This document shows positions 1 through 64,000 of a stretch of DNA of 64,000 nt, piece after piece; within the stretch, counting starts at the first letter, position 1, and every line of letters starts with the position of its first letter. Below the pieces are notes generated by a model. That model was not told where the DNA came from. It did no database searches and saw only the letters and a list, made by a program, of their open reading frames with translations. The translations under genes and the position numbers were made by a program. The stretch is from Escherichia phage SP27. The DNA is taken from the sequence record LC494302.1; one strand, written 5' to 3'.

Positions 1-94
1 CAGGTACAATATTTCCGTACTTAACCATTCTTGTAAAAGGTAACATAAATCCCTCCTTATTCATTATATCATATTTACCCCATAAAGAAAACCC

Positions 95-123
95 TTGACA
101 TCCTTTCAGTACTGGTGTACTAT
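95..123 (+). promoter_or_regulatory. sigma70-like promoter upstream of family A array
   Basis: TTGACA 95-100, 17 bp spacer, TACTAT 118-123; AAGGAG RBS before ATG 149. Confidence 0.45.
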
Positions 124-148
124 AGAAGGAATATAAGGAGAACTACAC

Positions 149-376
149 ATGACAAATACTCTTAAGTACTACCTCAATACTCTAAATGAACTAGAGTACG
201 GGGAATTTCTCGCGGATAGTTCGTGGCTAATTGAGCTAAAAAATTATAATAGTCCAGGATGCACCCTTATGATGAACAATGCAATTGATACCCTCATTGT
301 GAGTATTTTACACAGCAACATCTGCGGGGATAGCAATAAACAATTATCAAAAATCTTAGTACTGCTATCTATATGA
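149..376 (+). CDS. hypothetical small protein, paralog family A (divergent first member)
   Basis: ORF with RBS; N-term KYYLNTL and NNAIDTL core resemble later copies. Confidence 0.55.
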   Translation: MTNTLKYYLNTLNELEYGEFLADSSWLIELKNYNSPGCTLMMNNAIDTLIVSILHSNICGDSNKQLSKILVLLSI

Positions 377-576
377 ATATCGAACAGTACTACATCGATG
401 CACTACCAACAAAAGGTCTACGTGAAAGCCTACTGCATACACAAACTAATTTCAAACACCTCAAACGTAGCCCTAAACTCCTGAACTCGTACAGGAATAA
501 TAACATAAGAAATGCTTTACAAGGGGTAGAATGTATGCAATACTATTACATCCTTACCCTATTAATTGAGTACTAA
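373..576 (+). CDS. hypothetical small protein, paralog family A
   Basis: ATGA overlap with upstream gene; C-term LTLLIEY tail. Confidence 0.6.
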   Translation: MNIEQYYIDALPTKGLRESLLHTQTNFKHLKRSPKLLNSYRNNNIRNALQGVECMQYYYILTLLIEY

Positions 577-577
577 T

Positions 578-787
578 ATGAATACTGAACATAAAGAATT
601 CTACACCAAATACCTTAGCAACGAAGAACAATTGTTTCTAAGGAGTGTATCACCTGTAAGTACCAATACTCAATTCGGTAGAGATTGCTTTAATAATTGT
701 ATACGTAGTACTCTAGAAGCAATCGAATGCAATAACAAAAATATTATGTACTCAGGTTTAATAGGACTAATATATTTCTATGAATAA
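578..787 (+). CDS. hypothetical small protein, paralog family A
   Basis: start moved to ATG 578 (MNTEHKEFY) by paralog alignment; FNNCIRSTLEA core. Confidence 0.6.
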   Translation: MNTEHKEFYTKYLSNEEQLFLRSVSPVSTNTQFGRDCFNNCIRSTLEAIECNNKNIMYSGLIGLIYFYE

Positions 788-974
788 TCATAAAGATTTC
801 TATTGTAGTAAACTACCCAAACAAGAACAGCTATCATTCTCTTTAGCACCACCTATGAGAAAGGATAATCTGTATTATAATTACGATTTCAGGATGGTGA
901 CACGTTATGCAATAGAACATCAGTTCCCTGAAACTAAGTACCGCTCTATCCTGAACCTCATCTTTAAGTTCTAA
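780..974 (+). CDS. hypothetical small protein, paralog family A
   Basis: MNNHKDFY N-terminus; overlaps neighbour. Confidence 0.6.
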   Translation: MNNHKDFYCSKLPKQEQLSFSLAPPMRKDNLYYNYDFRMVTRYAIEHQFPETKYRSILNLIFKF

Positions 975-1026
975 AAGGTACACCAGGGACCGAGTACTTT
1001 AATATAGTAAGGCTAATTACATTATA

Positions 1027-1212
1027 ATGAATCATATAAGCTACTACTACCAACAACTATCCGACAGAGACAAGTACAGTCACAACTCCCATGTGTGGTA
1101 CTACAAACGCGGCAGTATAAGAGACAAACAACATTACTTCTGTATTTCTATTAAAGAAGCACTGACAACTAAGTACACGTACCGAGCAGTACTTAAACTT
1201 ATTGAAATGTAA
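1027..1212 (+). CDS. hypothetical small protein, paralog family A (VLKLI subgroup)
   Basis: C-term YTYRAVLKLIEM shared with next 4 genes. Confidence 0.6.
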   Translation: MNHISYYYQQLSDRDKYSHNSHVWYYKRGSIRDKQHYFCISIKEALTTKYTYRAVLKLIEM

Positions 1213-1222
1213 AGAGAATACT

Positions 1223-1405
1223 ATGAACATTGAATTGTACTTAAGTAAATTACAGCCTGGCGATAGATTCATCTACAATAAGTTCGAATTCAACTACAAG
1301 AACGGGAGCAACAAATATCGTCGAGGATACCTATATACAAGCACAAGAGATGCACAAAACGAAAAGTACACATACAGAGAAGTACTTAAACTAATCTCTA
1401 TTTGA
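1223..1405 (+). CDS. hypothetical small protein, paralog family A (VLKLI subgroup)
   Basis: track ORF uses TTG at 1202; ATG 1223 (MNIELY) preferred; C-term YTYREVLKLISI. Confidence 0.55.
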   Translation: MNIELYLSKLQPGDRFIYNKFEFNYKNGSNKYRRGYLYTSTRDAQNEKYTYREVLKLISI

Positions 1406-1413
1406 GGTAATAT

Positions 1414-1599
1414 ATGAATACATTTGAGTACTATACCAATAAACTATCTATGCCTGAAAGATCTCATCTCTATGTGTGGAGAAATGCGTATAAAAGCGGC
1501 AATAAACTTATACAAAGAAATTCCCTTACAGTGTGTACAAATTTAATTAAAGCAGAGTACCGCACATATATTGAAGTACTCAAACTGATAGCAATATAA
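1414..1599 (+). CDS. hypothetical small protein, paralog family A (VLKLI subgroup)
   Basis: MNTFEYY N-term; C-term IEVLKLIAI. Confidence 0.6.
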   Translation: MNTFEYYTNKLSMPERSHLYVWRNAYKSGNKLIQRNSLTVCTNLIKAEYRTYIEVLKLIAI

Positions 1600-1607
1600 G
1601 GTACTCT

Positions 1608-1787
1608 ATGCAAGAATTCTATATCTATAACCTCCAGCACAAAGATAGATACAACTATAATAAATTCCAAAGGTACTACACAGTCGGGAACAAAAGAGAT
1701 AAAAAACGTTATCTACTCTCGTGTACAGTAGAAGCACAAAACGAAAAGTACACGTACAGAGAAGTACTTAAACTAATCTCAATCTAA
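1608..1787 (+). CDS. hypothetical small protein, paralog family A (59 aa, below ORF-track cutoff)
   Basis: read by hand: MQEFYIYNLQ...EKYTYREVLKLISI; fills gap between neighbours. Confidence 0.55.
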   Translation: MQEFYIYNLQHKDRYNYNKFQRYYTVGNKRDKKRYLLSCTVEAQNEKYTYREVLKLISI

Positions 1788-1794
1788 GGTAGAC

Positions 1795-1983
1795 ATGAAC
1801 ACTTTTGAGTACTACTTCAATAAACTAAACCACATAGAACAAAGTATGCACAACTCATTTATTCAGCACCATCAATCATCTGCACATGGAATTAAAAATA
1901 TATCGATTGAGATTATCACTACCCGTGTACAGTCATCTGAACGTTATATGTATATTGATGTACTGAAACTCATCTCTATGTAA
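1795..1983 (+). CDS. hypothetical small protein, paralog family A (VLKLI subgroup)
   Basis: MNTFEYYFNKL; C-term YMYIDVLKLISM. Confidence 0.6.
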   Translation: MNTFEYYFNKLNHIEQSMHNSFIQHHQSSAHGIKNISIEIITTRVQSSERYMYIDVLKLISM

Positions 1984-1991
1984 GGAATAAT

Positions 1992-2171
1992 ATGCAAGAA
2001 TACTATATAGAACACATAAGCATTAAAGACCGTTTCATGTACGACACCTTCGTGAAGTACTACAACCTGGCAACTAACAGTACTAAAAATATTAATCTCA
2101 ATAGCTGCATTCATCACGCACTAACAAAAGATAATCCCTTCAGGGAAATCCTCGCACTAGCATCTGTATAA
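1992..2171 (+). CDS. hypothetical small protein, paralog family A (59 aa, below ORF-track cutoff)
   Basis: read by hand: MQEYYIEHIS...NSCIHHALTK...; fills gap. Confidence 0.5.
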   Translation: MQEYYIEHISIKDRFMYDTFVKYYNLATNSTKNINLNSCIHHALTKDNPFREILALASV

Positions 2172-2181
2172 AGGAAACCAA

Positions 2182-2841
2182 ATGAAACTTAATGCACACA
2201 GCAAACAATACCTTAAGCACTTTAAGTACCTCAACAGTATTCAAGCAGAATCTATTACATCTGCATATACGTATCACCCAAATGTACTAAAGAAACGAAA
2301 TAAAAAGAAAAAATCCAGAAATGTTCTCGTATCTAAGAACCTCAAATCGTACTTGAAGAAAAATAATATAGCTCTTGCTTTTATTAATATCTATAATACT
2401 GATTTAAAAGTATTGAGTACTAATACCAGCACAAAAGCACTAAAGAATGCATCTATCTATATACACATGGATAATATCCCGTGCACTATAATTCTATCTT
2501 TCGGGAATGTATACTTCTTCGGGAATTGTAATAGCACCCATGATATCAGTACTGCACAATTCCAAATCGGCGATATGTACTGCATGGGTTCAGAAAAAAT
2601 ACACGATAACATGCACTTCTTCCAAAAGCAACGTACTAACGAAACTGATACAGTACTGCAATTCCTCAAAGAATTACAAGGCAAAGAATTATCAGAAGAA
2701 GATCTATTCATGTACAGTACTGTAATCGATAATCCAGAACTCTATAAAAACGCGTACAATCTAACAAAACATGTACAGGAACTTATCAGTACTGATAAGA
2801 AATTTCATCACCTCATTACGTATATTTCAAACTATGTATAA
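2182..2841 (+). CDS. hypothetical protein, family C-like member embedded in family A array
   Basis: 219 aa; contains EEDLFMYSTVID resembling the family C motif. Confidence 0.55.
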   Translation: MKLNAHSKQYLKHFKYLNSIQAESITSAYTYHPNVLKKRNKKKKSRNVLVSKNLKSYLKKNNIALAFINIYNTDLKVLSTNTSTKALKNASIYIHMDNIPCTIILSFGNVYFFGNCNSTHDISTAQFQIGDMYCMGSEKIHDNMHFFQKQRTNETDTVLQFLKELQGKELSEEDLFMYSTVIDNPELYKNAYNLTKHVQELISTDKKFHHLITYISNYV

Positions 2842-3016
2842 AGAATACTACAAAGATAAAATCCCAATGCATCTACAACACCATATACCAAACGTTGCAT
2901 TGGGTATCAAAGATCACGCAAAGATAATGTTCCAACAATGTACTAAGTACACGCTCATATACGATGATAATCCATATATGCTGTACTACGTAGTAATGCT
3001 AACATTCAGGTACTAA
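2834..3016 (+). CDS. hypothetical small protein, paralog family A
   Basis: start placed at ATG 2834 (MYKEYY); C-term VVMLTFRY. Confidence 0.55.
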   Translation: MYKEYYKDKIPMHLQHHIPNVALGIKDHAKIMFQQCTKYTLIYDDNPYMLYYVVMLTFRY

Positions 3017-3017
3017 T

Positions 3018-3197
3018 ATGAATACTTATAAAGAATTCTACCTCTCGTACCTTAATTCCGATATAGTAACATCCAATACATTCAGTACTAAAATTATCTA
3101 TAATGAATTAATGAAAGAATGTATTAAAGGTGCTATTAACCCTAAAGATACGTATGACTTGTACTATGCAGTACTAACCCTTGTTTTCACGAAATAA
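3018..3197 (+). CDS. hypothetical small protein, paralog family A (59 aa, below ORF-track cutoff)
   Basis: read by hand: MNTYKEFYLSYL...; fills gap. Confidence 0.5.
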   Translation: MNTYKEFYLSYLNSDIVTSNTFSTKIIYNELMKECIKGAINPKDTYDLYYAVLTLVFTK

Positions 3198-3205
3198 CAC
3201 ATAAT

Positions 3206-3397
3206 ATGAATAACCACAAAGAATACTACATAGAGAAACTCCCAATGTATCTCCAACACCTTGTACCAACAGAACCATTGGGTATAGAAAAAAACTACGA
3301 AAAAGACTACTTCATTCAGTGCACTAAATCCTCGATATATATTGAAGACTATAATCGAGTACTGTATCACATCCTTTTACTAATATATAGGTACTAA
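3206..3397 (+). CDS. hypothetical small protein, paralog family A
   Basis: MNNHKEYYIEKLP; C-term ILLLIYRY. Confidence 0.6.
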   Translation: MNNHKEYYIEKLPMYLQHLVPTEPLGIEKNYEKDYFIQCTKSSIYIEDYNRVLYHILLLIYRY

Positions 3398-3398
3398 T

Positions 3399-3581
3399 AT
3401 GCACAAAGAATACTACACACAATTTCTCCCCAGCATTTTTGAACACTACGCCAGATACAAAGTCCCTATGGATAACGATTTGGCAGTACTGGGATTCAAT
3501 AACTGCATAGAACGAAGTATAGAAAATAGTAGTAGTTATGACCAGCTATATAACACTATCCTACTTATATTCAGGTACTAA
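3399..3581 (+). CDS. hypothetical small protein, paralog family A
   Basis: MHKEYYTQFLP; FNNCIERSIEN; ILLIFRY. Confidence 0.6.
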   Translation: MHKEYYTQFLPSIFEHYARYKVPMDNDLAVLGFNNCIERSIENSSSYDQLYNTILLIFRY

Positions 3582-3582
3582 C

Positions 3583-3771
3583 ATGCATAAAGAATACTAC
3601 ACAAAATATTTCCCAATGTACCTCAGAACTAATCTATTAGATAAACCTCGCGGTATCAATGCACAAAATGATAAAGTGTATTTTACTATGTGCACTAAAG
3701 CATGTATACTAGATTTTGACAGCTACCATCGAGTACTGTATCATACCCTGTACCTAGCTTTCGTATTCTAA
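3583..3771 (+). CDS. hypothetical small protein, paralog family A
   Basis: start at ATG 3583 (MHKEYYTKYFP), 1 nt after upstream stop as at other junctions. Confidence 0.6.
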   Translation: MHKEYYTKYFPMYLRTNLLDKPRGINAQNDKVYFTMCTKACILDFDSYHRVLYHTLYLAFVF

Positions 3772-3780
3772 GAGAACAAT

Positions 3781-3966
3781 ATGCATAAAGAATTCTACTT
3801 AAGCCATCTGGATCTAAACTCCCAAATGCTTATACCACTAATCCCAATAGATATCAAGGATAAGAAAAATACCGAACAATTCATTTACCATACACAGTGT
3901 GCGATCACCCCAAATTACATTCCATATGAATTGTACTACATTATCGCCCTAATATATAGGTACTAA
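3781..3966 (+). CDS. hypothetical small protein, paralog family A
   Basis: MHKEFYLSHL; C-term IIALIYRY. Confidence 0.6.
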   Translation: MHKEFYLSHLDLNSQMLIPLIPIDIKDKKNTEQFIYHTQCAITPNYIPYELYYIIALIYRY

Positions 3967-3967
3967 T

Positions 3968-4153
3968 ATGCATAGAGAATACTACACACAATTTGTTAAA
4001 GGGAACTACAAACATGCCGTACCCAGAACCCCTTTAAATTCTCATGACCCAAGTACTATATTCTTGTTTAATGACGCAATACGTACAGTACTCAATACTA
4101 AAGATGAAGATGTGCAGTACGTATTCTTACTATTACTTATATACAGACACTAA
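3968..4153 (+). CDS. hypothetical small protein, paralog family A
   Basis: MHREYYTQF; FNDAIRTVLN; LLLLIYRH. Confidence 0.6.
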   Translation: MHREYYTQFVKGNYKHAVPRTPLNSHDPSTIFLFNDAIRTVLNTKDEDVQYVFLLLLIYRH

Positions 4154-4158
4154 CTAAT

Positions 4159-4341
4159 ATGAATAAAGAACATAAAGAATTCTATATACGAAAACTAACA
4201 TTCGTCCCCGTAAGAATATATAAAGAATGCGACCCAAGATTATACCTATGGCACTTCAATGAGTGCATAAAAGATTCTATATACCATAAGAACTATAAAG
4301 AACAATTGTGCTCAGTACTAACACTAGTACTATCATATTAA
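4159..4341 (+). CDS. hypothetical small protein, paralog family A
   Basis: MNKEHKEFYIRKL; FNECIKDSIYH. Confidence 0.6.
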   Translation: MNKEHKEFYIRKLTFVPVRIYKECDPRLYLWHFNECIKDSIYHKNYKEQLCSVLTLVLSY

Positions 4342-4356
4342 TTAATAGAGAATACT

Positions 4357-4548
4357 ATGTATAAAAACTTCTATATAAGTAAACTAAAAGAAAATGAACA
4401 AGTATGGATTAGATCTATAATTCCACTGGCATTTAATAGATATGCATTTAACAGATGTACCGAGATTGCTATAGACCCTTATAATATTAAAGAGAATGTA
4501 CAGTATAATCAGTACTACTATATCTTAATGCTTATATATAGAAAGTAA
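4357..4548 (+). CDS. hypothetical small protein, paralog family A
   Basis: MYKNFYISKL; FNRCTEIAID; ILMLIYRK. Confidence 0.6.
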   Translation: MYKNFYISKLKENEQVWIRSIIPLAFNRYAFNRCTEIAIDPYNIKENVQYNQYYYILMLIYRK

Positions 4549-5185
4549 TTAAACACATAGAGACAGGGGAAGCTCCTAGTGAACAACCTTTATGTACAGG
4601 CGAATTGTTAAAATTCAGCCTGGACAAATGCGATCACTAGGATTCTCCCCAGGCTAAACCCCGTAATCATAGGTAGTCATAAGTAATCATATATAAACAT
4701 TTATATGAGCACCGTAGAATCACAGAATGATTATATATGATTCAGTACTGATTAGTATAGACAAGAATGCTCAAGAATGCACGGGAAGGATTCAGAATGA
4801 TTCAGTACTGATATGCCACTAAGTAGGCAGAGGAAGTCTGCCGTACTTTGTAGTTTCCAAGCTCCTTTTCCATTTTGCAAATTACATCAAATGTAATCAA
4901 AAGTAATCACGCAATGATTAGTACTGAATTATTACTTTCACCTTAATTTCAATTACCCCTTTACCCTTCGGGGTAAAATTCAATTACCCCTTGAGGCTCC
5001 AGCAAAAAGTTGGTTAGTACTCCATCCTAAATCTGGATCGTAAAAAATTTGGAGTACCTATGAAATAAAAGTTGGATCTTCGAAAGTTGAAATTTACGTT
5101 GGGACATATAGGATTTGTGGGATATAATGAGTTTTGTAGCGATACAGATTATACGATTTCAGTACTGAATAATGAAAGAAAGCTA

Positions 5186-5213
5186 TTGACATTATGATTC
5201 AGTACTGTATAAT
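5186..5213 (+). promoter_or_regulatory. orphan sigma70-like promoter with no downstream ORF
   Basis: TTGACA 5186-5191, 16 bp spacer containing AGTACTG, TATAAT 5208-5213. Confidence 0.5.
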
Positions 5214-5549
5214 GTTCTACATAGGGTGATGAGTTGCTGCGAACAATTCATTTACTCTACCTCCTGTCGTGAGACAGTACAGAAAAGATAGTTCCTCCTG
5301 TGGTGGTACATCTTTTTGAACCTCATATGAAAATCGTAATAACAGTACTGATATTAACAGAATGGTGTCAGTACTGATTTTAATCTAAAGCATTATGCCA
5401 CCAGCACAAGTTGGTGGATTCCCTCTAACAGTATTCAGTACTACATGATAGTCTTCATCCTCCTAGGGTAACATAGTGAGGGCTATGATGGCAGTACTGA
5501 ATACTCCCTTTCAAAAGATAGATCTATGGTATAGTACTGACGGATTTTG

Positions 5550-5745
5550 GGTGTAGTTACCCTGGATGGATTTTGGACGTAGATATGTCTAGCCCTCCAG
5601 AAGTCTGGAAGTAAAGATGGCTATCCATCTAGACGGCTAAACGGATAGATTTCTGGATGGCTGGATGGCTAGACGTTTGGACGGCTAAACGGCTAGATGG
5701 TTACACGTCTGGAAGTATAGACGGCTAAATCAAAATTTTATTTTG
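5550..5745. repeat. cluster of short direct repeats (iteron-like)
   Basis: GACGGCTAAA x3, TCTGGAAGTA x2, several GGATGG/CCATCC and CTAGACG motifs within about 200 bp, locally GC-richer. Confidence 0.5.
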
Positions 5746-5950
5746 TTTTTTCCAATAGTTCCCCTACCGCGTGGGGATAGTTTCCCCGCAGTATCTGGAG
5801 TTAGATTTTTCTGAATCTGGAATCATTATCTTATAAACTGGGGGCAATGTCAACGGCCTGGACGGATATTTTTAAAAATTTTTTCAGTACTGAATTTTGG
5901 GCGTAACTATGCACCCGGTGGGCTTGAGTCTTTCTCGACTTGATGGAACT

Positions 5951-5978
5951 ATTATACAGTACTGAAAAAATAAAGCAA
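5951..5978 (-). promoter_or_regulatory. minus-strand sigma70-like promoter
   Basis: reverse complement reads TTGCTT-16-TATAAT; transcribes leftward through a GCACCCGGTGGG element. Confidence 0.4.
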
Positions 5979-6166
5979 TACCCTGGAAGCAAAAAAGTTT
6001 TAATTAATTTGCTTGCTATCCTGGGCCGGACTATGGTACTATATTTCAGTACTGAGAAAGTGCGTTTACCTGCTAGGGTGCGGGAGTGTATCCTTTTTTT
6101 ATATCTTGAATTTTGGGCGTAATTCCGCACCCTCTGGGGTTTCCGCTTTCTCGCGTCTATGTAGTA

Positions 6167-6194
6167 ATTATACGCTTTTTCAGGATCAAGTCAA
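6167..6194 (-). promoter_or_regulatory. minus-strand sigma70-like promoter
   Basis: reverse complement reads TTGACT-16-GCGTATAAT. Confidence 0.45.
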
Positions 6195-6349
6195 TACCTA
6201 AAAACAAAATAATTGAAAATAATTTAACGCGTTTAAACGGCCCGTAACGCCCTGGAATGATTAGAATGGTGCAAATGTATAGCTTAGGTGTATTAATGCG
6301 TTAGAATGCGTCTGAGGCCGTTTTATGGGGTGTAGTAGTGATTTGGTTG

Positions 6350-6440
6350 ATTCAGTACTGAATAATAGTACTCCTATATAGAAAGATAGTTCCCCTGGAT
6401 GGTTGCAGTACTGAATAATAGTACTCCTATATAGAAAGAA
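6350..6440. repeat. direct repeat of about 34 bp, two copies
   Basis: CAGTACTGAATAATAGTACTCCTATATAGAAAGA occurs twice about 55 bp apart. Confidence 0.7.
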
Positions 6441-6470
6441 AACTATTTTAAAAGTATTTGTAGAAAGTAC

Positions 6471-6530
6471 TTGCACCGTACTGATAAAAGCGTATAATGT
6501 TTTACATCGAGAGCGGGAACACTTCCCGCT
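6471..6530 (+). promoter_or_regulatory. class I early promoter plus 5' stem-loop cassette
   Basis: TTGCAC 6471-6476, TATAAT 6493-6498, GTTTTACATC; hairpin AGCGGGAAcacTTCCCGCT 6512-6530. Confidence 0.65.
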
Positions 6531-6553
6531 ACACATTAAGAGAGATTAAAACG

Positions 6554-6916
6554 ATGGCGACTCAAATCAATAAAATCATGCTTAACCTGGTAAACTTCCG
6601 CGATGAGATGAAAGGTCTTCCGGCTGAAACTGTAAAAATTCACATTGCAGCTTATCGGGAACTTATTGCAATGTTGCCGCTTAAGCGTGAACAATACGCC
6701 GCTACTTTGATGCTGGATTCAATGATCCATATAATGATCTCAAATGATTTAACGATGGTTTATCAGTACATGGGCGAAAATTTCGCGGTGTGTAGTAAGC
6801 CAGTACCAGGGATGGCAACAACTGAGGAATTGCACGGCTTAAACTTAAAACAAGATGCATGGGATAATATGCCTCGTTTCCTGGTATGGGCTGACAGTGG
6901 CAAAATTTACAAATAA
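6554..6916 (+). CDS. hypothetical protein
   Basis: start at ATG 6554 (MATQINK) downstream of cassette; 120 aa. Confidence 0.6.
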   Translation: MATQINKIMLNLVNFRDEMKGLPAETVKIHIAAYRELIAMLPLKREQYAATLMLDSMIHIMISNDLTMVYQYMGENFAVCSKPVPGMATTEELHGLNLKQDAWDNMPRFLVWADSGKIYK

Positions 6917-6930
6917 GTTTAATAAAGTAC

Positions 6931-6989
6931 TTGCAAACTATGTTTAATGGCGTATAATGTTTTACATCAGGTGGGGAATAGTTCCCCAC
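6931..6989 (+). promoter_or_regulatory. class I early promoter plus 5' stem-loop cassette
   Basis: AAAGTACTTGCAA -35, GCGTATAAT -10 at 6953-6958; hairpin GTGGGGAAtagTTCCCCAC 6971-6989. Confidence 0.7.
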
Positions 6990-7008
6990 TATATAAGAGG
7001 ATTAAAAA

Positions 7009-7248
7009 ATGGCTAAATCAAAAATGTTCTTAGGTCACAAAAACAAAACTCATTGGAATGTAAGCCTGTGGATTAATAACGATGAGGGATTGTATCGGTT
7101 GGCCCTGGACTTTATTGCCGCCAATACTAATCGCAATGATGCGGCCCGTCATATGATGTTATTTTTAGAACAGACTGGACAAGATAAAACACCGGACGGA
7201 TTCAAATATAGCACTACTGCGATCCGTGCGGCGATGGTTGGAATGTAA
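7009..7248 (+). CDS. hypothetical protein, paralog of 9050..9289
   Basis: shares HKNKTHWNVSLWINN and TPDGFKYSTTAIRAAMVGM with the 9050 gene. Confidence 0.65.
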   Translation: MAKSKMFLGHKNKTHWNVSLWINNDEGLYRLALDFIAANTNRNDAARHMMLFLEQTGQDKTPDGFKYSTTAIRAAMVGM

Positions 7249-7334
7249 TAGAATTTATTTAAAGTACTATCATTTTTTTGCGATAGTACTTTATAATAGT
7301 GTTTTATTCATACACCAACGATAAGGGCAACAGC

Positions 7335-7601
7335 ATGAATATTAAGTATTTTGCGACGCGTGAACAAGCTCGGATCGCCGCACGCCAGGACGGGGCAACG
7401 TTTAAAGATATGGGAGCGGGATCGGCAAGTGGTGAACGTTGGGCCATTGTAAAGCGTAGTACGGCCAGATCTTTACAGTACTGGTTAGCGGCCTTAAAAA
7501 GTCCCGATAGTGTATCGCGTCGAGTGGTAGAAATAAAGCTCGACCGAAAGGGCAACCGCGTGACCGTGTACCGTACTAAAAAGATTGCAGTACTTGAATA
7601 A
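7335..7601 (+). CDS. hypothetical protein, paralog of 20376..20771
   Basis: shares FATREQARIAAR..GETFKDMG and DRKGNRVTVY; start at ATG 7335. Confidence 0.6.
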   Translation: MNIKYFATREQARIAARQDGATFKDMGAGSASGERWAIVKRSTARSLQYWLAALKSPDSVSRRVVEIKLDRKGNRVTVYRTKKIAVLE

Positions 7602-7608
7602 AAAGTAC

Positions 7609-7667
7609 TTGCAAACTATGTTTAATGGCGTATAATGTTTTACATCGAGAGCGGGAACACTTCCCGC
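7609..7667 (+). promoter_or_regulatory. class I early promoter plus 5' stem-loop cassette
   Basis: TTGCAA 7609-7614, TATAAT 7631-7636; hairpin GCGGGAAcacTTCCCGC 7651-7667. Confidence 0.7.
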
Positions 7668-7688
7668 CTATAACCTGGAGTAATAAAA

Positions 7689-7919
7689 ATGACTAATATG
7701 TATATGACTGAAGTTAAAACCGTAAAAGATACTACCACGAATAAAACTACTTACTTACAGCGGATCTGTGGTGTATGGCAACGTATCAGCAAATCAAAGT
7801 ACTTTAAATTAACATCATATGCAAATCGTTCGGATTCATTCAGTACTGAAATAAAAGGTAATAAAGTACACCAATACGGCACTTATTATTATTATAGCCT
7901 GGACGCGATTGCAGTATAA
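7689..7919 (+). CDS. hypothetical protein
   Basis: GGAG RBS; 76 aa. Confidence 0.55.
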   Translation: MTNMYMTEVKTVKDTTTNKTTYLQRICGVWQRISKSKYFKLTSYANRSDSFSTEIKGNKVHQYGTYYYYSLDAIAV

Positions 7920-7957
7920 GCAGTTTACAAATCTTTACAATTGCCGGTATTGACTTA

Positions 7958-7988
7958 TTTTGTCAGTACTGGCATAATGTATTCATTG
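7958..7988 (+). promoter_or_regulatory. class II promoter (TTGACT ... AGTACTGGCATAAT)
   Basis: ATTGACTtattttgtcAGTACTGGCATAAT; no ORF downstream; faces a minus-strand promoter. Confidence 0.45.
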
Positions 7989-8093
7989 GCAGATAAGCCG
8001 TAGCCCATAGGGTGCGGGAGTGTATCTATAGAAAAAGTAGTTTAGTATAGTTACAATTGTGCACCCGGTGGGTTAGCTGTTGTCATGGGGTAT

Positions 8094-8122
8094 ATTATGC
8101 CAGTACTTGATAATGCTGTCAA
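8094..8122 (-). promoter_or_regulatory. minus-strand class II promoter, convergent with the 7958 promoter
   Basis: reverse complement reads ATTGACAgcattatcaAGTACTGGCATAAT. Confidence 0.45.
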
Positions 8123-8168
8123 TACTTTTTTTTTAATATTCAGTACTGAAAACTATTTTTAAAAAGTA

Positions 8169-8196
8169 CTTGCAAACTATGTTTAAAGGCGTATAA
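8169..8196 (+). promoter_or_regulatory. class I early promoter
   Basis: AAAAGTACTTGCAAactatgtttaaaGGCGTATAATGTTTTACATC. Confidence 0.65.
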
Positions 8197-8205
8197 TGTT
8201 TTACA

Positions 8206-8277
8206 TCAGGACGGGGAACGAAATAAGTAACTTCCCGTTAAGTAGCCCAGGAGTAAGGCACACGAAAAACTCCCCTG
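8206..8277 (+). other. conserved structured RNA-like element, copy 1
   Basis: CAGG-ACGGGGAA...TTCCCGT...CTCCCCTG nested complementarity; near-identical copy at 19183-19251. Confidence 0.4.
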
Positions 8278-8287
8278 ATAAAATAGT

Positions 8288-8315
8288 TTGACAATTGTTT
8301 TTAAAAGCGTATAAT
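8288..8315 (+). promoter_or_regulatory. sigma70-like promoter
   Basis: TTGACA 8288-8293, 16 bp spacer, TATAAT 8310-8315. Confidence 0.6.
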
Positions 8316-8347
8316 ACTTACATCAACTACTGAATGAGGGTTACAAA

Positions 8348-8959
8348 ATGAAAACTATCACTACTACTACTTATGTTATGGCTTTTTCTGAATTGAACGC
8401 AGAACAACAAACGTCAGCTATCGAACTGGTTCGGGAACGTGAAAAAAACTTAAACGATGATTATTTTTCTGAAAGTGAAATTGAATACTATAAAGAAACA
8501 GTACTACCGGAATATGGCATTAATGACGCTGAAATACAATTCAGTGGCTTTTGGTCCCAGGGTGACGGTGCATCAATCAGTACTGACCACGTTGACGCAG
8601 TGAAGTTTTTACGCAAGGTAAGAGCATTAACTAAGTATCGCTCAATCCGTCACTTGCTGAATGAAGATGATTTGGCGATGAGTGTAAAGCGTTCGCACTC
8701 CCACTACTCGCATGAGAATACTGTAAGCGGGTACATTGAATCGGCTTACACTGATTTAACCGCAAAACAAGAAACGTTAGTTAATGAGCTTGAGGAACTA
8801 CTCACTGAAACTATTCGTGAATTATCCCGCAAGTTGTACCGTGATTTAGAGAATGCATATGAGGATCAATTCACTACTGAAAACATTACGGCACTGATTG
8901 AGGGTAACGAATATCAATTCAATGTTATTGATGGAGTAGTAGAATCAATCGAATATTAA
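8348..8959 (+). CDS. hypothetical acidic protein
   Basis: 203 aa; GAGGG RBS; no family recognised. Confidence 0.6.
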   Translation: MKTITTTTYVMAFSELNAEQQTSAIELVREREKNLNDDYFSESEIEYYKETVLPEYGINDAEIQFSGFWSQGDGASISTDHVDAVKFLRKVRALTKYRSIRHLLNEDDLAMSVKRSHSHYSHENTVSGYIESAYTDLTAKQETLVNELEELLTETIRELSRKLYRDLENAYEDQFTTENITALIEGNEYQFNVIDGVVESIEY

Positions 8960-8971
8960 TTTAAAAAGTAC

Positions 8972-9031
8972 TTGCAAACTAAGTTTAAAAGCGTATAATA
9001 CTTTATATCGAGGCGGGGAGTGGTTCCCCGC
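8972..9031 (+). promoter_or_regulatory. class I early promoter plus 5' stem-loop cassette
   Basis: TTGCAA 8972-8977, TATAAT 8994-8999; hairpin GCGGGGAgtggTTCCCCGC 9013-9031. Confidence 0.65.
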
Positions 9032-9049
9032 TCAAACGAGGATTTAAAA

Positions 9050-9289
9050 ATGGCTAGTACTAAAACTTACAACGGACACAAAAACAAAACTCATTGGAAT
9101 GTAAGCCTTTGGATTAATAACGGTGAGTCATTGTATCGGCTTGCTCAAAGTTGCATCGCACAAAGTAGAACTAAAGATATTGCTGCGGAATGTATGTACC
9201 GCAGATTAAAAGCCAACGGTACTACTACAACGCCGGACGGCTTTAAGTATAGCACTACTGCGATCCGTGCTGCAATGGTTGGAATGTAA
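9050..9289 (+). CDS. hypothetical protein, paralog of 7009..7248
   Basis: start at ATG 9050 (MASTKTYNGHKNKTHWNVSLWINN); conserved C-term. Confidence 0.65.
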   Translation: MASTKTYNGHKNKTHWNVSLWINNGESLYRLAQSCIAQSRTKDIAAECMYRRLKANGTTTTPDGFKYSTTAIRAAMVGM

Positions 9290-9328
9290 TATTCAGTACT
9301 GAGATAATGGCGGGAACTATTACCCGCC
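9279..9328 (+). promoter_or_regulatory. promoter plus stem-loop
   Basis: TTGGAA 9279-9284, AGTACTGAGATAAT -10; hairpin GGCGGGaactattaCCCGCC 9309-9328. Confidence 0.4.
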
Positions 9329-9346
9329 TTTACTGAGGGTTATCTA

Positions 9347-9634
9347 ATGAGTAAAGTAATAAAGTACAATGTGTTAAGCAAATCATTGTCTATCAGTGAA
9401 TGCACCGATGGTTTTTGGATGTACGATGAAACGCGTGGCATGAATTTAGCTATGCGTGCAAAAACTGCTGAGGCGGCGTATATTCAAGCACTGGAATACT
9501 ACCAGGAACGTTTGAAGGAAGTAGAAGAAGATTATAAAAGCCTCAAAGCGAAAGTAGATCATTTCGTCGGTCAATTCGTGGAAGACAACGACGAGGACGG
9601 GCACTACTGCGACCGTTGCGGATCTTACAGTTAA
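9347..9634 (+). CDS. hypothetical protein
   Basis: 95 aa; C-terminal CDRCGSYS. Confidence 0.55.
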   Translation: MSKVIKYNVLSKSLSISECTDGFWMYDETRGMNLAMRAKTAEAAYIQALEYYQERLKEVEEDYKSLKAKVDHFVGQFVEDNDEDGHYCDRCGSYS

Positions 9635-9651
9635 GTACTAAGGATTATATA

Positions 9652-9864
9652 ATGAGTGATTTAATTGAACGTATCAAAGAGCTTGAAGAAAAAGAATTGC
9701 AGTTGATCGGGTTACGGAATAAAGTATTCCATGATTTAGGTGGCTTTATTAATGCCTGGGATAGTGGCGATCCTGATGCGTTACCTGCTAACCGCCAGGC
9801 GATGATCAATGATGTGCGTGGTGTCTTTGATTATGTTTTAAAAGTACTAGACACTAAGCAATAA
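9652..9864 (+). CDS. hypothetical protein
   Basis: start at ATG 9652 (MSDLIERIKELEEKE). Confidence 0.55.
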   Translation: MSDLIERIKELEEKELQLIGLRNKVFHDLGGFINAWDSGDPDALPANRQAMINDVRGVFDYVLKVLDTKQ

Positions 9865-9925
9865 AGGCGTATAATACTTTATATTGGTACTGACAAACAT
9901 TATAAGCGATGCAGGAGCTTTAATC

Positions 9926-10111
9926 ATGACAACATTATCTGAGGTTATCCGCGATCAAGCTGCAAAGGCTGGAATGACTGTTATCAATGTAGGGATCAAG
10001 ATTGAGATCTCCCCTAACGAGTTGCAAGGGATTCCCGATCCTACTAGCTGGGATCGTGCTGGGCGAATGATGAGTAATGCTTCATTACTGGACGGTACAA
10101 AATTTAATTAA
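9926..10111 (+). CDS. hypothetical protein
   Basis: start at ATG 9926 after AGGAG RBS (MTTLSEVIRDQ). Confidence 0.5.
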   Translation: MTTLSEVIRDQAAKAGMTVINVGIKIEISPNELQGIPDPTSWDRAGRMMSNASLLDGTKFN

Positions 10112-10118
10112 AAAGTAC

Positions 10119-10178
10119 TTGCAATTAGTTTTCAGTACTGTATAATGGTTTACATCAAAGGGAGAAATGGTTCTCCCT
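10119..10178 (+). promoter_or_regulatory. class I early promoter plus 5' stem-loop cassette
   Basis: TTGCAA 10119-10124, TATAAT 10141-10146; hairpin AGGGAGAAatggTTCTCCCT 10159-10178. Confidence 0.65.
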
Positions 10179-10196
10179 GGTAATGAGGAAAATACA

Positions 10197-10418
10197 ATGG
10201 CTAATATCACTACTCTTTCCCAACTGGAAGCACTGGTTAAATCTATGCGGGAACATGCCGACAAAATCGGCGTACAAGATCCAGCCGTTTGCTTCTGCGA
10301 CGAATTGAATGATGATACACTGGTAATAGCAGAAGTCCAGGACGTTTCTAACTATTCCTCGCGTTACACTGGCGGCGTAGCAAATAAAGGTGACTTCTGT
10401 TTATACCTTACAAAATAA
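10197..10418 (+). CDS. hypothetical protein
   Basis: start at ATG 10197 (MANITTLSQ) after GAGGA RBS. Confidence 0.55.
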   Translation: MANITTLSQLEALVKSMREHADKIGVQDPAVCFCDELNDDTLVIAEVQDVSNYSSRYTGGVANKGDFCLYLTK

Positions 10419-10453
10419 CAACGCGGGGAGATAATAACTCCCCGTTACTTTTT
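10419..10453 (+). terminator. intrinsic terminator
   Basis: AACGCGGGGAGataataaCTCCCCGTT stem followed by T-run. Confidence 0.5.
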
Positions 10454-10524
10454 CAGTACTGAATCATTTAATAGACGGATCTCGGCACCCGGTGGGTTAG
10501 TGACTGTTTCGTCTTGATGTAGTA

Positions 10525-10553
10525 ATTATGCCAGTACTGGATGCACTTGTCAA
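10525..10553 (-). promoter_or_regulatory. minus-strand class II promoter
   Basis: reverse complement reads TTGACAagtgcatccAGTACTGGCATAAT; transcribes leftward through GCACCCGGTGGG element. Confidence 0.45.
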
Positions 10554-10586
10554 CAACTATTTTTCAAATACTTTTTATTAAAATAC

Positions 10587-10640
10587 TTGCAATTAGTTTT
10601 TAAACGCGTATAATGTTTTGCATAGGGGGAGCGGTTCCCC
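10587..10640 (+). promoter_or_regulatory. class I early promoter plus 5' stem-loop cassette
   Basis: TTGCAA 10587-10592, TATAAT 10609-10614; hairpin GGGGGAgcggTTCCCC. Confidence 0.6.
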
Positions 10641-10661
10641 TGGTAACTAAGGAATAATAAA

Positions 10662-10898
10662 ATGCTTGAACAAATCAAATCAACGTCTGCGAATGTAACG
10701 GGAACGGTTGTACACTTTACTAGTGATGAATCGCGGGGCGTTCCCTATTGTGCTGTACATGTAAACACTGATGGCAACTACTGGTTTACGGTTTACGGAT
10801 CATATTCATTTGGACGGCCAGGGCATCAAAAAATTCTGGATAAAGTACAACCAACGGGTAAAAATATCACTGCCGAAATGTTTTATAAAAAATCATAA
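10662..10898 (+). CDS. hypothetical protein
   Basis: 78 aa downstream of cassette. Confidence 0.55.
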   Translation: MLEQIKSTSANVTGTVVHFTSDESRGVPYCAVHVNTDGNYWFTVYGSYSFGRPGHQKILDKVQPTGKNITAEMFYKKS

Positions 10899-10903
10899 AG
10901 TAC

Positions 10904-10962
10904 TTGCAATTAGTTTTTAGTACTGTATAATATTTTACATCGCAAGGGGAAACGGTTTCCCC
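10904..10962 (+). promoter_or_regulatory. class I early promoter plus 5' stem-loop cassette
   Basis: TTGCAA 10904-10909, TATAAT 10926-10931; hairpin GGGGAAacggTTTCCCC 10946-10962. Confidence 0.65.
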
Positions 10963-10982
10963 TGGTAACTAAGGATAATCAA

Positions 10983-11282
10983 ATGAAAATTGCAATCATC
11001 GCCCTGGCTTTATCTGTTTCCTCTTTCGCTGTTAATGCGTCGTTAGATGTAAGTAGTGAAAAATTCATTCAGTGCACTGTTGCAATGACCGATGAAAGAA
11101 CTGGCGAGATTGTATTAAAGGATTTAGAGATCCAGCCGGAAGCATTTAAAAACGGCCCGTTCCATGAAGAAGACGAAAACGGTAGCACGACAATTTATTA
11201 TGATGCCAGTTCCAAGCGTGGATCGGTCACTGTAATGGATACTGAGAAAGTAACACACACAGGCGTTATTAATTGCCGTTGA
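10983..11282 (+). CDS. small secreted or periplasmic protein (predicted signal peptide)
   Basis: N-terminus MKIAIIALALSVSSFAVNAS is signal-peptide-like (basic start, hydrophobic core, A-x-A-like site). Confidence 0.55.
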   Translation: MKIAIIALALSVSSFAVNASLDVSSEKFIQCTVAMTDERTGEIVLKDLEIQPEAFKNGPFHEEDENGSTTIYYDASSKRGSVTVMDTEKVTHTGVINCR

Positions 11283-11303
11283 TAGATACTACGGGGTAAC
11301 ATC

Positions 11304-11534
11304 ATGACTAAGCGAATTGTTTTACTTAACGAAAGCAGTACTACACAACTACTTAACGCCGTGCATTATGATATTGAAACGAGCGTTAATCTTATCAGTA
11401 CTGTAGTACTGTTGGACACTGGAAAGGTCGCCAATGATAAAGCGATTGCAGGTATATTAACGGATCTTGAGCCTGGTAGCAGTGCACCCATAACGTTAAA
11501 TGGTAAAGTGTTTAATATTTTACTCACTGATTAA
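11304..11534 (+). CDS. hypothetical protein
   Basis: 76 aa; followed by terminator. Confidence 0.55.
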   Translation: MTKRIVLLNESSTTQLLNAVHYDIETSVNLISTVVLLDTGKVANDKAIAGILTDLEPGSSAPITLNGKVFNILLTD

Positions 11535-11540
11535 GTACAT

Positions 11541-11568
11541 AGCCCACCAGGTGGGCTTTTTTGTTTTT
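11541..11568 (+). terminator. intrinsic terminator
   Basis: AGCCCACCaGGTGGGCT hairpin followed by TTTTTTGTTTTT. Confidence 0.75.
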
Positions 11569-11767
11569 ATAGTATCGTAGTACTGAGATACTTTGAAAAT
11601 AGTTTTAAGAAAGTAGTTGACATTACCACAGAAAAGCGTAGAATGTATTACATCAAGACGGGGAGCACTAAGTAGACCGCCAGTAAGTCGAACGAAAAAC
11701 TGGACACGTCGAGAAAACTTTGATACACTAATAAACGTAAACTAAACTTTAATTGAGGATTTATAAA

Positions 11768-12250
11768 ATGGCTAATGTAAAATCATTCATCAAAGCACTG
11801 GTAGCAAATGAAACTAACGTCGCGGCTGAGATCCTGGCTGAACTGGATAACGATACCATGAAAGCGGTACGCAATAATTTTAACATCGCGTACAGTACTG
11901 CGAAAGAACTACAAGCAAATAAAGCGGCAGAAATTGAAGCGGCAAAGGCGGCCCGTGAAGCAGAACTACAAGCAACAATCGAAAGTATCCAGGCGGCGGT
12001 GTCTGGATTGGATCTGGAAGTGGTTGTGGAAATGGCACATAAAGCCCTGGCGGTTAAGTATGGTGAAGATAAGCCAGAATCTAAACCTAAAAAATGGATT
12101 CAAGAACGTGTTACTGTAGTACTTGATAACGGGGAAGAACATATGATTCCTGTACGCGGTAACTGCATTGCGGTAGTACTGGACGCTATCAAAGAAAGCG
12201 GTATGACTCGCGAGGAATGGATCGAAGCTCATCGCAAAGTTGAAGCATAA
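11768..12250 (+). CDS. hypothetical protein
   Basis: start at ATG 11768 (MANVKSF) after GAGGA RBS; Ala/Glu-rich central helix. Confidence 0.55.
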   Translation: MANVKSFIKALVANETNVAAEILAELDNDTMKAVRNNFNIAYSTAKELQANKAAEIEAAKAAREAELQATIESIQAAVSGLDLEVVVEMAHKALAVKYGEDKPESKPKKWIQERVTVVLDNGEEHMIPVRGNCIAVVLDAIKESGMTREEWIEAHRKVEA

Positions 12251-12271
12251 CAATTAAAGTACTGAATCACT

Positions 12272-12300
12272 AGCCCACCTTAAACAGTGGGCTTTTTTGT
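12272..12300 (+). terminator. intrinsic terminator
   Basis: AGCCCACcttaaacaGTGGGCT followed by TTTTTTGT. Confidence 0.7.
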
Positions 12301-12453
12301 GTCTGTAGTATTCCAGTCCACCAGCACCGCCTAGAATCGATTCTAACGCATTAAACTGATTATCTGATGCATTGCCCTAGCTGGTGGCGTGAAGGTCGTT
12401 AGAATGCGATTGAGAGCGTTTAAAGTATTTTGCAAAAAGTAATAAAAAGTACT

Positions 12454-12512
12454 TGCACGATTAAGAGATTAGCGTATAATGTTTTACATCGAGAGGGGGA
12501 AACGGTTCTCCT
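12454..12512 (+). promoter_or_regulatory. class I early promoter plus 5' stem-loop cassette
   Basis: TTGCAC 12454-12459, GCGTATAAT 12475-12480; hairpin GGGGGAAacggTTCTCC. Confidence 0.6.
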
Positions 12513-12535
12513 TCCAAATCAAAGGAATCAAAACA

Positions 12536-12763
12536 ATGGCTATTATCATTACTCGCGTATCTGGTACTACTGGCAACGAACAAGTAGTTGCAGTCATTAC
12601 CAACAAGGAAGGTGCGGAATTGCAAAATGCAATGAATACCTGGGCCGTTAATGAGTTCGGTCAGTGGGCAAGTGTAGCATACATTGAAACCTATCAAGTG
12701 CCGTCGATTAGTTTAACTGATTTGGGCGTTGAGCGTATCCTTTGCCTGGATGAATTAAATTAA
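12536..12763 (+). CDS. hypothetical protein
   Basis: start at ATG 12536 (MAIIITRVSG). Confidence 0.55.
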   Translation: MAIIITRVSGTTGNEQVVAVITNKEGAELQNAMNTWAVNEFGQWASVAYIETYQVPSISLTDLGVERILCLDELN

Positions 12764-12772
12764 AAAAGTACT

Positions 12773-12832
12773 TGCAAAGTAAATCGAATAAAGTATAATA
12801 CATTACATCAAGGGGAGAAATGGTTCTCCCCA
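12773..12832 (+). promoter_or_regulatory. class I early promoter plus 5' stem-loop cassette
   Basis: TTGCAA 12773-12778, TATAAT 12794-12799; hairpin GGGGAGAAatggTTCTCCCC 12813-12832. Confidence 0.65.
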
Positions 12833-12848
12833 CTACAAGGAAACTAAA

Positions 12849-12992
12849 ATGAAAACTTGTCAATGTGGTCAGAAATCTATTACGGGTTTAAAGCGGGGCG
12901 TTGCTCTTTGCCAGTACCATTATAATTTACAAGTATGGGGTAAAGAATGGGCCGACCAGGTGGAAGCAGCAAAGAAAGCAAAAAGTAAGTAA
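12849..12992 (+). CDS. hypothetical small Cys-containing protein (47 aa, below ORF-track cutoff)
   Basis: read by hand: MKTCQCGQKSITGLKRGVALCQYHYN...; own cassette and RBS. Confidence 0.45.
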   Translation: MKTCQCGQKSITGLKRGVALCQYHYNLQVWGKEWADQVEAAKKAKSK

Positions 12993-13011
12993 AAATATTA
13001 TCACAGTACTA

Positions 13012-13040
13012 TTGACATAGTTTGATAGTACTGGCATAAT
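13012..13040 (+). promoter_or_regulatory. class II promoter
   Basis: CAGTACTATTGACAtagtttgatAGTACTGGCATAAT; no 5' hairpin. Confidence 0.6.
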
Positions 13041-13073
13041 AGATTTTATCAAGACAACTAAGAGGAAATTAAA

Positions 13074-13418
13074 ATGGCTAACATCAATACTATAGCAGCA
13101 CAAAATATCAACCTGTCTTCTGTTGAAGTTGTACACATTGCCGCCCGGCGTTGGTTCCAGGCGTCTTATGGTAATACTTATTTCTCTTTAACGGTAGATG
13201 TTGAAATCAATGGCGAATTTATTGAAGTAGTAAACGTGCCGTTCCAATATGGCTACGGGGATCATTTTGACACTGTAGCAATGGAAGAATTTAGCAAGGT
13301 TATTAATATGGAAGGTAAAGAGTTTTTACGCGGTTCTTATCTTTCCCGTTTTTGCCGTGATAATAATATCACTGTTTATAGTTCGGTAACTGATGTTAAA
13401 CGCAAAAAAGATCTTTAA
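13074..13418 (+). CDS. hypothetical protein, paralog of 19957..20280
   Basis: shares GNTY, YGYG and C-terminal DVKRKKD with the 19957 gene. Confidence 0.6.
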   Translation: MANINTIAAQNINLSSVEVVHIAARRWFQASYGNTYFSLTVDVEINGEFIEVVNVPFQYGYGDHFDTVAMEEFSKVINMEGKEFLRGSYLSRFCRDNNITVYSSVTDVKRKKDL

Positions 13419-13498
13419 TTAGCTTTACTTTATGCAGATACTTTGATATAGTGTCTGCATAGGGGAAAGAAATTAAATTAACTTAAGAGGATAGTATA

Positions 13499-13768
13499 AT
13501 GAAAAATATCAGTACTTTAATCGATGCAGGTACACATGTTCGGCGGTCTATGGTTGCAACCAGTACTACAAAACAAGTAGCGAGCGGTTATCTTGTATTT
13601 GTGCACGATGGAAAACTCCTGGAACGTTCAATCAATTTTGATGTTAAAAACAATTGCCGTTTTATTATCTTTAAGCGTGAGCAATATAAAATTGATTTAC
13701 CAGCAAAGCCCATTAGTGGGGCGTACAACGTGCAATCAATGTTTGAACGTCAACCATACACCTATTAA
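13499..13768 (+). CDS. hypothetical protein
   Basis: 89 aa. Confidence 0.5.
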   Translation: MKNISTLIDAGTHVRRSMVATSTTKQVASGYLVFVHDGKLLERSINFDVKNNCRFIIFKREQYKIDLPAKPISGAYNVQSMFERQPYTY

Positions 13769-13819
13769 TCAAAACATCGTTAGCGGTCGATTCAGGCCGC
13801 TTATATTGGGGATTATACC

Positions 13820-14092
13820 ATGAACGTTAATCAAGTACTGAATGAGATCGAAAGCATCATTAAACCGATGAAGCGTACTGATGCTATGTTAACACCGGAA
13901 GAATGCCGCCTTTATGAGCGTTACAGCGTCGAACAAGTCCAGGCAATGGCTATGGCTACCCCAGCCGTTAAACCGCCTGAGAATGCGTTACAGGACGTTA
14001 CAGGGGATTATATCATCAATCCAGTACTAGGGAAGATGGCTGCAATCACCGAAGATCAACAAGACTACTTAAGCCAGTACTTAAAAGGTTAA
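13820..14092 (+). CDS. hypothetical protein
   Basis: 90 aa. Confidence 0.5.
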   Translation: MNVNQVLNEIESIIKPMKRTDAMLTPEECRLYERYSVEQVQAMAMATPAVKPPENALQDVTGDYIINPVLGKMAAITEDQQDYLSQYLKG

Positions 14093-14097
14093 TTAAT

Positions 14098-14307
14098 ATG
14101 CTTACTGTACAGGATAAGATCGACATCTTAAAGGTTAATATGTATGTGATTGATGCAGTACCTGGTAAAGTATTTGCATACGATGATAGTACTGTAAGCG
14201 ATTTCTACTATAGCCAGGCCGTGGGGGATCTTTCTGTACAGTCGGTTATTGAAAACGTAGTTAATGCAGCGTATGAGCATTTACTTTCAAATAGTACTTG
14301 CAATTAG
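14098..14307 (+). CDS. hypothetical protein
   Basis: 69 aa immediately after previous gene. Confidence 0.5.
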   Translation: MLTVQDKIDILKVNMYVIDAVPGKVFAYDDSTVSDFYYSQAVGDLSVQSVIENVVNAAYEHLLSNSTCN

Positions 14308-14357
14308 TTTTTAAACGCGTATAATGTTTTACATGAAGGGGAGAAATGATTCTCCCC
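14298..14357 (+). promoter_or_regulatory. class I early promoter plus 5' stem-loop cassette
   Basis: TTGCAA 14298-14303, TATAAT 14320-14325; hairpin GGGGAGAAatgaTTCTCCCC 14338-14357. Confidence 0.65.
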
Positions 14358-14376
14358 ACTAATTAAGGAATATGAA

Positions 14377-14523
14377 ATGAAAGCATCAAAAAAGAGTACT
14401 AACAAGAAAGCACGTTCAACCTTAGATGGGGTATTCCCTTTACGTTTCGTTGATGAAGTGGTTTCCTACCCGCCTGGCCTTACTCCTGAGATGGTAGAAA
14501 GTTTGCGTAAATCTAAAAAATAG
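14377..14523 (+). CDS. hypothetical small basic protein (48 aa, below ORF-track cutoff)
   Basis: read by hand: MKASKKSTNKKARSTLDG...; AAGGA RBS. Confidence 0.4.
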   Translation: MKASKKSTNKKARSTLDGVFPLRFVDEVVSYPPGLTPEMVESLRKSKK

Positions 14524-14526
14524 TAC

Positions 14527-14586
14527 TTGCAATTAGTTTTTAGTACTGTATAATGTTTTACATAGAGGGGGGAAATGGTTCTCCCC
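14527..14586 (+). promoter_or_regulatory. class I early promoter plus 5' stem-loop cassette
   Basis: TTGCAA 14527-14532, TATAAT 14549-14554; hairpin GGGGGGAAatggTTCTCCCC. Confidence 0.65.
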
Positions 14587-14604
14587 AATAACAGGAGAAA
14601 CAAA

Positions 14605-14757
14605 ATGAAACAATACAACGCTCGGTTTGATGTTACTATCGGCAACGGTAAAGGTCAATTCTCTTTCAGTACTCGACGCAGTTATACAGAAAACTTCCTG
14701 CGTAATTGTGCACTGACCGCCGCACAAATTAAACATTACTTTCAGGCTAAAAAATGA
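14605..14757 (+). CDS. hypothetical small protein (50 aa)
   Basis: start at ATG 14605 (MKQYNARFDV) after AGGAGA RBS. Confidence 0.45.
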   Translation: MKQYNARFDVTIGNGKGQFSFSTRRSYTENFLRNCALTAAQIKHYFQAKK

Positions 14758-14843
14758 GATCATTAGCTTATTACAGTTCGGCCCTGGTCGGTGCATTGAT
14801 CGCGGCGTTGTTAGTAACCTATCTATTCTTTATGGTGATTTAA
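14754..14843 (+). CDS. possible small hydrophobic peptide (29 aa)
   Basis: read by hand: MRSLAYYSSALVGALIAALLVTYLFFMVI; ATGA overlap. Confidence 0.3.
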   Translation: MRSLAYYSSALVGALIAALLVTYLFFMVI

Positions 14844-14981
14844 ATGAATCCTAACGGTATAATTTACAGTACTCCTAAAACGAAAGCAGACAAGGTAAAC
14901 GCTAAAAAAGCGAAAGTAAAGGAGTACATCAAGCAAGGCATGACGCGAAAGGCGGCGATTCTAAAAGCTAAAAATAAATGA
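14844..14981 (+). CDS. possible small Lys-rich protein (45 aa)
   Basis: read by hand: MNPNGIIYSTPKTKADKVNAKKAKVKEY... Confidence 0.3.
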   Translation: MNPNGIIYSTPKTKADKVNAKKAKVKEYIKQGMTRKAAILKAKNK

Positions 14982-14987
14982 AAAAAG

Positions 14988-15009
14988 TGGTTGACTTCGG
15001 TCAGCCATT
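14988..15009 (+). terminator. intrinsic terminator (first part of repeated intergenic module)
   Basis: GGTTGAC-TTCG-GTCAGCC hairpin with tetraloop, then TTTTGC. Confidence 0.5.
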
Positions 15010-15112
15010 TTGCTATTATATATTCATTGAGAGATAGCTCACTAGCCCACAGGGTGCAGGAGTGTATCTATTGTATAATGTTTGAGTACTTAAAACTATT
15101 TTTAAAAAAGTA

Positions 15113-15172
15113 CTTGCAAACTATCTCAATAAGCGTATAATGTTTTACATCGCAAGGGGAAACGGTTTCCCC
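15113..15172 (+). promoter_or_regulatory. class I early promoter plus 5' stem-loop cassette
   Basis: TTGCAA 15113-15118, TATAAT 15135-15140; hairpin GGGGAAacggTTTCCCC 15156-15172. Confidence 0.65.
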
Positions 15173-15192
15173 TAGTAATAAGGAAACAAATC

Positions 15193-15534
15193 ATGACTAT
15201 CTCAATTGCTCAATCTAACTTTGAAAACGAAATCATCGCCCAGGCACTGCGTTTAAATGATGGTCGGGCCGAAATCAATTACGGTTTCAATTCAGGCGGT
15301 TGTGAAAAATATCAGTACTTTATAACTGCTGATGGCTGTGTCCTGGGCATCAATACAGTTATTGTAAACATCCAAAAAATTAATTTCAATGATCCAGACG
15401 ATAGCCAGTTTTACATCACTGGCGTAGACGTGAACTATGAGGATGACTCACTAACTGATGATCACACTGGCGAGCGGTTAGAAAGTGCATACGGTGAAGA
15501 TGATTATCAGTCCGGTCCAGAAGATTTCGAATAA
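15193..15534 (+). CDS. hypothetical acidic protein
   Basis: 113 aa. Confidence 0.55.
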   Translation: MTISIAQSNFENEIIAQALRLNDGRAEINYGFNSGGCEKYQYFITADGCVLGINTVIVNIQKINFNDPDDSQFYITGVDVNYEDDSLTDDHTGERLESAYGEDDYQSGPEDFE

Positions 15535-15547
15535 TATAAAAAAATAG

Positions 15548-15606
15548 TTTGACAATAGATTATAGTACTGTATAATGTTTTACATGAAGGGGAGAATAGT
15601 TCTCCC
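15548..15606 (+). promoter_or_regulatory. promoter plus 5' stem-loop cassette (TTGACA variant)
   Basis: TTGACA 15548-15553, TAGTACTGTATAAT -10; hairpin GGGGAGAAtagTTCTCCCC. Confidence 0.65.
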
Positions 15607-15627
15607 CACTAACAGAGAGAAAACAAA

Positions 15628-15840
15628 ATGGCTAATATCCGGTCGAAATTAAAAAATGCAAAACAAGTTTTATTTTCAGATCATGAATACTTTAATAAAG
15701 ATATTACAGGAGTTACAAGTATCAAGGAAGTAAAAGAAAAAACCGGCGTTTTGTGTGATGTGCGATTAGTTGGAACATTTGGGAATAACGTGCTATATCG
15801 CTGCGGTGATTACAATTTTACACTGACTATCATTAACTAA
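15628..15840 (+). CDS. hypothetical protein
   Basis: 70 aa. Confidence 0.55.
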   Translation: MANIRSKLKNAKQVLFSDHEYFNKDITGVTSIKEVKEKTGVLCDVRLVGTFGNNVLYRCGDYNFTLTIIN

Positions 15841-15868
15841 AAATATTATCACAGTACTATCAAAGCTA

Positions 15869-15897
15869 TTGACAATGATTGATAGTACTGGCATAAT
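15869..15897 (+). promoter_or_regulatory. class II promoter
   Basis: CAGTACTATcaaagctATTGACAatgattgatAGTACTGGCATAAT. Confidence 0.6.
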
Positions 15898-15932
15898 AAC
15901 TTTTATCAACTACACTACTAAGGAATTAAAAA

Positions 15933-16112
15933 ATGGCTATCATCGCAAAAACTGAAATCGTTGGTCTGGATTCTATCATCATGACGTTTGAAGATCAAAA
16001 AGGTATGTATGTAGTTTCCTATGGTGATTATGTTCGGGAGTATGAAACGGTAGACGAAGCCTTTGAAAGTTATATTCGCCAGGTGAATAAAGCATACGAC
16101 GACTACCGCTAA
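15933..16112 (+). CDS. hypothetical small protein (59 aa, below ORF-track cutoff)
   Basis: read by hand: MAIIAKTEIVGLDSIIMTFEDQKG...; AAGGA RBS. Confidence 0.45.
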   Translation: MAIIAKTEIVGLDSIIMTFEDQKGMYVVSYGDYVREYETVDEAFESYIRQVNKAYDDYR

Positions 16113-16139
16113 AATATATTACCAGTACTATTAAATCTA

Positions 16140-16168
16140 TTGACAATGTTTGATAGTACTGTATAATA
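16140..16168 (+). promoter_or_regulatory. class II promoter
   Basis: CAGTACTATtaaatctATTGACAatgtttgatAGTACTGTATAAT. Confidence 0.6.
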
Positions 16169-16211
16169 AGTTTTATAAACAGTAGTTAACTTAACCTAAG
16201 AGAGAAATAAA

Positions 16212-16355
16212 ATGATCGCACTGGATTCATTCATCGACGCAGTACTGGCAAAAACTGGCGAGGATCTGACCGCAGAACAATACGCGATGATCGAACAATG
16301 TCAACAGGACGGTAAATCGGTGAAAGATACTGTTAAGATTATCCGCAAGATGTAA
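16212..16355 (+). CDS. hypothetical small protein (47 aa, below ORF-track cutoff)
   Basis: read by hand: MIALDSFIDAVLAKTGEDLTAEQYAMIEQCQQDG...; followed by terminator. Confidence 0.45.
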   Translation: MIALDSFIDAVLAKTGEDLTAEQYAMIEQCQQDGKSVKDTVKIIRKM

Positions 16356-16361
16356 GATTAT

Positions 16362-16390
16362 AGCCCACTGGTTAACGCTGGTGGGCTTTA
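16362..16390 (+). terminator. intrinsic terminator
   Basis: AGCCCACtggttaacgctgGTGGGCT hairpin, weak T-run. Confidence 0.5.
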
Positions 16391-16460
16391 ATTCATCACC
16401 CTATACAATGCCAGTACTCAACCGTTTATCTCGTTAGAATGCGTTACAGGACGTTTAACA

Positions 16461-16658
16461 ATGATTAGCATGAAATCAGTACAAAAACAAATAGAAACAT
16501 TATCAAAAATTAAACGTAAACAGTACTCCTTAGAATATACAATCAATGGTAACTATCATCTAATGAAAGAGAATAATTTTATAGTCATTGATGAATCATT
16601 GCAAATCATTAGTATAGTACTGAAAGCATTAATCAATGACAGAAAAAAATTAAAATAA
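16461..16658 (+). CDS. hypothetical protein
   Basis: 65 aa. Confidence 0.45.
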   Translation: MISMKSVQKQIETLSKIKRKQYSLEYTINGNYHLMKENNFIVIDESLQIISIVLKALINDRKKLK

Positions 16659-16662
16659 TCTA

Positions 16663-16691
16663 TTGACAATATCATCCAGTACTGGCATAAT
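16663..16691 (+). promoter_or_regulatory. class II promoter
   Basis: ATTGACAatatcatccAGTACTGGCATAAT; followed by about 300 nt leader with TGATCA repeats. Confidence 0.55.
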
Positions 16692-16989
16692 ACTTACACC
16701 AAGACGAGAACGTCACTAACCCATAGGGTGCACAAATGTAACTGTATAATATTGATCAAAAAATGATCTGATCAATACTTGATCAATTTGCGTAAAGTAG
16801 TATAATTCTATGCAGTTGGTTAGACGAAAGGTTATGATTAGTAGTGCAAGTGTATAAAAATTTTCATGGTGTATCGTTCCGCACATATGGGGATGAATAT
16901 GTGGTATCATGTGGATTGGAAAAAGTAAGAACAAGTAATATTATTGTCGCATTACAGTACTATAGTATTTTTATAATGAGGTTAAAATA

Positions 16990-17247
16990 ATGGCTGTAGG
17001 ATTCGCGAAAGATGGGGCCGAACAAGACGAGATTAACGCAGTGATTCAGGCTGCCGTTAACCACGCTAGAAAGCAAATTAACGCACAAATAGAATCACTG
17101 ATACATTGCCTCGACTGCGGCGATATAATCCCTGAGAAACGACGCCAGGCCGTTAAGGGATGTAAGTACTGCATAACTTGCCAGGAGGATCATGATAGTA
17201 CTTTTAAACGTCCCCCGCGTAATTGTTGGCATAGATCTATGAGATAA
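16990..17247 (+). CDS. TraR/DksA-family C4 zinc-finger protein
   Basis: INAQ...CLDCGDIIPEKRRQAVKGCKYCITCQ matches the TraR core INAH...CEACGNPIPEARRKIFPGVTLCVECQ as I recall it. Confidence 0.75.
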   Translation: MAVGFAKDGAEQDEINAVIQAAVNHARKQINAQIESLIHCLDCGDIIPEKRRQAVKGCKYCITCQEDHDSTFKRPPRNCWHRSMR

Positions 17248-17253
17248 AAAGTA

Positions 17254-17281
17254 TTGACAGTACTGAAAGATAGTTTATAAT
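17254..17281 (+). promoter_or_regulatory. sigma70-like promoter
   Basis: TTGACAgtactgaaagatagttTATAAT. Confidence 0.55.
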
Positions 17282-17310
17282 ATTTTATATCTTAACTGAG
17301 GATTGAAATC

Positions 17311-17667
17311 ATGGGAATACAACATATCACGCGTACTACTGACAATGGCGAGATCACTGGCTATCAAGTACAGGGCAAAGTAGCACAATTGCAGTACTGG
17401 TTTGTTAAACGTGGAATCATTGCACCGGATCTTGATTATGACCGTGTAGCGTTTATTGATTCTCTTTATGTTGATCCTGATAGTCGGGGCAATGGTGAAG
17501 GTAACGAATTAATGAATGCCTTTATTGATGCCGCCGATGATTCAGATTGTATCATCTTAGAATGCGATACGGGAGAAGATAACGCCTTTAATCTTAAAGA
17601 ATGGTACGAAGGTTTCGGATTCGAGGTATTGATAGATAGTGAATATCCTATCATGATTTTATCATAG
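17311..17667 (+). CDS. GNAT-family acetyltransferase-like protein
   Basis: LYVDPDSRGNGEGNELMNAF resembles the acetyl-CoA-binding R/Q-x-x-G-x-G/A motif of GNAT enzymes; 118 aa. Confidence 0.45.
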   Translation: MGIQHITRTTDNGEITGYQVQGKVAQLQYWFVKRGIIAPDLDYDRVAFIDSLYVDPDSRGNGEGNELMNAFIDAADDSDCIILECDTGEDNAFNLKEWYEGFGFEVLIDSEYPIMILS

Positions 17668-17669
17668 TA

Positions 17670-17727
17670 CTTGCATTTAGTTTTCAGTACTGTTATAGTA
17701 CTTACATCAAGGGGAAACATCTTCCCC
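17670..17727 (+). promoter_or_regulatory. class I early promoter plus 5' stem-loop cassette
   Basis: TTGCAT 17670-17675, TATAGT -10; hairpin GGGGAAacatcTTCCCC 17711-17727. Confidence 0.55.
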
Positions 17728-17745
17728 TACTAAGAGGAAATGAAA

Positions 17746-17934
17746 ATGGAAAACTTATCAAGTATTTTAGTACAAGATGATTTCGGTAATCCTGGAAGTG
17801 CTATCATTGTTCGGGGCAATAAAGCAACGTTTGTTATTGCTGGTGGACCCGTACAGCGTAGCATTAAAAATAATGCTGTTACCATTAATAATGTACGCTA
17901 TCGCTTAGATAAAGAATTAATTCATAAACTGTAA
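17746..17934 (+). CDS. hypothetical protein
   Basis: start at second ATG (MENLSS), 7 nt after GAGGA. Confidence 0.5.
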   Translation: MENLSSILVQDDFGNPGSAIIVRGNKATFVIAGGPVQRSIKNNAVTINNVRYRLDKELIHKL

Positions 17935-17961
17935 TATTAATTTAATAGAGGATAACAATAA

Positions 17962-18285
17962 ATGTACATTCATACTACTATCACAAAGGAAGTCCGTTGC
18001 CAGTTCGAAAGTATTCCGGGCGTATGTTTCATCACTGGTACGTTTTCCCCTGGTGATCGTGATAATCCAGTACTGTTACAATTACGCCATCCATCATGGG
18101 ATAAAGCATTTGATCTACCGTTGAATGAATTCGCAACTACTGCTGAAAAGTACATTAAAAATATTCGCGAGAATGATCGACTATTCATTAATGCTTTTAG
18201 TGATTCCGCGTTAAGCGAGATCCACGGCGTATTGGTTGCAATCATGGAATCAATGCAGAAAACTAAATTCAAACAAGGTGAATAA
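17962..18285 (+). CDS. hypothetical protein
   Basis: 107 aa; GAGGATAA RBS region. Confidence 0.55.
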   Translation: MYIHTTITKEVRCQFESIPGVCFITGTFSPGDRDNPVLLQLRHPSWDKAFDLPLNEFATTAEKYIKNIRENDRLFINAFSDSALSEIHGVLVAIMESMQKTKFKQGE

Positions 18286-18291
18286 AAACTA

Positions 18292-18351
18292 TTGACAATA
18301 GATTATAGTACTGTATAATAAGTTACATGAAGGGGAGAAATGATTCTCCCC
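18292..18351 (+). promoter_or_regulatory. promoter plus 5' stem-loop cassette (TTGACA variant)
   Basis: TTGACA 18292-18297, TATAAT 18314-18319; hairpin GGGGAGAAatgaTTCTCCCC 18332-18351. Confidence 0.65.
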
Positions 18352-18368
18352 ACTGAGAGGAAAGAAAA

Positions 18369-18581
18369 ATGCAAGGTCAACTAATCGTTCGTAAATGGTC
18401 TGATACTAACGAAAAACCGTGGGATGTACAATACATCGGACCGGATGGGGTATCACGTTATCAGCCTGGCGTAACGCATAGTACTGAGCAATATGCCGCC
18501 GCTCACCGCGAACGCCTGTTAGAATCCATGAAACAGGGATTCTGTGAAAAATTCATTCAAGATCATTGGCTGAAAGATTAA
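18369..18581 (+). CDS. hypothetical protein
   Basis: 70 aa. Confidence 0.55.
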   Translation: MQGQLIVRKWSDTNEKPWDVQYIGPDGVSRYQPGVTHSTEQYAAAHRERLLESMKQGFCEKFIQDHWLKD

Positions 18582-18598
18582 TAGAAGGAGTACAGCTT

Positions 18599-18691
18599 AT
18601 GCAAATGAATCCGATGATTATTGTTTTAGCTGTACTTATGATCATTCATGCAATTGTAGAAGTATTAACGCAATCAGGAGTAATAAAATGA
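18599..18691 (+). CDS. possible small membrane peptide (30 aa)
   Basis: read by hand: MQMNPMIIVLAVLMIIHAIVEVLTQSGVIK; AAGGAG RBS 8 nt upstream. Confidence 0.4.
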   Translation: MQMNPMIIVLAVLMIIHAIVEVLTQSGVIK

Positions 18692-18861
18692 TTCAAGTAG
18701 AATTATCAGTACTGAAAGATCTGTTTTATCGGTTAGGTACTACTGGAGAGTATCCTAAAAGTGATACCGCAAAACTTTTTGTATCACTCGATTTATGGCA
18801 ACGCGAACAATTAGTAATGTCCTGGCGTAAAGGTAAAGCAGATAGCGAGGTGAAAGCATGA
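18688..18861 (+). CDS. hypothetical small protein (57 aa)
   Basis: ATGA overlap with previous; read by hand. Confidence 0.4.
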   Translation: MIQVELSVLKDLFYRLGTTGEYPKSDTAKLFVSLDLWQREQLVMSWRKGKADSEVKA

Positions 18862-19007
18862 AAGAATTCTTATTCGAAGTAGTGTTTCAAGGTGTCGGTA
18901 GTAATCAATTGATTCGCTCAAGTGGTTACAATGTTAACCAGGCATGGAATAACATTAAACAAATGTACCCGAACGCTATCACATATCGCAACCCAAAAGA
19001 AGTTTAA
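18858..19007 (+). CDS. hypothetical small protein (49 aa)
   Basis: ATGA overlap with previous; read by hand. Confidence 0.4.
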   Translation: MKEFLFEVVFQGVGSNQLIRSSGYNVNQAWNNIKQMYPNAITYRNPKEV

Positions 19008-19021
19008 AAATAATTGAAAAA

Positions 19022-19043
19022 GGGATTGACTCCGGTCAGTCCC
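19022..19043 (+). terminator. intrinsic terminator (first part of repeated intergenic module)
   Basis: GGGATTGAC-TCCG-GTCAGTCCC hairpin preceded by A-run, followed by TTTGC. Confidence 0.55.
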
Positions 19044-19145
19044 TTTGCTATTATATACGCATAGAAACAAATCAGCCCACCGGGTGCATAAATGTATCTA
19101 TTGTTTGCTGGTGGCTAGTACTGAAAACTATTTTTAAAAAAGTAC

Positions 19146-19173
19146 TTGCATTGTACTTAGAATCAAGTATAAT
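19146..19173 (+). promoter_or_regulatory. class I early promoter
   Basis: AAAAAGTACTTGCATtgtacttagaatcaaGTATAATGTTTTACATC. Confidence 0.65.
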
Positions 19174-19182
19174 GTTTTACAT

Positions 19183-19251
19183 CAGGACGGGGAACGAAAC
19201 AAGTAACCCCGTTAAGTAGTCCAGGAGTAAGACATACGAAAAACTCCCCTG
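19183..19251 (+). other. conserved structured RNA-like element, copy 2
   Basis: near-identical to 8206-8277 with a few substitutions; same flanking promoter arrangement. Confidence 0.4.
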
Positions 19252-19261
19252 ATAAAATAGT

Positions 19262-19289
19262 TTGACAATAGAAAGTAAACGAGTATAAT
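19262..19289 (+). promoter_or_regulatory. sigma70-like promoter
   Basis: TTGACA 19262-19267, 16 bp spacer, TATAAT 19284-19289. Confidence 0.6.
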
Positions 19290-19322
19290 ACTTACATCAA
19301 CCACTGATAAGGAAACATAAAA

Positions 19323-19598
19323 ATGCGGATTCTACTGACAGCTAACGAAATCGAACAAGTACTGACTACTAACCTGGAAGACTGGAAACGTGAAGCAGAT
19401 ATCCAGGCGGTTCAATGGTTAAATGATAAGTTAACGCCGGATGACTTAAGCAAGATTGTAGATCCTCAATTCTACGAAGATATCCACGACACCGCGTTAA
19501 GCGTCGAGGATGTACTAGATAAGCACTTTATTGATACTGATTTGCAGGTTTACGGTCGTAAAAACTTTATCACTATTCACGACATTTACAATAATTAA
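19323..19598 (+). CDS. hypothetical acidic protein
   Basis: 91 aa. Confidence 0.55.
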   Translation: MRILLTANEIEQVLTTNLEDWKREADIQAVQWLNDKLTPDDLSKIVDPQFYEDIHDTALSVEDVLDKHFIDTDLQVYGRKNFITIHDIYNN

Positions 19599-19601
19599 GT
19601 A

Positions 19602-19664
19602 TTGACAAAGTATCTTAGTACTGTATAATAGTTTACATCGAGTGAGGGGAAACGGTTCCCCTCC
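19602..19664 (+). promoter_or_regulatory. promoter plus 5' stem-loop cassette
   Basis: TTGACA 19602-19607, TATAAT 19624-19629; hairpin GAGGGGAAacggTTCCCCTC. Confidence 0.65.
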
Positions 19665-19686
19665 TAACAAAGAGAGAGAAATAAAA

Positions 19687-19869
19687 ATGGCTAAGTGCAC
19701 TATCTGCAAGAAAGAAATAGTATTAGTTCCAAGTGCCCGTGAACGTGCCGCTCGGTTCGGTGGCAAAGCGTCAGACTATACAAAAATGTTTACTGCCCAT
19801 ACAGCTTGCCAGGTAGCAAAACGTTCACAAGAAAGCGTAGAATTAATGCGTAAACTTTCCAAAAAATAA
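19687..19869 (+). CDS. hypothetical small protein with CxxC...HxxC
   Basis: start at ATG 19687 (MAKCTICKK); possible zinc-binding residues. Confidence 0.5.
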   Translation: MAKCTICKKEIVLVPSARERAARFGGKASDYTKMFTAHTACQVAKRSQESVELMRKLSKK

Positions 19870-19871
19870 GT

Positions 19872-19933
19872 ATTGACAAAGTATCTTAGTACTGTATAAT
19901 AGTTTACATCAAGTGAGGGGAATGGTTCCCCTC
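19872..19933 (+). promoter_or_regulatory. promoter plus 5' stem-loop cassette (near-duplicate of the 19602 cassette)
   Basis: identical GTATTGACAAAGTATCTTAGTACTGTATAATAGTTTACATC; hairpin GAGGGGAAtggTTCCCCTC. Confidence 0.65.
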
Positions 19934-19956
19934 CTAACTAAAAGAGAGAAATAAAA

Positions 19957-20280
19957 ATGGCTATGATCCTTGCCCAGAAAGTAGAATTGAAAATTGTAAC
20001 CTCCTTTGACATTAACGTTAATCGGTGGACTGATTCACACGGCAATACTTACCACTCTTGCTACGTGTCTGCGTTAATTGGCGACCGCTGGGAAGACCTG
20101 GGACACGAAACCTTTACATACGGTTACGGTACACAAGGCGAATACACGGGCTTGGAGATCATTAAAGAAACCGTTATAGGTTTCAACCCGAAAGAAAAAG
20201 TTATTCACCGCATCGAGGAAGAGATCAACAAAGAAATAACAGTTCGCTACCACGATGTAAAACGTAAGAAAGACATGTAA
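19957..20280 (+). CDS. hypothetical protein, paralog of 13074..13418
   Basis: shares GNTY, YGYG and DVKRKKD. Confidence 0.6.
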   Translation: MAMILAQKVELKIVTSFDINVNRWTDSHGNTYHSCYVSALIGDRWEDLGHETFTYGYGTQGEYTGLEIIKETVIGFNPKEKVIHRIEEEINKEITVRYHDVKRKKDM

Positions 20281-20302
20281 TAGAATCCATTTAAAGTACT
20301 AT

Positions 20303-20331
20303 TTGACATTGCCCAGATAGTACTTTATAAT
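20303..20331 (+). promoter_or_regulatory. sigma70-like promoter
   Basis: TTGACAttgcccagatagtacttTATAAT. Confidence 0.5.
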
Positions 20332-20375
20332 AGACTCTAACTTGTAGTACTAACTCAACTAATAGGATGTATACC

Positions 20376-20771
20376 ATGATTACTAAATTCTACGCTACCC
20401 GTGAAGCTGCCCGTATTGTTGCACGCGAGGAAGGCGAAACATTTAAAGACATGGGCAAAGATGCACCGAAAGGTCAACGCTGGGCCGTACAGTTCAAAGA
20501 GATCTCTGATATTGTGAATTCACCGGAGCCAGTACTAACAGCAGCAGAACTAAAACGAGCGGATTTACTGGCGTCAATACTTGATGCACAAGATGAGTTT
20601 ATCGCTGATTCTGATATCAAAGTACAGACAAACCACACCGCTTGGACTCACGCGGATCACCTGGCAAACCTTAAGCGTCCAAGTGAACTGATTCGCAACC
20701 AGAAAGAGATCCGACACGACCGTAAGGGTAATCGTGTAACAGTATACAGTAAACGCCGCCAGGTTATCTAA
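20376..20771 (+). CDS. hypothetical protein, paralog of 7335..7601
   Basis: start at ATG 20376 (MITKFYATREAARIVAR); C-term HDRKGNRVTVY. Confidence 0.6.
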   Translation: MITKFYATREAARIVAREEGETFKDMGKDAPKGQRWAVQFKEISDIVNSPEPVLTAAELKRADLLASILDAQDEFIADSDIKVQTNHTAWTHADHLANLKRPSELIRNQKEIRHDRKGNRVTVYSKRRQVI

Positions 20772-20803
20772 TAACTTGCAGTACTAACAACACGGCGGGA
20801 TCA

Positions 20804-20829
20804 GTTCCCGCCTTTTTTATAGGACAAAC
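20804..20829 (+). terminator. intrinsic terminator
   Basis: GGCGGGAtcagTTCCCGCC followed by TTTTTT. Confidence 0.7.
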
Positions 20830-20832
20830 AAA

Positions 20833-21087
20833 ATGATTAAGGTTCAACTATATAAAGATAACATCTTACGGGTACACTATAAAGCACCTCAGAGAATCAT
20901 CACAAAGGCCGTACAGCTTGCAAATGAGTTTATTAATGGTAACCTATTACCTAGGAAGTTAAGCAACGGGAAACTGCGTGTAATCGACGTGGACACTAAC
21001 AACAGGATAGTAATCGAGAACACAGGAAAGATAAACCTTTATGAGCATCAACAATACAATAAGAAAATAAAACTAATATCACGTTGA
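20833..21087 (+). CDS. hypothetical protein
   Basis: 84 aa. Confidence 0.5.
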   Translation: MIKVQLYKDNILRVHYKAPQRIITKAVQLANEFINGNLLPRKLSNGKLRVIDVDTNNRIVIENTGKINLYEHQQYNKKIKLISR

Positions 21088-21140
21088 CAGTACTCAAATG
21101 TTTTAGTACTATATGTACATACCAACACGGGGGAAACAAA

Positions 21141-21383
21141 ATGATTACTTTAGAAAAACGTATCAAAGAAACTACATCGCTGGTGGAACTGTTAACAGTA
21201 CTCAAATGTAAAACAACACCATTCAGCACGCCGGACTTTATTAATATGGTTGATGTTAATGGTCGCTATCGTATCACGGTCGAACAAGGAGCGGCGAAAG
21301 TATTCAGTACTAAAAACACGAAGGAAGTGATCCACGCCGTTAATGTTAAAAAAGTAGTTGCCATTGATAGTAAAGTACTGTAA
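21141..21383 (+). CDS. hypothetical protein
   Basis: start at ATG 21141 (MITLEKRIKE). Confidence 0.5.
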   Translation: MITLEKRIKETTSLVELLTVLKCKTTPFSTPDFINMVDVNGRYRITVEQGAAKVFSTKNTKEVIHAVNVKKVVAIDSKVL

Positions 21384-21414
21384 GATAGTTACATTAACTC
21401 AAGGAGAACATGCA

Positions 21415-21999
21415 ATGCGTAATTATACTAAATTCATCCGTACACTGTCAGAAATGGAAACCAACAAAGAGATCCTTTCAGCTTGTCGGTTAGCTGGCCT
21501 GGAGATCATCGGTGCTGGTTCTTCCCGTATAGTTTTCGCTTTAAATGATCGGTTAGTGATTAAGGTCGCGAATTGTGATGCGGGTGTAGAACAAAATGAA
21601 ACTGAATGTAAGGTATGGAATTTTTTAGACTATGACCGCCCTCAGTTGAAACAGTACTTTGCAAAGGTGCATATGCATTTATGCGATCCTGATAATATGT
21701 TTATCGTTATGGATCGGTTGAGTACTGCAAGTAAAGGCAGTGTGAAGCACGTAAACGCGTGCAATGAATTAAAGTACAATATTAAACGTAATGCAATCGA
21801 CCGCCAGCACCGCTTTGCTGATGCACTACAACACGTTGATGATACATTATCAACACTAACGATAAGAGATATCAGAAAACAGAATATCGGCCAGGATCGT
21901 AATGGACTTATTAAAGTACTTGATTACGGTTTAACCAGCAATATCTGGAATCAGTACTATAAAAAGCGTGATGTGGCAGCAAGTAAGGTAACACGATAA
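21415..21999 (+). CDS. protein-kinase-like protein (putative small Ser/Thr kinase)
   Basis: IGAGSSRIVF (Gly loop), VIKV (beta3 Lys), RDIRKQNIG (catalytic-loop-like) and KVLDYG (DFG-like) in canonical order; start at ATG 21415 after AAGGAG. Confidence 0.5.
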   Translation: MRNYTKFIRTLSEMETNKEILSACRLAGLEIIGAGSSRIVFALNDRLVIKVANCDAGVEQNETECKVWNFLDYDRPQLKQYFAKVHMHLCDPDNMFIVMDRLSTASKGSVKHVNACNELKYNIKRNAIDRQHRFADALQHVDDTLSTLTIRDIRKQNIGQDRNGLIKVLDYGLTSNIWNQYYKKRDVAASKVTR

Positions 22000-22013
22000 A
22001 AAAGATTAAAAAA

Positions 22014-22035
22014 GGGATTGACTCCGGTCAGTCCC
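22014..22035 (+). terminator. intrinsic terminator (first part of repeated intergenic module)
   Basis: GGGATTGAC-TCCG-GTCAGTCCC hairpin, identical to copies at 19022 and 24270. Confidence 0.55.
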
Positions 22036-22140
22036 TTTGCTATTATATATCCATTGAGAGATAACTCACTGACCCATAGGGTGCGGAAGTGTATCTATTA
22101 TATAAGTATTCAGTACTGAAAACTATTTTTAAAAAAGTAC

Positions 22141-22202
22141 TTGCATTGTACTTAGAATCAAGTATAATGTTTTATATCGAGAGGGGAAATGGTTCTCCCT
22201 GG
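22141..22202 (+). promoter_or_regulatory. class I early promoter plus 5' stem-loop cassette
   Basis: TTGCAT 22141-22146, TATAAT 22163-22168; hairpin AGGGGAAatggTTCTCCCT. Confidence 0.6.
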
Positions 22203-22219
22203 CAATAAGGAATAAAATC

Positions 22220-22441
22220 ATGACTACAATGACTTGCATTTACGCTTCCAATCTACTGAATGATGCGGCCTTTAATGTTGATTCAGAATATCAATGTTAT
22301 CGGGATGAAAATAAAAAAGTTTTTGTAGTTGATAATAATGGTTTCCATATTGAATTACAATCCGGCTTCACTGGTGTTGATGGTAAATCAGTATGGGGCG
22401 TACAGGATGATAAAGGCACATATCATTTTAAACGTAATTAA
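22220..22441 (+). CDS. hypothetical protein
   Basis: 73 aa. Confidence 0.55.
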   Translation: MTTMTCIYASNLLNDAAFNVDSEYQCYRDENKKVFVVDNNGFHIELQSGFTGVDGKSVWGVQDDKGTYHFKRN

Positions 22442-22444
22442 GTA

Positions 22445-22503
22445 TTGACAAAGTATACCAGTACTGTATAATAGTTTACATCAAGGGGAGAATAGTTCTC
22501 CCC
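22445..22503 (+). promoter_or_regulatory. promoter plus 5' stem-loop cassette
   Basis: TTGACA 22445-22450, TATAAT 22467-22472; hairpin GGGGAGAAtagTTCTCCCC 22485-22503. Confidence 0.65.
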
Positions 22504-22525
22504 GATACTAAAAGGAAACAAAATT

Positions 22526-22798
22526 ATGTCCAGCTACTCCGCTACTATGATCATTAAAGATATGAACGGTAATCCTACTTCTGCTGGTGGATCATTTGGA
22601 AACATTAATTTAGATGGTCGGTTATCCATGCAATCAGCAATCGATGCAGCGAAAGAAGTTTTTAAGAATGAATGTACTGTTAGTAAGCTGGATTATATGG
22701 GATTTGCTATCGAAAAAACTAATCGTTTTGTGGACTACAAAAAACCACTGATGATTGATACTAACCTGAAAGCAAACGAAGTGGAGTACTTATTATGA
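22526..22798 (+). CDS. hypothetical protein
   Basis: 90 aa. Confidence 0.55.
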   Translation: MSSYSATMIIKDMNGNPTSAGGSFGNINLDGRLSMQSAIDAAKEVFKNECTVSKLDYMGFAIEKTNRFVDYKKPLMIDTNLKANEVEYLL

Positions 22799-22986
22799 CA
22801 GTTGAAGAAGTTAAAAAAGTACTGGCAGTACTACGCTATCATAATCATTGTAAGGTGAAGAATGATCCTGATTATCTTGATTCATCCCTGGAAGAGGATA
22901 CACTACAAGCAATAAGCCATATGCAAACATTAGCAAAGCGTATGACCGAAAAGAATAGACCGGACTATATCGGAAATAAAATTTAA
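22795..22986 (+). CDS. hypothetical protein
   Basis: ATGA overlap with previous gene. Confidence 0.5.
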   Translation: MTVEEVKKVLAVLRYHNHCKVKNDPDYLDSSLEEDTLQAISHMQTLAKRMTEKNRPDYIGNKI

Positions 22987-22993
22987 AAAGTAC

Positions 22994-23054
22994 TTGCATT
23001 GTAGTTAGATTAACGTATAATGTTTTACATAGAGCGGGGGAATAGTTCTCCCGC
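22994..23054 (+). promoter_or_regulatory. class I early promoter plus 5' stem-loop cassette
   Basis: TTGCAT 22994-22999, TATAAT 23016-23021; hairpin GCGGGGGAAtagTTCTCCCGC. Confidence 0.65.
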
Positions 23055-23072
23055 CAGTCCAGGAGATACACC

Positions 23073-23336
23073 ATGAACACTATCGAAATCACTATCAATG
23101 CACACGTATACGACAACGTAATCATGCAAACTACTATGACCGCTAATGATACCAGTACTTTGCGGAATACTGTTATTAGTGCCGTATGTGCCGCTATCGG
23201 TGATGTCGCCCTGGAAAATGCAGAACATATCAACAACGGTTTCACTATGTGCAAGCGTGATAACGCAAAACATATCATCGTAGAAGGTTACGGCGGTGTA
23301 GAATTTAATGTTTATATGAAAAAAGTACTTGCATAA
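23073..23336 (+). CDS. hypothetical protein
   Basis: 87 aa. Confidence 0.55.
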   Translation: MNTIEITINAHVYDNVIMQTTMTANDTSTLRNTVISAVCAAIGDVALENAEHINNGFTMCKRDNAKHIIVEGYGGVEFNVYMKKVLA

Positions 23337-23385
23337 TAACTAAAACAAAGTATAATGTTTTGCATAGGGGGAGATATCCTCCCCC
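23329..23385 (+). promoter_or_regulatory. class I early promoter plus 5' stem-loop cassette
   Basis: TTGCAT 23329-23334, TATAAT 23351-23356; hairpin GGGGGAGatatcCTCCCCC. Confidence 0.6.
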
Positions 23386-23403
23386 ACTAAAAGGAGTAAT
23401 AAA

Positions 23404-23628
23404 ATGGCTAACTTTGATGAACTGATGCGGGAAGTAGCTAACCTGGCAGAAGAGAAGAAATCATTCGATTCTATCTATAACACCGCTCATCGTGATTCAG
23501 TACTGGCATGTACTCAGGATCAAAAAGATGAACTAATCGCCACCTATCATGAAGCATGGAAGTACTACCGACAATGGGAGAAAGAAGAAAGAGAGTCTAC
23601 CATTGACGGCCTCAACAATCTAATCTAA
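23404..23628 (+). CDS. hypothetical protein
   Basis: 74 aa. Confidence 0.55.
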   Translation: MANFDELMREVANLAEEKKSFDSIYNTAHRDSVLACTQDQKDELIATYHEAWKYYRQWEKEERESTIDGLNNLI

Positions 23629-23647
23629 AAGTTTTATTTCAGTACTA

Positions 23648-23676
23648 TTGACATAGCTTGATAGTACTGATGTAAT
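23648..23676 (+). promoter_or_regulatory. class II promoter
   Basis: CAGTACTATTGACAtagcttgatAGTACTGATGTAAT. Confidence 0.5.
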
Positions 23677-23704
23677 AACTTTACTAACTACAAGGGGAAA
23701 CATA

Positions 23705-23962
23705 ATGGAACAGTTCACACAATATCGGGTAAATCCTCAAGCTATGGCCTACGTAGAAGACCATAAAACATTACCAGTACTAACACCAATTAAAGGCCAT
23801 ATCTATCGTGCAATGTCATGGAATACCGCCCAGGATGGATATACTACCGCTGGCGTGGGTATGTATTGCGGGAATGGTGAATGGTTTGATCCAAATAATC
23901 CGGTAGCCATTGACAGTACTGAAAAAATGAAATGGGCCGACTACATCGAAGATATTTCATAA
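23705..23962 (+). CDS. hypothetical protein
   Basis: 85 aa. Confidence 0.55.
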   Translation: MEQFTQYRVNPQAMAYVEDHKTLPVLTPIKGHIYRAMSWNTAQDGYTTAGVGMYCGNGEWFDPNNPVAIDSTEKMKWADYIEDIS

Positions 23963-23968
23963 AACTAT

Positions 23969-24029
23969 TTGACAGTACTAACCAGTAATGTATAATGTTT
24001 TACATAGAGCGGGGGAATAGTTCTCCCGC
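23969..24029 (+). promoter_or_regulatory. promoter plus 5' stem-loop cassette
   Basis: TTGACA 23969-23974, TATAAT 23991-23996; hairpin GCGGGGGAAtagTTCTCCCGC, identical to the one at 23034. Confidence 0.65.
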
Positions 24030-24051
24030 CAATAGTTTGGAGTAAAACATT

Positions 24052-24252
24052 ATGTCTATCGCTATCGCCCTGGTTGAAGTACTGAAAGAAGCTAAAGCCA
24101 ACCAGATCGACGTAAAGATCCAGGAACTACAAAACGGCGTAATCGGCTGTACTTGTACCGCTGGTGGAGCGGCAGACTATCGAGAACACGAATCACTCGA
24201 ATCACTGGTTCGGTATCTTACCATGATCGTTGATGATTGGAGAATCATCTAA
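24052..24252 (+). CDS. hypothetical protein
   Basis: 66 aa. Confidence 0.55.
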   Translation: MSIAIALVEVLKEAKANQIDVKIQELQNGVIGCTCTAGGAADYREHESLESLVRYLTMIVDDWRII

Positions 24253-24269
24253 CAAAAAAGAATAAAAAA

Positions 24270-24291
24270 GGGATTGACTCCGGTCAGTCCC
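24270..24291 (+). terminator. intrinsic terminator (first part of repeated intergenic module)
   Basis: GGGATTGAC-TCCG-GTCAGTCCC hairpin. Confidence 0.55.
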
Positions 24292-24414
24292 TTTGCTATT
24301 ATATACGCATAGACAAAAACTAGCCCACAGGGTGCATAGGTGTATCTAAAATATATGGTTAATAACGGTGAGTAACTATCTGCTGGTGGAGTGAAAACTA
24401 TTAATAAAAAAGTA

Positions 24415-24443
24415 TTGACAAAGTATATCAGTACTGCGATAAT
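24415..24443 (+). promoter_or_regulatory. class II-like promoter
   Basis: TTGACAaagtatatcAGTACTGCGATAAT; downstream variant hairpin GGGCGGCaatggtgcgacGGCCC. Confidence 0.5.
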
Positions 24444-24496
24444 GTATCTCGTAGGGCGGCAATGGTGCGACGGCCCACAAAGTTAGGAGATTCAAA

Positions 24497-24829
24497 ATGA
24501 GTACTTCAATCGCTATCGTTAAAGCTTTCATCCGTACCAATGTTTCATCTGTATTCATCGACGGTATGGATCGGGAAGTAGAATACTCAATCATTATCGC
24601 ACAGACTGCAAACGGTGCTCGGTATATCCTCAATGATAGTGAAGCAAATCACTACTACTTCACTAAAGCTACTGGCTTTAAACGCATCGATGCCGATGTA
24701 GTATACGCTAAGATGAATAAGCTGGTAGACAAGATTAACGCTAAAGGCACTATTGATTTACAGTACTGGACCGAAACCGATCCAGAATATGGATCTCACC
24801 GCTACCTGAATCCAGGTATTAAAATGTAA
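24497..24829 (+). CDS. hypothetical protein
   Basis: 110 aa; AGGAGA RBS. Confidence 0.55.
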   Translation: MSTSIAIVKAFIRTNVSSVFIDGMDREVEYSIIIAQTANGARYILNDSEANHYYFTKATGFKRIDADVVYAKMNKLVDKINAKGTIDLQYWTETDPEYGSHRYLNPGIKM

Positions 24830-24836
24830 AAAGTAC

Positions 24837-24898
24837 TTGCATAGTACTTAGATTCATGTATAATGTTTTACATAGAGAGGGGGAAATGGTTCTCCCTC
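24837..24898 (+). promoter_or_regulatory. class I early promoter plus 5' stem-loop cassette
   Basis: TTGCAT 24837-24842, TATAAT 24859-24864; hairpin GAGGGGGAAatggTTCTCCCTC. Confidence 0.65.
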
Positions 24899-24918
24899 CT
24901 AAATTAAGGAGTTTTATC

Positions 24919-25320
24919 ATGACCTTCTCAATCACTTCCTTCGCTGACGTTTTAGTACTGGCTCGGACTTTTGGTAAAGATGCACTGGAGTACGCTGTAA
25001 GTAATGGCACTATCCAACCGGAACAGTGCCGCATCATTGGAAACTGCAAACGTTGGGCGGTATCCAATACTATTGCACTGGAAAACTTCCACGATGGCAA
25101 CAATGAATATTCTGTTGATGTAGTATTCGAAGCCGTTGATCTCGGCGGTATCTATAATACTAACCTGAATGATGTGCGTATCGTTCGCACGGGGTTCGGT
25201 GCTTATGATGTATCTATCCGTGAAGCTATGAACACCGGATACATTAGCAAGGACTTACTTGCTCACATCATGCAGCTGTGTACGGAACGTAACGAAGCAC
25301 GTACTATCTTAGGGCTGTAA
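24919..25320 (+). CDS. hypothetical protein
   Basis: start at ATG 24919 (MTFSITSF) after AAGGAG. Confidence 0.55.
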   Translation: MTFSITSFADVLVLARTFGKDALEYAVSNGTIQPEQCRIIGNCKRWAVSNTIALENFHDGNNEYSVDVVFEAVDLGGIYNTNLNDVRIVRTGFGAYDVSIREAMNTGYISKDLLAHIMQLCTERNEARTILGL

Positions 25321-25344
25321 GCAATACACATCACCAAACATCAT

Positions 25345-25365
25345 AGGCCGCTCTCTAGCGGCCTT
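25345..25365 (+). terminator. possible terminator hairpin
   Basis: AGGCCGCtctctaGCGGCCT; no clear T-run. Confidence 0.35.
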
Positions 25366-25388
25366 AACTATATCAGGAGTACATACAC

Positions 25389-25598
25389 ATGATCTATACA
25401 GTATACAGCGTCCTAGGCACTATTGCAGGCGTACATGATAACGTCGATAGTGCTATGCGTACAGTACTGCAACAGGTTCCACTAAAGCCTAAGACCATTA
25501 AGCAGATGACAGCACGACTAACCAGGGCGACCGATGGCGTGGAAGTATGGCAGGACTACGGGGATACACAGATAATCGTTAGCGTAACGAAGGATTAA
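25389..25598 (+). CDS. hypothetical protein
   Basis: 69 aa; AGGAG RBS. Confidence 0.55.
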   Translation: MIYTVYSVLGTIAGVHDNVDSAMRTVLQQVPLKPKTIKQMTARLTRATDGVEVWQDYGDTQIIVSVTKD

Positions 25599-25626
25599 TG
25601 CGTAAAGGGATCTAGTACTGATTCAG

Positions 25627-25692
25627 AAAAAAGTCAAGGCGTTTTTAAAATTATGCGTTAAAAAAATGCATAGGTAATCCCTTGACTTTTTT
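25627..25692. terminator. long imperfect hairpin, possible bidirectional terminator
   Basis: AAAAAAGTCAAGG ... CCTTGACTTTTTT arms enclosing about 40 nt, at the boundary before family B array. Confidence 0.45.
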
Positions 25693-25789
25693 GAAATAAA
25701 AGGGATTGGACTATGGCAAAATGCGTAGGGGGCTAAAGGGCGGGTAACCTTAGCGACTTCGATAAAGGGGTATTACGAATAAAATGTTA

Positions 25790-25818
25790 TTGATTTTTTA
25801 TACGAATCGTATATTATA
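25790..25818 (+). promoter_or_regulatory. putative promoter for family B array
   Basis: TTGATT then about 17 bp then TATATTAT; GGAG RBS before ATG 25848. Confidence 0.4.
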
Positions 25819-25847
25819 GGATTGATATTATTTTTAATGGAGTCCCT

Positions 25848-26045
25848 ATGCGTATTTTAACTAAAGAACAGCACCACGAAAGACTTATCAATAACATGGC
25901 TATGATAATGTATAAGTCCCATGACCGTGGTATTGCCTATAAGCGTGAATTAATTATGGCACTATTCATTGGAACTAACTTTCAGGAAAGGTATGTCAAC
26001 GATTGGATTTGGTATTTAATTGAAGATATAACGAGTAAACTATGA
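25848..26045 (+). CDS. hypothetical small protein, paralog family B
   Basis: motif FIGTNFQERYVNDWIWYLIEDI. Confidence 0.6.
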   Translation: MRILTKEQHHERLINNMAMIMYKSHDRGIAYKRELIMALFIGTNFQERYVNDWIWYLIEDITSKL

Positions 26046-26242
26046 AAATGCGTATTTTAAATAAAGAAGAATATCAATCACTGTTACGTAAAAACTTCAC
26101 AAAGATTTATAATACAGACACACACGTAGAACGAATGGAGTTATACCTTTTGATTACTTTGGGAACTAACTATCAGGAAAGATGGGTGATTCAATATATG
26201 GATACATTGAAAAATAAAATATTGTCCACGAGGAAACAATGA
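26042..26242 (+). CDS. hypothetical small protein, paralog family B
   Basis: motif LGTNYQERWV; ATGA overlap. Confidence 0.6.
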   Translation: MKMRILNKEEYQSLLRKNFTKIYNTDTHVERMELYLLITLGTNYQERWVIQYMDTLKNKILSTRKQ

Positions 26243-26448
26243 AAACTATAACACGAACCCAATCATACGGTCTTATCTTGAAATACATGGACTTAATGGT
26301 GGATATCAGCAAAGACCTTCCTAAAACTGAAATTGAAGTTGCAAGAGCAGAGATCCGCATGTTGGCTGTACTGAACACAAACCATCAGGAAGATTATGTT
26401 GAAGAATGGATTCGATTTTTAATTCAAGATATAAAGAGTAAATTATGA
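26239..26448 (+). CDS. hypothetical small protein, paralog family B
   Basis: motif LNTNHQEDYVEEWIRFLIQDI. Confidence 0.6.
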   Translation: MKTITRTQSYGLILKYMDLMVDISKDLPKTEIEVARAEIRMLAVLNTNHQEDYVEEWIRFLIQDIKSKL

Positions 26449-26657
26449 TTTTTTTAACACCAGAAGAATATAAGAAACGTTTCAATTCCGCACAGGGTGA
26501 AATCTTACTTATATACCTTTCAAATGCAGACCTTAACTTATCAAGGGTATTAGAAAAAGATTTACTTATGGGTGCATTCCTTGATACAGACTTTCAGGTG
26601 TATTATGTAGGGGAATACTTAATTGCACTCCAGAATTACATTAAGAGTAAACTATGA
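26445..26657 (+). CDS. hypothetical small protein, paralog family B
   Basis: motif LDTDFQVYYVGEYLIALQNYIKSKL. Confidence 0.6.
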   Translation: MIFLTPEEYKKRFNSAQGEILLIYLSNADLNLSRVLEKDLLMGAFLDTDFQVYYVGEYLIALQNYIKSKL

Positions 26658-26866
26658 ATAGCATTAACTCAAATCTATATACCGAACGCGTCGCGGCCAG
26701 ACAACTTGAAATTCTCATAGTATATGAAGAGACTGATGATTTAAACTTAGCATTAGTATTGGAAAATGATATACTATTGGGTGCATTCCTCGGCACAGAC
26801 TATCAGGAGCACTTCTTGAATGAGTATATAATTGCACTCCAGAAATACATTAAGAGCAAACTATGA
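26654..26866 (+). CDS. hypothetical small protein, paralog family B
   Basis: motif LGTDYQEHFLNEYIIALQKYIKSKL. Confidence 0.6.
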   Translation: MNSINSNLYTERVAARQLEILIVYEETDDLNLALVLENDILLGAFLGTDYQEHFLNEYIIALQKYIKSKL

Positions 26867-27081
26867 AACATTTAAGTAATTACGAGAAGAATAAAATTAT
26901 CGTTGCTGCAATAAACAAATATTTTACACTTCCTCACACAGAAGGTTTATGTGTAAGGGAACACAGGATAAACACCACCGATATACGCATGATGGCTGTA
27001 CTGGGGACGAACTTTCAGGAAGAGTATGTTGTTGCACACATAGTTGCCCTCACTGATCTAATAAGGGACAAATGTAAATGA
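26863..27081 (+). CDS. hypothetical small protein, paralog family B
   Basis: motif LGTNFQEEYV. Confidence 0.6.
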   Translation: MKHLSNYEKNKIIVAAINKYFTLPHTEGLCVREHRINTTDIRMMAVLGTNFQEEYVVAHIVALTDLIRDKCK

Positions 27082-27335
27082 AACACTTAACTGATGATGA
27101 ATTTGAAACTATAATTCGTAAACTAACCCCCATCACAAGGATAGTCTACGGTGACCCCAGCCTTACATGGAACCAAATGCGAGCTAAAGTTAATGAGCTA
27201 TGGTTGCTGTACTTTATGGGGACTCAATATCAAGATAAGTTTTGCACAGAATATATCGAACAATTAACGAATGTTATACAGGATAAACTAGATGATTATT
27301 TGCTCACAAAACATGAAGACTTTATCAGGAGTTGA
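27078..27335 (+). CDS. hypothetical small protein, paralog family B
   Basis: motif MGTQYQDKF. Confidence 0.6.
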   Translation: MKHLTDDEFETIIRKLTPITRIVYGDPSLTWNQMRAKVNELWLLYFMGTQYQDKFCTEYIEQLTNVIQDKLDDYLLTKHEDFIRS

Positions 27336-27564
27336 GTATCAAACTGCCCTATTCTCTTTAATCCATGCCCTTAGAAAAAACAATGCCTTATATGGTGCAC
27401 CTGAAGTGGATGTTATCAACGGTGAACTTTATCTTATGAAATTCATTGGAACAAACTATCAAGATCTGTTCATTCAACGATACTTATCAGCATTAAGAAA
27501 CCAAATCCAATATAAAACCATCAAGGCCAAAAAAGAATGGAATAAACAATGCGACACAGACTAA
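27313..27564 (+). CDS. hypothetical small protein, paralog family B
   Basis: motif IGTNYQDLF; start uncertain (track 27292, ATG 27313 also possible). Confidence 0.5.
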   Translation: MKTLSGVEYQTALFSLIHALRKNNALYGAPEVDVINGELYLMKFIGTNYQDLFIQRYLSALRNQIQYKTIKAKKEWNKQCDTD

Positions 27565-27797
27565 ATCACAAAATGTATTGTAAACTATTGCAGACATTGG
27601 CACAGAAACACTATGACACGGTATCTGGAATATTACCCTATGATATCATGCGTTTACTTCACTGTGAGGCCGAGATGCTTGTACTGATGACAGGCACTGA
27701 TAAAAACGCAATTGCCAAATCAATAGATATGTTCATCGAAGCACACTGCCAACACATGAGAACCGAAATCTGGAGGAAAGAGAATGATAATCCTTAA
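27549..27797 (+). CDS. hypothetical small protein, paralog family B (divergent)
   Basis: degenerate motif MTGTDKNAIAKSIDMFIEAH. Confidence 0.5.
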   Translation: MRHRLNHKMYCKLLQTLAQKHYDTVSGILPYDIMRLLHCEAEMLVLMTGTDKNAIAKSIDMFIEAHCQHMRTEIWRKENDNP

Positions 27798-27999
27798 TGA
27801 GTATCAGTATCATTGGAGGTTACAAACTATCAAATCAAAAGTGTATAGTATTGTGTTAAACAAATCTATTGCACAAGAGGACAAATGTGTTATAATAGCT
27901 GAAATGAAGTTGGGTGTATTCGTAGGGACAAACTATCAAAACATCTACACTGACGTATTGTTAAGTGCCTTACGTAACAAGGTGGTATCCAAAATATGA
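27784..27999 (+). CDS. hypothetical small protein, paralog family B
   Basis: motif VGTNYQNIY. Confidence 0.6.
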   Translation: MIILNEYQYHWRLQTIKSKVYSIVLNKSIAQEDKCVIIAEMKLGVFVGTNYQNIYTDVLLSALRNKVVSKI

Positions 28000-28214
28000 G
28001 AAATTTACAAGGCTTTGAATACATCAGACTCCTGAAAACATGTGGAAGCAGAAGGAGAATGATATCAAGCGATAAGAGCATCCAAGCTAACCTTAAGCAC
28101 GCACTAGTAACTGAACTCTATGTAGGTGCACTCTTAGGCACAAACTATCAACAAATGTATGTAGATCTATGGATTGACGCTCTACAGAAAGAGGTTAAAA
28201 GTAAATGCAAATGA
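27996..28214 (+). CDS. hypothetical small protein, paralog family B
   Basis: motif LGTNYQQMYV. Confidence 0.6.
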   Translation: MRNLQGFEYIRLLKTCGSRRRMISSDKSIQANLKHALVTELYVGALLGTNYQQMYVDLWIDALQKEVKSKCK

Positions 28215-28423
28215 TTAATTTAAGTAAAGACGAATTTTATGTTATACTGGCGAAAACTTATCCAGCACGTAAGGCCGTTTATGATAGTCACATTATTGAA
28301 CCCTCAAAGAAGTTGATTTTAGTAAATGAGATAAAGATGCTTTCAGTCTTAGGAACAAACTATCAAGAGAATGCTGTACTGATGTTAATTGATGCCCTCC
28401 AGAGAGAGGTTAAACGTAAATGA
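28205..28423 (+). CDS. hypothetical small protein, paralog family B
   Basis: motif LGTNYQENAV. Confidence 0.6.
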   Translation: MQMINLSKDEFYVILAKTYPARKAVYDSHIIEPSKKLILVNEIKMLSVLGTNYQENAVLMLIDALQREVKRK

Positions 28424-28650
28424 AAATGATTAATTTAACTTACCATGAATATCAAAAACGTTTAAATGCATCCAGAGATATAAGGATTCAAATATTCAAT
28501 AACAAAAAATTGAAACCTGATACCAGAAGAATCAAAATCATAGAAGCCGTGTTGTGTAACTTCCTAGGGACTAACTATCAGGAAGGTAAGGTAGAAAACT
28601 ATCTTATAGAACTCATGAATAGTATTGAAAATAAATGTAAGGGTAATTAA
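28420..28650 (+). CDS. hypothetical small protein, paralog family B
   Basis: motif LGTNYQEGKV; C-terminal ...SIENKCKGN. Confidence 0.6.
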   Translation: MKMINLTYHEYQKRLNASRDIRIQIFNNKKLKPDTRRIKIIEAVLCNFLGTNYQEGKVENYLIELMNSIENKCKGN

Positions 28651-28651
28651 C

Positions 28652-28891
28652 ATGAAAATGATTAAATTATCTCAAGCAAAATATAAAGAACGCCTGGTAA
28701 AAATTGCACCTGGACTTAATGAAATCCATCACGGAGAAGTCATTAAACACGGAAATAAGATGATTATGAAACTTGAGTTAAAGGTGGGTGCATTCATAGG
28801 AACAAACTATCAGGAGTATTATGTAGATGAATACATAATCGCACTTAAGAGATACATTGGAAGAAAACTATATCTACAAACTAAAGAATAG
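28652..28891 (+). CDS. hypothetical small protein, paralog family B
   Basis: start at ATG 28652 (MKMIKLSQ); motif IGTNYQEYYV. Confidence 0.6.
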   Translation: MKMIKLSQAKYKERLVKIAPGLNEIHHGEVIKHGNKMIMKLELKVGAFIGTNYQEYYVDEYIIALKRYIGRKLYLQTKE

Positions 28892-28920
28892 TATTGAAAA
28901 TAAATGTAAGGGTAATTAAC

Positions 28921-29184
28921 ATGCAAATGATCAATTTAAGTAAAGATGAATATACCGAGCGTATGACAAAAATTACGCACAAACGTAATACAATCTATCA
29001 CAACCCAGAAATTCAACACAGTAAGAAAATGATTATGATGCGTGAGTTAAAGATGGGTGTATTCTTAGGAACAAACTATCAAGATACAGAAGTAAATCGC
29101 TTAATCGCGGAGTTACTACTGGAAATCAGAGGTAAGCTGTACTTTCATCAAATGACCCAACCACTGAGGTGTACTGATCGATGA
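28921..29184 (+). CDS. hypothetical small protein, paralog family B (recent duplicate)
   Basis: start at ATG 28921 (MQMINLSKDEY); preceded by a 38-nt exact copy of the 28420 gene end. Confidence 0.6.
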   Translation: MQMINLSKDEYTERMTKITHKRNTIYHNPEIQHSKKMIMMRELKMGVFLGTNYQDTEVNRLIAELLLEIRGKLYFHQMTQPLRCTDR

Positions 29185-29432
29185 ATGCGATGAATATTGT
29201 GAATAACATCAGATTAGCAGAAAGATTTGATAGAATTGGGGAAGCACTGAGAAGATACGATAAAGAATATGGTCATTTGAGCTTTTCTATAGAAAAGAGA
29301 TATGAACTTGAAGCAGAGTTTAAAATGCAGAGTCTCTTAGGCACACAGTATCAAAACCAATATATTCAAACTTGGATTGATTGTTTAATCCAGACAATTT
29401 ACGTAAGAAACATTAAATGCAAAATGAAATGA
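29181..29432 (+). CDS. hypothetical small protein, paralog family B
   Basis: motif LGTQYQNQYI. Confidence 0.6.
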   Translation: MNAMNIVNNIRLAERFDRIGEALRRYDKEYGHLSFSIEKRYELEAEFKMQSLLGTQYQNQYIQTWIDCLIQTIYVRNIKCKMK

Positions 29433-29671
29433 TATACTTAACACATGATGAGTTAACAGAAAGACTAGATAAATCCAAAAGACTTACAAATAAACTTCCT
29501 CACAACACAAATCAAACCCCAGCAGAAAGGAGTGCAGAAGTTTTATTCCAAAGATTACCATACCTTCTTGGAACTGATAGGCAAGAGTATCACATTGAAC
29601 GTATAATTAAATATCTCAAAATTACTATTAAGGAAAAAGTAAATGCAAATGAAATACTTAACAGACGATGA
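29417..29671 (+). CDS. hypothetical small protein, paralog family B
   Basis: motif LGTDRQEYHIERIIKYLKITIKEK; close paralog of next gene. Confidence 0.6.
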   Translation: MQNEMIYLTHDELTERLDKSKRLTNKLPHNTNQTPAERSAEVLFQRLPYLLGTDRQEYHIERIIKYLKITIKEKVNANEILNRR

Positions 29672-29894
29672 GTTAAAAGAACGACTAATTAAATCCAGAA
29701 AACTTACAAATCAACTTCCAAACGACACAAACAAGTCACATGCCGAAAGGAGTGCAGAAGTTTTATACATTCAACTCATGTACTTTCTTGGCACTGACAG
29801 ACAAGAGTATTACATTGAAAGTATGCTTCGATATCTTAAATTCTCTATAAAGGAAAAGATACATGCTCAAGAATTTAAAAATCCTAACAGTTAA
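29643..29894 (+). CDS. hypothetical small protein, paralog family B
   Basis: motif LGTDRQEYYIESMLRYLKFSIKEK. Confidence 0.6.
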   Translation: MQMKYLTDDELKERLIKSRKLTNQLPNDTNKSHAERSAEVLYIQLMYFLGTDRQEYYIESMLRYLKFSIKEKIHAQEFKNPNS

Positions 29895-30105
29895 TGAATA
29901 TCATACGATTGTAATGAAAACTAATAGTGCAATTTCTAAAAAATCAAACCCCAAGTACATACTGGAACACACATTTGAAGAACGTCAATTAGCTTTAGTT
30001 GAAGCAAAACTTCTTGCACTCCTAGGGACTAACTATCAAGAAGAATACATCAGAAAACTAATATACCTTTTAACTAAACATATAAGAAAAAGAAAAAATG
30101 CATGA
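29863..30105 (+). CDS. hypothetical small protein, paralog family B
   Basis: motif LGTNYQEEYI. Confidence 0.6.
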   Translation: MLKNLKILTVNEYHTIVMKTNSAISKKSNPKYILEHTFEERQLALVEAKLLALLGTNYQEEYIRKLIYLLTKHIRKRKNA

Positions 30106-30332
30106 AACACTTGACAGATGATGAACATGGGCTTATAGTAATGGATGTAATCAACATCGAATACAAAAAGTTGATACGCTACCGTTGTTATGAAGATAAG
30201 CAACTCGTTCTAGCAGAACAGAAGTTGTTTCGACTCTTAAACACAAACTTCCAAGCACAATACGAAGAATCGTATATGTACCTTTTGGCGAGGAAAGCAA
30301 AAAGAGATTATGAAAATTTTAAGCAAAGGTGA
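30102..30332 (+). CDS. hypothetical small protein, paralog family B
   Basis: motif LNTNFQAQY. Confidence 0.55.
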   Translation: MKHLTDDEHGLIVMDVINIEYKKLIRYRCYEDKQLVLAEQKLFRLLNTNFQAQYEESYMYLLARKAKRDYENFKQR

Positions 30333-30525
30333 TTCAGTAATATTACTTATAGAGAGTTCAAGTAAATTCTTAAACATAACACTGTCTGATATAGATGAAG
30401 ATGACAAAGAAGTACTGAGAGCAGATTTAAGAGTACTGTTACATATCGGAACAAACCTACAAGAAGAATATGTAGAATGCTACATCAATGAACTTAAAGA
30501 ATCAGTACTGAGAAAATGCAAATGA
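30310..30525 (+). CDS. hypothetical small protein, paralog family B
   Basis: motif IGTNLQEEYV. Confidence 0.6.
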   Translation: MKILSKGDSVILLIESSSKFLNITLSDIDEDDKEVLRADLRVLLHIGTNLQEEYVECYINELKESVLRKCK

Positions 30526-30743
30526 AAATCATTACCGATGCAGAATACCTAACAATCATAAATGGACTGTTTTTGAAGCTCTTCGTCATTAACACATCAG
30601 ATATACCAGATATGGATAAAATTATTAAGAGAAATGAAGTCTATGTTCTAGCTACCCTTGGAACGAACTATCAAGAACACGACATTAAAGATTATATTAA
30701 TACACTTAAACGAGCGATTGAACTAAAATGCCAAAACCACTAG
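30516..30743 (+). CDS. hypothetical small protein, paralog family B
   Basis: motif LGTNYQEHDI. Confidence 0.6.
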   Translation: MQMKIITDAEYLTIINGLFLKLFVINTSDIPDMDKIIKRNEVYVLATLGTNYQEHDIKDYINTLKRAIELKCQNH

Positions 30744-30943
30744 GAACAGCAGAATACATTGAACTAATGGCATTACACTTCTCATCCTTTCAGAAACTTA
30801 GGCGAGAATCAAAGAATGATTTAGAATATACCATCAGAGGTTCCGATTTAAGAATGCTTCTCACCCTAGACACAGATTCCCAAGAGCGATTTGTCAATGA
30901 GCATATTAGAGCACTTTTAATGGAAATTCAAAGTAAACTATGA
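30728..30943 (+). CDS. hypothetical small protein, paralog family B
   Basis: motif LDTDSQERFV. Confidence 0.55.
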   Translation: MPKPLGTAEYIELMALHFSSFQKLRRESKNDLEYTIRGSDLRMLLTLDTDSQERFVNEHIRALLMEIQSKL

Positions 30944-31155
30944 AGATAATATCAAACCAAGAGTACTTGGCACTATTCAGGAAGAATAATCACAAATATA
31001 TGGCACTTGATTCAAGAACTGATATAAGTGAACTTGAAAAAAATCTTTTGCGTTCAGAGATGATAGTACTGACACTCTTAGGAACACAGCATCAAGAGAG
31101 AACTGTTAATTCACACATAGGTATTCTTATACAGATTGTACTGGAAAAGATATGA
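30940..31155 (+). CDS. hypothetical small protein, paralog family B
   Basis: motif LGTQHQERTV. Confidence 0.6.
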   Translation: MKIISNQEYLALFRKNNHKYMALDSRTDISELEKNLLRSEMIVLTLLGTQHQERTVNSHIGILIQIVLEKI

Positions 31156-31373
31156 GAATCATAACACAACAAGATATTCTTAAGTTCACAAGGGTTCATG
31201 CATCTGAATTTGATGCTATATTATCAAAAAGTTACAACAACCCTTATACAGAAGATGTACATTACAGTGAATTATGGATGTATATACTTTTAGGTACAAA
31301 TAAACAAGAGCAAGCAGTACAGAAGTATTTGACAGCTTTACGTGATGCTACTGCTAATGGAGTATGTGTTTAA
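31152..31373 (+). CDS. hypothetical small protein, paralog family B
   Basis: motif LGTNKQEQAV. Confidence 0.6.
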   Translation: MRIITQQDILKFTRVHASEFDAILSKSYNNPYTEDVHYSELWMYILLGTNKQEQAVQKYLTALRDATANGVCV

Positions 31374-31374
31374 T

Positions 31375-31617
31375 ATGAAAGTACTGACAGAACTAGAAAT
31401 GTATCATAGATTTAATAAGTACTATCATTTACTTAAGCCTATACAGAGGATTAAATGTCCATTTGAAGAGAAACAGGTTTTAATCTATGAGCACAAGTTC
31501 TTTGTATCATTAGGTACAGATCAACAAGAGTACTATTTGACGTTGTACTTGATTACATTAATAGATTTAATTCACTATAAAACAAAACAAGCTAATAAAG
31601 AGAAATATGAAAACTAA
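31375..31617 (+). CDS. hypothetical small protein, paralog family B
   Basis: start at ATG 31375 (MKVLTELEMY); motif LGTDQQEYYL. Confidence 0.55.
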   Translation: MKVLTELEMYHRFNKYYHLLKPIQRIKCPFEEKQVLIYEHKFFVSLGTDQQEYYLTLYLITLIDLIHYKTKQANKEKYEN

Positions 31618-31951
31618 TATACAACTCAAGGTATATAAATCATTTGAACATACATATATCAAAAGTAGTCTATGTAGAGATGTAATGGATTACAAGGGTA
31701 AGCCATTCACAATTACCTATGATTCTTATGTTAGTGATTTATATATATCATTTGTTAATTACGAAAATAAAATATACAAGCACGTTGATATTAAAGATTT
31801 AAGTACTTTATCTGAAGAGGAATACTTTCAGGAATCATTAGTATGGGATTTAGAGTTTCCTATGCCATTAGTACATAAGATGATAGTACTAATGAAAGAA
31901 TCTAAACAGGAGCCTAATGGTGATTATGAAGAACACACAGTTGAGTATTAA
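31607..31951 (+). CDS. hypothetical protein, paralog family C
   Basis: motif EEEYFQESLVWD. Confidence 0.6.
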   Translation: MKTNIQLKVYKSFEHTYIKSSLCRDVMDYKGKPFTITYDSYVSDLYISFVNYENKIYKHVDIKDLSTLSEEEYFQESLVWDLEFPMPLVHKMIVLMKESKQEPNGDYEEHTVEY

Positions 31952-32321
31952 AAGTACTGATAATATTAAGAGTTATACAAGCTCAAGTACTGTGACAATC
32001 GAAGTGAATTCTCTTAATGCTGGTAATACAGTAGATAAGTTCTTTATTGCTCAAGGGTACAGGAAAGATATTCATCAATATTGTTCAGTATATGGGGAGT
32101 ACAATAGTACTGAAGATATAATTTATTGGTCAACACATCAAGATTATCTAACTAAAATTGGCGTTCCAGATGTTAGTACTTTATCTGAAGAAGAATACTT
32201 TCAGTACAGCTTAGTACATGATTTACATATACCTTTAGGGTTAATCAAGGGTATGCAGGAAGAGGTTCATAAGCTTAAATCCATGAGTAAAGGTACTTTC
32301 ATTAGAACAGTGCAATACTAG
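31917..32321 (+). CDS. hypothetical protein, paralog family C
   Basis: motif EEEYFQYSLVHD; start uncertain (overlaps previous gene). Confidence 0.5.
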   Translation: MVIMKNTQLSIKSTDNIKSYTSSSTVTIEVNSLNAGNTVDKFFIAQGYRKDIHQYCSVYGEYNSTEDIIYWSTHQDYLTKIGVPDVSTLSEEEYFQYSLVHDLHIPLGLIKGMQEEVHKLKSMSKGTFIRTVQY

Positions 32322-32322
32322 C

Positions 32323-32351
32323 TTGACAGTACTTTTCTTTAGTGCTATAGT
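32323..32351 (+). promoter_or_regulatory. internal sigma70-like promoter
   Basis: TTGACAgtacttttctttagtgcTATAGT. Confidence 0.55.
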
Positions 32352-32380
32352 ACCTGTACGTTAATCATAGGGTAGAAATT

Positions 32381-32626
32381 ATGTTAAATTTTTTAAATTT
32401 TCTTATCGTCTTGTGTATTGTTCTTGGGATTGCACCATTTGTATTGTATTTCATGGATTCAGATGAAATGCAGAAGATGAATTGCACAAGGACAGGACAG
32501 AGTAGAGTAGAGACGATTCTTATGCCTGTTACGGTTATTGTTAACAACATGCCCATTACGAACATGGTCCCTACCCTAACGACAACGTACCAGTACTCTT
32601 GTACAGACGGAGAGAGGTGGAGATGA
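32381..32626 (+). CDS. small membrane protein (predicted N-terminal transmembrane helix)
   Basis: N-term MLNFLNFLIVLCIVLGIAPFVLYFM is hydrophobic; downstream of internal promoter. Confidence 0.45.
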   Translation: MLNFLNFLIVLCIVLGIAPFVLYFMDSDEMQKMNCTRTGQSRVETILMPVTVIVNNMPITNMVPTLTTTYQYSCTDGERWR

Positions 32627-32943
32627 AATTTAATATAGCAAAAACATCGAGTATATGTATTTTTGGTTATGCAGAAGAGTTAGGTGATATTGACATTCTT
32701 TTGTACAAAAAGGATGGTGTTATGCATTTCAAGTACCAGGATGAAGAGGCAGACAATTATCTTTTACCTAATTTAGTACAAATGCAGGAAGAGGAATTAT
32801 TCCAGTACAGCTTAATATACGACATTGTTATTTGCACGATGCCAGTACTAATTAGTATTCAAAAAGTGATGCTCGATATGTATGATAAGCTAATACAAGG
32901 TACATCAGGGAGAATCATTGAAATCGATATACAAGACAATTAA
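32623..32943 (+). CDS. hypothetical protein, paralog family C
   Basis: start at ATG 32623 (MKFNIAK) after GGTGGAG; motif EEELFQYSLIYD. Confidence 0.55.
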   Translation: MKFNIAKTSSICIFGYAEELGDIDILLYKKDGVMHFKYQDEEADNYLLPNLVQMQEEELFQYSLIYDIVICTMPVLISIQKVMLDMYDKLIQGTSGRIIEIDIQDN

Positions 32944-33136
32944 TCAAGAATGGAAGACCCAAAAGTACAGGGAATTCAACAGGAATTTTACAAAAGATGC
33001 ATTGAATTTAAAAACAACAGAGTTTGATATGTTTATTTTTCTTGGAACACGTTCACAAGAACAATTTGTTCATTATTATATAAATTCGTTGCGAACGGAG
33101 ATAGTATGCAAAACACAGGGTATTATAAAAAGGTAA
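32918..33136 (+). CDS. hypothetical small protein, paralog family B
   Basis: motif LGTRSQEQFVHYYINSLRTEI. Confidence 0.55.
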   Translation: MKSIYKTINQEWKTQKYREFNRNFTKDALNLKTTEFDMFIFLGTRSQEQFVHYYINSLRTEIVCKTQGIIKR

Positions 33137-33372
33137 ACCAATATTTGTACGCTACAAAGTACAGGGATTTTTGTTTAAAGGGTGGTGATGAAGATTTTTC
33201 TTTGCGATTATCAGAATTTAATCTGTTATTTTATCTTGGTACAAAAGAACAAGAAGAAATGGCACAGAAATTTATCAAGCACCTTTTACAAAAAATTAAT
33301 ATGCAAATTTTGATGCTTAAGTTACAGAATGAGATAAATGAATATGAATCCAGAAATAGTTCAGGATCTTAA
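33106..33372 (+). CDS. hypothetical small protein, paralog family B
   Basis: motif LGTKEQEEMAQKFIKHLLQKI. Confidence 0.55.
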   Translation: MQNTGYYKKVNQYLYATKYRDFCLKGGDEDFSLRLSEFNLLFYLGTKEQEEMAQKFIKHLLQKINMQILMLKLQNEINEYESRNSSGS

Positions 33373-33730
33373 AAAAGTAATATTTCTTTTGAATACCAGA
33401 AGTGAATTGTATACAGAGTTAAAAGAGATTAATGCATTTTATCAGAATTTTGTAATCCAAGAGATCAGTGATTTAATTACAGATGCATTATTTGAATTCT
33501 CGGAGAAATACAAAGGTTCAGAGTTCAGTGTTAAGAATGTTATTCGTCCAAGTGCAAGGAAAATTATATTATCACATTTTACATTTGACAATAAAGATTT
33601 ATTCAGTCATAATCCAAGTACAGCTTTATATTTTATTCCTGATTCAGACAAAAATCATCCTATTCATTACGGATGGATTTTGTCATATATAGTACAAGGA
33701 AAGGAGTATCCTATTAAATGGAAAGATTAG
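33338..33730 (+). CDS. hypothetical protein
   Basis: 130 aa; no family motif recognised. Confidence 0.5.
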   Translation: MNMNPEIVQDLKKVIFLLNTRSELYTELKEINAFYQNFVIQEISDLITDALFEFSEKYKGSEFSVKNVIRPSARKIILSHFTFDNKDLFSHNPSTALYFIPDSDKNHPIHYGWILSYIVQGKEYPIKWKD

Positions 33731-33878
33731 GGCGATTAGATTATTACACAATTAATACAAATTATTTGTTGCGTAATATAAAATCCGATTACAAAATATG
33801 GATAAAGAACAGAGATAGCATGTGTTATGAATTTTATTTAGATTATGCTATCAAACGATTTTTAAGAGAAGAACATTA

Positions 33879-34082
33879 ATGCAAAAGATTAATACGATAA
33901 CATTAAATGCATTACAGGATTCATTATTAGATAGTATTAAGATGTATTACAATATACATTTGAAGGGTGGTATTGATAATTACGATTATTATTTGAGTTT
34001 AATTACATTTGAGCACCTTTCAGTACAGGACAGGATTTTACATCCTACAAATCCTAGGTATCCATCGATAGGTAAATTATGA
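33879..34082 (+). CDS. hypothetical protein
   Basis: 67 aa; no family motif recognised. Confidence 0.4.
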   Translation: MQKINTITLNALQDSLLDSIKMYYNIHLKGGIDNYDYYLSLITFEHLSVQDRILHPTNPRYPSIGKL

Positions 34083-34627
34083 ATGAGATAAAGTTATTAG
34101 CACACAAGATAAGTACAATAATGCTTATCCTCAATAACAACCATCCTATATCGCATATAGATGGAATCCTGAGTCAGAGGACAGGTGGTAGTTTATATTT
34201 GTCCATAAACGCGGATATCGCAAGGAAATACATTGATATTGATGTTGAAATCGAATATGATACAACGGGGATTGTTGATGTAGGTGCATTAATCAGTTCA
34301 AATCCAGTATCAGCATCCCCATTGACCAAAGATGTTAGTACAGGATTCGAAGGATATTTGTGGTACAATACCAATGATGATTATTTTATATATCAGCATT
34401 CCAATACAAATTATGATGAAGACAAATTTCAGTTCATAGACCCTTATGATGAAGCTGAAGTATTTCAAAAATCATTAATCACAAAACCGCATGAGATGAT
34501 GTATCTAATGTTATTCAGTACAATGCATTTGAATCCATTAATTAAAGGTTTAAAATTTTATATTCAATTAAATTTAGTCCATGTAGTTTATGATTTATTA
34601 ATGCAAGGATATAGTTATGAAGTATAA
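34079..34627 (+). CDS. hypothetical protein, paralog family C
   Basis: motif EAEVFQKSLITK. Confidence 0.55.
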   Translation: MNEIKLLAHKISTIMLILNNNHPISHIDGILSQRTGGSLYLSINADIARKYIDIDVEIEYDTTGIVDVGALISSNPVSASPLTKDVSTGFEGYLWYNTNDDYFIYQHSNTNYDEDKFQFIDPYDEAEVFQKSLITKPHEMMYLMLFSTMHLNPLIKGLKFYIQLNLVHVVYDLLMQGYSYEV

Positions 34628-34928
34628 AATGATGTATACCCCAGATATGATTTATGTTGAATTAGAAGATGATGACGATGGGTGGAATTTGATTTATTCA
34701 AGAAGTTCAGGTTGGTACATGGCACATTTAAATGATTCGATAGTTACAGATTATTTTGTAGATTTCAATACATTATCCGATGAAGAATTGTTCCAACAGC
34801 AATTAGTGATTGACACGGGTGGTTATGATGTCTTATTATTAAAAAAGATACAGAAAGCTGTTATTGATTTTAAGCCCATGATATGGCAAAGGAAATATTA
34901 TGACCTCGAAGTACCATACCAGCAATGA
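34617..34928 (+). CDS. hypothetical protein, paralog family C
   Basis: motif DEELFQQQLVID. Confidence 0.55.
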   Translation: MKYKMMYTPDMIYVELEDDDDGWNLIYSRSSGWYMAHLNDSIVTDYFVDFNTLSDEELFQQQLVIDTGGYDVLLLKKIQKAVIDFKPMIWQRKYYDLEVPYQQ

Positions 34929-35466
34929 AATTCAGTACACCTACGCTAATGCAATCCTTATGGGACAAAAGTTAGCTTGTATTGTTGCAGCCTTATATAA
35001 TGCCCAGAAATATCACAAGCGTCATTTCCACAAATGTATTGGTATTATTCCATCGAAGTACAATACATATATTGCGTGCACGAGTCATTTTGATAAACGA
35101 TTCAATACACCAGATATACCAAATGCCCGTAGTGTTATTGGTCTTTTGGATTTCGCACCTGGTGCTGTTATTGGAAAGAATGATTTAGAGTACGCATGGT
35201 ATAATAAAAATGCCCCGTTAGTAATGGTAACATATGATAAAGAAACGAACAACGCAATAGAGTACAATACATATAAATCAGAGGAAGAATTTTTTCAAGG
35301 TTCAATGCTTGTACCAGTGCGTTTGTTATTTTATAATGTCATAATGAGTACAGTACACAATAGTCCATTACACAAGAATCACAAAATTAATTTCAATTTT
35401 TGTGCTTATGCGATTGATGGTGTGTATGAGTGTTTAATGGAGGTATTGAGTTATGAAGCTGAATAA
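34900..35466 (+). CDS. hypothetical protein, paralog family C
   Basis: motif EEEFFQGSMLVP. Confidence 0.55.
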   Translation: MTSKYHTSNEIQYTYANAILMGQKLACIVAALYNAQKYHKRHFHKCIGIIPSKYNTYIACTSHFDKRFNTPDIPNARSVIGLLDFAPGAVIGKNDLEYAWYNKNAPLVMVTYDKETNNAIEYNTYKSEEEFFQGSMLVPVRLLFYNVIMSTVHNSPLHKNHKINFNFCAYAIDGVYECLMEVLSYEAE

Positions 35467-35794
35467 TACATTTGATATTAATAAGTTAAGAGAATGGTTT
35501 TATAGTATTGAAATTGAAGCCATCCCGTATCATAGATATGAACAATATAATTTAACCAGTATTGATATCAGTGAGTTGTACGCGTATTATCAAAGTGCAT
35601 TAGAGATGCATAAGTTATTTTTGAGTACAGATTTTGTTCTAAATTACAATTTTGAGGAATTTAAAAATTATAATTTAGTACAGAAATATGTAGTAGCAAA
35701 GTACATGTACCTTCAAGGAATTACAAGTATAGTGGAATTCAATACAGTCCTTGCTTTAGTTGAGGTAATTTTATGCAGTACATGTATGATTTAG
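35453..35794 (+). CDS. hypothetical protein, possibly degenerate family C
   Basis: degenerate motif SELYAYYQSALEMH. Confidence 0.45.
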   Translation: MKLNNTFDINKLREWFYSIEIEAIPYHRYEQYNLTSIDISELYAYYQSALEMHKLFLSTDFVLNYNFEEFKNYNLVQKYVVAKYMYLQGITSIVEFNTVLALVEVILCSTCMI

Positions 35795-36279
35795 AGTTCA
35801 GCTTAGATGCTGCATTTAAATATGTTCACAAGATAGAAACAATATACAGTACATTATGTGCAATAAAATCAGTAACAGAAGAGCTTGATGTTGGTGAAAA
35901 ATATCAGGTATGGAATAATACATTTTTAAATAAAGAACGTTGCTCTACGGGGTTTAATATTTTAACATTTAATCCCAGCAATTGTTACCCAGAGAAGCAT
36001 GAACGTTATCCGAATGACGACATGTGGTTTGAGTACAAAGAAGATTGTGATATGTCGTTCATTGAAGTTCCTGATGATTTTAATGCACAAGATTTAACAG
36101 ACGAGTGGTGGTTCCAGCAGAATTTAGTCCACGATGATATTGATTTATTTTTTTATGTAGTATTTAAAATGCTTTATCACAACAATATAGTACAAGATAG
36201 TGTATTTTTTTCATGTCTATATATTGATGATTTGTACAATGAAATTCAAATCAACATGCCCAGAACGCCTGTATCGTAA
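35773..36279 (+). CDS. hypothetical protein, paralog family C
   Basis: motif DEWWFQQNLVHD. Confidence 0.55.
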   Translation: MQYMYDLEFSLDAAFKYVHKIETIYSTLCAIKSVTEELDVGEKYQVWNNTFLNKERCSTGFNILTFNPSNCYPEKHERYPNDDMWFEYKEDCDMSFIEVPDDFNAQDLTDEWWFQQNLVHDDIDLFFYVVFKMLYHNNIVQDSVFFSCLYIDDLYNEIQINMPRTPVS

Positions 36280-36304
36280 GATATGGGCTTTTTTCGTTTT
36301 GGTA

Positions 36305-36333
36305 TTGACATAGAAGACCAAAGCTGTTATCAT
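36305..36333 (+). promoter_or_regulatory. internal sigma70-like promoter
   Basis: TTGACAtagaagaccaaagctgtTATCAT. Confidence 0.45.
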
Positions 36334-36874
36334 GTGTATTCATTTTAAAGGAGAATATATAGTGAGTTTCATAATCCCAAGTACATACGAAGATGCATCA
36401 AGTGCAGTTCATAAGATTCATTATATTTTTAATTTAATTATTAGATCTGCAAAAATTAAAATGTATGCACCTCTTGTGACAAATAATCGAAATGAAGAAA
36501 TTTTTATTAGCACAGACAAAATTATTTTTCCATATTTCAATGAAGATAGATTGTGGTTCATACATTTAGCTGCATTACAAAAATATAAGATGTCAATTCG
36601 TAATAATTTGGTTATACCGTTATATCATCCCGATATTGGAGAGGATGAGTATTTTCAGTACAGCACAGTACACCGCCATGAAGATATCTTTGCTGCTATG
36701 CTTATTGCTAAATTGAACACCGTTGATTTGGAGCAGTACAAATACAATAATAAATCATGTAAGATCATAATCCCTGCATTCATAGCTCTTTATGATTATG
36801 TGGTGCATAACAAAAAAGATGATACATATGCTTTCAATGAAGAGTATTTGGATTTTTTTAAGGATAACATATGA
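36332..36874 (+). CDS. hypothetical protein, paralog family C
   Basis: motif EDEYFQYSTVHR. Confidence 0.55.
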   Translation: MCIHFKGEYIVSFIIPSTYEDASSAVHKIHYIFNLIIRSAKIKMYAPLVTNNRNEEIFISTDKIIFPYFNEDRLWFIHLAALQKYKMSIRNNLVIPLYHPDIGEDEYFQYSTVHRHEDIFAAMLIAKLNTVDLEQYKYNNKSCKIIIPAFIALYDYVVHNKKDDTYAFNEEYLDFFKDNI

Positions 36875-37410
36875 GCAGTACAACAGTATCAAAAGTACAG
36901 AAAGCAATGTCATTCAATGAAATTGGTACATTTAAAGATAAGATCATTGATTGCCTTGAATACATGATTTGTAGTAATATCGAAAGTATCGAGATATTTA
37001 ACAAGACAAATCGCTCTTACCATATGATGTACATTGCAAACAATAATGGTATCATTCCATTTATTTCGGATAGTACAATATGGTACGCATGTGATACGAA
37101 AAAAACCACAATAGGTTTACATTTATTTGAGACACATTATGATCTAATTATTCCTGAGCATTGTATGCAAGAAGAAGAATATTTTCAAATGCAATGTATA
37201 CATTCACCATTAGTGTTGTTTAGTTTATATATTATACCTTATATCACCAAATGTGTTCATGAGAATAAAGCTCCGTGGAATCATGAATTTGTATCGTTGA
37301 AGTTATTGTATAATGTATTAGTAGAATATTATGATTACAGGCACAATGGTACAATCAGTGATGTATGGGATTTTGAATCGCTAAGGGTGAAAACATACAC
37401 AGGTGAATGA
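36871..37410 (+). CDS. hypothetical protein, paralog family C
   Basis: motif EEEYFQMQCIHS. Confidence 0.55.
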   Translation: MSSTTVSKVQKAMSFNEIGTFKDKIIDCLEYMICSNIESIEIFNKTNRSYHMMYIANNNGIIPFISDSTIWYACDTKKTTIGLHLFETHYDLIIPEHCMQEEEYFQMQCIHSPLVLFSLYIIPYITKCVHENKAPWNHEFVSLKLLYNVLVEYYDYRHNGTISDVWDFESLRVKTYTGE

Positions 37411-38026
37411 TATGACCAGAATTAAAATGTATGATTTGATGCAGTACAGTAAAATTGCCATTCCAGTGCTTAATAAAGTGCTGGATGCATTCATTGCCAA
37501 ATACCCTGAGAATTCAGTGTTATGTATTCCATTTAGTGTTCCAGATAAAGATGATATATTCCAAGTGAATGTCAGTACACGTGGTATTACATTACAGCAG
37601 AAATACATGGATACGGAATATTATGGAATAAAGTTGGATTCAGTACAGGGTTCAAAATCAGCCTATGATTTTTTTGTTCCTAATAATATAGAGTCATGGG
37701 AAACAAACATTTCAAAGAAAGATGAAAATGATGTTCCTATTAGTGGTGTGTTCAACAATAAAGTTTTTTATTATTACGAAACCGACAAATTCCCTGAAGA
37801 GTTATATTACAATTCAGAAATGAATGAAGATGTAGATGCATTCATGTTTCAATTATCTTTAGTACATGATATCATTGATGTTAAAGAGTTAAGAGCAGAA
37901 ATCAATTTAGCTAAAGAGTTATCGGACATGCTGCCACCGTTTAGTATGCTTTTTTGTGAAGGTGGTTATTTTTCAAAAGAAGTGTTTGAACATTTCGTAG
38001 ATGTTGTAAAAGGGTTGGATATATAG
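37403..38026 (+). CDS. hypothetical protein, paralog family C
   Basis: motif DAFMFQLSLVHD. Confidence 0.55.
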   Translation: MNDMTRIKMYDLMQYSKIAIPVLNKVLDAFIAKYPENSVLCIPFSVPDKDDIFQVNVSTRGITLQQKYMDTEYYGIKLDSVQGSKSAYDFFVPNNIESWETNISKKDENDVPISGVFNNKVFYYYETDKFPEELYYNSEMNEDVDAFMFQLSLVHDIIDVKELRAEINLAKELSDMLPPFSMLFCEGGYFSKEVFEHFVDVVKGLDI

Positions 38027-38027
38027 T

Positions 38028-38222
38028 ATGCTTACAGTTGATGTTAAACAAAAATACCGTAAGTTTGATTGGTTCACCGACAGTTTCCAGCTTGAATTAT
38101 TACATTTGAATATCTGTGAAACATTATGTGCAGAAACACAAGATGAATTTGATGATAGAGTGATGAACATAGTAATGCTTTCTTGCTTTAAACATTTTGG
38201 TTATTTTTTCGGACAGAATTGA
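38028..38222 (+). CDS. hypothetical small protein
   Basis: 64 aa; weak motif DSFQLELLHL. Confidence 0.4.
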   Translation: MLTVDVKQKYRKFDWFTDSFQLELLHLNICETLCAETQDEFDDRVMNIVMLSCFKHFGYFFGQN

Positions 38223-38230
38223 GGTAAAAA

Positions 38231-38749
38231 ATGCATCAACACAAGCATCATTCATATGATTTTGCAATTAACATTATGAAGTTCATTCGAGCGTTGGAGG
38301 ATGGGAAGCTTAGTCATAAGTACAGAAAAGAGGGTAACAATTGGTTCAGAAATGATGATGATGAGTTCAGAAGTCATAAGATTGTTTACAGCAATAATTA
38401 CAGTGCCAATTACCTACAAGATGTAGTGATGTGTTTTGAATACGTGTTGCAGTTCAGGGGTTCAATCCAGGATGAGTTGATGGAGCACATGTACATCAGA
38501 TACCTTCCAATGCTCAAAGATGAAAATGTATTATTAAATTCAATATACCAACGAGTTCGTGAAATTGAGTGCAGGGATATATTAGATACAGAAGAATCGT
38601 ATTTCCAGCAATCCCTGATTTATGCACCTGATTTATTACAGGTACATAATTTGTTTAATACATTACGTCAAAACATCAGTACAGACATATTTTTGTCATT
38701 ATCGGATTATGATACATTTGTCAAAGATTTAGAGGAAATAGGTTTATGA
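38231..38749 (+). CDS. hypothetical protein, paralog family C
   Basis: motif EESYFQQSLIYA. Confidence 0.55.
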   Translation: MHQHKHHSYDFAINIMKFIRALEDGKLSHKYRKEGNNWFRNDDDEFRSHKIVYSNNYSANYLQDVVMCFEYVLQFRGSIQDELMEHMYIRYLPMLKDENVLLNSIYQRVREIECRDILDTEESYFQQSLIYAPDLLQVHNLFNTLRQNISTDIFLSLSDYDTFVKDLEEIGL

Positions 38750-39090
38750 GTATATTTTCGGTTTATATAGTAAACGTCAGTAAAGATGGTAGTTTAATTG
38801 AATTTGATGTAGTTGATAACAATGATAATTCATATGGTATTAAGGTACAGGACAATGATGTACAGTTCAGTACAAGGACAAATTTTGAGAATCCAGTCCA
38901 AGTTCCGAATTTCATAGAAGATGAAGCTGCACGATTCCAATACGAAACGGCATATGACAATGTACATATGCATATTATTATGCAAACGAGTTTAGTTCAA
39001 TTAGTTCCTTTGTTCAGACAAAATATATATGTACATGAAGTGTCGATTAATGGCATTCAAAGTTCCGTTTTGTTCGGTACAAATATGTAA
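38746..39090 (+). CDS. hypothetical protein, paralog family C
   Basis: motif EAARFQYETAYD. Confidence 0.5.
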   Translation: MSIFSVYIVNVSKDGSLIEFDVVDNNDNSYGIKVQDNDVQFSTRTNFENPVQVPNFIEDEAARFQYETAYDNVHMHIIMQTSLVQLVPLFRQNIYVHEVSINGIQSSVLFGTNM

Positions 39091-39100
39091 GGAAAGTACA

Positions 39101-39652
39101 ATGAGTTCAATGAGTTTATTAGATACATTAGAAAAAGACAGAAGTGCAATTAAGCGTTTAAAAGAGCAAGTACAAAAGATTGTATACAACGTTGATAAGT
39201 TTGAAGTCCCAGGAAGATTTGGTGATATTTCCCATACGGAGATCAAATCCCTTAAGTCAGATTTGTTGATTAAAAATAAAAATGGGTTGATTTTAGTTTT
39301 GAGTTCAGATATGATGGGGGCAACACATAGTTATAATGCAGTATCGGTGCGTTCAGAGTGTGAAGGTATATATCTATCACAGGGTTTCAATAGCGAGACA
39401 CAGGTTTGTTTTTGTGATGCAGTACATGACCCTATGAAGTTCACGAGAAGTGAAGCCCAAGCGTTATTAGAGCTATCAGACGAGAGTTTGTTTCAGTACA
39501 GTACAATGTATGACAATGATAAGCTTCGTTGTATGTACGCTGTAAAGCATTATACACATGAGTTCTCTGGATTTGCATACCTTTTAGTTAGAACCAATAC
39601 CAGATATATTGATATGTTAGAAGATTACATCGATAAAGTTGTTAATGTATGA
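39101..39652 (+). CDS. hypothetical protein, paralog family C
   Basis: start at ATG 39101 (MSSMSLLD) after AAGGAAAG; motif DESLFQYSTMYD. Confidence 0.55.
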   Translation: MSSMSLLDTLEKDRSAIKRLKEQVQKIVYNVDKFEVPGRFGDISHTEIKSLKSDLLIKNKNGLILVLSSDMMGATHSYNAVSVRSECEGIYLSQGFNSETQVCFCDAVHDPMKFTRSEAQALLELSDESLFQYSTMYDNDKLRCMYAVKHYTHEFSGFAYLLVRTNTRYIDMLEDYIDKVVNV

Positions 39653-39834
39653 TGTATGATTATGTGATGGGATAATGCTGATGAAAGAGTTATTTGAAGA
39701 TCAGTTCAATGCATATGTGGATAATATTCTTTATTCCAGTCGTGCCAGTCAACGAGGAAATCGTGCTTACAACATAGATTACCTATTAACGGTGCTGAGT
39801 TCACAGTACACCTACGCTGTACAGAGGACATATT

Positions 39835-40038
39835 ATGAATAATTTTAGAGATGTTGCTAAGGAGAAGTTCAAGTGCAGTTTAGATTACGGTTTAAATGAT
39901 TTTCTTACATGCACAATGTACAGGAATGATGATTATGAGCAATCCGTAATTTCGTTGCACAGATATTTCGAAATAATTTACGCAAGATATCTTAGAAGGT
40001 TAGATGGGATAGGGGATTGGAATTATGATTACGTTTGA
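39835..40038 (+). CDS. hypothetical small protein
   Basis: AGAGGA RBS; 67 aa. Confidence 0.45.
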   Translation: MNNFRDVAKEKFKCSLDYGLNDFLTCTMYRNDDYEQSVISLHRYFEIIYARYLRRLDGIGDWNYDYV

Positions 40039-40234
40039 AGAGCCGGAAGTGTTAAGTTCGCATAGTATTAAGGGTTTTGAATACATGATGGATTTGATTT
40101 TGAAGGATACATATTTGGTTCAGAGTGTAGATAATACGGTACACCGAGTATTGAATTTATACGAGATGACGAGTCGAAGGCTTTGTGCTATGAAAAGGAT
40201 TGAAGAAATCAAGCTTTCTAGGCTGAATAAATAG
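40025..40234 (+). CDS. hypothetical small protein
   Basis: 69 aa; overlaps previous. Confidence 0.4.
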   Translation: MITFEEPEVLSSHSIKGFEYMMDLILKDTYLVQSVDNTVHRVLNLYEMTSRRLCAMKRIEEIKLSRLNK

Positions 40235-40433
40235 AGACGTTTCATTTTTACAGGCCGCTGGGGGGGGTCAAAAAAATTTCCGCTGAAAAACATGCTAAGG
40301 TATATGTTTAATATAAAGTTTTATATTGTGTTTTTCAGAGTACAGTTCATGTTTCCTGAAACAAAAAATACCCCGCCCCCGCAACGTGCTCCTTATATTG
40401 GAGTTTACCTTATTAATTATAGTAGAGATTAAG

Positions 40434-40811
40434 ATGGAAATAAAATATAATGAATTTTGTGCAAGGACATGGATGTACACTGGTGAGTTAGTTACGCACT
40501 CTAACTTATACAAGGGTGATTTAAACTACGCTAGGGACAAGATTTTAAAGTACTGGAATGCTGACTTTTATTTGATGGATTTTAGTACTGGGTTTCATGG
40601 GATATCTATCGAGATGCCGGACTATACAGTACTTGATGATGCTGCACTGTTCCAGGAGGCATTAGTATTTGATAAGAAGTACATCTGTACATTAGAAGAG
40701 ATGATTGAATTACAGCGTAGAATTAAATGTATTCACAGGGAATGTATAGATATCTGGTGCAGTACTGGTGAGGCCGATTTCTGGAAATTTTTTAATCTAG
40801 GAGAAGAGTGA
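40434..40811 (+). CDS. hypothetical protein, paralog family C
   Basis: start at ATG 40434 (MEIKYNEF); motif DAALFQEALVFDKKY. Confidence 0.55.
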   Translation: MEIKYNEFCARTWMYTGELVTHSNLYKGDLNYARDKILKYWNADFYLMDFSTGFHGISIEMPDYTVLDDAALFQEALVFDKKYICTLEEMIELQRRIKCIHRECIDIWCSTGEADFWKFFNLGEE

Positions 40812-41167
40812 TGGAATTTGATTTTTTAATATCAGTACATACTTTCAAGCACAGTTATCAGTACTTTTGTAATTTAAACAAAGGTGATTTAATGCACAGT
40901 GCGAATGAGTATATTCATTACACTCAGGGTAAATTTACATTCATTGATTACAGTTCATTACAGTATCCACACCAAGATATGCCGGACTATACATTAATGG
41001 ATACCGCAGAACTATTCCAAGAATCATTAGTATTTGATAAGAAGTACTTGTGTACATTTGAAGAAGTTATTGCAATACAAAATGAAATGAAAGAGTATGC
41101 TGCTTTGCATAAACCCAATTCAAGTATTAATCAAGAATACAAATTCAATTTAGGAATTCAAGAATGA
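40808..41167 (+). CDS. hypothetical protein, paralog family C
   Basis: motif TAELFQESLVFDKKY. Confidence 0.6.
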   Translation: MMEFDFLISVHTFKHSYQYFCNLNKGDLMHSANEYIHYTQGKFTFIDYSSLQYPHQDMPDYTLMDTAELFQESLVFDKKYLCTFEEVIAIQNEMKEYAALHKPNSSINQEYKFNLGIQE

Positions 41168-41523
41168 CATATGATTATTCTATGTACTATTATAAGTTAC
41201 CTAAAGGATGGGACTTGTGCTGTAATCTTATTAAGGGCGACTCGGAACATGAGTTGAGTTTATATATGCATTACAAAGATTCTTGTTTTAAATTTATTCA
41301 TGTATCACATGACGACTATGACTATGAATCTGAGAGTCTTATAGATTATACAGTACTGGACGATGGCGAACTATTTCAGGCTGCATTAGTGTTTGATAAG
41401 AATAAGTACTCCTGTACATTTGAAGAAATGGTTTCTTTGCAAAATGAAATGAAGAGATTTGAAAAAGAAAACGTATTTAATCCATCCCCATCAAGAACGA
41501 ATAATTATTATTTCAATATATGA
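41164..41523 (+). CDS. hypothetical protein, paralog family C
   Basis: motif DGELFQAALVFDKNKY. Confidence 0.6.
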   Translation: MTYDYSMYYYKLPKGWDLCCNLIKGDSEHELSLYMHYKDSCFKFIHVSHDDYDYESESLIDYTVLDDGELFQAALVFDKNKYSCTFEEMVSLQNEMKRFEKENVFNPSPSRTNNYYFNI

Positions 41524-41532
41524 GATTATAAA

Positions 41533-42024
41533 ATGACATTACAGAGTTCATTGGAAAAAGCAAAGAAGATTCATGAGTACATGAATATGGCAAAAGAAGG
41601 TTCAGTTTACGGTGTTTTCAAAGACACAAGTACTCAATATTATGTACCGGATAACCTCCTTTATAATGACTGCTCAGATACAGAAACGTGCGTACTGGAT
41701 ACAGAAACGTGTGTACTGGATACCGACCCTAATGATTATGAATGCTACATTAATATGCATAATGAGTACATGGTCTATATTAATGATACAGATACCATCA
41801 ACAGTACTGACAGCGATTCCAATGACATTATAATTCCGAGTGAAGTACTGGAAGGTCCGTGGGATAGTGAAGAGTATTACTTCCAACAAAGTACTGTATA
41901 TGATAATGAAGTACTTGATGTTATTATAATTATGTGGTACTTTAAAAGTATTGGTTCTGGGAACTTCTATTTCGATTACAAATACGTAAAGAAAACTGTA
42001 GATAACGGTATTAACAGGGGTTGA
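41533..42024 (+). CDS. hypothetical protein, paralog family C (EEYYFQ subgroup)
   Basis: VLEGPWDSEEYYFQQSTVYDNEVLDVIIIMWYFKSIGSGNFYFDYKYV. Confidence 0.65.
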   Translation: MTLQSSLEKAKKIHEYMNMAKEGSVYGVFKDTSTQYYVPDNLLYNDCSDTETCVLDTETCVLDTDPNDYECYINMHNEYMVYINDTDTINSTDSDSNDIIIPSEVLEGPWDSEEYYFQQSTVYDNEVLDVIIIMWYFKSIGSGNFYFDYKYVKKTVDNGINRG

Positions 42025-42025
42025 A

Positions 42026-42496
42026 ATGAGTTTAGAAAGAGCATTAGAGATTGCGAAGTTAATTGATTTATGCAGCAAAGAAATTGTAGCAAATTGTCTT
42101 AATGGATATCTATTCAAGGAAGGTAAATCTTATTGTCGAATGAGATACGATGACAGTAGTGAGTACATTCACATGTATGAAGAAAACTTAGATTCTTCTG
42201 AAACAACACTCAATGGGTGTGATGTTAATTTGGAAGATAATTACATGTACTTCTGTCGTGATGCTGATATTTTAATACAAGATTCTGACATTATATCTGG
42301 TGCAGCAGAGAAACATCTTCCGTATTCAGTACTGGATAATGACTGGGGAAGTGAAGAGTTCTACTTCCAGCAGAATACTATCTACGAGGAATATGTGCTT
42401 GACAAGCTTGTCATTCTGTGGTACTTTAATAATACCGATTGTCCTAGCTTCTATCTGGACTTGGATCTACTACGAGTTATTAAAGAGGATATATGA
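42026..42496 (+). CDS. hypothetical protein, paralog family C (EEYYFQ subgroup)
   Basis: VLDNDWGSEEFYFQQNTIYEEYVLDKLVILWYF. Confidence 0.65.
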   Translation: MSLERALEIAKLIDLCSKEIVANCLNGYLFKEGKSYCRMRYDDSSEYIHMYEENLDSSETTLNGCDVNLEDNYMYFCRDADILIQDSDIISGAAEKHLPYSVLDNDWGSEEFYFQQNTIYEEYVLDKLVILWYFNNTDCPSFYLDLDLLRVIKEDI

Positions 42497-42936
42497 GTTT
42501 AGCAAGTGCACTTAAACTGGCACACAAAATACATCACTTCCACGATAACATAAAAAGTGGTTTCTATGGTGATAAAGTAAGTGCATTTGGTAATGAGTAT
42601 TATCTATCAGGTATAAAGACATACTCTGATGATATTTTACTTATGGGCCATGATAAAGACAATACTATACAGTACTCTTCATGTAGTCAATATACTAGTT
42701 TTTTTGTATATATTCCAGGTACTAAGATTACGTTTGACACATCAAATACACCTGTTGACTTCGGGGTACTTGATGGCCCGTGGGGTACTGAAGAGTATTA
42801 CTTCCAACAGAGTCTTATTTTTAACCAAGAAATGCTTGATTCCTTGGTTGTTTTGTGGTACTTTAAGGAATTGAAGTTTGAACCATTTTTTCTTGACTGG
42901 GGAGCATGTGAATATTTAAGTACAGGGGATTTGTAA
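42493..42936 (+). CDS. hypothetical protein, paralog family C (EEYYFQ subgroup)
   Basis: VLDGPWGTEEYYFQQSLIFNQEMLDSLVVLWYF. Confidence 0.65.
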   Translation: MSLASALKLAHKIHHFHDNIKSGFYGDKVSAFGNEYYLSGIKTYSDDILLMGHDKDNTIQYSSCSQYTSFFVYIPGTKITFDTSNTPVDFGVLDGPWGTEEYYFQQSLIFNQEMLDSLVVLWYFKELKFEPFFLDWGACEYLSTGDL

Positions 42937-43427
42937 TGTCGTTACAAAGTGCATTGAAAGAAGCAAAGAAGATTCATGAGTACATGATTATGGTACAGGA
43001 AGGTTCAGTACCTGGGGTGTATAAAACATCTGATACTGAATTTTTTGTAAAAGACCGTGACGATTATGACGAGTCCGAGATATGTGCAGAAACATTAGTA
43101 CTGCACACTGATACTGGTGACAGTGATAACTGTGAATATCATATGTACAATCAGTACATTAGTTATTGCCGTAATGAAGATATTACCATCTACAACACAG
43201 ATAGTGATGCTGATGACACTATCATTCCTTATTCAGTACTGGAAGGACCGTGGGATAGTGAAGAATATTACTTCCAGAATAGTACGTTGTACAATGAAGA
43301 AGAACTGGATGTTATTGTGATTATGTGGTACTTTAAAAGTATTGGTTCTGATAGTTTCTATTTCGATTATGAATACGTAGAGAATACTGTAGGGGAAGAT
43401 AATGTCATTACAAAGTGCACTGGATAA
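42936..43427 (+). CDS. hypothetical protein, paralog family C (EEYYFQ subgroup)
   Basis: VLEGPWDSEEYYFQNSTLYNEEELDVIVIMWYFKSIGSDSFYFDYEYV. Confidence 0.65.
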   Translation: MSLQSALKEAKKIHEYMIMVQEGSVPGVYKTSDTEFFVKDRDDYDESEICAETLVLHTDTGDSDNCEYHMYNQYISYCRNEDITIYNTDSDADDTIIPYSVLEGPWDSEEYYFQNSTLYNEEELDVIVIMWYFKSIGSDSFYFDYEYVENTVGEDNVITKCTG

Positions 43428-43845
43428 AGCAAAAGAACTACAGGTATATATTGAAGATATCAAGGCTGGGAAGTTCGAAGAAGTATACAAAGCCGAGAAT
43501 GGTAACTACTACAAGGATAGTGATTTTACCACAACTACAGTTATTCTTGGGCTGAATTCCAAAAGTCCCGCAGATTTTTCACAATACAATCCAGATGCAG
43601 AATTTATCAGTTATGCTTATGGTGGTGAAATCCGTTTTTATAATCGCAGCAGACCTTTAAAATTGAACTTTGAAGTACTGAAAGGTCCGTGGGATAGTGA
43701 AGAGTATTACTTTCAGAATAGTACTTTGTATGATGATGAAGTACTAGATACTTTAGTTATTATGTGGTACTTTAAAAGTATTGATAGTACAAGATTTTAT
43801 TTGGATTATGAATATGTACGTGAAGCATATAAGGGCAAACGATGA
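43402..43845 (+). CDS. hypothetical protein, paralog family C (EEYYFQ subgroup)
   Basis: VLKGPWDSEEYYFQNSTLYDDEVLDTLVIMWYFKSIDSTRFYLDYEYV. Confidence 0.65.
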   Translation: MSLQSALDKAKELQVYIEDIKAGKFEEVYKAENGNYYKDSDFTTTTVILGLNSKSPADFSQYNPDAEFISYAYGGEIRFYNRSRPLKLNFEVLKGPWDSEEYYFQNSTLYDDEVLDTLVIMWYFKSIDSTRFYLDYEYVREAYKGKR

Positions 43846-44156
43846 AATTCTTATACAGTATTCAGTACATTCCTGGTACAATTAGTTTAATGTATTTCTT
43901 CGATCATGATAATTTCCAGCACCTTGCCGTTAGAAGATGTAATGAATCTTTAATGATTGAATATCTTCACGATTGTGATTATATTCCTGACTTCCTTGAA
44001 TGTGATTACAGAGATGATCATGAAACATTTCTTTTTCAGGAATCACTTGTATGGGATAAGAGAATTAATTTTTATGCTTTACTTGAGATACAAAAACAAG
44101 TGAAGTACTACTGGGATTACTTAATTACCCAAGAATATATAGAGATTGAAATATAA
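43842..44156 (+). CDS. hypothetical protein, paralog family C
   Basis: motif HETFLFQESLVWD. Confidence 0.55.
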   Translation: MKFLYSIQYIPGTISLMYFFDHDNFQHLAVRRCNESLMIEYLHDCDYIPDFLECDYRDDHETFLFQESLVWDKRINFYALLEIQKQVKYYWDYLITQEYIEIEI

Positions 44157-44629
44157 TGTACGAAAGTGATCTTAAGCACGCTGAGGAATTAGTTAATATA
44201 GTAAAGTTCTTTCAAAATAATGTAAAGTACTTAGACGACAAAGGGGCATATATTAGTACTATAAGTGTTGGTACAGATATTCTAGGATTAGGTAATGAAT
44301 ATAAGTACGAGTCCCATGATTATGATTTGGAATTCAAGTACTTCGAATGGAATCCTGGAACTTTCTATTCAATCGATGAAAGTGGGAAATATTTTGAATT
44401 CACCGAAGAAGACGTACTATTCTTAAATTCAGAAGATGCTTACTTCCAGTACAGTACTATATACCCAAATAGTGCATTAAGAGCTTTAGTAGTTTTTAAT
44501 GCATTTCTGAAAGAGAACTTTAATAATTCTATATTCATTGATTTAAATTATGTATATGAACTAAATCAGGTGATATATATGGAGTCCAGAAAAAATGAGT
44601 TACGAAAGTGCAATCAAGAAAGCAAATGA
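44156..44629 (+). CDS. hypothetical protein, paralog family C
   Basis: motif EDAYFQYSTIYP. Confidence 0.55.
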   Translation: MYESDLKHAEELVNIVKFFQNNVKYLDDKGAYISTISVGTDILGLGNEYKYESHDYDLEFKYFEWNPGTFYSIDESGKYFEFTEEDVLFLNSEDAYFQYSTIYPNSALRALVVFNAFLKENFNNSIFIDLNYVYELNQVIYMESRKNELRKCNQESK

Positions 44630-45041
44630 TATTCTAAAAGTTGTTAAGTTCTTCAAAGAAAATCCTGAATACGTAGATGATGAACGAAGAGAAGTTTCTA
44701 ATGGCACGAAGATTACAATTGATTCTTTATTTGACACTAGCAACAACAACTGTAGTACTATTGAATTAGCATACGATTATATTTCATTGAACAGAAAATA
44801 TGATGAAGTTACGATAGAGCGTCATGAGAATGAAGAATCTTTTAAAATTTCTGATATTTTATCTCTGAGTACAGAAGAAGGGTACTTCCAGGGAAGTACT
44901 GTTTATAATGAAGGAACACTAGACAATCTATGTACATTTAGTGTACTATATCAGAAGTCAGTACTGGATATATTTTATCTAGACACTGAAAAACTTGATA
45001 GGTTAGTTGATTTCGTTACTATAGAAGAGGCATCCGTTTGA
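44595..45041 (+). CDS. hypothetical protein, paralog family C
   Basis: motif EEGYFQGSTVYN. Confidence 0.55.
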   Translation: MSYESAIKKANDILKVVKFFKENPEYVDDERREVSNGTKITIDSLFDTSNNNCSTIELAYDYISLNRKYDEVTIERHENEESFKISDILSLSTEEGYFQGSTVYNEGTLDNLCTFSVLYQKSVLDIFYLDTEKLDRLVDFVTIEEASV

Positions 45042-45574
45042 GAAAAATTAACATTAATGATTATGATGCATTACAAGATTTATCAAAAAAGATTCGCACT
45101 ATCGTACCAGTACTGAAGAAATGCAGTACTGGATTAATCGATCCTAGTACTGTTGTTAATGAGAAGTACAATTTTCATTATGTATTACAGGGTACTGGGG
45201 CATTCCAGAAGTGTGAGGTGCGTGAGAAACACGTAATTGATACATCATTGTTTTCTATTGGTGCACCTATGTCGAATAATACTATTTTCCTGGATGACGC
45301 AGGAAATATTCAACAATTAACATTTAAGAAAAGGAAAAAGAACAATAACATTGGTGTGTACGCGATGAAGTGGGGTCAACCTGATTTGAAGCGTGAAATT
45401 CACATCCCTAAGTACAATTACAATTCATTTGAAGAACAGTGCTTTCAACTATCGTGTACTGACCCTGACTATGCTATCATTCAGTTCTATATGGAATTGC
45501 AGATAGCATTTAACAGTAATTTGTATATTAACTTATTGGCGATTAACATTGATGAAGTATTCAAAAACATTTAA
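45038..45574 (+). CDS. hypothetical protein, paralog family C
   Basis: motif EEQCFQLSCTDP. Confidence 0.5.
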   Translation: MRKININDYDALQDLSKKIRTIVPVLKKCSTGLIDPSTVVNEKYNFHYVLQGTGAFQKCEVREKHVIDTSLFSIGAPMSNNTIFLDDAGNIQQLTFKKRKKNNNIGVYAMKWGQPDLKREIHIPKYNYNSFEEQCFQLSCTDPDYAIIQFYMELQIAFNSNLYINLLAINIDEVFKNI

Positions 45575-45770
45575 TCGAATTGAATACATGAGAACTGTGA
45601 GTGCAGTGTGGGACATATGGTTCACTACTAAACCAAAAATGGATTACCATGACTTTAAGCTCTTGTTCTTCGTTGGCTCTAACAAACAGGATGTTGCAAT
45701 GAAGGGTTATATTCAGCACTTACAGGAACTAATCCAGAAGAGAATATATGAAAATAATAGACCAAAATGA
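45549..45770 (+). CDS. hypothetical small protein, family B-like, embedded in family C array
   Basis: FFVGSNKQDVAMKGYIQHLQELIQKRI resembles family B core. Confidence 0.5.
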   Translation: MMKYSKTFNRIEYMRTVSAVWDIWFTTKPKMDYHDFKLLFFVGSNKQDVAMKGYIQHLQELIQKRIYENNRPK

Positions 45771-45939
45771 CATTGCTAAACTATTCAATATATATTCTAC
45801 TAGAATGATGCAAACAGACTCATATAGTACTGAATTCAAAGAGTTGAAAGTACTGATGTACTTAGGAACCCAATACCAAGAACAAGTTATTTTAGAATAT
45901 ATTAATTCGTTGAAGAAGGATATCCGTTATGTACGATGA
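45748..45939 (+). CDS. hypothetical small protein, family B-like, embedded in family C array
   Basis: motif LGTQYQEQVILEYINSLKKDI. Confidence 0.55.
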   Translation: MKIIDQNDIAKLFNIYSTRMMQTDSYSTEFKELKVLMYLGTQYQEQVILEYINSLKKDIRYVR

Positions 45940-46489
45940 TTTAGATCTTGCGTTTGAACGTATGGTAATTTTAATGCAATGCAATGAAATGCATGAAACA
46001 ATCCGTCGCACCAAAGGGATTGAATATACAAGTAAACTATTCTCATACGAAAGTCGTCGAGGGATGGATCATTTTTACTGCACTGATTGTTCAAAGTTTT
46101 CAGTACTGAAATATTATCATCCTACTGTTTCCAATAATAGTTTAATATCCACATATGACGGTGATCTGTTTAGTGTAATGTATGACACATTACATCCATC
46201 AATTTCAATCTATAAAGATTGCGATAGTAGTTTATCGTATATAATTGAAGATTACTTATCTCCTAATACTGAAGAGAATATTTTTCAGAACAGTGTGTTG
46301 CATGATGAATTAAGTATAAAATGCATCTATATGTTCAATAAGTTAAAAGAGTACGCCGATAATAATTACTTCATTGATGATTTAGCGGTATTGTCTGTTT
46401 CCGTTTTTAATACAAATGATATTGATATGAAATACTATAATGAGATTTGTAAAGTACATAATATGTATAAGGAACTATTATGCCAATAA
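45929..46489 (+). CDS. hypothetical protein, paralog family C
   Basis: motif EENIFQNSVLHD. Confidence 0.55.
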   Translation: MYDDLDLAFERMVILMQCNEMHETIRRTKGIEYTSKLFSYESRRGMDHFYCTDCSKFSVLKYYHPTVSNNSLISTYDGDLFSVMYDTLHPSISIYKDCDSSLSYIIEDYLSPNTEENIFQNSVLHDELSIKCIYMFNKLKEYADNNYFIDDLAVLSVSVFNTNDIDMKYYNEICKVHNMYKELLCQ

Positions 46490-47082
46490 ATGCAAATAAA
46501 TGTTGTAGTGCAGATGTGCATTTGTTTTTTAAGAAATTAGTAAATGATATTATCTATATGCAAGAAATCATTTATCACAAAAGAATGGACTTAGAAAAAG
46601 CATTAGTTCAGTTCTCTTTTATGCTGGATGGGATTATTACTCTAGATGGTGATGGATTGCGTATAGCATTTGACGGTAATTCAAATAGGGTTTTCTATTG
46701 GATGAATAATAAATTATGTTCCTCAATTTGCCGCACTTTTTATAACCCTATTTCGGACTTATATCAATTGGTGTATTCTAAAGGTGCAGTAGAAGCATCA
46801 TATGGTGATAGTTATGCCCTAGGAAAGAGTATTCCATATATGCAATCATTTGATATTGAATTAGTCAGTACTGATGAAGATGCAATGTTCACAAATGATT
46901 TAACGATGGAACGTGAATCTGCAATGAGATATATTACAAATTCTATGCATACATTCTTTCAACGAGTAGAATTTGATAATGTATATATAGCAAATGTAAA
47001 TATTTTTACTGACCTGTGTCAGTACTTGAGAAGTGTTTGTGATTTTGATGAAAGCTATTGTAAGCTTTATACTGAGGTATAA
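46480..47082 (+). CDS. hypothetical protein, possibly degenerate family C
   Basis: degenerate motif DEDAMFTNDLTME; 200 aa. Confidence 0.45.
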   Translation: MPINANKCCSADVHLFFKKLVNDIIYMQEIIYHKRMDLEKALVQFSFMLDGIITLDGDGLRIAFDGNSNRVFYWMNNKLCSSICRTFYNPISDLYQLVYSKGAVEASYGDSYALGKSIPYMQSFDIELVSTDEDAMFTNDLTMERESAMRYITNSMHTFFQRVEFDNVYIANVNIFTDLCQYLRSVCDFDESYCKLYTEV

Positions 47083-47087
47083 AACAA

Positions 47088-47450
47088 ATGAACACATTAA
47101 GTATTACATACTATACAACTAAAAAATTAGTTACTTGTTTAATATCATTGAAGACAAACCATGATGATATGTTTGATATGGCTGCATATGAATTAGAATT
47201 ATCAGAAGATGGCTTCAAGAGCTATGAAGTATATAGCTATGTTCGTGAAGATGTAATTGACACTACACTAATGCAAGAGGATGAGTTATTCCAAGAAAGT
47301 TTAGTATGGGATAATAAGTACGATTGTAACTTTGATTTCTTATGTTTAATCCAGAAAGAAATGAAAAGAATCTTTGATAATTATCCAGTGAAGAGATTGA
47401 GTACTGGACCGGAGCAGTACAGGAGAATTTTATTCCGTTATGAAGACTGA
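47088..47450 (+). CDS. hypothetical protein, paralog family C
   Basis: motif EDELFQESLVWDNKY. Confidence 0.6.
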   Translation: MNTLSITYYTTKKLVTCLISLKTNHDDMFDMAAYELELSEDGFKSYEVYSYVREDVIDTTLMQEDELFQESLVWDNKYDCNFDFLCLIQKEMKRIFDNYPVKRLSTGPEQYRRILFRYED

Positions 47451-47775
47451 ATTAGTGAAAGTAATGTACGCTACTCATATTAAACTACTACTTGTGAAAT
47501 TTGATTATAATAAAAAACATAATGATTTCTATACTTTAATTCGTGATGAAAATACATTCTCCTTGCGATGCAACAATATACCGTTGAAGATAAATGATTT
47601 TACTTCACTTGACGAGGGTGAATTATTTCAAGAATCATTAGTTTTTAATAGTAATATAAAAATTGATATAGAAGTTATTAAAAAATACCAGATTTTATTG
47701 AACAAAATTATGAATTGTTATCCATGTGAAATAGGTGGTCATATGCAGTTCAAATCAAAAATGTATGAATTATGA
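47440..47775 (+). CDS. hypothetical protein, paralog family C
   Basis: motif EGELFQESLVFN. Confidence 0.6.
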   Translation: MKTELVKVMYATHIKLLLVKFDYNKKHNDFYTLIRDENTFSLRCNNIPLKINDFTSLDEGELFQESLVFNSNIKIDIEVIKKYQILLNKIMNCYPCEIGGHMQFKSKMYEL

Positions 47776-47782
47776 GGTTTAT

Positions 47783-48319
47783 ATGTTAGATGAAAAAATG
47801 AACAATGGAACACAATATAATCATCTTAAGTTAGATACATTCGAATCAGCTATCAGTACTGCACAAGATATAATTGATATTATCAAGTTCATTAAAGAAA
47901 ATAAGTTCAAATGTTTGAAAATACTAAATCGTTCAATGTACCGTGATAACAATATTCATGTATCAGTACGTAGACCGAAAGATAAAGAAAGTGGGAGAGA
48001 TTTCTATAACAACAGTGAGCAGTTCGAATGTGAATATGATCCAGAATTCAGAGGCGGTTTCATGTGTTACAGTATAAAGGATACCTCACACATTGAGATA
48101 CGTTCATCGAAAGGTGGCATACGTACATTAGAGTTCATTGATATAGTTTTAAATCAGGAATACTACTTTCAACTATCATTATTGTTTCCTGCATACGATT
48201 TAGGAGTTCTATTCATGTATAAGTACTTTTATGAGCACTGGAATGAAGACTTCTATCTGGACTTAGAAGATTACCAATTAGTTTGGAAAGAAATGGTAGA
48301 ACTTCGCAATCCCTCTTGA
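47783..48319 (+). CDS. hypothetical protein, paralog family C
   Basis: start at ATG 47783 (MLDEKMNNG); motif QEYYFQLSLLFP. Confidence 0.5.
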   Translation: MLDEKMNNGTQYNHLKLDTFESAISTAQDIIDIIKFIKENKFKCLKILNRSMYRDNNIHVSVRRPKDKESGRDFYNNSEQFECEYDPEFRGGFMCYSIKDTSHIEIRSSKGGIRTLEFIDIVLNQEYYFQLSLLFPAYDLGVLFMYKYFYEHWNEDFYLDLEDYQLVWKEMVELRNPS

Positions 48320-48368
48320 CACCCACCGATTCTTTGTGATATAATCCCTTTATATTAATTGTAAAGGG
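48316..48368 (+). promoter_or_regulatory. internal promoter plus stem-loop
   Basis: TTGACA 48316-48321, 18 bp spacer, TATAAT 48340-48345; hairpin CCCTTTAtattaattgTAAAGGG. Confidence 0.55.
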
Positions 48369-48378
48369 TTATAACACA

Positions 48379-48855
48379 ATGTCCAAAGACCTATCATTTA
48401 GCAATGCACAAAAAATAGCAAAAGACATTATCAGGGTTTATAAATTCCTTGCGAATGTTACTGAAGATTTTTCCGTGGGGGAACATAAAGTTATTAAACG
48501 AAATGGATACCTTTCATTTATGGATGGGTTACTCTATAGTTCAGATGAATCAACTTGTAGCATTAGAGTACTTGATGAAGTACCAAGTGGTGATTTTATT
48601 TCATACCATTTTCCAAGTTCAGATAATTTCAAATACTACAATCATCTTCTTATAAATGAAGCATTTAATACGATTGTAATTAACACTGAAGAAGAGTTCT
48701 TCCAGTACAGTACTGTGTATCCAGAGAGGATTGTTTTCAGTTCAGTGATTTTAACAGCCCTTAAAAATGAACTAAATTCCGATAGTGATCATTTCTACTT
48801 GGACCTGAACAATGTCGATTGTATTATTGAGTACCTGGAGAAAAATGGTTTATGA
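48379..48855 (+). CDS. hypothetical protein, paralog family C
   Basis: motif EEEFFQYSTVYP. Confidence 0.6.
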   Translation: MSKDLSFSNAQKIAKDIIRVYKFLANVTEDFSVGEHKVIKRNGYLSFMDGLLYSSDESTCSIRVLDEVPSGDFISYHFPSSDNFKYYNHLLINEAFNTIVINTEEEFFQYSTVYPERIVFSSVILTALKNELNSDSDHFYLDLNNVDCIIEYLEKNGL

Positions 48856-49337
48856 TTACTACAGAATATGATTACTATGGTGTTTTAGAATTTACAGAAA
48901 ATATCTATCGCATTGCAAAGGAGTTCAGAAGTCCTAAGCCTTTTGGTGGAATGCCTTTTGGTGGTATGTTTCAATACGATGAGTTCAGTTCATCTAAAGG
49001 AAGACTAGCATTTACTAATGGTAGAGGTAATCAAATCTACGCGGAGTACTTTGATGATAATGACTTTCATTACAAAGCCGAATACATTTCATATTGCCCT
49101 GGGTCTGATTTGAAGATTAATATTGATACATTTAGAGAAGCAGTATTTGTTCCGTATAATGATTTAGTCTTCATGTCAGAGGAAATGTACTTTCAGGGTT
49201 CTTGTATTCATGATGTAAAAGTACTTAATGCTATGTTATTTTATGGTGCACTACTTAATCATTACAAATACAATCAACGATTCTTTTTAGATTTAGCAGT
49301 CTACTATAAATGCGTGGATTATTTGAATGCAAAATAA
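48852..49337 (+). CDS. hypothetical protein, paralog family C
   Basis: motif EEMYFQGSCIHD. Confidence 0.6.
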   Translation: MITTEYDYYGVLEFTENIYRIAKEFRSPKPFGGMPFGGMFQYDEFSSSKGRLAFTNGRGNQIYAEYFDDNDFHYKAEYISYCPGSDLKINIDTFREAVFVPYNDLVFMSEEMYFQGSCIHDVKVLNAMLFYGALLNHYKYNQRFFLDLAVYYKCVDYLNAK

Positions 49338-49689
49338 GAAAACAATTCAGTACATGACGGATGGCAATGAATGCTTTGCTTCAAGATATGAATTCAACAA
49401 GAACCATTTCGTAACCTATATCCCTGAATATAATCAGTTTTATCTACAGATTTACCAAAATGATTCATATATGAATGAGATATATTCTGAAATAAAAATC
49501 CCGGATTATAGTACTTTATCAGAAGAGGAATTGTTTCAGCAGAGCACTATCAGTACTGAAGATGTGTATGAAATAATGGAATACCAGAAGGTACTTAAAT
49601 ATTTCCATGAAGTTCAGGATATACAAATGGATAGTGTTAAAGCGTGGAATTATAACACATACGAGGTAAATTATGTTCGAAATGATTAA
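49327..49689 (+). CDS. hypothetical protein, paralog family C
   Basis: motif EEELFQQSTIST. Confidence 0.55.
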   Translation: MQNKKTIQYMTDGNECFASRYEFNKNHFVTYIPEYNQFYLQIYQNDSYMNEIYSEIKIPDYSTLSEEELFQQSTISTEDVYEIMEYQKVLKYFHEVQDIQMDSVKAWNYNTYEVNYVRND

Positions 49690-50086
49690 AATTATGCAAC
49701 GATGTATTGTAGACCAACACGGGATATATGGATATCGTTTAAGTGCTCCTATTGACAAAAATAAAACAACCTATGTAAGCTATAATGCTGTACAAGGATT
49801 TGATATATTCATTGATGCCAACAATAAAATCAAACAAGCTAAGGATGTGTCTATAATGACCCCTGATGAGTTATTTCAGTACAGCTTAGTCTTTCCTACA
49901 TGTATCGATTTACAACGTCTAGGAGCGATACAGAAGGTTTTACGCGAACATAAAGTACAACCCAATAAAGTCACACACATTCCAGAAACAATCTTCAAAA
50001 CCATAGAAGTAGAAACTCCTGATTATATGTTAAGTGATGATGAGTACTACGAGAAACACTTCCCTGGTAAAGTTTGGAGAGACTAA
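49673..50086 (+). CDS. hypothetical protein, paralog family C
   Basis: motif PDELFQYSLVFP. Confidence 0.55.
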   Translation: MFEMIKIMQRCIVDQHGIYGYRLSAPIDKNKTTYVSYNAVQGFDIFIDANNKIKQAKDVSIMTPDELFQYSLVFPTCIDLQRLGAIQKVLREHKVQPNKVTHIPETIFKTIEVETPDYMLSDDEYYEKHFPGKVWRD

Positions 50087-50568
50087 TGAACCGAAAGTAC
50101 AGAGAAACTATGAAGTTCGCTAAGGAGTGTTTAGAGACATTTGATTTCATTTTCGATAACAAAGACTCACTGGGTCATCACTTCGTAATTACAAAGAAAG
50201 AAGATAAGAGATACAAGTGTGAAAGATTAGGATACAGTATTGAGTTCTCCTTAATGATTGATGGAATGATAAACTCCTTATATGAATGTGGTAAGACTGA
50301 TTACCTTTCATTTAGATCATGGAGTGAAGGTATCATGTTCTTGAGAACAAATGGAGTTTTATATCCGTTTCTTGATGATTTATCAGAAGAAAGTTACTTT
50401 CAAAATAGTTTAATTTACACAGAAAAAGAACTCAAGATGCTATTCATTATGTCGTACTTTAAAAAGTACTGCAATTTTAAATCATTATCTTTTGAGATCT
50501 CTGCAATGAAAGTATTCATTAAAAATGTAAAAGAATTAAAGAGGATTTACGATGTACATAGAAAATGA
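50074..50568 (+). CDS. hypothetical protein, paralog family C
   Basis: motif EESYFQNSLIYT. Confidence 0.55.
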   Translation: MERLMNRKYRETMKFAKECLETFDFIFDNKDSLGHHFVITKKEDKRYKCERLGYSIEFSLMIDGMINSLYECGKTDYLSFRSWSEGIMFLRTNGVLYPFLDDLSEESYFQNSLIYTEKELKMLFIMSYFKKYCNFKSLSFEISAMKVFIKNVKELKRIYDVHRK

Positions 50569-51094
50569 TAATGTAAAATGCATTGCCGACATTTGTATAA
50601 AATTAATGAAAATTTTCATTAACCCAAAATACAAGACTCGTTCTTTACGTCATAATATTGATGAGCATTGTACCATTAATATACTAGGTAGTATTCTTGA
50701 TGTAAAATATGATGGTAAAATGTTATTCGGTATAAGAGAAGAGAAGATAGATGATGCATTCTTTTCTTCTAAAGATAAATTTGAACCTTCTGATTATAAA
50801 GTGATTATTCGTGATGATAGCATCTATATTAGTAGTGATTATTCAAATTACTTCGATAAAATATACACTGAAAACGTTGACTACCATTATGAAATGATTG
50901 ATTTACCAGTAACAGACATTGATATGGAGAGAATCAAATTTTCATTATCAGATAATGAGTACTTAGGTATACAAACATATTATTCACTACAAGGAAAGAT
51001 TCCACCTGCTATGTATATAAGGATTGAGATTGGTAATGTATTCAATGATAAGGTTATATCAATTGCTGATAAAATATTGAGGGTTGAATTATGA
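50552..51094 (+). CDS. hypothetical protein, possibly degenerate family C
   Basis: weak motif ERIKFSLSDN; 180 aa. Confidence 0.45.
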   Translation: MYIENDNVKCIADICIKLMKIFINPKYKTRSLRHNIDEHCTINILGSILDVKYDGKMLFGIREEKIDDAFFSSKDKFEPSDYKVIIRDDSIYISSDYSNYFDKIYTENVDYHYEMIDLPVTDIDMERIKFSLSDNEYLGIQTYYSLQGKIPPAMYIRIEIGNVFNDKVISIADKILRVEL

Positions 51095-51654
51095 ATATCA
51101 ATGATTACCAATTTCATAGGCTTGAATTTCGTCATTGTGTTGCATTTGCAAAAACATTGATGTGCATCATTGACACTCTTTCATCCAAACAATTTCGTAA
51201 GGATAATGATTTATTTCTGAAAAAAGGTCGTGTAACATCATCCGATATCAGTGTTGAACTATTTGTTGATATCAGTGTTGATACCGGAGACAGTACAAGG
51301 GTTGGTTGTATAGGTCATATTGGTACACATTGCTTCACATGGAATCCAAATACAAGTCAAGTACGAATTGATTATAGAAATTCACGTTGGGTTGATCTTA
51401 GTACTGAATCCGATTTAGAATCAGCTATGTTCCAGCTAAGTTTAATTCACAATCCTAATGAACTTCTTTACATTATTACTTTCAGTTATCTGTTACAAAA
51501 CTACGATAATCCATCAGGGTTTTTCATAGAATCGGATATAGAAGAAATTATGGAAGAGTTTCCTAGTTTAAAGGATATTCTGGTAGAAAAAGATTTCTAT
51601 GAAGACTTCAGAGATTTATACGACATGCACTTGGAGTTATTTAAGAATGGATAA
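51091..51654 (+). CDS. hypothetical protein, paralog family C
   Basis: motif ESAMFQLSLIHN. Confidence 0.55.
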   Translation: MNINDYQFHRLEFRHCVAFAKTLMCIIDTLSSKQFRKDNDLFLKKGRVTSSDISVELFVDISVDTGDSTRVGCIGHIGTHCFTWNPNTSQVRIDYRNSRWVDLSTESDLESAMFQLSLIHNPNELLYIITFSYLLQNYDNPSGFFIESDIEEIMEEFPSLKDILVEKDFYEDFRDLYDMHLELFKNG

Positions 51655-52165
51655 AGATGATATTCTAATTAGACTAATTAAGAGTTTAATAAAGTTCTCA
51701 AATAATGATGTCGATACATACAAAGTAGGGGATATTGAATTCAAATCATTTGGTATGTACGGTGAGGACAAAACATATTATGCGTCAATGAAATTTCAAG
51801 ATTTTCACGAGATGTTAATATCGTTATCATATGAAGATGTTGATCCAAGATGGAGTTCCAGTATTTCACTATCGAGAATGGTAATTCGTAGTAAGCATCG
51901 TTACATTTCGTCAAAGAATACTCCTAACTTGATTAATATTGTGTTGAATGAAAATACCAATCCTATATCTAAACTTGATATCGTACCGTTAACCGATGAA
52001 GTACTTTTTCAATTGAGTACCATTTGTGATGAAGATGTGATATCATGTATGAAAATTTATGAGACGGTTGGGAGTGATATTCACATGAACTATTACCTAA
52101 CGATAGATGGAACATACCTCAGAGATGAAGCTCTAGCGTACATTGACAGTGTTTTACCAAAATAA
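51647..52165 (+). CDS. hypothetical protein, paralog family C
   Basis: start at ATG 51647 (MDKDDILIRL), uncertain; motif DEVLFQLSTICD. Confidence 0.5.
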   Translation: MDKDDILIRLIKSLIKFSNNDVDTYKVGDIEFKSFGMYGEDKTYYASMKFQDFHEMLISLSYEDVDPRWSSSISLSRMVIRSKHRYISSKNTPNLINIVLNENTNPISKLDIVPLTDEVLFQLSTICDEDVISCMKIYETVGSDIHMNYYLTIDGTYLRDEALAYIDSVLPK

Positions 52166-52190
52166 AGACCCTTATGGGTCTTTTTGTGTT
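52164..52190 (+). terminator. intrinsic terminator
   Basis: AAGACCCttatGGGTCTT followed by TTTTGTGTTT. Confidence 0.7.
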
Positions 52191-52196
52191 TATGTC

Positions 52197-52225
52197 TTTA
52201 CAGTAGCATTCAGATGTGTTATAAT
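52197..52225 (+). promoter_or_regulatory. possible promoter
   Basis: weak -35 TTTACA/TTACAG, -10 TATAAT 52220-52225. Confidence 0.3.
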
Positions 52226-52252
52226 CACTTTTAATAGAGGATAGGAGAAGAT

Positions 52253-52819
52253 ATGAGTACTGAATTAATTAAAGAAGTTACCTTACTTCTGAAGCATTGT
52301 TTTAAGTTCATTCCTGATACTGGTTCACGCCAGTACATTAAAGTTAATGAGAAATATAACATCAATATCCTTGTATCTGAAACTGCGAGCAGTTATGCTA
52401 ACATTGAGTTGGATTCTGAAGAAAAATATACAGTATTACAAATCATAGCAGATGTACAACGTAAACAAGATTACCGTTCTTCATTTTACAACGATTATCT
52501 GTGTGTTTGCTCAAACTTCAGTGAGAATAAAATTGTGTATAAGAATTTATACACACATGAAGTGATTGATACATATAATTATAAAATTTCATCTGATGAA
52601 TACAATGTGCTAATGTTCAACGCAAACCTTTTGTATGATGCCAGTACTGTACGCTGTTTAGAGTTAGCATATAAAATTCCAAAGATCATGGAAAGAAAAG
52701 ATTTGATTCACTTTAAAACTATTTTAAAATACAGTACAAAAGAATTAGAGGATTTAGTACAGGCTCTTAAGAATTTCATTAATGAACATGTACCTGTTAA
52801 ATTCGAGGATGCACAATGA
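52253..52819 (+). CDS. hypothetical protein, possibly degenerate family C
   Basis: weak motif DEYNVLMFNANLLYD; 188 aa. Confidence 0.45.
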   Translation: MSTELIKEVTLLLKHCFKFIPDTGSRQYIKVNEKYNINILVSETASSYANIELDSEEKYTVLQIIADVQRKQDYRSSFYNDYLCVCSNFSENKIVYKNLYTHEVIDTYNYKISSDEYNVLMFNANLLYDASTVRCLELAYKIPKIMERKDLIHFKTILKYSTKELEDLVQALKNFINEHVPVKFEDAQ

Positions 52820-53400
52820 ACCATATCAGAACTAAAATTTTGAGACTCATGCATGACATTGCAGAACTTTCAGAGATTCATGACATTACAGAAATTGTTG
52901 AATTTGATGATTATCGACTGAAAATTGAAAACAAATCCAAACATCGTTTTGGATCAGTTCAGTTGGATGTATATAAAACTTATGAATTTTCTAAAAAAAT
53001 TAAAAGTTCATGGGATACGATTACTATGTACATTCGCACATCCAGAAATCGTGAACGTATTGGTTCTATTTCTTCTAATATGGTATTTGCGAATGCATTA
53101 CATGAAAAAATGAATAAAATTGTAGAATCTGATTTCAGTGAAGATGATGGTTTTATTGGGTTGGATGTTCCACCAGAATTAGACCAAAGTGAAGATATTC
53201 GAGATGCATTCATTTTCCAGAAATCATTGTTGGACAATTACAAAGAATTCGAGTACTTAATGCTTTGTTACGATACTGCAAAAGTTCTTGATTGTGGTGA
53301 ACTAGTTATGTACAATGATTTTATCAATTACAAGACTGATGTTCTGAATACACTACTTCAAAATATAGAATCGGTTAAGGAAAAATATGAACGCTTATAG
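52816..53400 (+). CDS. hypothetical protein, paralog family C
   Basis: motif DAFIFQKSLLDN. Confidence 0.55.
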   Translation: MNHIRTKILRLMHDIAELSEIHDITEIVEFDDYRLKIENKSKHRFGSVQLDVYKTYEFSKKIKSSWDTITMYIRTSRNRERIGSISSNMVFANALHEKMNKIVESDFSEDDGFIGLDVPPELDQSEDIRDAFIFQKSLLDNYKEFEYLMLCYDTAKVLDCGELVMYNDFINYKTDVLNTLLQNIESVKEKYERL

Positions 53401-53965
53401 TTATATGACAGAACGCCATCAGTTATTATATGATATCAGTACAAAAATGTTATCAATTGTTAGTAGTGCAAAAGAAATTGAAAAACAATACCTCATCCGT
53501 GATGTAGCAATTTCATCTAAATGTTGGTCCAATGAATATTACGATCACGGTATTCTTACTATTTCTGGGGCTAGAAATATTTGTATTGTAAAAAATAAAA
53601 ATAAAAGTAATGAAGAGTGTGAGATTATAACCGATATACAAATTAAGGATGATGGAAGTTTTTCACACCACCCATTCCATATTAGTACTATTGGTGTTTT
53701 ATATAATATTAAAGTACTATTCGGTGATGAAGAGTATGTGTTAAAATCTATCAATCCAGAATCAAGTACAGTTGAAGAAGAACTGTTCCAGATGAGCACT
53801 GTTATACCTGAAGAGGTTCTTAGTACTGTTATTTTTTGTAGTTTAATTTATCATGAATACAAAAAGTACCAGTTCGATTTCCACATGTTAGGAACATACA
53901 TCTTCAATAATTTGAATGTAGATCGTTTAACAGCATTAAATGCAGCAATGGATAAGGTGCTATAA
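53387..53965 (+). CDS. hypothetical protein, paralog family C
   Basis: motif EEELFQMSTVIP. Confidence 0.55.
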   Translation: MNAYSYMTERHQLLYDISTKMLSIVSSAKEIEKQYLIRDVAISSKCWSNEYYDHGILTISGARNICIVKNKNKSNEECEIITDIQIKDDGSFSHHPFHISTIGVLYNIKVLFGDEEYVLKSINPESSTVEEELFQMSTVIPEEVLSTVIFCSLIYHEYKKYQFDFHMLGTYIFNNLNVDRLTALNAAMDKVL

Positions 53966-54393
53966 TGACAAGAGATGATTGTTTGTACATATGGGATATA
54001 ATTGAAACTACACTTTCAAATCCAGAAAATTATAAAACAAAAAAAAGACAACGACACAAAATATGGATAGATTTGTTCGTTGAGGGCATACACGCAGTGA
54101 CTATTTGGGATTCACCGAGGGCATCATCATCTACTCTGTTGGACAATGAATGCATTGATTGCATTAATTCCACTTTTCATCTCTACGGTACTACAATTTT
54201 TGGTACATTTCTGGATATTGAAAGTAAAGATGATATTGATTCACTTGCGTTACAATACCAAGTACTATATAATACTAAATTAATTTACGATTTAGTACTA
54301 GCTTCTTATGTGTATAAATTAATGATGAAATATAATCATATTTCTGTTTCAGTTTATACTAAGGATATTCTTTCATTAAGAGACAAAACATGA
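53965..54393 (+). CDS. hypothetical protein, possibly degenerate family C
   Basis: weak motif DSLALQYQVLYN. Confidence 0.45.
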   Translation: MTRDDCLYIWDIIETTLSNPENYKTKKRQRHKIWIDLFVEGIHAVTIWDSPRASSSTLLDNECIDCINSTFHLYGTTIFGTFLDIESKDDIDSLALQYQVLYNTKLIYDLVLASYVYKLMMKYNHISVSVYTKDILSLRDKT

Positions 54394-54899
54394 GTTTATT
54401 AAATGCACGCGAATTGGTTGAGATGTATGAGATTTTGTCTTCATATAAAAATTCTCCAAAAGATGTAATTCTAAACAAAAAGTTCCATGTCAGTGTTGAA
54501 CATATAACAAATATAGATATGATTTCTTTGGTGGAAAGTAATAAGTCAGGTCTGGAGCGTGATATCATGCGTTTGATTTATATTCCTAAACCATCATATA
54601 CTAATGATAGTACTATTAGCAATGAGACATTCATGTATAGTCCTGGTACGGATTCTACTATAGTATCGCTGTCCAATAAATCAATGGATACTTTCCAATT
54701 CATCTATACCAGTACTGATAACATTGAAGAAATTGAATTTCAAAACAATACATTAAGTCCATGTAGTAGTGTTATAACCTTTATGTCATATCTATGGTCA
54801 ACTAAAACAAGTGCTGTTGTATATAGTTCAAATTATACACAAGATAGTATTGTTGAATCATATAAAGTTCTAAAGGAATACTATGAAAATAACAAATGA
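54390..54899 (+). CDS. hypothetical protein, possibly degenerate family C
   Basis: weak motif MDTFQFIYTSTD. Confidence 0.45.
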   Translation: MSLLNARELVEMYEILSSYKNSPKDVILNKKFHVSVEHITNIDMISLVESNKSGLERDIMRLIYIPKPSYTNDSTISNETFMYSPGTDSTIVSLSNKSMDTFQFIYTSTDNIEEIEFQNNTLSPCSSVITFMSYLWSTKTSAVVYSSNYTQDSIVESYKVLKEYYENNK

Positions 54900-55464
54900 T
54901 TTTATTAAAAGTGTAGTACACCCTATGCTTAGTATTATGAAAAAAATACAGAATCTACCGGAAGATAACGATTACAAGTTTAATCGTTTTGATTCAGATG
55001 TGTTTTGTATTGAAATTGAAATTAATAACAATCGTAATTTACATTTAAAATTCAAAGAATCTTCGAGTCCGTACTACAACTTTGATATGAATTTTAAAAT
55101 AGATACTGACATTGAAGAAAACGTAATATCAAATCATACTAGCAAAAATGGTTTTATGCATAGAACTACTATGTACAATAATAAAAATAGTATTATATCT
55201 AAATGGAATCAACAATTCACTAAAATTTGTGAAATTGAATATAATGATTTTGGTAAAGAACATTACTTTCAGTTAAGTACAATTCATGAACTTCCACCAT
55301 ATGATTATGTTAAAACATGGTTTGATATTCATAATATAATTGATGATGCAATCAAACTTCCATTTGGTGTGTCAATATCATATACTGCTCCTAAAACATT
55401 TGTTTTTACTGAAGATATGATTATGAAAAAGATATGGGCAATCATCCCACTTATGATGGATTAA
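54883..55464 (+). CDS. hypothetical protein, paralog family C
   Basis: motif KEHYFQLSTIHE. Confidence 0.55.
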   Translation: MKITNDFIKSVVHPMLSIMKKIQNLPEDNDYKFNRFDSDVFCIEIEINNNRNLHLKFKESSSPYYNFDMNFKIDTDIEENVISNHTSKNGFMHRTTMYNNKNSIISKWNQQFTKICEIEYNDFGKEHYFQLSTIHELPPYDYVKTWFDIHNIIDDAIKLPFGVSISYTAPKTFVFTEDMIMKKIWAIIPLMMD

Positions 55465-55470
55465 ATTTGT

Positions 55471-55496
55471 ACCAGGGGTTGACTCTGGTTTTTTTG
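55471..55496 (+). terminator. possible intrinsic terminator
   Basis: ACCAGgggttgactCTGGT short stem followed by TTTTTTTGT. Confidence 0.4.
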
Positions 55497-55525
55497 TATG
55501 ATACATTGTTCTCAAGGAGAATTTT

Positions 55526-56077
55526 ATGAACTACAATCATGATCTTTTTACATTATGTGCATCCAAATGTGTTGAAGGATGGGCAGATAAAATCAATATC
55601 ATAATTCATCGATATCTCGTCTTTAGTTCCCGTGCACGAAGTGAGGGGGCTATGGATTTCAAATATACACTATCTATTGATGGTGTAACTATCCATGCAG
55701 ACGAAGAACGTCTGAACATTAATTTGTATGATTCCTGTGTATTTGCTATTCACCAAAAGATGGGGAAAGGATGGGGTTGTAATAACATTAACTCCAAAGC
55801 TATCTTTTGGGTTGGTCACCATCAGACAGTACTTGATCCTTCAATCAAATCTAATCTTTTATCCGATAATATGGTTTATGATTTATTGTACTCCGAAGAA
55901 CAACATTTTCAGTTAAGTACATTGCATGTTCTGGCACAGTACGAGGATTGTTACAAAACATTAGAACTATGCCATTCCCTTGAACTTAAAGATAAATTAA
56001 TACAAGTTTACCCTTCATTCTTTCATGAAGAAGTCCAAAGTACACTAGATCATATTTTATATGGATACGATAAATGA
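55526..56077 (+). CDS. hypothetical protein, paralog family C
   Basis: motif EEQHFQLSTLHV; AAGGAGA RBS. Confidence 0.55.
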   Translation: MNYNHDLFTLCASKCVEGWADKINIIIHRYLVFSSRARSEGAMDFKYTLSIDGVTIHADEERLNINLYDSCVFAIHQKMGKGWGCNNINSKAIFWVGHHQTVLDPSIKSNLLSDNMVYDLLYSEEQHFQLSTLHVLAQYEDCYKTLELCHSLELKDKLIQVYPSFFHEEVQSTLDHILYGYDK

Positions 56078-56676
56078 GAAAAAGTTATCAAGAAGCTATT
56101 GACTTAATTCGTGAAGTTATCAAGGTGGCTCCTGCTGCTATTGAGTTCAAGAAGTCCATATACAAGAAGTATGGGTCAATGTCGAGTATGTGCTTTCAAA
56201 AGAAACGTAGAGCATTCACTACCCAGTACTGGAATGATTCTATCATCCTGAGCAATGAGACTCAGCGTATTTTAACACTAGAATCTGAACCTAATGAGTA
56301 CGGGGAAGGAAACATTTGTGTACCTGATTATGATGAAATTAACTTCAACTGCGGTGATTTTGAAACAACATTATTACTTCATGAGGGTTATCCAGAAGGT
56401 GATGTATTAGCTGAATACAATCCAAAAACTAAAATTCTCAAAAGAGGAATTCAGTTCACTATTAATAACAAAGATGATGTTGAAGCAGCACTGATGCAAC
56501 TGAGTACAAGTGAACCTATCACTATTAGTGTAGAAGAGTTATGGGGAATTATTTCAGTACTCAATGAGTGCTATAAAGTAAAATCATTGCGTAATCACAC
56601 CCTTATATTGCATACTAATATGGCAAATATAAAATGTAAGCACATTCAAGAAATGGTGGTTCCAGATGGACTTTAA
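56074..56676 (+). CDS. hypothetical protein, paralog family C
   Basis: motif EAALMQLSTSEP. Confidence 0.5.
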   Translation: MRKSYQEAIDLIREVIKVAPAAIEFKKSIYKKYGSMSSMCFQKKRRAFTTQYWNDSIILSNETQRILTLESEPNEYGEGNICVPDYDEINFNCGDFETTLLLHEGYPEGDVLAEYNPKTKILKRGIQFTINNKDDVEAALMQLSTSEPITISVEELWGIISVLNECYKVKSLRNHTLILHTNMANIKCKHIQEMVVPDGL

Positions 56677-57250
56677 AGAAATTGAAAGTAAATTAAAGTA
56701 CTTCAAAGATATCAAACTTCTTTGGGAAAAGTATAAAATTGATTACAATTTCAGTGATGATGAGACAATAAAATACATTGAGATTAATATCAAAATCAAG
56801 TTCAAGAATAATAATTATGGTGAAGTAAGCTTAAATCATGCTGGTATATCACTCAAGGACTATGATGGTTCAACACTCGCATATTTCGACTTCACACCAG
56901 AACCAGGTGAAACACTACTTAGTGAGATAAATTCCTATGACATGGAAGTGTTCGGCGGGAATCCGTTACTGTTCCGACTTTCTGAAGAGTGGAGTGAAGA
57001 ATACTACACTTACAAAGATGGTGTAGTACTTGACATTCATGGAGAAGTTGTGAATGACTTGGAAGAACGTTTGTTCCAAGAATTGTGTGTTTCAAATACT
57101 TCATATGCATACAATCATATCCTTGACATGTTTGATTTATATAGTAAAATAGATGCTGAAATGAATGCACATGGTATTCATTACCTTACAATTAACGACT
57201 ATGCTCAACTCGAAACCGCTGTGAAAGCATTGACTAAAGTACTGAAATAG
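56666..57250 (+). CDS. hypothetical protein, paralog family C
   Basis: motif EERLFQELCVSN. Confidence 0.5.
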   Translation: MDFKEIESKLKYFKDIKLLWEKYKIDYNFSDDETIKYIEINIKIKFKNNNYGEVSLNHAGISLKDYDGSTLAYFDFTPEPGETLLSEINSYDMEVFGGNPLLFRLSEEWSEEYYTYKDGVVLDIHGEVVNDLEERLFQELCVSNTSYAYNHILDMFDLYSKIDAEMNAHGIHYLTINDYAQLETAVKALTKVLK

Positions 57251-57259
57251 GAATGAAAT

Positions 57260-57673
57260 ATGAAACTGTATCATGCGAGTACTGTAAAAATTGATAACTT
57301 TTATATCCCGTATGGTGGCCTTCATATGGGAGGTAAACACAGTGCTTTAGAAGCTGCCTTACGCAAGCTGAGAAGCCCACTAAACGTTGTTGACGCATGT
57401 ACAGTATACTTGCATACCTTAGAAGTTGATGTTGATAACGTGCTTCTGTGTGAAGATTTAGGCAGTGATGATGAGTGGCGTTCACTTATTGAGAATTGCA
57501 CGGCTCAAGGTTATGATGCTGTTCAGTACAAAAATGATTACGAGCCAGACAATGTTCCTAGCTTTATGATTTGGGATACATCTAAAATTCGTATTATTGA
57601 AGTTGATGCGATGCATATGGATGAAGCTGAAATGATCATCGAAGATTTCCTTGATGAATATGAAGGTGTATAA
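57260..57673 (+). CDS. hypothetical acidic protein
   Basis: 137 aa; no family motif recognised. Confidence 0.5.
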   Translation: MKLYHASTVKIDNFYIPYGGLHMGGKHSALEAALRKLRSPLNVVDACTVYLHTLEVDVDNVLLCEDLGSDDEWRSLIENCTAQGYDAVQYKNDYEPDNVPSFMIWDTSKIRIIEVDAMHMDEAEMIIEDFLDEYEGV

Positions 57674-58191
57674 TGATTGAACCTATGACAGTACTAGCAC
57701 GTACTAAATTATTATTGAAGATTGCTGAAATATTCACTGTTCTTATGTACAATAATCAAGACATAACTGACTTAGGTATTAAGCAACCGTGGCAAATTAC
57801 AAAGTTCACGGCGTTCCACCGATTGTCATATAATGGTGAAACTGTTCTTGATTTTAATCCAAAAGCCACGTTCGTGAATTACGCTGCATTATATGGATGT
57901 AATGGTGGATTAACAAATGACTTCACTGAAATAAAAGTACAATCAGAATCATTAGAATTTAATGACTTAATATATCCAGAATTTAAGTTAACAGAAGAAA
58001 CACTATTTCAGTACTCACTAATTATAAAAGATGTATATGATCTTGAGTACTACAAAGAGTTAGTAGATATTTTTAAGAATACTCGACTTTCAAAAGATAT
58101 TGTGATATTCTGGTATGTTGAGTATGTTACAGAGGAATTGCTAGAAGAATTTCTTCTAAATATGACAGCTATAAAGGAGAAGTTATGTTAG
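57673..58191 (+). CDS. hypothetical protein, paralog family C
   Basis: motif EETLFQYSLIIK. Confidence 0.55.
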   Translation: MIEPMTVLARTKLLLKIAEIFTVLMYNNQDITDLGIKQPWQITKFTAFHRLSYNGETVLDFNPKATFVNYAALYGCNGGLTNDFTEIKVQSESLEFNDLIYPEFKLTEETLFQYSLIIKDVYDLEYYKELVDIFKNTRLSKDIVIFWYVEYVTEELLEEFLLNMTAIKEKLC

Positions 58192-58658
58192 ATATTTTAG
58201 GAAACATCGACACTGCAAATTATTTTATTCAAGATGCATTGTTTAATACAGTACAACAAGGTTTAGAAGTTCACCACAATGTTTATCAGGGTGATGGATA
58301 TTTTGTTGATATTATCGAGACACGTAAAAATACATTTAATGTTAACATTACGACGCTTGGAAGACAGAACATTGCACGAATTTTAGTAAGTAAAGATGAA
58401 ATAGTACTGAGATACAGTGCTAAGTTTATGTTGACTTATAAGAAAAAAACTGATATGTTCAGTACTAATTTATTTGATGAGCCATTTGACCTTGAAGATA
58501 TTGAAGCTACTTTCTTTACTCAAAGTACTATGGTAAAATACACTGATGTTCAATTTTCTGCTGATGTAATGTCAGAAACATTACAAATGATCAAGGTATT
58601 ATTTTATGCATTTGAGCAATTTAGAGAAGAAAGAAACAAGGTTAACAACCACAGATGA
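58185..58658 (+). CDS. hypothetical protein, paralog family C
   Basis: motif EATFFTQSTMVK. Confidence 0.5.
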   Translation: MLDILGNIDTANYFIQDALFNTVQQGLEVHHNVYQGDGYFVDIIETRKNTFNVNITTLGRQNIARILVSKDEIVLRYSAKFMLTYKKKTDMFSTNLFDEPFDLEDIEATFFTQSTMVKYTDVQFSADVMSETLQMIKVLFYAFEQFREERNKVNNHR

Positions 58659-59019
58659 ACTAATAGAGGCGATCACTAAGGAGTCAAAATACCATAAAGG
58701 GATTCGTCTATACTTTATAGATACTGGTTCGATGGAAGGTACATACATTTATGGTTCACAATCGTTGTCTTATGATGCAATGCCAAATAAACATGTTAAA
58801 ATCTTTTTAGGTTCAAGTAATAAAACTTTCTTGACAATTAATGATAAAAACGTTATTATGAATTCGTTGGGTCATGATAAGGTGGAAATTGATCTAAACA
58901 CGCTGGAGGATATTGATTTTTTTCAATACGAGTGTTTAGGTGTTGACTTACATGGCATTAGTAGCGATATGATAAAATCATTAATCAAATATTTCGAAGG
59001 TGTTCATAAATGTATCTAA
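58606..59019 (+). CDS. hypothetical protein, paralog family C
   Basis: motif DIDFFQYECLGV; start uncertain. Confidence 0.5.
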   Translation: MHLSNLEKKETRLTTTDELIEAITKESKYHKGIRLYFIDTGSMEGTYIYGSQSLSYDAMPNKHVKIFLGSSNKTFLTINDKNVIMNSLGHDKVEIDLNTLEDIDFFQYECLGVDLHGISSDMIKSLIKYFEGVHKCI

Positions 59020-59507
59020 CTAAATCAATGAAAAATTCATTTGATAAAATTAAGAGTTGTCTTGATGGAGAAAATATTACAAGTGTTACACAAACTGCTG
59101 ACCAAATTCAAAGCAGTTCAAGTGATTGCACTGTTATTTTTGGTTTACATAGTCTGCGTTTATCAATAGTAAATAATATTGACAACACTGCTATTGTAAT
59201 CACACCATGCAATATTCAAAATGAGAATGGTGTATATCTTCATCACATGGGAACAGTATTTCACATTTTCAATTCAAACGAAAACATTGTTAAGGAATAC
59301 AATACTCTTAATATTGATTCAGGTGAATTATTTCAAATGAGTACTTTGTACTCATGTAATTTTACAGATACTTCATGTATTTTGCCATTTTTCTTGGAAA
59401 TTATTAAGAAAATGGAAAATTTAAAACGTGAATACAATAAAGAAATGGTTCCTGAAGCTATATTAAATATTACTAATGCTATAGAGAAGTATAATGCAGT
59501 GACTTAA
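59010..59507 (+). CDS. hypothetical protein, paralog family C
   Basis: motif SGELFQMSTLYS. Confidence 0.55.
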   Translation: MYLTKSMKNSFDKIKSCLDGENITSVTQTADQIQSSSSDCTVIFGLHSLRLSIVNNIDNTAIVITPCNIQNENGVYLHHMGTVFHIFNSNENIVKEYNTLNIDSGELFQMSTLYSCNFTDTSCILPFFLEIIKKMENLKREYNKEMVPEAILNITNAIEKYNAVT

Positions 59508-59549
59508 TAAAAACGCACATGGAGTGCATTAGAAGATCAAGGATAGATC

Positions 59550-60023
59550 ATGGAGATTAAAACTGTTGAAAATGGGAAAATTGATGACATTTTAGAGTTG
59601 GACGCATTCAAAGTTCATGATATAATGTTTAATGTGAAGGACATTATTCAATGTCTATTTTTGTGTAGCAAGACAATGCATGATTTTTTTCACAACCCAA
59701 ATACTAACGTTTTTATACTAACAATCAGTACTGAAAACTCGTTTATCATGGGTATGCCTATGAGTACAAATGAACAATATATTGATTGTGTTATTCGTAA
59801 TAACGATAGTATTACGCCACAATCTGAAGTACGTAAAAAGAAAAACACCTACACAATCAAAGATGATAAAATTATGATGTGCTGTAGTAAAGGGTTTATA
59901 TTAGATAATTTTATCGTAAAAGACAGTTATCACGACTTTAAAGTATCTGAAAATCAATCCAATGTAGTTCTTTATGCGAGTGACATAGAAAGTCTAACAG
60001 TTAAAGATCCTAGTTTGGAGTAA
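59550..60023 (+). CDS. hypothetical protein
   Basis: 157 aa; no family motif recognised. Confidence 0.5.
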   Translation: MEIKTVENGKIDDILELDAFKVHDIMFNVKDIIQCLFLCSKTMHDFFHNPNTNVFILTISTENSFIMGMPMSTNEQYIDCVIRNNDSITPQSEVRKKKNTYTIKDDKIMMCCSKGFILDNFIVKDSYHDFKVSENQSNVVLYASDIESLTVKDPSLE

Positions 60024-60025
60024 TT

Positions 60026-60157
60026 ATGTCGAAGAAAGTTAACAATTTCGTACAGAAACATATGAATGAGTTTAATAAACCTCAGACACATGTGGATCGT
60101 AAAAAAGAAATGAAAAATGGTAAAGTAAAACACAAGTCGAGATTTATTCTCGACTAA
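60026..60157 (+). CDS. possible small Lys-rich protein (43 aa, below ORF-track cutoff)
   Basis: read by hand: MSKKVNNFVQKHMNEFNKPQTHVDRKKEMKNGKVKHKSRFILD; GGAG RBS. Confidence 0.35.
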   Translation: MSKKVNNFVQKHMNEFNKPQTHVDRKKEMKNGKVKHKSRFILD

Positions 60158-60166
60158 TTTTTTGTC
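60135..60166 (+). terminator. possible intrinsic terminator
   Basis: GTCGAGatttattCTCGAC followed by TAATTTTTTG. Confidence 0.45.
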
Positions 60167-60180
60167 TAAATTTATGAGGA

Positions 60181-61035
60181 TTGTATATGTTAGACATTTC
60201 AGATTTTCTTAATTTTAAAAAGTATTCAGTACTTGAACATATCAACGAATTTCTGAATTCTACTACACCATTTGGTATCAGTACATCAGATGCATACGAT
60301 GGATATACAATCTTCCCATACAATGACTTTCAAATTTCCGTCAAAAAAGGTTTTACAAAAGAAGTTGCAATTCGTGATGTAGTAATGTATAGCGATTCTT
60401 CTATTTCTTACTGTCATGATGTGAACAAGTTTGAATCTCTTGCAACACCTAATTGTTCATACTACAAATCACATGACACGATGATGTATAAAGAACAACA
60501 TATCAATGGTGTTTCGTTCTATAAAACTAGCAGTGATAAATCATATACATCTAGAGATGATTTTGGAAAATACACATGTACTATGCACACGGATAATGAA
60601 AAAACAAATTACACTCATTCATTCGAGTCCAAATTCCAAGAGAGTGAAGTTTCAAATATCACTATACAAGAACAGGTTTCAGAAGGCATTGTATATCGTA
60701 GCACTGCATTCTTTCGCATGAAAGATATTGCCACAGGCAGACCAATGATGTACAATATTGACATATACATGAAAGGTGATATATCCGAAGTAGTGATTAG
60801 TACTGGTTATCGTGAAAAATATACAGTTACAATGGAATCACCAGATGCATCATTAGTTCATCTCTTTAACAATTTATATACATTCCAATTCGAACTTAGT
60901 TTCGATCCAAATGAATATCAAATATTTGATATATTAAAAAGTAATATTATTAATAAGTTAGAATATTACTACAAGTTAGGTGGTAAGATGTGCATAGTTA
61001 ATACTATGTTACATAACATAAAAGAAACATTATAA
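60181..61035 (+). CDS. hypothetical protein
   Basis: 284 aa; GAGGA RBS; no family recognised. Confidence 0.6.
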   Translation: MYMLDISDFLNFKKYSVLEHINEFLNSTTPFGISTSDAYDGYTIFPYNDFQISVKKGFTKEVAIRDVVMYSDSSISYCHDVNKFESLATPNCSYYKSHDTMMYKEQHINGVSFYKTSSDKSYTSRDDFGKYTCTMHTDNEKTNYTHSFESKFQESEVSNITIQEQVSEGIVYRSTAFFRMKDIATGRPMMYNIDIYMKGDISEVVISTGYREKYTVTMESPDASLVHLFNNLYTFQFELSFDPNEYQIFDILKSNIINKLEYYYKLGGKMCIVNTMLHNIKETL

Positions 61036-61051
61036 ATCTGGAGGATTTGGT

Positions 61052-61345
61052 ATGGATACTAAATTCAAAATTATTTTTAAAACTAAGCCGTATATTCCAC
61101 ATACAGCAGAACGTTTTATACCACATGGTGCTGAGGAAATTATTCACCAAGATGGTACTAAGTTATACCTTGTTCCTTGTTCTTATGAACGTGCAGTAGA
61201 AATGTTACTAATGAATGCTAGACTATGCAAAAACAAGTACATTAGTTACCTATACAATGAACATATTTTAGATTTCAATGATGAAAATATGTTCATTCTA
61301 GCAATTGAGGATTTTGATAACTGGTACAATATTATTAAAATCTAA
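61052..61345 (+). CDS. hypothetical protein
   Basis: 97 aa; GGAGGA RBS. Confidence 0.6.
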   Translation: MDTKFKIIFKTKPYIPHTAERFIPHGAEEIIHQDGTKLYLVPCSYERAVEMLLMNARLCKNKYISYLYNEHILDFNDENMFILAIEDFDNWYNIIKI

Positions 61346-61353
61346 TGAAAATA

Positions 61354-61400
61354 ATGTGAACATATTAGATTCTTGTGATATAATGTTCACATCTTTTTTT
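61354..61400 (+). terminator. intrinsic terminator whose loop contains an extended -10 promoter element
   Basis: ATGTGAACAT ... ATGTTCACAT 10-bp stem followed by T9; loop holds TGATATAAT. Confidence 0.65.
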
Positions 61401-61417
61401 TGATAACGGAGATATAG

Positions 61418-61804
61418 ATGAATACAAGTTCAATCCTAAAAGCAATTGGTGGTGTTTTACTCATTGAAGTAAAAGGTGAACCAAAGCTATGCTGTTTAGA
61501 AGATATGAAGAATACAAAACACTTCAGTACTGGTCAGATTTTCAATGCCATTCGTATTCTAAATGACAAATCCATTGCTGATTATGGAAAAGTTTGGCCT
61601 GTATATCAAAATGCTGATGGTGATATCAGTACTGATTGGAAAACAATTGAGGCGGTACGACAAAGTTGTGAGAGTGATTGGGACTTCATTGTTGAAGTTT
61701 GTGATCAACTACAAGAAGATGTTCCAGAAATTGTCGAACGAAAAGAAGTCCTAGCACGACTTGAAAAATTCCGTCACGGAACACTACAGTATGACACAAT
61801 CTAA
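61418..61804 (+). CDS. hypothetical protein
   Basis: 128 aa; ACGGAGA RBS. Confidence 0.6.
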   Translation: MNTSSILKAIGGVLLIEVKGEPKLCCLEDMKNTKHFSTGQIFNAIRILNDKSIADYGKVWPVYQNADGDISTDWKTIEAVRQSCESDWDFIVEVCDQLQEDVPEIVERKEVLARLEKFRHGTLQYDTI

Positions 61805-61853
61805 TCTGCTTATTAAAAATATCTAATTAACATTATATAAAAGGAATTTAAAA

Positions 61854-62159
61854 ATGGAAGACAATGGAATGAAATTTGATATGTTTGAAGGTGTACCAGA
61901 GTTCGATTTCAATAAACTTGAAAATGGTGAAGAATCAGAACTAGTAAGTGTTACACTAAAATCAGATACCAAAAAGAAATATTCCCCATCAGTTCGTTCA
62001 CGTTCTCAAGAAGAATATGAAACCTTCATTGAGAGTATTCATTACGAAACGTTCCATCATGCAGATGGTACTCCGTATGAAGTTCGTGTTACAGTACTGA
62101 AGCCTGAAGTAAACCCAATGGAAAATCTACGTCCTGTTTACTGCTGGGCAAGCCACTAA
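61854..62159 (+). CDS. hypothetical protein
   Basis: 101 aa; AAGGAA RBS. Confidence 0.6.
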   Translation: MEDNGMKFDMFEGVPEFDFNKLENGEESELVSVTLKSDTKKKYSPSVRSRSQEEYETFIESIHYETFHHADGTPYEVRVTVLKPEVNPMENLRPVYCWASH

Positions 62160-62169
62160 TAAACCAAAG

Positions 62170-62198
62170 GACGGGATATAATATCTCGTCTTTTTTTT
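62170..62198 (+). terminator. intrinsic terminator
   Basis: GACGGGAtataataTCTCGTC followed by T8. Confidence 0.65.
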
Positions 62199-62210
62199 GT
62201 CTGGAGATAT

Positions 62211-63059
62211 ATGAAACTTTATCTAATCGTTGACTACAGTAAGGGTTATTATGACTACGCAGAAGAATCTGAAGGGTATTGCTCGTCTACTAATGTCAAT
62301 GTACGCACCAGTAGTACACATGAGCATGAATCTATTACAAACCTAAAAGATTTCATCGCATATCGAGCATTTGAAAAGAATTTCTGTCGTAGTAGATATT
62401 CGAAGTTTGAGTACCCGTTAATTGATGTTCCTGATGAATTGATGTTCCAGTTAATGCTCACTGGAGTACAAGATTATGATTACATCGCGTACAATCACAT
62501 TACTAAGAAAATTTATATCGGTACGTCAACACATGACATTTCTATGTATGCATCATGCCCCGATGATCGAATGAATGATAGAAAATCATACTATAGTGGT
62601 TCAGTTGGTTCAAATGATTCATTAAATGAAAATTTATTCTTTGAGTACGAGTTTGATAATCATCGAGGGAAAAAAGACCGAGAAGATTATTGTACTGAAA
62701 TTGATAGTACCAATGGATATGAAGAAGTGAAAGAAGCGATAATGCCATATATCCTTGACAAGTACTACAAAGATTTTCAGTACTGTAGTAATTTTCTAAT
62801 CCGAAATTCTATCATAATCGGTCGTCAAAGTACTGCATTCTCTAAGTACTACAATGATTCCCCTGTTGCTGAAAATGAAAACTGTAATATTCTCTCAATC
62901 CCACGTGAAGATATGGTATTCATGTTCACATCTTTCATTGAAGATGATGAGTTGTATGTAAAAAACAAGCACAGGTTCATGCCAAGTAAGATTGAGGTTA
63001 TGAGAAGCTTAAGTGCAGATATCTTAACTAATTTCACTGAAAAAACAGAATACAACTGA
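62211..63059 (+). CDS. hypothetical protein with family C-like motif
   Basis: 282 aa; contains DELMFQLMLTGV. Confidence 0.55.
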   Translation: MKLYLIVDYSKGYYDYAEESEGYCSSTNVNVRTSSTHEHESITNLKDFIAYRAFEKNFCRSRYSKFEYPLIDVPDELMFQLMLTGVQDYDYIAYNHITKKIYIGTSTHDISMYASCPDDRMNDRKSYYSGSVGSNDSLNENLFFEYEFDNHRGKKDREDYCTEIDSTNGYEEVKEAIMPYILDKYYKDFQYCSNFLIRNSIIIGRQSTAFSKYYNDSPVAENENCNILSIPREDMVFMFTSFIEDDELYVKNKHRFMPSKIEVMRSLSADILTNFTEKTEYN

Positions 63060-63088
63060 GACATACCATAAGTTTATGATATAATGTA

Positions 63089-63122
63089 AGGTGACAGCAG
63101 AATATGTTGTCGCCTTTTTTTT
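63089..63122 (+). terminator. intrinsic terminator
   Basis: GGTGACAGcagaatatgTTGTCGCC followed by T8. Confidence 0.6.
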
Positions 63123-63737
63123 AATCCTGAAAGGTTCCATATGGAAATGATTAAAGCCTAATCCACTCGAAAAGTAGAGGGTAGATGAGTAGTCCTTTCA
63201 GTACGAACAGCAAATGAAACCCGTTAGATGATGGCATAGTTTGAACCACTCACGGCAATGCGGCTGTATAAAGAACTCCAATAGGATAAAGAGAGTTCCT
63301 CGATAGACATATAAGGATCGCACCTTACCAATTATCTAAGGGAGATTTCATGAGAAATTTGCGGTCGGAATTATACAATATAGTTGCGTCCAAATTTTGT
63401 GAAATCAAATACAAGTACTGGTCATATGGTATTTGTATTATGTGTCGGGATGTTTAAGACCGACGACCGTTGCTACAAGAACCGCGATAGAGAGAAACAG
63501 AGCAACCCGCTTTCGTCTCGTAAGAGAATTCGTGATATGAACTATGTGAAGGCCACCAGCGTCAAACTTTTTTGTTCTTTCCCCTGCGGGGGGATGAAAT
63601 ATGCTCAAGCAAACCCCGTCAATATTAATTAAAAGAAAATAGTACTTGTAGAATTAGACATGCGTAGCATGGTAATTCTACTGATGTTGATGAAATCAAC
63701 GTCACGTATATTCATTGATGTTTCCATAGGAATAATG

Positions 63738-64000
63738 ATGGCATTTATTAGAAAAGAAAAAACTGTTACTTATAAAACTTTGAATTTTGATGATTGCATT
63801 AATCAATCACAAGACGAAGATATCTTTACTGGATATGTGGTTATTAAAGAAAAAGGATGCATTTCTTATATAAAGGAATTGCAAAATGGAATTGAAGTGA
63901 CTTCAGTTAAATTACTTCCTACTCAAAAACCAACAATATCAAAAGCCCAGTATGGTAATTATTTTGAAGAAAGATATAGTAATAATTCAATAAGTGTTAA
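63738..64000 (+). CDS. hypothetical protein, 3' end beyond window
   Basis: ATG 63738 (MAFIRKEKTV...) open to the window end. Confidence 0.45.
   Translation, partial: MAFIRKEKTVTYKTLNFDDCINQSQDEDIFTGYVVIKEKGCISYIKELQNGIEVTSVKLLPTQKPTISKAQYGNYFEERYSNNSISV

Follow-up and report, generated by a model that had tools for sequence, protein, structure and literature searches.

The interval between the genes at 40025..40234 and 40434..40811 of Escherichia phage SP27 (LC494302.1; the window analysed here is the whole stretch of 64,000 nucleotides, to which all coordinates refer unless another genome is named) is, as judged by sequence comparison, a real, non-coding and moderately conserved regulatory spacer. 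It is probably the unusually long (~200-nt) leader of the only late-promoter motif in the window. This motif, ATAAATA, which is absent from the initial annotation of this DNA, is more informative than any other feature of the locus. The account that we favour, tentatively and with somewhat less than even confidence, is that of a non-coding regulatory cassette placed before the first ‘family C’ ORFan gene, made up of a late leader with a slipping G-run. In this account, RNA polymerase carrying a gp55-like late sigma factor would start near 40240, such that a leader of ~194 nt would carry both GC tracts of the interval, as against the 17–65 nt that separate motif and start codon in ordinary late genes. 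The two tracts could then pair over ~10 bp as a GC clamp that encloses an AT-rich domain, the clamp being a stretched version of the 21 G-run/C-run hairpins of the phage's own early region and of the polyG/polyC stem-loops of T4-type phages (PeSL, see below), and changes in the length of the G-run through replication slippage would change the strength of the clamp. Any effect of G-run length is probably modest, since three relatives do without all or part of the element. If the account is true, a late promoter lies inside a long run of ‘early’-looking arrays of ORFan paralogs, and the family C array can be given a temporal class, as can the arrays that follow. The components of the locus are all of known kinds, and current understanding is not overturned.

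From sequence matches of positions 39000–42000, the window belongs to Asteriusvirus, jumbo E. coli myoviruses of the 121Q/PBECO4 group. The match to Escherichia phage BAU.Micro_ELP-22 is at 99.3%, and 34 further records match; all of the matching records are Escherichia or Salmonella phages, and those fetched are classified as Asteriusvirus or else left unclassified below Viruses or Caudoviricetes. Nearly all genes of the window lie on the + strand. Beyond ~25.8 kb they are small ORFans packed tightly into arrays, in which stops overlap starts. Among these, a gap of 199 nt (40235–40433) separates the two genes named above, for which PHROGs returned families of unknown function only and Pfam no match. 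The GC content around the gap is ~33–35%, and the GC-richer early block of the window ends at ~25.6 kb. The idea that the gap lies near a terminal-repeat boundary was considered because the record of phage Sharanji begins near the element, and it was rejected: records with defined ends place the element 35–38 kb from the end and well beyond the GC-richer early block.

Three further observations concern other parts of the window. Firstly, 1.4 kb at 4549–5942 contain no ORF of at least 50 amino acids, and at ~5 kb the GC skew changes sign and the GC content rises; this stretch may be the start of the early or terminal-repeat block. Secondly, the boundary gap ahead of the first packed array (25599–25847) contains a long inverted repeat, AAAAAAGTCAAGG..CCTTGACTTTTTT, along with G-rich runs (TAGGGGGCTAAAGGGCGGG). 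Thirdly, different ORFan paralog families in the arrays at 31.6–59 kb (for example 41533–44629) share, near the C-terminal half, the motif (E)EYYFQQSxVYD / LFQEALVFDKKY / FLFQESLVWDK, which suggests, from the translated sequences, one very large and fast-diverging superfamily.

The late-promoter motif ahead of the interval

ATAAATA is found at 40227..40233 on the + strand, where it overlaps the stop codon of the gene at 40025..40234 and is followed 26 nt downstream by the G-run. By sequence match it is a probable T4-type (gp55-like sigma) late-promoter core. The same heptamer has been predicted as the late promoter of the Rak2-like phages CBB and GAP32, analogous to TATAAATA of T4 (PMC5259590). 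As the copy in the window is preceded by A, it matches seven of the eight bases of the T4 octamer, and from its position we would place a transcription start near 40240.

The motif occurs only once on both strands of the window taken together, as compared with 48.7 ± 6.9 occurrences expected from dinucleotide shuffles, and the shorter TAAATA occurs 19 times as compared with 139.7 ± 12.4. Its behaviour within the genus was checked on 50 kb of the structural region of phage phAPEC6, in which 16 of the 20 copies of ATAAATA lie on the coding strand, 17–65 nt before an annotated start (46 nt for the major head protein, 18 for the prohead protease, 59 for the baseplate wedge and 31 for endoVII), and a seventeenth precedes an unannotated Shine–Dalgarno sequence and ATG. 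The fetched region also encodes gp237c, which is, by annotation only, a ‘Sigma factor for late transcription’. In other words, the core motif itself, its use upstream of genes together with its avoidance elsewhere, and an annotated late-sigma gene in the genus are all to be found. What departs from this pattern is the spacing, as the motif ends 200 nt ahead of the ATG at 40434, at least three times the usual 17–65 nt, and the bases that follow the motif, GAGACG, are less A/T-rich than those at typical late promoters.

Two observations made alongside these stand in their own right. Across the whole window, ATAAATA is depleted on the non-coding strand as well as on the coding strand, which points to selection against false late starts in both orientations; Asteriusviruses, it would appear, remove the late-promoter core from their early region, on one strand as on the other. 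In the phAPEC6 region, positions 18609–19162 (numbered within the 50 kb) have no annotated gene and contain an ATAAATA at 19160 on the − strand, followed 31 nt on by aaggga and an ATG; this stretch is probably an unannotated late gene.

Further evidence on the motif comes from comparison with related genomes. In 20 of 21 genomes the motif overlaps codons (AAT AAA TAG), and evidence that is independent of coding therefore comes from phage A4 only. Over a 12-kb locus of A4, the sole ATAAATA is in non-coding DNA, 13 nt ahead of the G-runs, where it is followed by TAGGCT, and it may be homologous by descent to that of the window. The motif is missing from ph0011 (which has AATAATTAG), UE-S1 and SD1_S14, three phages in which the element's left part is absent too. 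In EJP2, which retains the conserved block described below, there is no ATAAATA, and TGTTATAAT stands upstream instead.

Predicted pairing and conservation of the two GC tracts

The initial annotation drew attention to a G8 tract and to a C-rich tract some 100 bp downstream of it, both said to be atypical of such AT-rich DNA, and this description is accurate. The G8 (40260–40267) lies within GGCCGCTGGGGGGGGTC, and the C-rich tract ACCCCGCCCCCGC lies at 40370–40382, 102 nt (40268–40369) beyond it. The G8 is the single run of G or C of at least 7 in the window (two overlapping G7 matches and no others), a finding which is unremarkable alone, given that 0.78 G7 matches are expected and that two or more occur in 22% of shuffles. 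CCCCGCCCCCGC is also the longest all-G/C run of the 64-kb window, in which there are four such runs of at least 9 nt, the three others sitting in the GC-richer part at 10–13 kb. What is not a chance pattern, therefore, is the presence of a complementary pair of GC-only tracts within ~120 nt of DNA with a GC content of ~33–35%.

Read along the + strand beyond the −35-like hexamer described below, the interval has the left GC arm GCTGGGGGGGGT (40257..40268), which contains the hypervariable G8. This arm runs into the most conserved block, GGGGTCAAAAAAATTTCCGCT (40264..40284), which is fixed in length, is kept even in the divergent EJP2 and is a candidate protein site or leader element; a site for IHF in this block was rejected by eye, its spacing being off by one base. 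An inner inverted repeat follows at 40283..40338, formed by CTGAAAAACA (40283–40292) and TGTTTTTCAG (40329–40338), with an AT-rich core that includes AAGGTATATG. An A6 run (40363..40368), which is 5 to 9 long in relatives, adjoins the right GC arm ACCCCGCCCCCGC (40370..40382), a (CCG)n-like polymorphic tract. The proximal leader (40383..40433), kept in all 23 aligned genomes, has a small hairpin, GCTCC (40388–40392)/GGAGT (40400–40404), and a weak Shine–Dalgarno sequence, GAGA (40425–40428), ahead of the ATG at 40434. As a separate matter, four phages (slurp01, WPEC3, EcMJ and WPEC5) have a 12-nt insertion (AC[A/G]ATTGAAATGA) between the Shine–Dalgarno region and the family C ATG, which creates a second in-frame ATG. 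No intrinsic terminator is predicted in the gap, and neither arm has a T-run after it. No known RNA gene turned up in the interval, either with ARAGORN or with Rfam at the gathering score, and the Rfam matches at E values up to 10 were at chance level only.

It had further been proposed that the two tracts could pair over a long range to give a structured RNA. The pairing is indeed predicted: the minimum free energy (MFE) fold of 40236–40433 holds the helix GC.GGGGGGGGU / ACCCC.CCCC.GC, the arms pair in the MFE fold of either strand, and the arm duplex has a ΔG of −20.1 kcal/mol in the window and of −11 to −22 kcal/mol across genomes. In the ensembles of 17 of 21 genomes, 6–11 arm pairs are expected, the clamp being weak in 121Q, CRJP21, EcMJ and slurp01. 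The marks of a conserved structured non-coding RNA, namely covariation, thermodynamic excess and Rfam membership, were not found. The fold is no stabler than those of shuffled sequences (z = −1.19 for the + strand and −1.63 for the − strand), the RNAalifold consensus is missing the arm helix and has 0 compensatory changes among its 40 pairs, and for the named helix both the covariation score and the percentage paired (88.8%) equal those of the shuffle control. The clamp between G-run and C-tract is, as a selected RNA structure, plausible but unproven.

These results bear directly on a first alternative, in which the interval is above all a selected structured RNA (a leader domain, an RNase III-type processing site or a small RNA) defined by the helix of the two tracts. 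Beyond the predicted pairing itself, it has in its favour that no GC-only tracts other than the arms are found in a context of 33% GC, that the G6 and C6 arms of A4 match one another despite a non-homologous left flank, that G-run/C-run hairpins follow 21 early promoters of the phage, and that, if the late-promoter reading is right, both arms are on one transcript. EJP2 may be counted here as well. Its second GC tract, (GGC)n, is rich in G on the strand that also carries the G-run, with which it therefore cannot pair, but a different clamp of 7–9 bp, CCGCTCCGC/GCGGGGCGG, could be built around the common AAGGTATA core. Against such an RNA, in addition to the comparisons with shuffled sequences and the lack of compensatory pairs, the lengths of G-run and C-tract do not track one another, the right half of the inner repeat is mutated to TTCACAG without compensation in five genomes, such that the inner hairpin is broken, and UE-S1 and ph0011 can dispense with the element. 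On balance, we regard this alternative as unlikely.

The element is conserved in an uneven manner. Between A4 and the window, positions 40262–40431 have 94.8% nucleotide identity, and this is the sole nucleotide match within 37.4–40.6 kb. The neighbourhood in A4 is otherwise syntenic, with three small genes missing; upstream, A4_349 has 29% amino acid identity to the product of 39029–39652 and, downstream, A4_350 has 41–54% to the family C proteins. The homology begins at the conserved block and continues past the right arm up to the ATG, the left flank being non-homologous. EJP2 recognisably keeps GGGGTCAAAAAATTTTCCGCT and AAGGTATAAT only, ph0011 retains just the last 51 nt before the ATG, SD1_S14 is without the left two-thirds of the element, and in UE-S1 a gap of 45 nt shows no trace of it. 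The break points of these losses fall at the G-run, at the junction of A-run and C tract, and directly after the C tract. As far as the alignments allow, the element is a conserved yet dispensable cassette at rearrangement junctions. A search of the window with nhmmer and a profile of the element found no second copy, and in 31 of 32 records the element is found at one place per genome. Being single-copy and having no target-site duplications, and with the conservation in A4 running past the right arm, it was rejected as a mobile (MITE-like) element. Searches for distant homologues returned 121Q itself only (scans of IMG/VR), chance matches only (a metagenome scan with an unspecific AT-rich 17-mer) and eight chance matches in unrelated bacteria (a genome scan with a 20-mer).

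Such dispensability raises a second alternative, which we judge to be as improbable as the first, that the interval is a remnant without function (a pseudogene or a cassette in decay) whose GC tracts drift by slippage and are complementary only as a by-product of composition. The absence of the element from UE-S1 and its reduction in ph0011 and SD1_S14 would fit with decay, as would the hypervariable tracts, the lack of covariation and the single copy. Decay does not sit well with the identity to A4, which is retained even though the flanking genes have diverged beyond nucleotide recognition, nor with the divergence of the interior, which at ~6% (estimated by eye from the alignment) is less than the 11% of the coding flanks. 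Moreover, the A7 run is fixed while the shorter A6 run varies, and ATAAATA is kept in a region that otherwise purges this motif ~49-fold.

Promoter-like hexamers, tract length and the 46-residue reading frame

A third alternative, a little less probable again, is that the interval contains a phase-variable promoter of sigma-70 type, with a −35 element of the form TT(G/T/C)ACA, a −10 element AAAAAT and the G-run in the spacer between them, such that slippage would switch the family C array on (G5–G7) or off. In the window the −35-like hexamer is TTTACA (40247..40252, + strand), which is TTGACA in eight relatives and TTCACA in another eight, and its distance from AAAAAT (40272–40277) is the tract length plus 11. 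The perfect TTGACA of eight genomes argues for a promoter, as does the invariant length of the A7T3 block in which the putative −10 element lies. Moreover, A4 and EJP2 have TTGGGG and CTGAGA, respectively, 17 nt before AAAAAT in left flanks that are not homologous, and other intergenic gaps nearby carry promoters of this kind, for example TTTACA-17-TATAAT at 52197. Against these points, promoter-like sites are no more frequent than chance (16 as compared with 15.1 in shuffles), the spacer is 19 nt in the window and 15 to 21 nt across genomes, and the key G of the −35 element is a three-state polymorphism. AAAAAT is also without the first T of the −10 hexamer, unlike the strong early promoters of this phage, and a mirror-image promoter-like site is present on the minus strand, as such matches arise easily in quasi-palindromic AT-rich DNA.

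The ‘promoter 1’ class of CBB (TGAAACR-N13-TGnTATAAT) was likewise rejected, the TGAAAC-like repeats of the element being without a usable −10 and the motif not being enriched in the window. Elsewhere in the window, at 63057–63425, TGAGACA-N13-TGATATAAT does fit this class; it is directly followed by a hairpin, GGTGACAGC..GTTGTCGCC, with T8 and then by ~300 nt without an ORF, and it could give a very short transcript or be an attenuator.

The G8 had also been described as a classic site of slipped-strand mispairing, and between isolates this suggestion is supported. The interval was aligned from 23 genomes, and counts of tracts and frames are given over 21 Asteriusvirus genomes. Across these the G-run is 4 to 10 long, and in EcMJ and TH47 it is interrupted by A (GGAGGGGGGG) with a length of 10–11. 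Even where the 670 flanking nucleotides differ by no more than 0.3%, the run is G8 in the window, G6 in UB, G5 in ELP-22 and G6 in JP4. The C-rich arm has at least seven variants, including CCCCGCCGCCG, CCCCGCCACCG, CCCCGCCGCG and CCCCGCCCC, and its length is uncorrelated with that of the G-run across genomes. The base before the G-run (A or T) and the third base of the upstream TT(G/T/C)ACA are polymorphic too, in a manner that is incongruent with the clustering of the flanks. The A7 run that touches the G-run, by contrast, is unchanged in 18 of 20 relatives, and the two exceptions, CMSTMSU and TH47, are flagged as UNVERIFIED. Changes in length are thus concentrated in the two GC tracts and one A-run, and with A7 fixed there is therefore no general homopolymer artefact. 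On these comparisons the G-run is a simple-sequence tract whose hypervariability is genuine.

Several sequencing platforms are prone to error in homopolymer G runs, and it is conceivable, albeit improbable in our view, that the differences in G-run length are artefacts of sequencing or assembly. In keeping with this, the shortest tract (G4, CMSTMSU) is from a record labelled UNVERIFIED_ORG, and one of the longest (GGAG8) is from TH47. Errors in length calling would not explain the interrupted variants of EcMJ and TH47 or the A/T substitutions at the border of the run, and the range of lengths, 4–10, is wide; the constancy of the adjacent A7 again stands against this alternative. In practical terms, the G-run offers a marker that evolves fast and is a pitfall for assembly quality, and the natural series from G4 to G10 is a ready allelic series for effects on the leader or promoter. 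A bolder extension of the account that we favour is that the G-run is a contingency locus in a virulent jumbo phage, in which replication slippage would continually give rise to sub-populations that differ in tract length and, by way of clamp strength in the leader or of promoter spacing, in their late expression of the ORFan array, a form of bet-hedging over accessory genes. We give this extension little weight.

Finally, the interval could in principle encode a small hydrophobic protein of 46 amino acids from the sole ORF inside the gap (40292..40432, + strand), which is annotated as a hypothetical protein in ELP-22, JP4, SD-2_S15 and 121Q, is intact in ~8 genomes, has its frame preserved in PBECO4 and SD-2_S15 by the joint changes of +1 in the A-run and −1 in the C-tract, and has a stop codon directly against the next ATG, as do other genes of the packed arrays; this reading is very improbable and was rejected by analysis of the frame, which about half of the 21 relatives carry only in truncated or frameshifted form (a TAA after codon 10 leaves 10 amino acids in 10 genomes, and there are independent stops or frameshifts in 121Q, G17, CRJP21 and A4) and which has neither a Shine–Dalgarno sequence before its ATG nor a Pfam match. 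The interval is thus non-coding, as had been claimed, and the GenBank entries for a 46-residue ‘hypothetical protein’ are probably spurious.

Comparison with the phage's early cassettes and with known systems

Arrangements of a G-run and a C-run that could pair within one leader are found elsewhere in the same phage. Between 6493 and 24900 (for example at 14549–14606) the window has at least 21 early cassettes of one layout, in which TATAAT is followed by 10–16 nt (gttttacat...), a hairpin GGGG(A)GAA..TTCTCCCC with a ΔG of −4 to −13.5 kcal/mol, ~20 nt with a Shine–Dalgarno sequence, and the ATG. Variants of the arms preserve the pairing (GGGGAGAA/TTCTCCCC, GGGGAAAC/GTTTCCCC and GGGGGAG/CTCCCCC). 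The GC-richer block at 6.5–25 kb, in which dozens of strong sigma-70 promoters are found, also has two features of its own. A repeated AAAAAGGGATTGACTCCGGTCAGTCCCTTTGCTATTAT (at 19026, 22018 and 24274, with a variant at 14991) sets a −35 element, TTGACT, inside a GGGA..TCCC hairpin, and would by analogy correspond to the subclass of PeSL in which the stem-loop lies over the −35 box. In addition, AGTACTG (often cAGTACTG) is found directly 5′ of the −10 element in a large share of the early promoters between 5186 and 24415, and AGTAC recurs in other intergenic DNA; AGTACTG may be a binding or modification site.

The early cassettes are PeSL-like, PeSL (promoter-early stem-loop) being regulatory cassettes of T4-type phages (Arbiol et al. 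2010, PMC2839356; Comeau et al. 2014, PMC4122927). In the literature searched, no earlier description of such a family in Asteriusvirus was found. Asteriusviruses use PeSL-like cassettes of a promoter and a G/C hairpin, which have so far been described for T4-type phages.

In comparison with the late promoters of T4, CBB and GAP32 (PMC5259590), the locus has the exact ATAAATA on the coding strand with a gene downstream, in DNA where the motif is otherwise avoided. It differs from other late promoters in the 200 nt to the start codon, in its G-rich downstream context and in its location in a region of ORFan, early-type genes rather than structural genes.

Phase-variable promoters with a homopolymer in the spacer between the −35 and −10 elements are known from porA and opc of Neisseria and from fim of Bordetella. 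The interval is similar in having a variable poly-G flanked on one side by a hexamer resembling TTGACA and on the other by an A-rich hexamer resembling a −10 element. It is dissimilar in that its hexamers are at chance level, its carrier is a virulent phage, and the variation is seen between isolates.

As regards leaders, 5′-proximal stem-loops stabilise mRNA, as in the ompA leader, and in the leaders of T4 genes e, soc and 49 transcript-specific hairpins control the access of ribosomes. In common with these, the interval has GC-rich pairing near the 5′ end of the predicted leader, and a read-through transcript and a late-promoter transcript are predicted to coexist. Masking of the ribosome binding site in the read-through transcript only, of the kind seen for T4 gene e, was rejected: the predicted accessibility of the Shine–Dalgarno sequence and AUG is similar for the late transcript starting at 40240 (0.42) and for read-through (0.53–0.55). 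The helix, unlike those of the ompA and T4 leaders, is long-range and without covariation.

Like PeSL, the interval lies between ORFan genes and extends from the stop codon of the upstream gene to a Shine–Dalgarno sequence and ATG; it has a polyG tract and then a polyC-type tract able to pair with it; and it sits at the junction of otherwise diverged gene modules, as seen from A4 and from the end points at the arms in SD1_S14 and ph0011. Unlike PeSL, it has no consensus sigma-70 promoter (the best match, TTTACA-19-AAAAAT, being at chance level) and has the late-type ATAAATA instead; its arms, which pair in silico, are 102 nt apart, whereas the early cassettes have compact stem-loops; and it is single-copy, not a dispersed repeat. 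Because it has no consensus sigma-70 promoter and no further copies, and its arms lie far apart for a compact stem, the interval is not filed as PeSL, and it is the 21 early modules that are the phage's true PeSL-like cassettes. By analogy with these, the interval looks like a stretched, single-copy relative of the early-cassette design, driven by a late promoter.

Follow-up and report, generated by a model that had tools for sequence, protein, structure and literature searches.

The window analyzed here is a 64-kb stretch of DNA from an Asteriusvirus (a PBECO4/121Q-like E. coli jumbo phage) that is 98% identical at the nucleotide level to Escherichia phage BAU.Micro_ELP-22 (ELP22) and 90-97% identical to other Asteriusvirus genomes. 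At 41533-43845 it carries five consecutive plus-strand open reading frames (ORFs) of 147-163 aa, and these coordinates, as given by an earlier sequence-only reading of the same DNA, proved exact. The five genes, referred to as g1 to g5, lie among related genes on both sides:

40808..41523, + strand: two short-form members of the same family upstream, 119 aa each (family HMM E = 1e-9 to 1e-15)
41533..42024, + strand: g1, ORF of 163 aa, pI 4.1, net charge -20; nearest paralog g4
41677..41718, + strand: 21-bp tandem duplication in the variable region of g1, encoding DTETCVL twice (Tandem Repeats Finder: period 21, 2.2 copies, 96% matches)
42026..42496, + strand: g2, ORF of 156 aa, pI 4.1; divergent within the sub-cluster
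42493..42936, + strand: g3, ORF of 147 aa, pI 4.6; divergent, its start overlapping the g2 stop by 4 nt
42936..43427, + strand: g4, ORF of 163 aa, pI 4.1, net charge -27; modelled with AlphaFold
43402..43845, + strand: g5, ORF of 147 aa, pI 4.7; mosaic, with a g1/g4-like C-terminal module and a 26-nt overlap with g4
43842-44156, + strand: downstream short-form member (ORF, family HMM)
44156-44629 and 44595-45041, + strand: two downstream long-form members (ORFs, family HMM)

Successive genes from g1 to g5 are joined by a 1-nt gap or by overlaps of 1-26 nt, and a Shine-Dalgarno-like sequence lies 5' of each. Two minus-strand ORFs, at 41674-42117 (antisense to most of g1) and 43233-43490 (antisense to the C-terminal module of g4), were taken to be mirror artefacts. 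All five products are acidic (pI 4.1-4.7), and in g1, g4 and g2 the negative charge is concentrated in the middle region (-18, -16 and -10, respectively). Phage A4 and several variants in the databases carry a single copy of the 21-bp unit that is repeated in g1, and the slot at 44156-44629 is occupied by a different gene of 309 bp in PBECO4, 121Q and phAPEC6.

Pairwise comparison of the five proteins confirms that they share a conserved C-terminal block, as the sequence-only reading had noticed: identity is 46-81% within the block and 12-45% in the middle region. This C module spans 44-48 aa, from VL.[GN].W through F[YF].D, and corresponds to a 109-nt DNA segment that is present five times at a spacing of 437-484 nt:

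41845..41976, + strand: C module of g1, aa 105-148, with the invariant FQ at nt 41881-41886
42329..42460, + strand: C module of g2, aa 102-145
42766..42897, + strand: C module of g3, aa 92-135
43236..43367, + strand: C module of g4, aa 101-144
43675..43806, + strand: C module of g5, aa 92-135, with synonymous sites in common with g1 and g4

The relatedness of the five proteins is far beyond chance (family HMM E = 1e-38 to 1e-51), but the consensus originally written for the block describes g1, g4 and very nearly g5, whereas g2 and g3 match it at only ~46-52%. The accompanying claim of strong differences across the N-terminal 80-100 residues is accurate for the middle region but not for the first ~25-36 residues, which form a conserved helix (MSLQSAL.xAKxIHxY) with 25-61% identity among g1-g5. 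Over 253 long-form members the conservation of this helix comes close to that of the C module (entropy of 2.71 versus 2.46 bits, compared to 3.45 bits in the middle).

The five genes are part of a much larger family, which we term the FQ-motif family after its invariant residues, and which forms a single array:

31607..53965, + strand: whole FQ-motif family array, at least 32 members, all on the + strand (iterated HMM)

The iterated HMM converges on 32 ORFs, or 33 when Klebsiella sequences are added (the extra ORF, 57673-58191, lies outside the array), and about five more ORFs possess the motif only, four of them farther downstream, to 61 kb. The core motif, [ST]-E-E-x-[YF]-F-Q-x-S-[TL]-x-[YFH], is present in all of g1-g5 (as DSEEYYFQQSTVY, GSEEFYFQQNTIY, GTEEYYFQQSLIF and, twice, DSEEYYFQNSTLY), and over 253 sequences its F, Q and S are conserved at 100%, 95% and 92%, respectively. 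Long and short forms of the family have only ~32 columns around this motif in common. Klebsiella phage Muenster shows an expansion of this family too: 25 matches fall within 30 kb, and among the genes of that array lies one for a putative ADP-ribosyltransferase, which is typical of takeover genes.

Because g1-g5 match phrog_9317 end to end (residues 1 to ~160; E = 4e-50 to 4e-65, with 8.5e-57 for g2), the genes are already listed as hypothetical proteins from PBECO4/121Q-like phages, and their neighbors match the related entries 12674, 34017, 28549 and 22855, all labelled 'unknown function'. In that resource these are separate groups without a function, structure or family-level description, whereas the iterated profile and shared motif show them to be one superfamily. 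Sequence-profile searches of Pfam, NCBIfam and PDB with the five genes, 33 family members and 20 other ORFs of the window returned no significant match. The literature yielded general remarks on paralogs of RaK2-like phages and nothing on the FQ-motif family: paralog families have been described in RaK2-like jumbo phages (Simoliunas et al. 2013, PMC3622015; Buttimer et al. 2017, PMC5259590), and CBB has 22 paralogous ORFs and an early-gene region adjoining its terminal repeat (Buttimer et al. 2017, PMC5259590), but neither paper covers this family, its motif, its copy number (32 or more in a genome) or how it recombines.

An AlphaFold model of g4, the one gene of the five that was modelled, has a pLDDT of 84.8 and a pTM of 0.81 and places a helix at residues 3-21, seven strands at 28-97, helices at 99-103, 109-115 (the FQ motif) and 121-135, a strand at 141-144 and a final helix at 146-152; the C-terminal helices carry the motif [ST]EE.[YF]FQ.S. 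The model of a short form (41164-41523; pLDDT 85.9) contains five strands, a motif helix at 67-75, a short helix at 79-82, a helix at 86-102 and a terminal strand. The order of elements is the same in both, namely beta-sheet, motif helix, long helix and terminal strand, and the long forms have an extra N-terminal helix. These predictions show each gene as encoding a small, very acidic, single-domain alpha/beta protein in which N- and C-terminal helices flank a variable beta-sheet. In the model, the variable part is the central beta-sheet within one compact domain and not a separate module attached to a scaffold. The predicted fold matches no solved structure. Proteins of 121Q, RaK2, GAP32, Serratia phage BF and Yersinia phage fHe-Yen9-04 match g4 by fold in a viral structure library, and these are themselves uncharacterized.

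The modular pattern proposed from sequence, with a possible recombination breakpoint at the start of the conserved block, holds as true mosaicism for g5 relative to g1 and g4, whereas pairs involving g2 or g3 show only stronger constraint at the protein level: in these pairs third positions are not heterogeneous and synonymous sites are near-saturated. Two features mark exchange:

43671..43674, + strand: mosaic breakpoint of g5 versus g1 and g4, at the first codons of the C module (maximum chi-square)
43058..43319, + strand: PBECO4-type allelic patch in g4, in an otherwise ELP22-type backbone (informative sites)

At the g5 breakpoint, maximum chi-square reaches 48.2 and 42.0 over all positions and 21.4 and 21.2 over third positions only (permutation p <= 0.002), and third-position identity to g1 and g4 rises from 0.28-0.36 upstream to 0.71-0.73 in the C module. 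Within the module, 25 of 35 codons for identical amino acids are themselves identical, compared to 16 expected if synonymous sites were saturated. In g4, 31 informative sites at 43058-43319 are PBECO4-type and a single one (43265) is ELP22-type, followed from 43331 by 93 consecutive ELP22-type sites; the 5' junction of the patch falls at 43019-43058, just past the N-terminal helix, and the 3' junction at 43319-43331, within the C module. Middle segments are thus exchanged between alleles with breakpoints in the conserved flanks, although the junction statistics are based on very few events. In phage A4, g4 is 97% identical over its first 60 nt and 53-70% identical thereafter. We set aside the idea that the fourth gene of A4 is a g4::g5 fusion: its protein tail looks g5-like, but nucleotide windows point to a diverged g4 allele, with a C module equally close to g1, g4 and g5. 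The conserved coding segments of g1, g4 and g5 are 75-85% identical at the nucleotide level and act as homology arms for recombination. A single event supplied g5 with a C module of the g1/g4 type, and in other events co-infecting phages exchange middle segments among their alleles or whole slots are replaced.

Comparison of orthologs argues against the view that the array is a scaffold-plus-variable-region system undergoing continued diversification. Ortholog dN/dS is 0.22 in the N-terminal segment, 0.30 in the middle and 0.15 in the C module, with a pN of only 0.064 in the middle region; purifying selection thus acts on every segment, which speaks against ongoing hypervariation and for a stable function of its own for each paralog. 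The single compact domain predicted by AlphaFold also speaks against the earlier view. Targeted hypermutation by a diversity-generating retroelement or similar system has a superficial pattern in its favor, namely a conserved end beside a variable body, and is already refuted by the conservation of the middle region among orthologs. Reverse transcriptases are usually above ~300 aa in length, and since the longest ORF in the 64-kb window is 284 aa, no reverse transcriptase of usual length is encoded there; the sole repeats found are the paralogs themselves, and the array does not fit a retroelement target or another hypervariable cassette system, in which the variable region would differ between closely related genomes and a reverse transcriptase and template repeat would lie nearby.

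The local amplification suggested by the sequence-only reading is supported, but it is old. Scores among g1-g5 are 64-167 bits, compared to at most 47 bits with any other member of the wider family, and for 15 of 37 family members the best paralog lies no more than two slots away (permutation mean 4.0, maximum 13 in 2000). These data show that the array grew by local duplication. Identity between paralogs within g1-g5 is 29-60%, with g1 and g4 the closest (57-60%) and g2 at 29-35% from the other four. By contrast, most of the 11 Asteriusvirus genomes compared carry these five genes in unchanged order, with ortholog identities of about 85-100%, from which it follows that the amplification is old. 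Orthologs of g1 are 94-99% identical in PBECO4, 121Q, phAPEC6 and ELP22 and 76% identical in A4, while in Turkey3, vB_Ec-M-J and ph0011 the slot holds other genes, the replacement being a short-form family member. Orthologs of g2 are 84-100% identical, and g5 exists as two allele types that are 69% identical (window/ELP22/Ecwhy_1 versus PBECO4/121Q/phAPEC6). Duplication of g1 g2 as a block to give g4 g5 was rejected, as g2 resembles g5 no more than it does the other genes. Overall, we are confident that g1-g5 form a sub-clade that arose by old tandem duplication within a large family, specific to the lineage of RaK2-like jumbo phages and reshuffled by recombination.

What these proteins do is a more tentative matter. 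Bacterial polyimmunity loci (SUKH/SMI1-KNR4 and other immunity arrays) likewise line up small alpha+beta proteins in tandem, many of them acidic and each thought to neutralize a different toxin or nuclease, and they serve as the working model for the array; neither a SUKH-type Pfam profile nor a SUKH fold was found in g1-g5. With the DNA-mimic anti-restriction proteins Ocr and ArdA, acidity alone is in common, as no Pfam, PDB-sequence or fold match to them was obtained. We propose that the family consists of early-expressed cytoplasmic binders or inhibitors of host targets, a suggestion we regard as possible and somewhat short of even odds; when it is combined with the evolutionary statement above, we consider the explanation as a whole to stand at about an even chance. 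Host RNA polymerase would transcribe the genes at an early stage, from a region lying just inside the left terminal repeat, and the proteins would remain in the cytoplasm, where each paralog may bind or inhibit a different host target through its acidic variable sheet while the conserved helices contribute the fold or a contact common to all. The most plausible targets would be defence or housekeeping proteins that bind nucleic acids.

The array corresponds to gp411c-gp466c of phAPEC6 (g1-g5 to gp438c-gp442c), and the virion proteome of that phage, comprising 62 proteins, lists nothing between gp347 and gp549 and no member of the FQ-motif family (PMC7247149). In vB_Ec-M-J, which has a direct terminal repeat of 21.5 kb, the array begins ~6 kb inside that repeat, and consensus sigma-70 promoters lie in intergenic gaps at 48316, 32323 and 36305; across the region, promoter-like sites are not in excess (104 versus 119.7 expected from shuffled sequence), and the scan placed none directly upstream of g1. 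In PA5oct, a distant relative, genes of the terminal repeat belong to the early class and the phage uses the RNA polymerase of its host (PMC7318152). Along with this analogy to the PA5oct RNA-seq data, the position inside the terminal repeat and the sigma-70 sites in some of the gaps suggest that the genes may belong to the early, host-takeover class.

Some observations sit uneasily with this proposal. Acidity is common among phage early proteins and identifies no target. A variable-region dN/dS below 1 among orthologs gives no codon-level signature of an arms race. The invariant polar motif (EE, Q and S) in proteins that are 15-20% identical suggests a shared biochemical activity, for which a model of one target per paralog does not account.

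An unlikely alternative is that the proteins are an arsenal of adaptors, in which the conserved EE..FQ.S helix and the other helices dock all members onto one host or phage machine (protease, RNA polymerase or ribosome) and the variable beta-sheet selects different clients, much as in the poxvirus ankyrin/F-box families. The (near-)invariance of F, Q and S and the conservation of the two glutamates over a set of more than 250 sequences with 15-20% identity elsewhere, the restriction of what long and short forms share to motif-flanking columns and the recurrence of the motif in phage Muenster are all consistent with this idea. However, the motif lies in a helix predicted with very high confidence and may have a structural role alone, as an aromatic residue in the core and a cap to the helix, and no sequence or fold similarity to known adaptors was found. 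Similarly improbable is a role in the phage's own programme, with sub-functionalized paralogs that, for instance, regulate phage transcription or replication or act as chaperones in assembly. Purifying selection in all segments and a gene order conserved over most of the genus would fit such a role, but slots are replaced, lost or deeply diverged among phages otherwise 91-99% identical, which is unexpected for essential housekeeping factors, and the proteins are absent from virions.

A bolder reading, which we regard as decidedly doubtful, is that of a modular counter-defence or takeover arsenal with an unseen fold, in which the EE..FQ.S helix would engage a common host machine or ligand and swappable acidic sheets would address ~35 targets. 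If true, recombination at the conserved coding segments would be the phage's means of reassorting specificities, and the arsenal would be a prokaryotic-virus counterpart of the poxvirus ankyrin/F-box or African swine fever virus multigene families. It is very unlikely that the proteins are enzymes with Glu-Glu...Gln-x-Ser as the active site and the variable sheet as the determinant of substrate specificity, even though these polar residues are conserved over very divergent paralogs. The view that the array is neutral ballast, with duplicates tolerated by a large capsid and a conserved block reflecting recent gene conversion only, draws on the gene-conversion-like signal among g1, g4 and g5 and on frequent slot turnover, but it is largely refuted by the purifying selection seen in every segment (ortholog dN/dS 0.15-0.30). 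The confident fold predictions for paralogs also speak against it, as do the retention of the block by g2 and g3 at the protein level despite near-saturated synonymous sites and the conservation of the family between Escherichia and Klebsiella phage genera. Finally, we set aside the reading of EE.YFQ|[GS] as a 3C/TEV-like protease cleavage site in processed substrates, for which sequence resemblance to ENLYFQ|S is the sole argument (e.g. TEEGYFQGS at 44595-45041 and in phage Muenster), as the motif lies inside a helix with a pLDDT of ~95 in both models, its P1' residue is highly variable and searches covering less than whole genomes identified no 3C/TEV-like protease.

Large DNA viruses of eukaryotes also carry multigene families, among them African swine fever virus MGF360/505 and the poxvirus ankyrin/F-box and related families, which lie at genome ends and have host-interaction roles. 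The array resembles them in consisting of diverged tandem paralogs near a terminus, in varying among isolates in copy number and alleles and in growing by unequal recombination; it differs in lacking any sequence or fold relationship to them, in having a bacterial host and in that its host-interaction role is proposed. Among jumbo phages, Bacillus phage G has a lineage-specific zinc-ribbon expansion of ~35 copies (Iyer et al. 2021, PMC7824862), which is alike in numbering ~35 copies of one small domain but has a different fold, belongs to a different phage group and is proposed to bind DNA or act as a transcription factor, whereas the FQ-motif family is acidic and without a metal-binding motif.

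Taken together, the array is a typical lineage-specific gene expansion with recombination-driven mosaicism, real, fairly ordinary for giant phages and useful for annotation more than surprising. Approximately 25 kb of a 350-kb phage genome is given to this one uncharacterized protein family, which is found in jumbo phages of at least two genera under therapy development. If its members do act as inhibitors of host targets, the array would offer many new anti-defence or takeover factors, and the turnover of alleles and slots might help explain host-range differences among near-identical phages.

Window positions 41533-43845, singled out by a sequence-only reading as a sub-cluster of related genes, correspond exactly to five consecutive + strand ORFs (g1-g5), in which adjacent genes lie 1 nt apart or share 1-26 nt, each gene having a Shine-Dalgarno-like sequence upstream:

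41533-42024, + strand, g1, ORF of 163 aa
42026-42496, + strand, g2, ORF of 156 aa
42493-42936, + strand, g3, ORF of 147 aa
42936-43427, + strand, g4, ORF of 163 aa
43402-43845, + strand, g5, ORF of 147 aa

The conserved C-terminal block described in that reading is borne out: over 44-48 residues (VL.[GN].W to F[YF].D; the C module), pairwise identity among g1-g5 is 46-81%, versus 12-45% in the variable middle region before it, and a repeat finder recovers a 109-nt DNA segment in five copies across the genes at a spacing of 437-484 nt. The consensus quoted for the block fits g1 and g4, and nearly g5, whereas g2 and g3 match it loosely, and the claimed N-terminal divergence holds for the middle but not for the first ~25-36 residues (MSLQSAL.xAKxIHxY), which are conserved too (25-61% identity). 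All five proteins are strongly acidic (pI 4.1-4.7, net charge -7 to -27), and the variable region holds most of the negative charge in g1, g4 and g2. In the variable region of g1, a 21-bp tandem duplication (41677-41718; GATACAGAAACGTG[CT]GTACTG twice) gives DTETCVL twice; because phage A4 and some database variants carry one copy only, we regard it as a slippage polymorphism inside a coding loop. Two antisense ORFs, at 41674-42117 (- strand, 147 aa, over most of g1 into g2) and 43233-43490 (- strand, 85 aa, over the g4 C module into g5), are very likely not genes because their shared sequence merely mirrors the conserved block.

Over the N-terminal 36 codons, g5 has a third-codon-position identity of 0.33-0.36 with g1 or g4; in the middle this identity is 0.28-0.29, against a random expectation of 0.29, and in the C module it reaches 0.71-0.73 (Fisher p ~9e-4 and 5e-6). 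Nei-Gojobori pS for these pairs drops from 0.81-0.90 upstream to 0.38-0.41 in the C module, and where the C module has the same amino acid the codon is also the same in 25/35 cases, against the 16 that codon usage would give at saturated synonymous sites. The maximum chi-square breakpoint lies at window 43671-43674, just 5' of the first codon of the g5 C module, and holds on third positions alone (p <= 0.002). Recombination at the start of the conserved module, a possibility raised by the sequence-only reading, is thus seen for g5 versus g1 and g4 but not in pairs with g2 or g3, which show no third-position heterogeneity and in which the conserved block reflects protein-level constraint only.

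A family HMM seeded with g1-g5 and iterated over all + strand ORFs of the window converged on 32 ORFs between 31.6 and 54 kb, with ~5 further ORFs recognized by motif only. The resulting array comprises at least 32-37 paralogs in long and short forms (window 31607-58191, ~25 kb, all + strand), and g1-g5 are a sub-clade making up a small part of this much larger family, which we call the FQ-motif family after [ST]EE.[YF]FQ.S, a motif whose F and Q are invariant, and S nearly so, in a 33-sequence alignment. Profiles of the long forms (145-210 aa) and short forms (100-135 aa) match each other with 93.8% probability (E = 1.7e-7), solely over 32 columns around the motif. Among themselves g1-g5 score 64-167 bits, and no other member exceeds 47 bits with any of them; the best paralog lies no more than two slots (gene positions in the array) away in 15/37 members (permutation mean 4.0, maximum 13 in 2000). 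Local tandem duplication is therefore the main growth mode of the array, and the g1-g5 feature is real and had been correctly recognised as a local amplification.

The motif sequences EEYYFQNS and TEEGYFQGS (e.g. at 43260-43292, at 44874-44906 and in Klebsiella phage Muenster) resemble the TEV protease site ENLYFQ|S/G at P6, P3, P2 and P1, a likeness that we judge coincidental because the motif lies in a helix predicted with high confidence. The YFQGST codons of the gene at 44595-45041 form a perfect 8-bp palindrome (GGTACTTCCAGGGAAGTACT, window 44881-44900), terminator-like on both strands, and the same codon choice (TAC TTC CAG nnn AGT AC) produces a weaker inverted repeat in other paralogs; the palindrome probably arises as a side effect of conserving the peptide.

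AlphaFold2, run on the 33-sequence family alignment, gave a model of g4 (pLDDT 84.8, pTM 0.81) with a helix at 3-21, seven strands between 28 and 97, helices at 99-103, 109-115 (the FQ motif) and 121-135, a strand at 141-144 and a helix at 146-152. The model of the short form at 41164-41523 (pLDDT 85.9, pTM 0.82) runs from five strands through the motif helix, a short helix (79-82) and a long helix to a terminal strand, a predicted layout equivalent to that of g4 minus its N-terminal helix. The models therefore indicate that 'module' and 'variable region' are parts of one domain, the variable part being the predicted sheet and its loops. Every significant match in a viral structure library is an uncharacterized protein of RaK2-like jumbo phages (121Q, RaK2 and Serratia phage BF; more weakly GAP32, Yersinia phage fHe-Yen9-04 and SP27).

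When 1.84 billion representative proteins were searched with a profile, just 158 matches reached E <= 1e-3, mostly of 120-210 aa, the remainder being shorter fragments, and judged by length none has room for an additional domain. Ten sampled clusters consist of Asteriusvirus proteins, phage copies in E. coli assemblies or metagenome contigs, named 'hypothetical' or 'uncharacterised' throughout. With tblastn, matches through the C module extend to Alcyoneusvirus, a genus of Klebsiella phages; in Klebsiella phage Muenster, 25 ORFs of a 30-kb locus match the family HMM and share the motif, with a putative ADP-ribosyltransferase embedded in the array. Sequence-profile searches of Pfam, NCBIfam and PDB gave no match, the PHROGs entry for g1-g5 (phrog_9317) is listed as 'function unknown', and we found no named family to which g1-g5 belong.

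Asteriusvirus comprises ~350 kb E. coli/Salmonella jumbo myoviruses of the RaK2-like group. Window 41000-45000 shares 98.3% identity with Escherichia phage BAU.Micro_ELP-22 (ELP-22) and 90-97% with PBECO4, phAPEC6, G17, UB and further Asteriusvirus phages. The genes g1-g5 keep their order in phAPEC6 (gp442c-gp438c), 121Q (370-374), PBECO4, ELP-22, EC.P1 and Ecwhy_1, and their orthologs are 85-100% identical versus 29-60% for paralogs; the duplications are therefore older than the diversification of Asteriusvirus. Pooled ortholog dN/dS is 0.22 in the N-terminal 30 codons, 0.30 in the middle and 0.15 in the C module, so the middle is less constrained, yet without detectable positive selection. 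Each paralog retains its own version of the middle, which argues for stable, distinct functions over an actively diversifying cassette; the proposed likeness to a diversifying scaffold-plus-variable-region family is not supported by these comparisons as an ongoing process.

Between phages, the array is a mosaic, with > 90% of it aligned in only 3 of ~35 related genomes. Within g4, a PBECO4-type patch (43058-43319; 31/32 informative sites) interrupts an ELP-22-type backbone, its junctions falling at 43019-43058, right after the N-terminal helix, and at 43319-43331, within the C module; the phage A4 homologue of g4 is 97% identical in the first 60 nt and 53-70% beyond. Two g5 alleles, 69% identical to each other, occur among phages, and the g1 slot of Turkey3, vB_Ec-M-J and ph0011 holds a short-form member and a 61-aa ORF. 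Slots 44156-44629 and 48379-48855 likewise differ between phages that are nearly identical otherwise, through deeply dimorphic alleles or replacement: the former holds a different 309-bp gene in PBECO4, 121Q and phAPEC6, and the alleles of the latter (>=87% and 49-58% identity; 31% in phage A4) are spread over phages differently from those of g5.

The 64-kb window has a G+C content of 30-41%, no tRNA genes, and nearly every ORF on the + strand (longest <= 284 aa). In vB_Ec-M-J a direct terminal repeat of 21.5 kb is annotated, and the array starts a few kb within it; the terminal repeat of Sharanji is 20.7 kb. Window 5000-27000, the counterpart of the vB_Ec-M-J repeat, is G+C-richer (36-41%) and far more mosaic than the array: no single phage covers more than 67% of it, and parts of it hit 223 phage records, some of them from unrelated genera (Campylobacter, Klebsiella and Erwinia phages, Phapecoctavirus and Justusliebigvirus). 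Neighbouring genes annotated elsewhere encode, among others, an acetyltransferase, a DksA-like zinc finger, 'protein spackle' and a Ser/Thr kinase. A 213-aa ORF at 21358-21999 has a weak, below-threshold protein-kinase Pfam match (E = 0.005) and may encode an early kinase that modifies the host; the features under the matches to window 5000-27000 in Turkey3, Turkey5 and ph0011 include an annotated Ser/Thr or protein kinase, which may or may not be its ortholog.

Promoter-like sites overall are not enriched, and the following stand in the array:

32323-32351, sigma-70 promoter with TG, near-perfect (11/12), intergenic gap
36267-36288, terminator-like hairpin followed by a T-run, just upstream of the next promoter
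36305-36333, sigma-70 promoter with TG, near-perfect (11/12), intergenic gap
48316-48345, sigma-70 promoter, TTGACA-18-TATAAT with TG, near-perfect (12/12 with extended -10), intergenic gap

These sites and the hairpin look like boundaries of early transcription units. The region adjoining the terminal repeat has been proposed as early in CBB (PMC5259590), and PA5oct, a distant relative, uses host RNA polymerase and expresses the genes of its terminal repeat early (PMC7318152). All array orthologs (gp411c-gp466c) are absent from the 62 virion proteins of phAPEC6 (PMC7247149).

Together, these data show that the genes were duplicated in tandem, that every paralog is under purifying selection, and that recombination at conserved coding segments produced the chimeric g5 and allelic swaps of middle segments. 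We propose that the array proteins would be expressed early in the cytoplasm, where the acidic sheet may bind or inhibit different host targets, most plausibly nucleic-acid-binding or defence proteins, with the conserved helices as scaffold. The conservation of the motif across 253 long-form sequences (F 100%, Q 95%, S 92%) leaves room for an adaptor model in which this invariant polar motif engages a shared partner; catalysis through it is less likely. If the sheet does act on different host targets, the array would functionally resemble the terminal multigene families of large eukaryotic DNA viruses and bacterial polyimmunity arrays.

Paralog families are already reported to make up ~10% of RaK2-like phage genes (PMC3622015; PMC5259590), and earlier work on jumbo phages has described lineage-specific expansions, such as the ~35 zinc ribbons of phage G (PMC7824862). 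Our literature searches found no paper describing the FQ-motif family, its motif or its dynamics. Within this large uncharacterized family, g1-g5 are a sub-clade that is old and stably maintained, and no actively diversifying cassette system.
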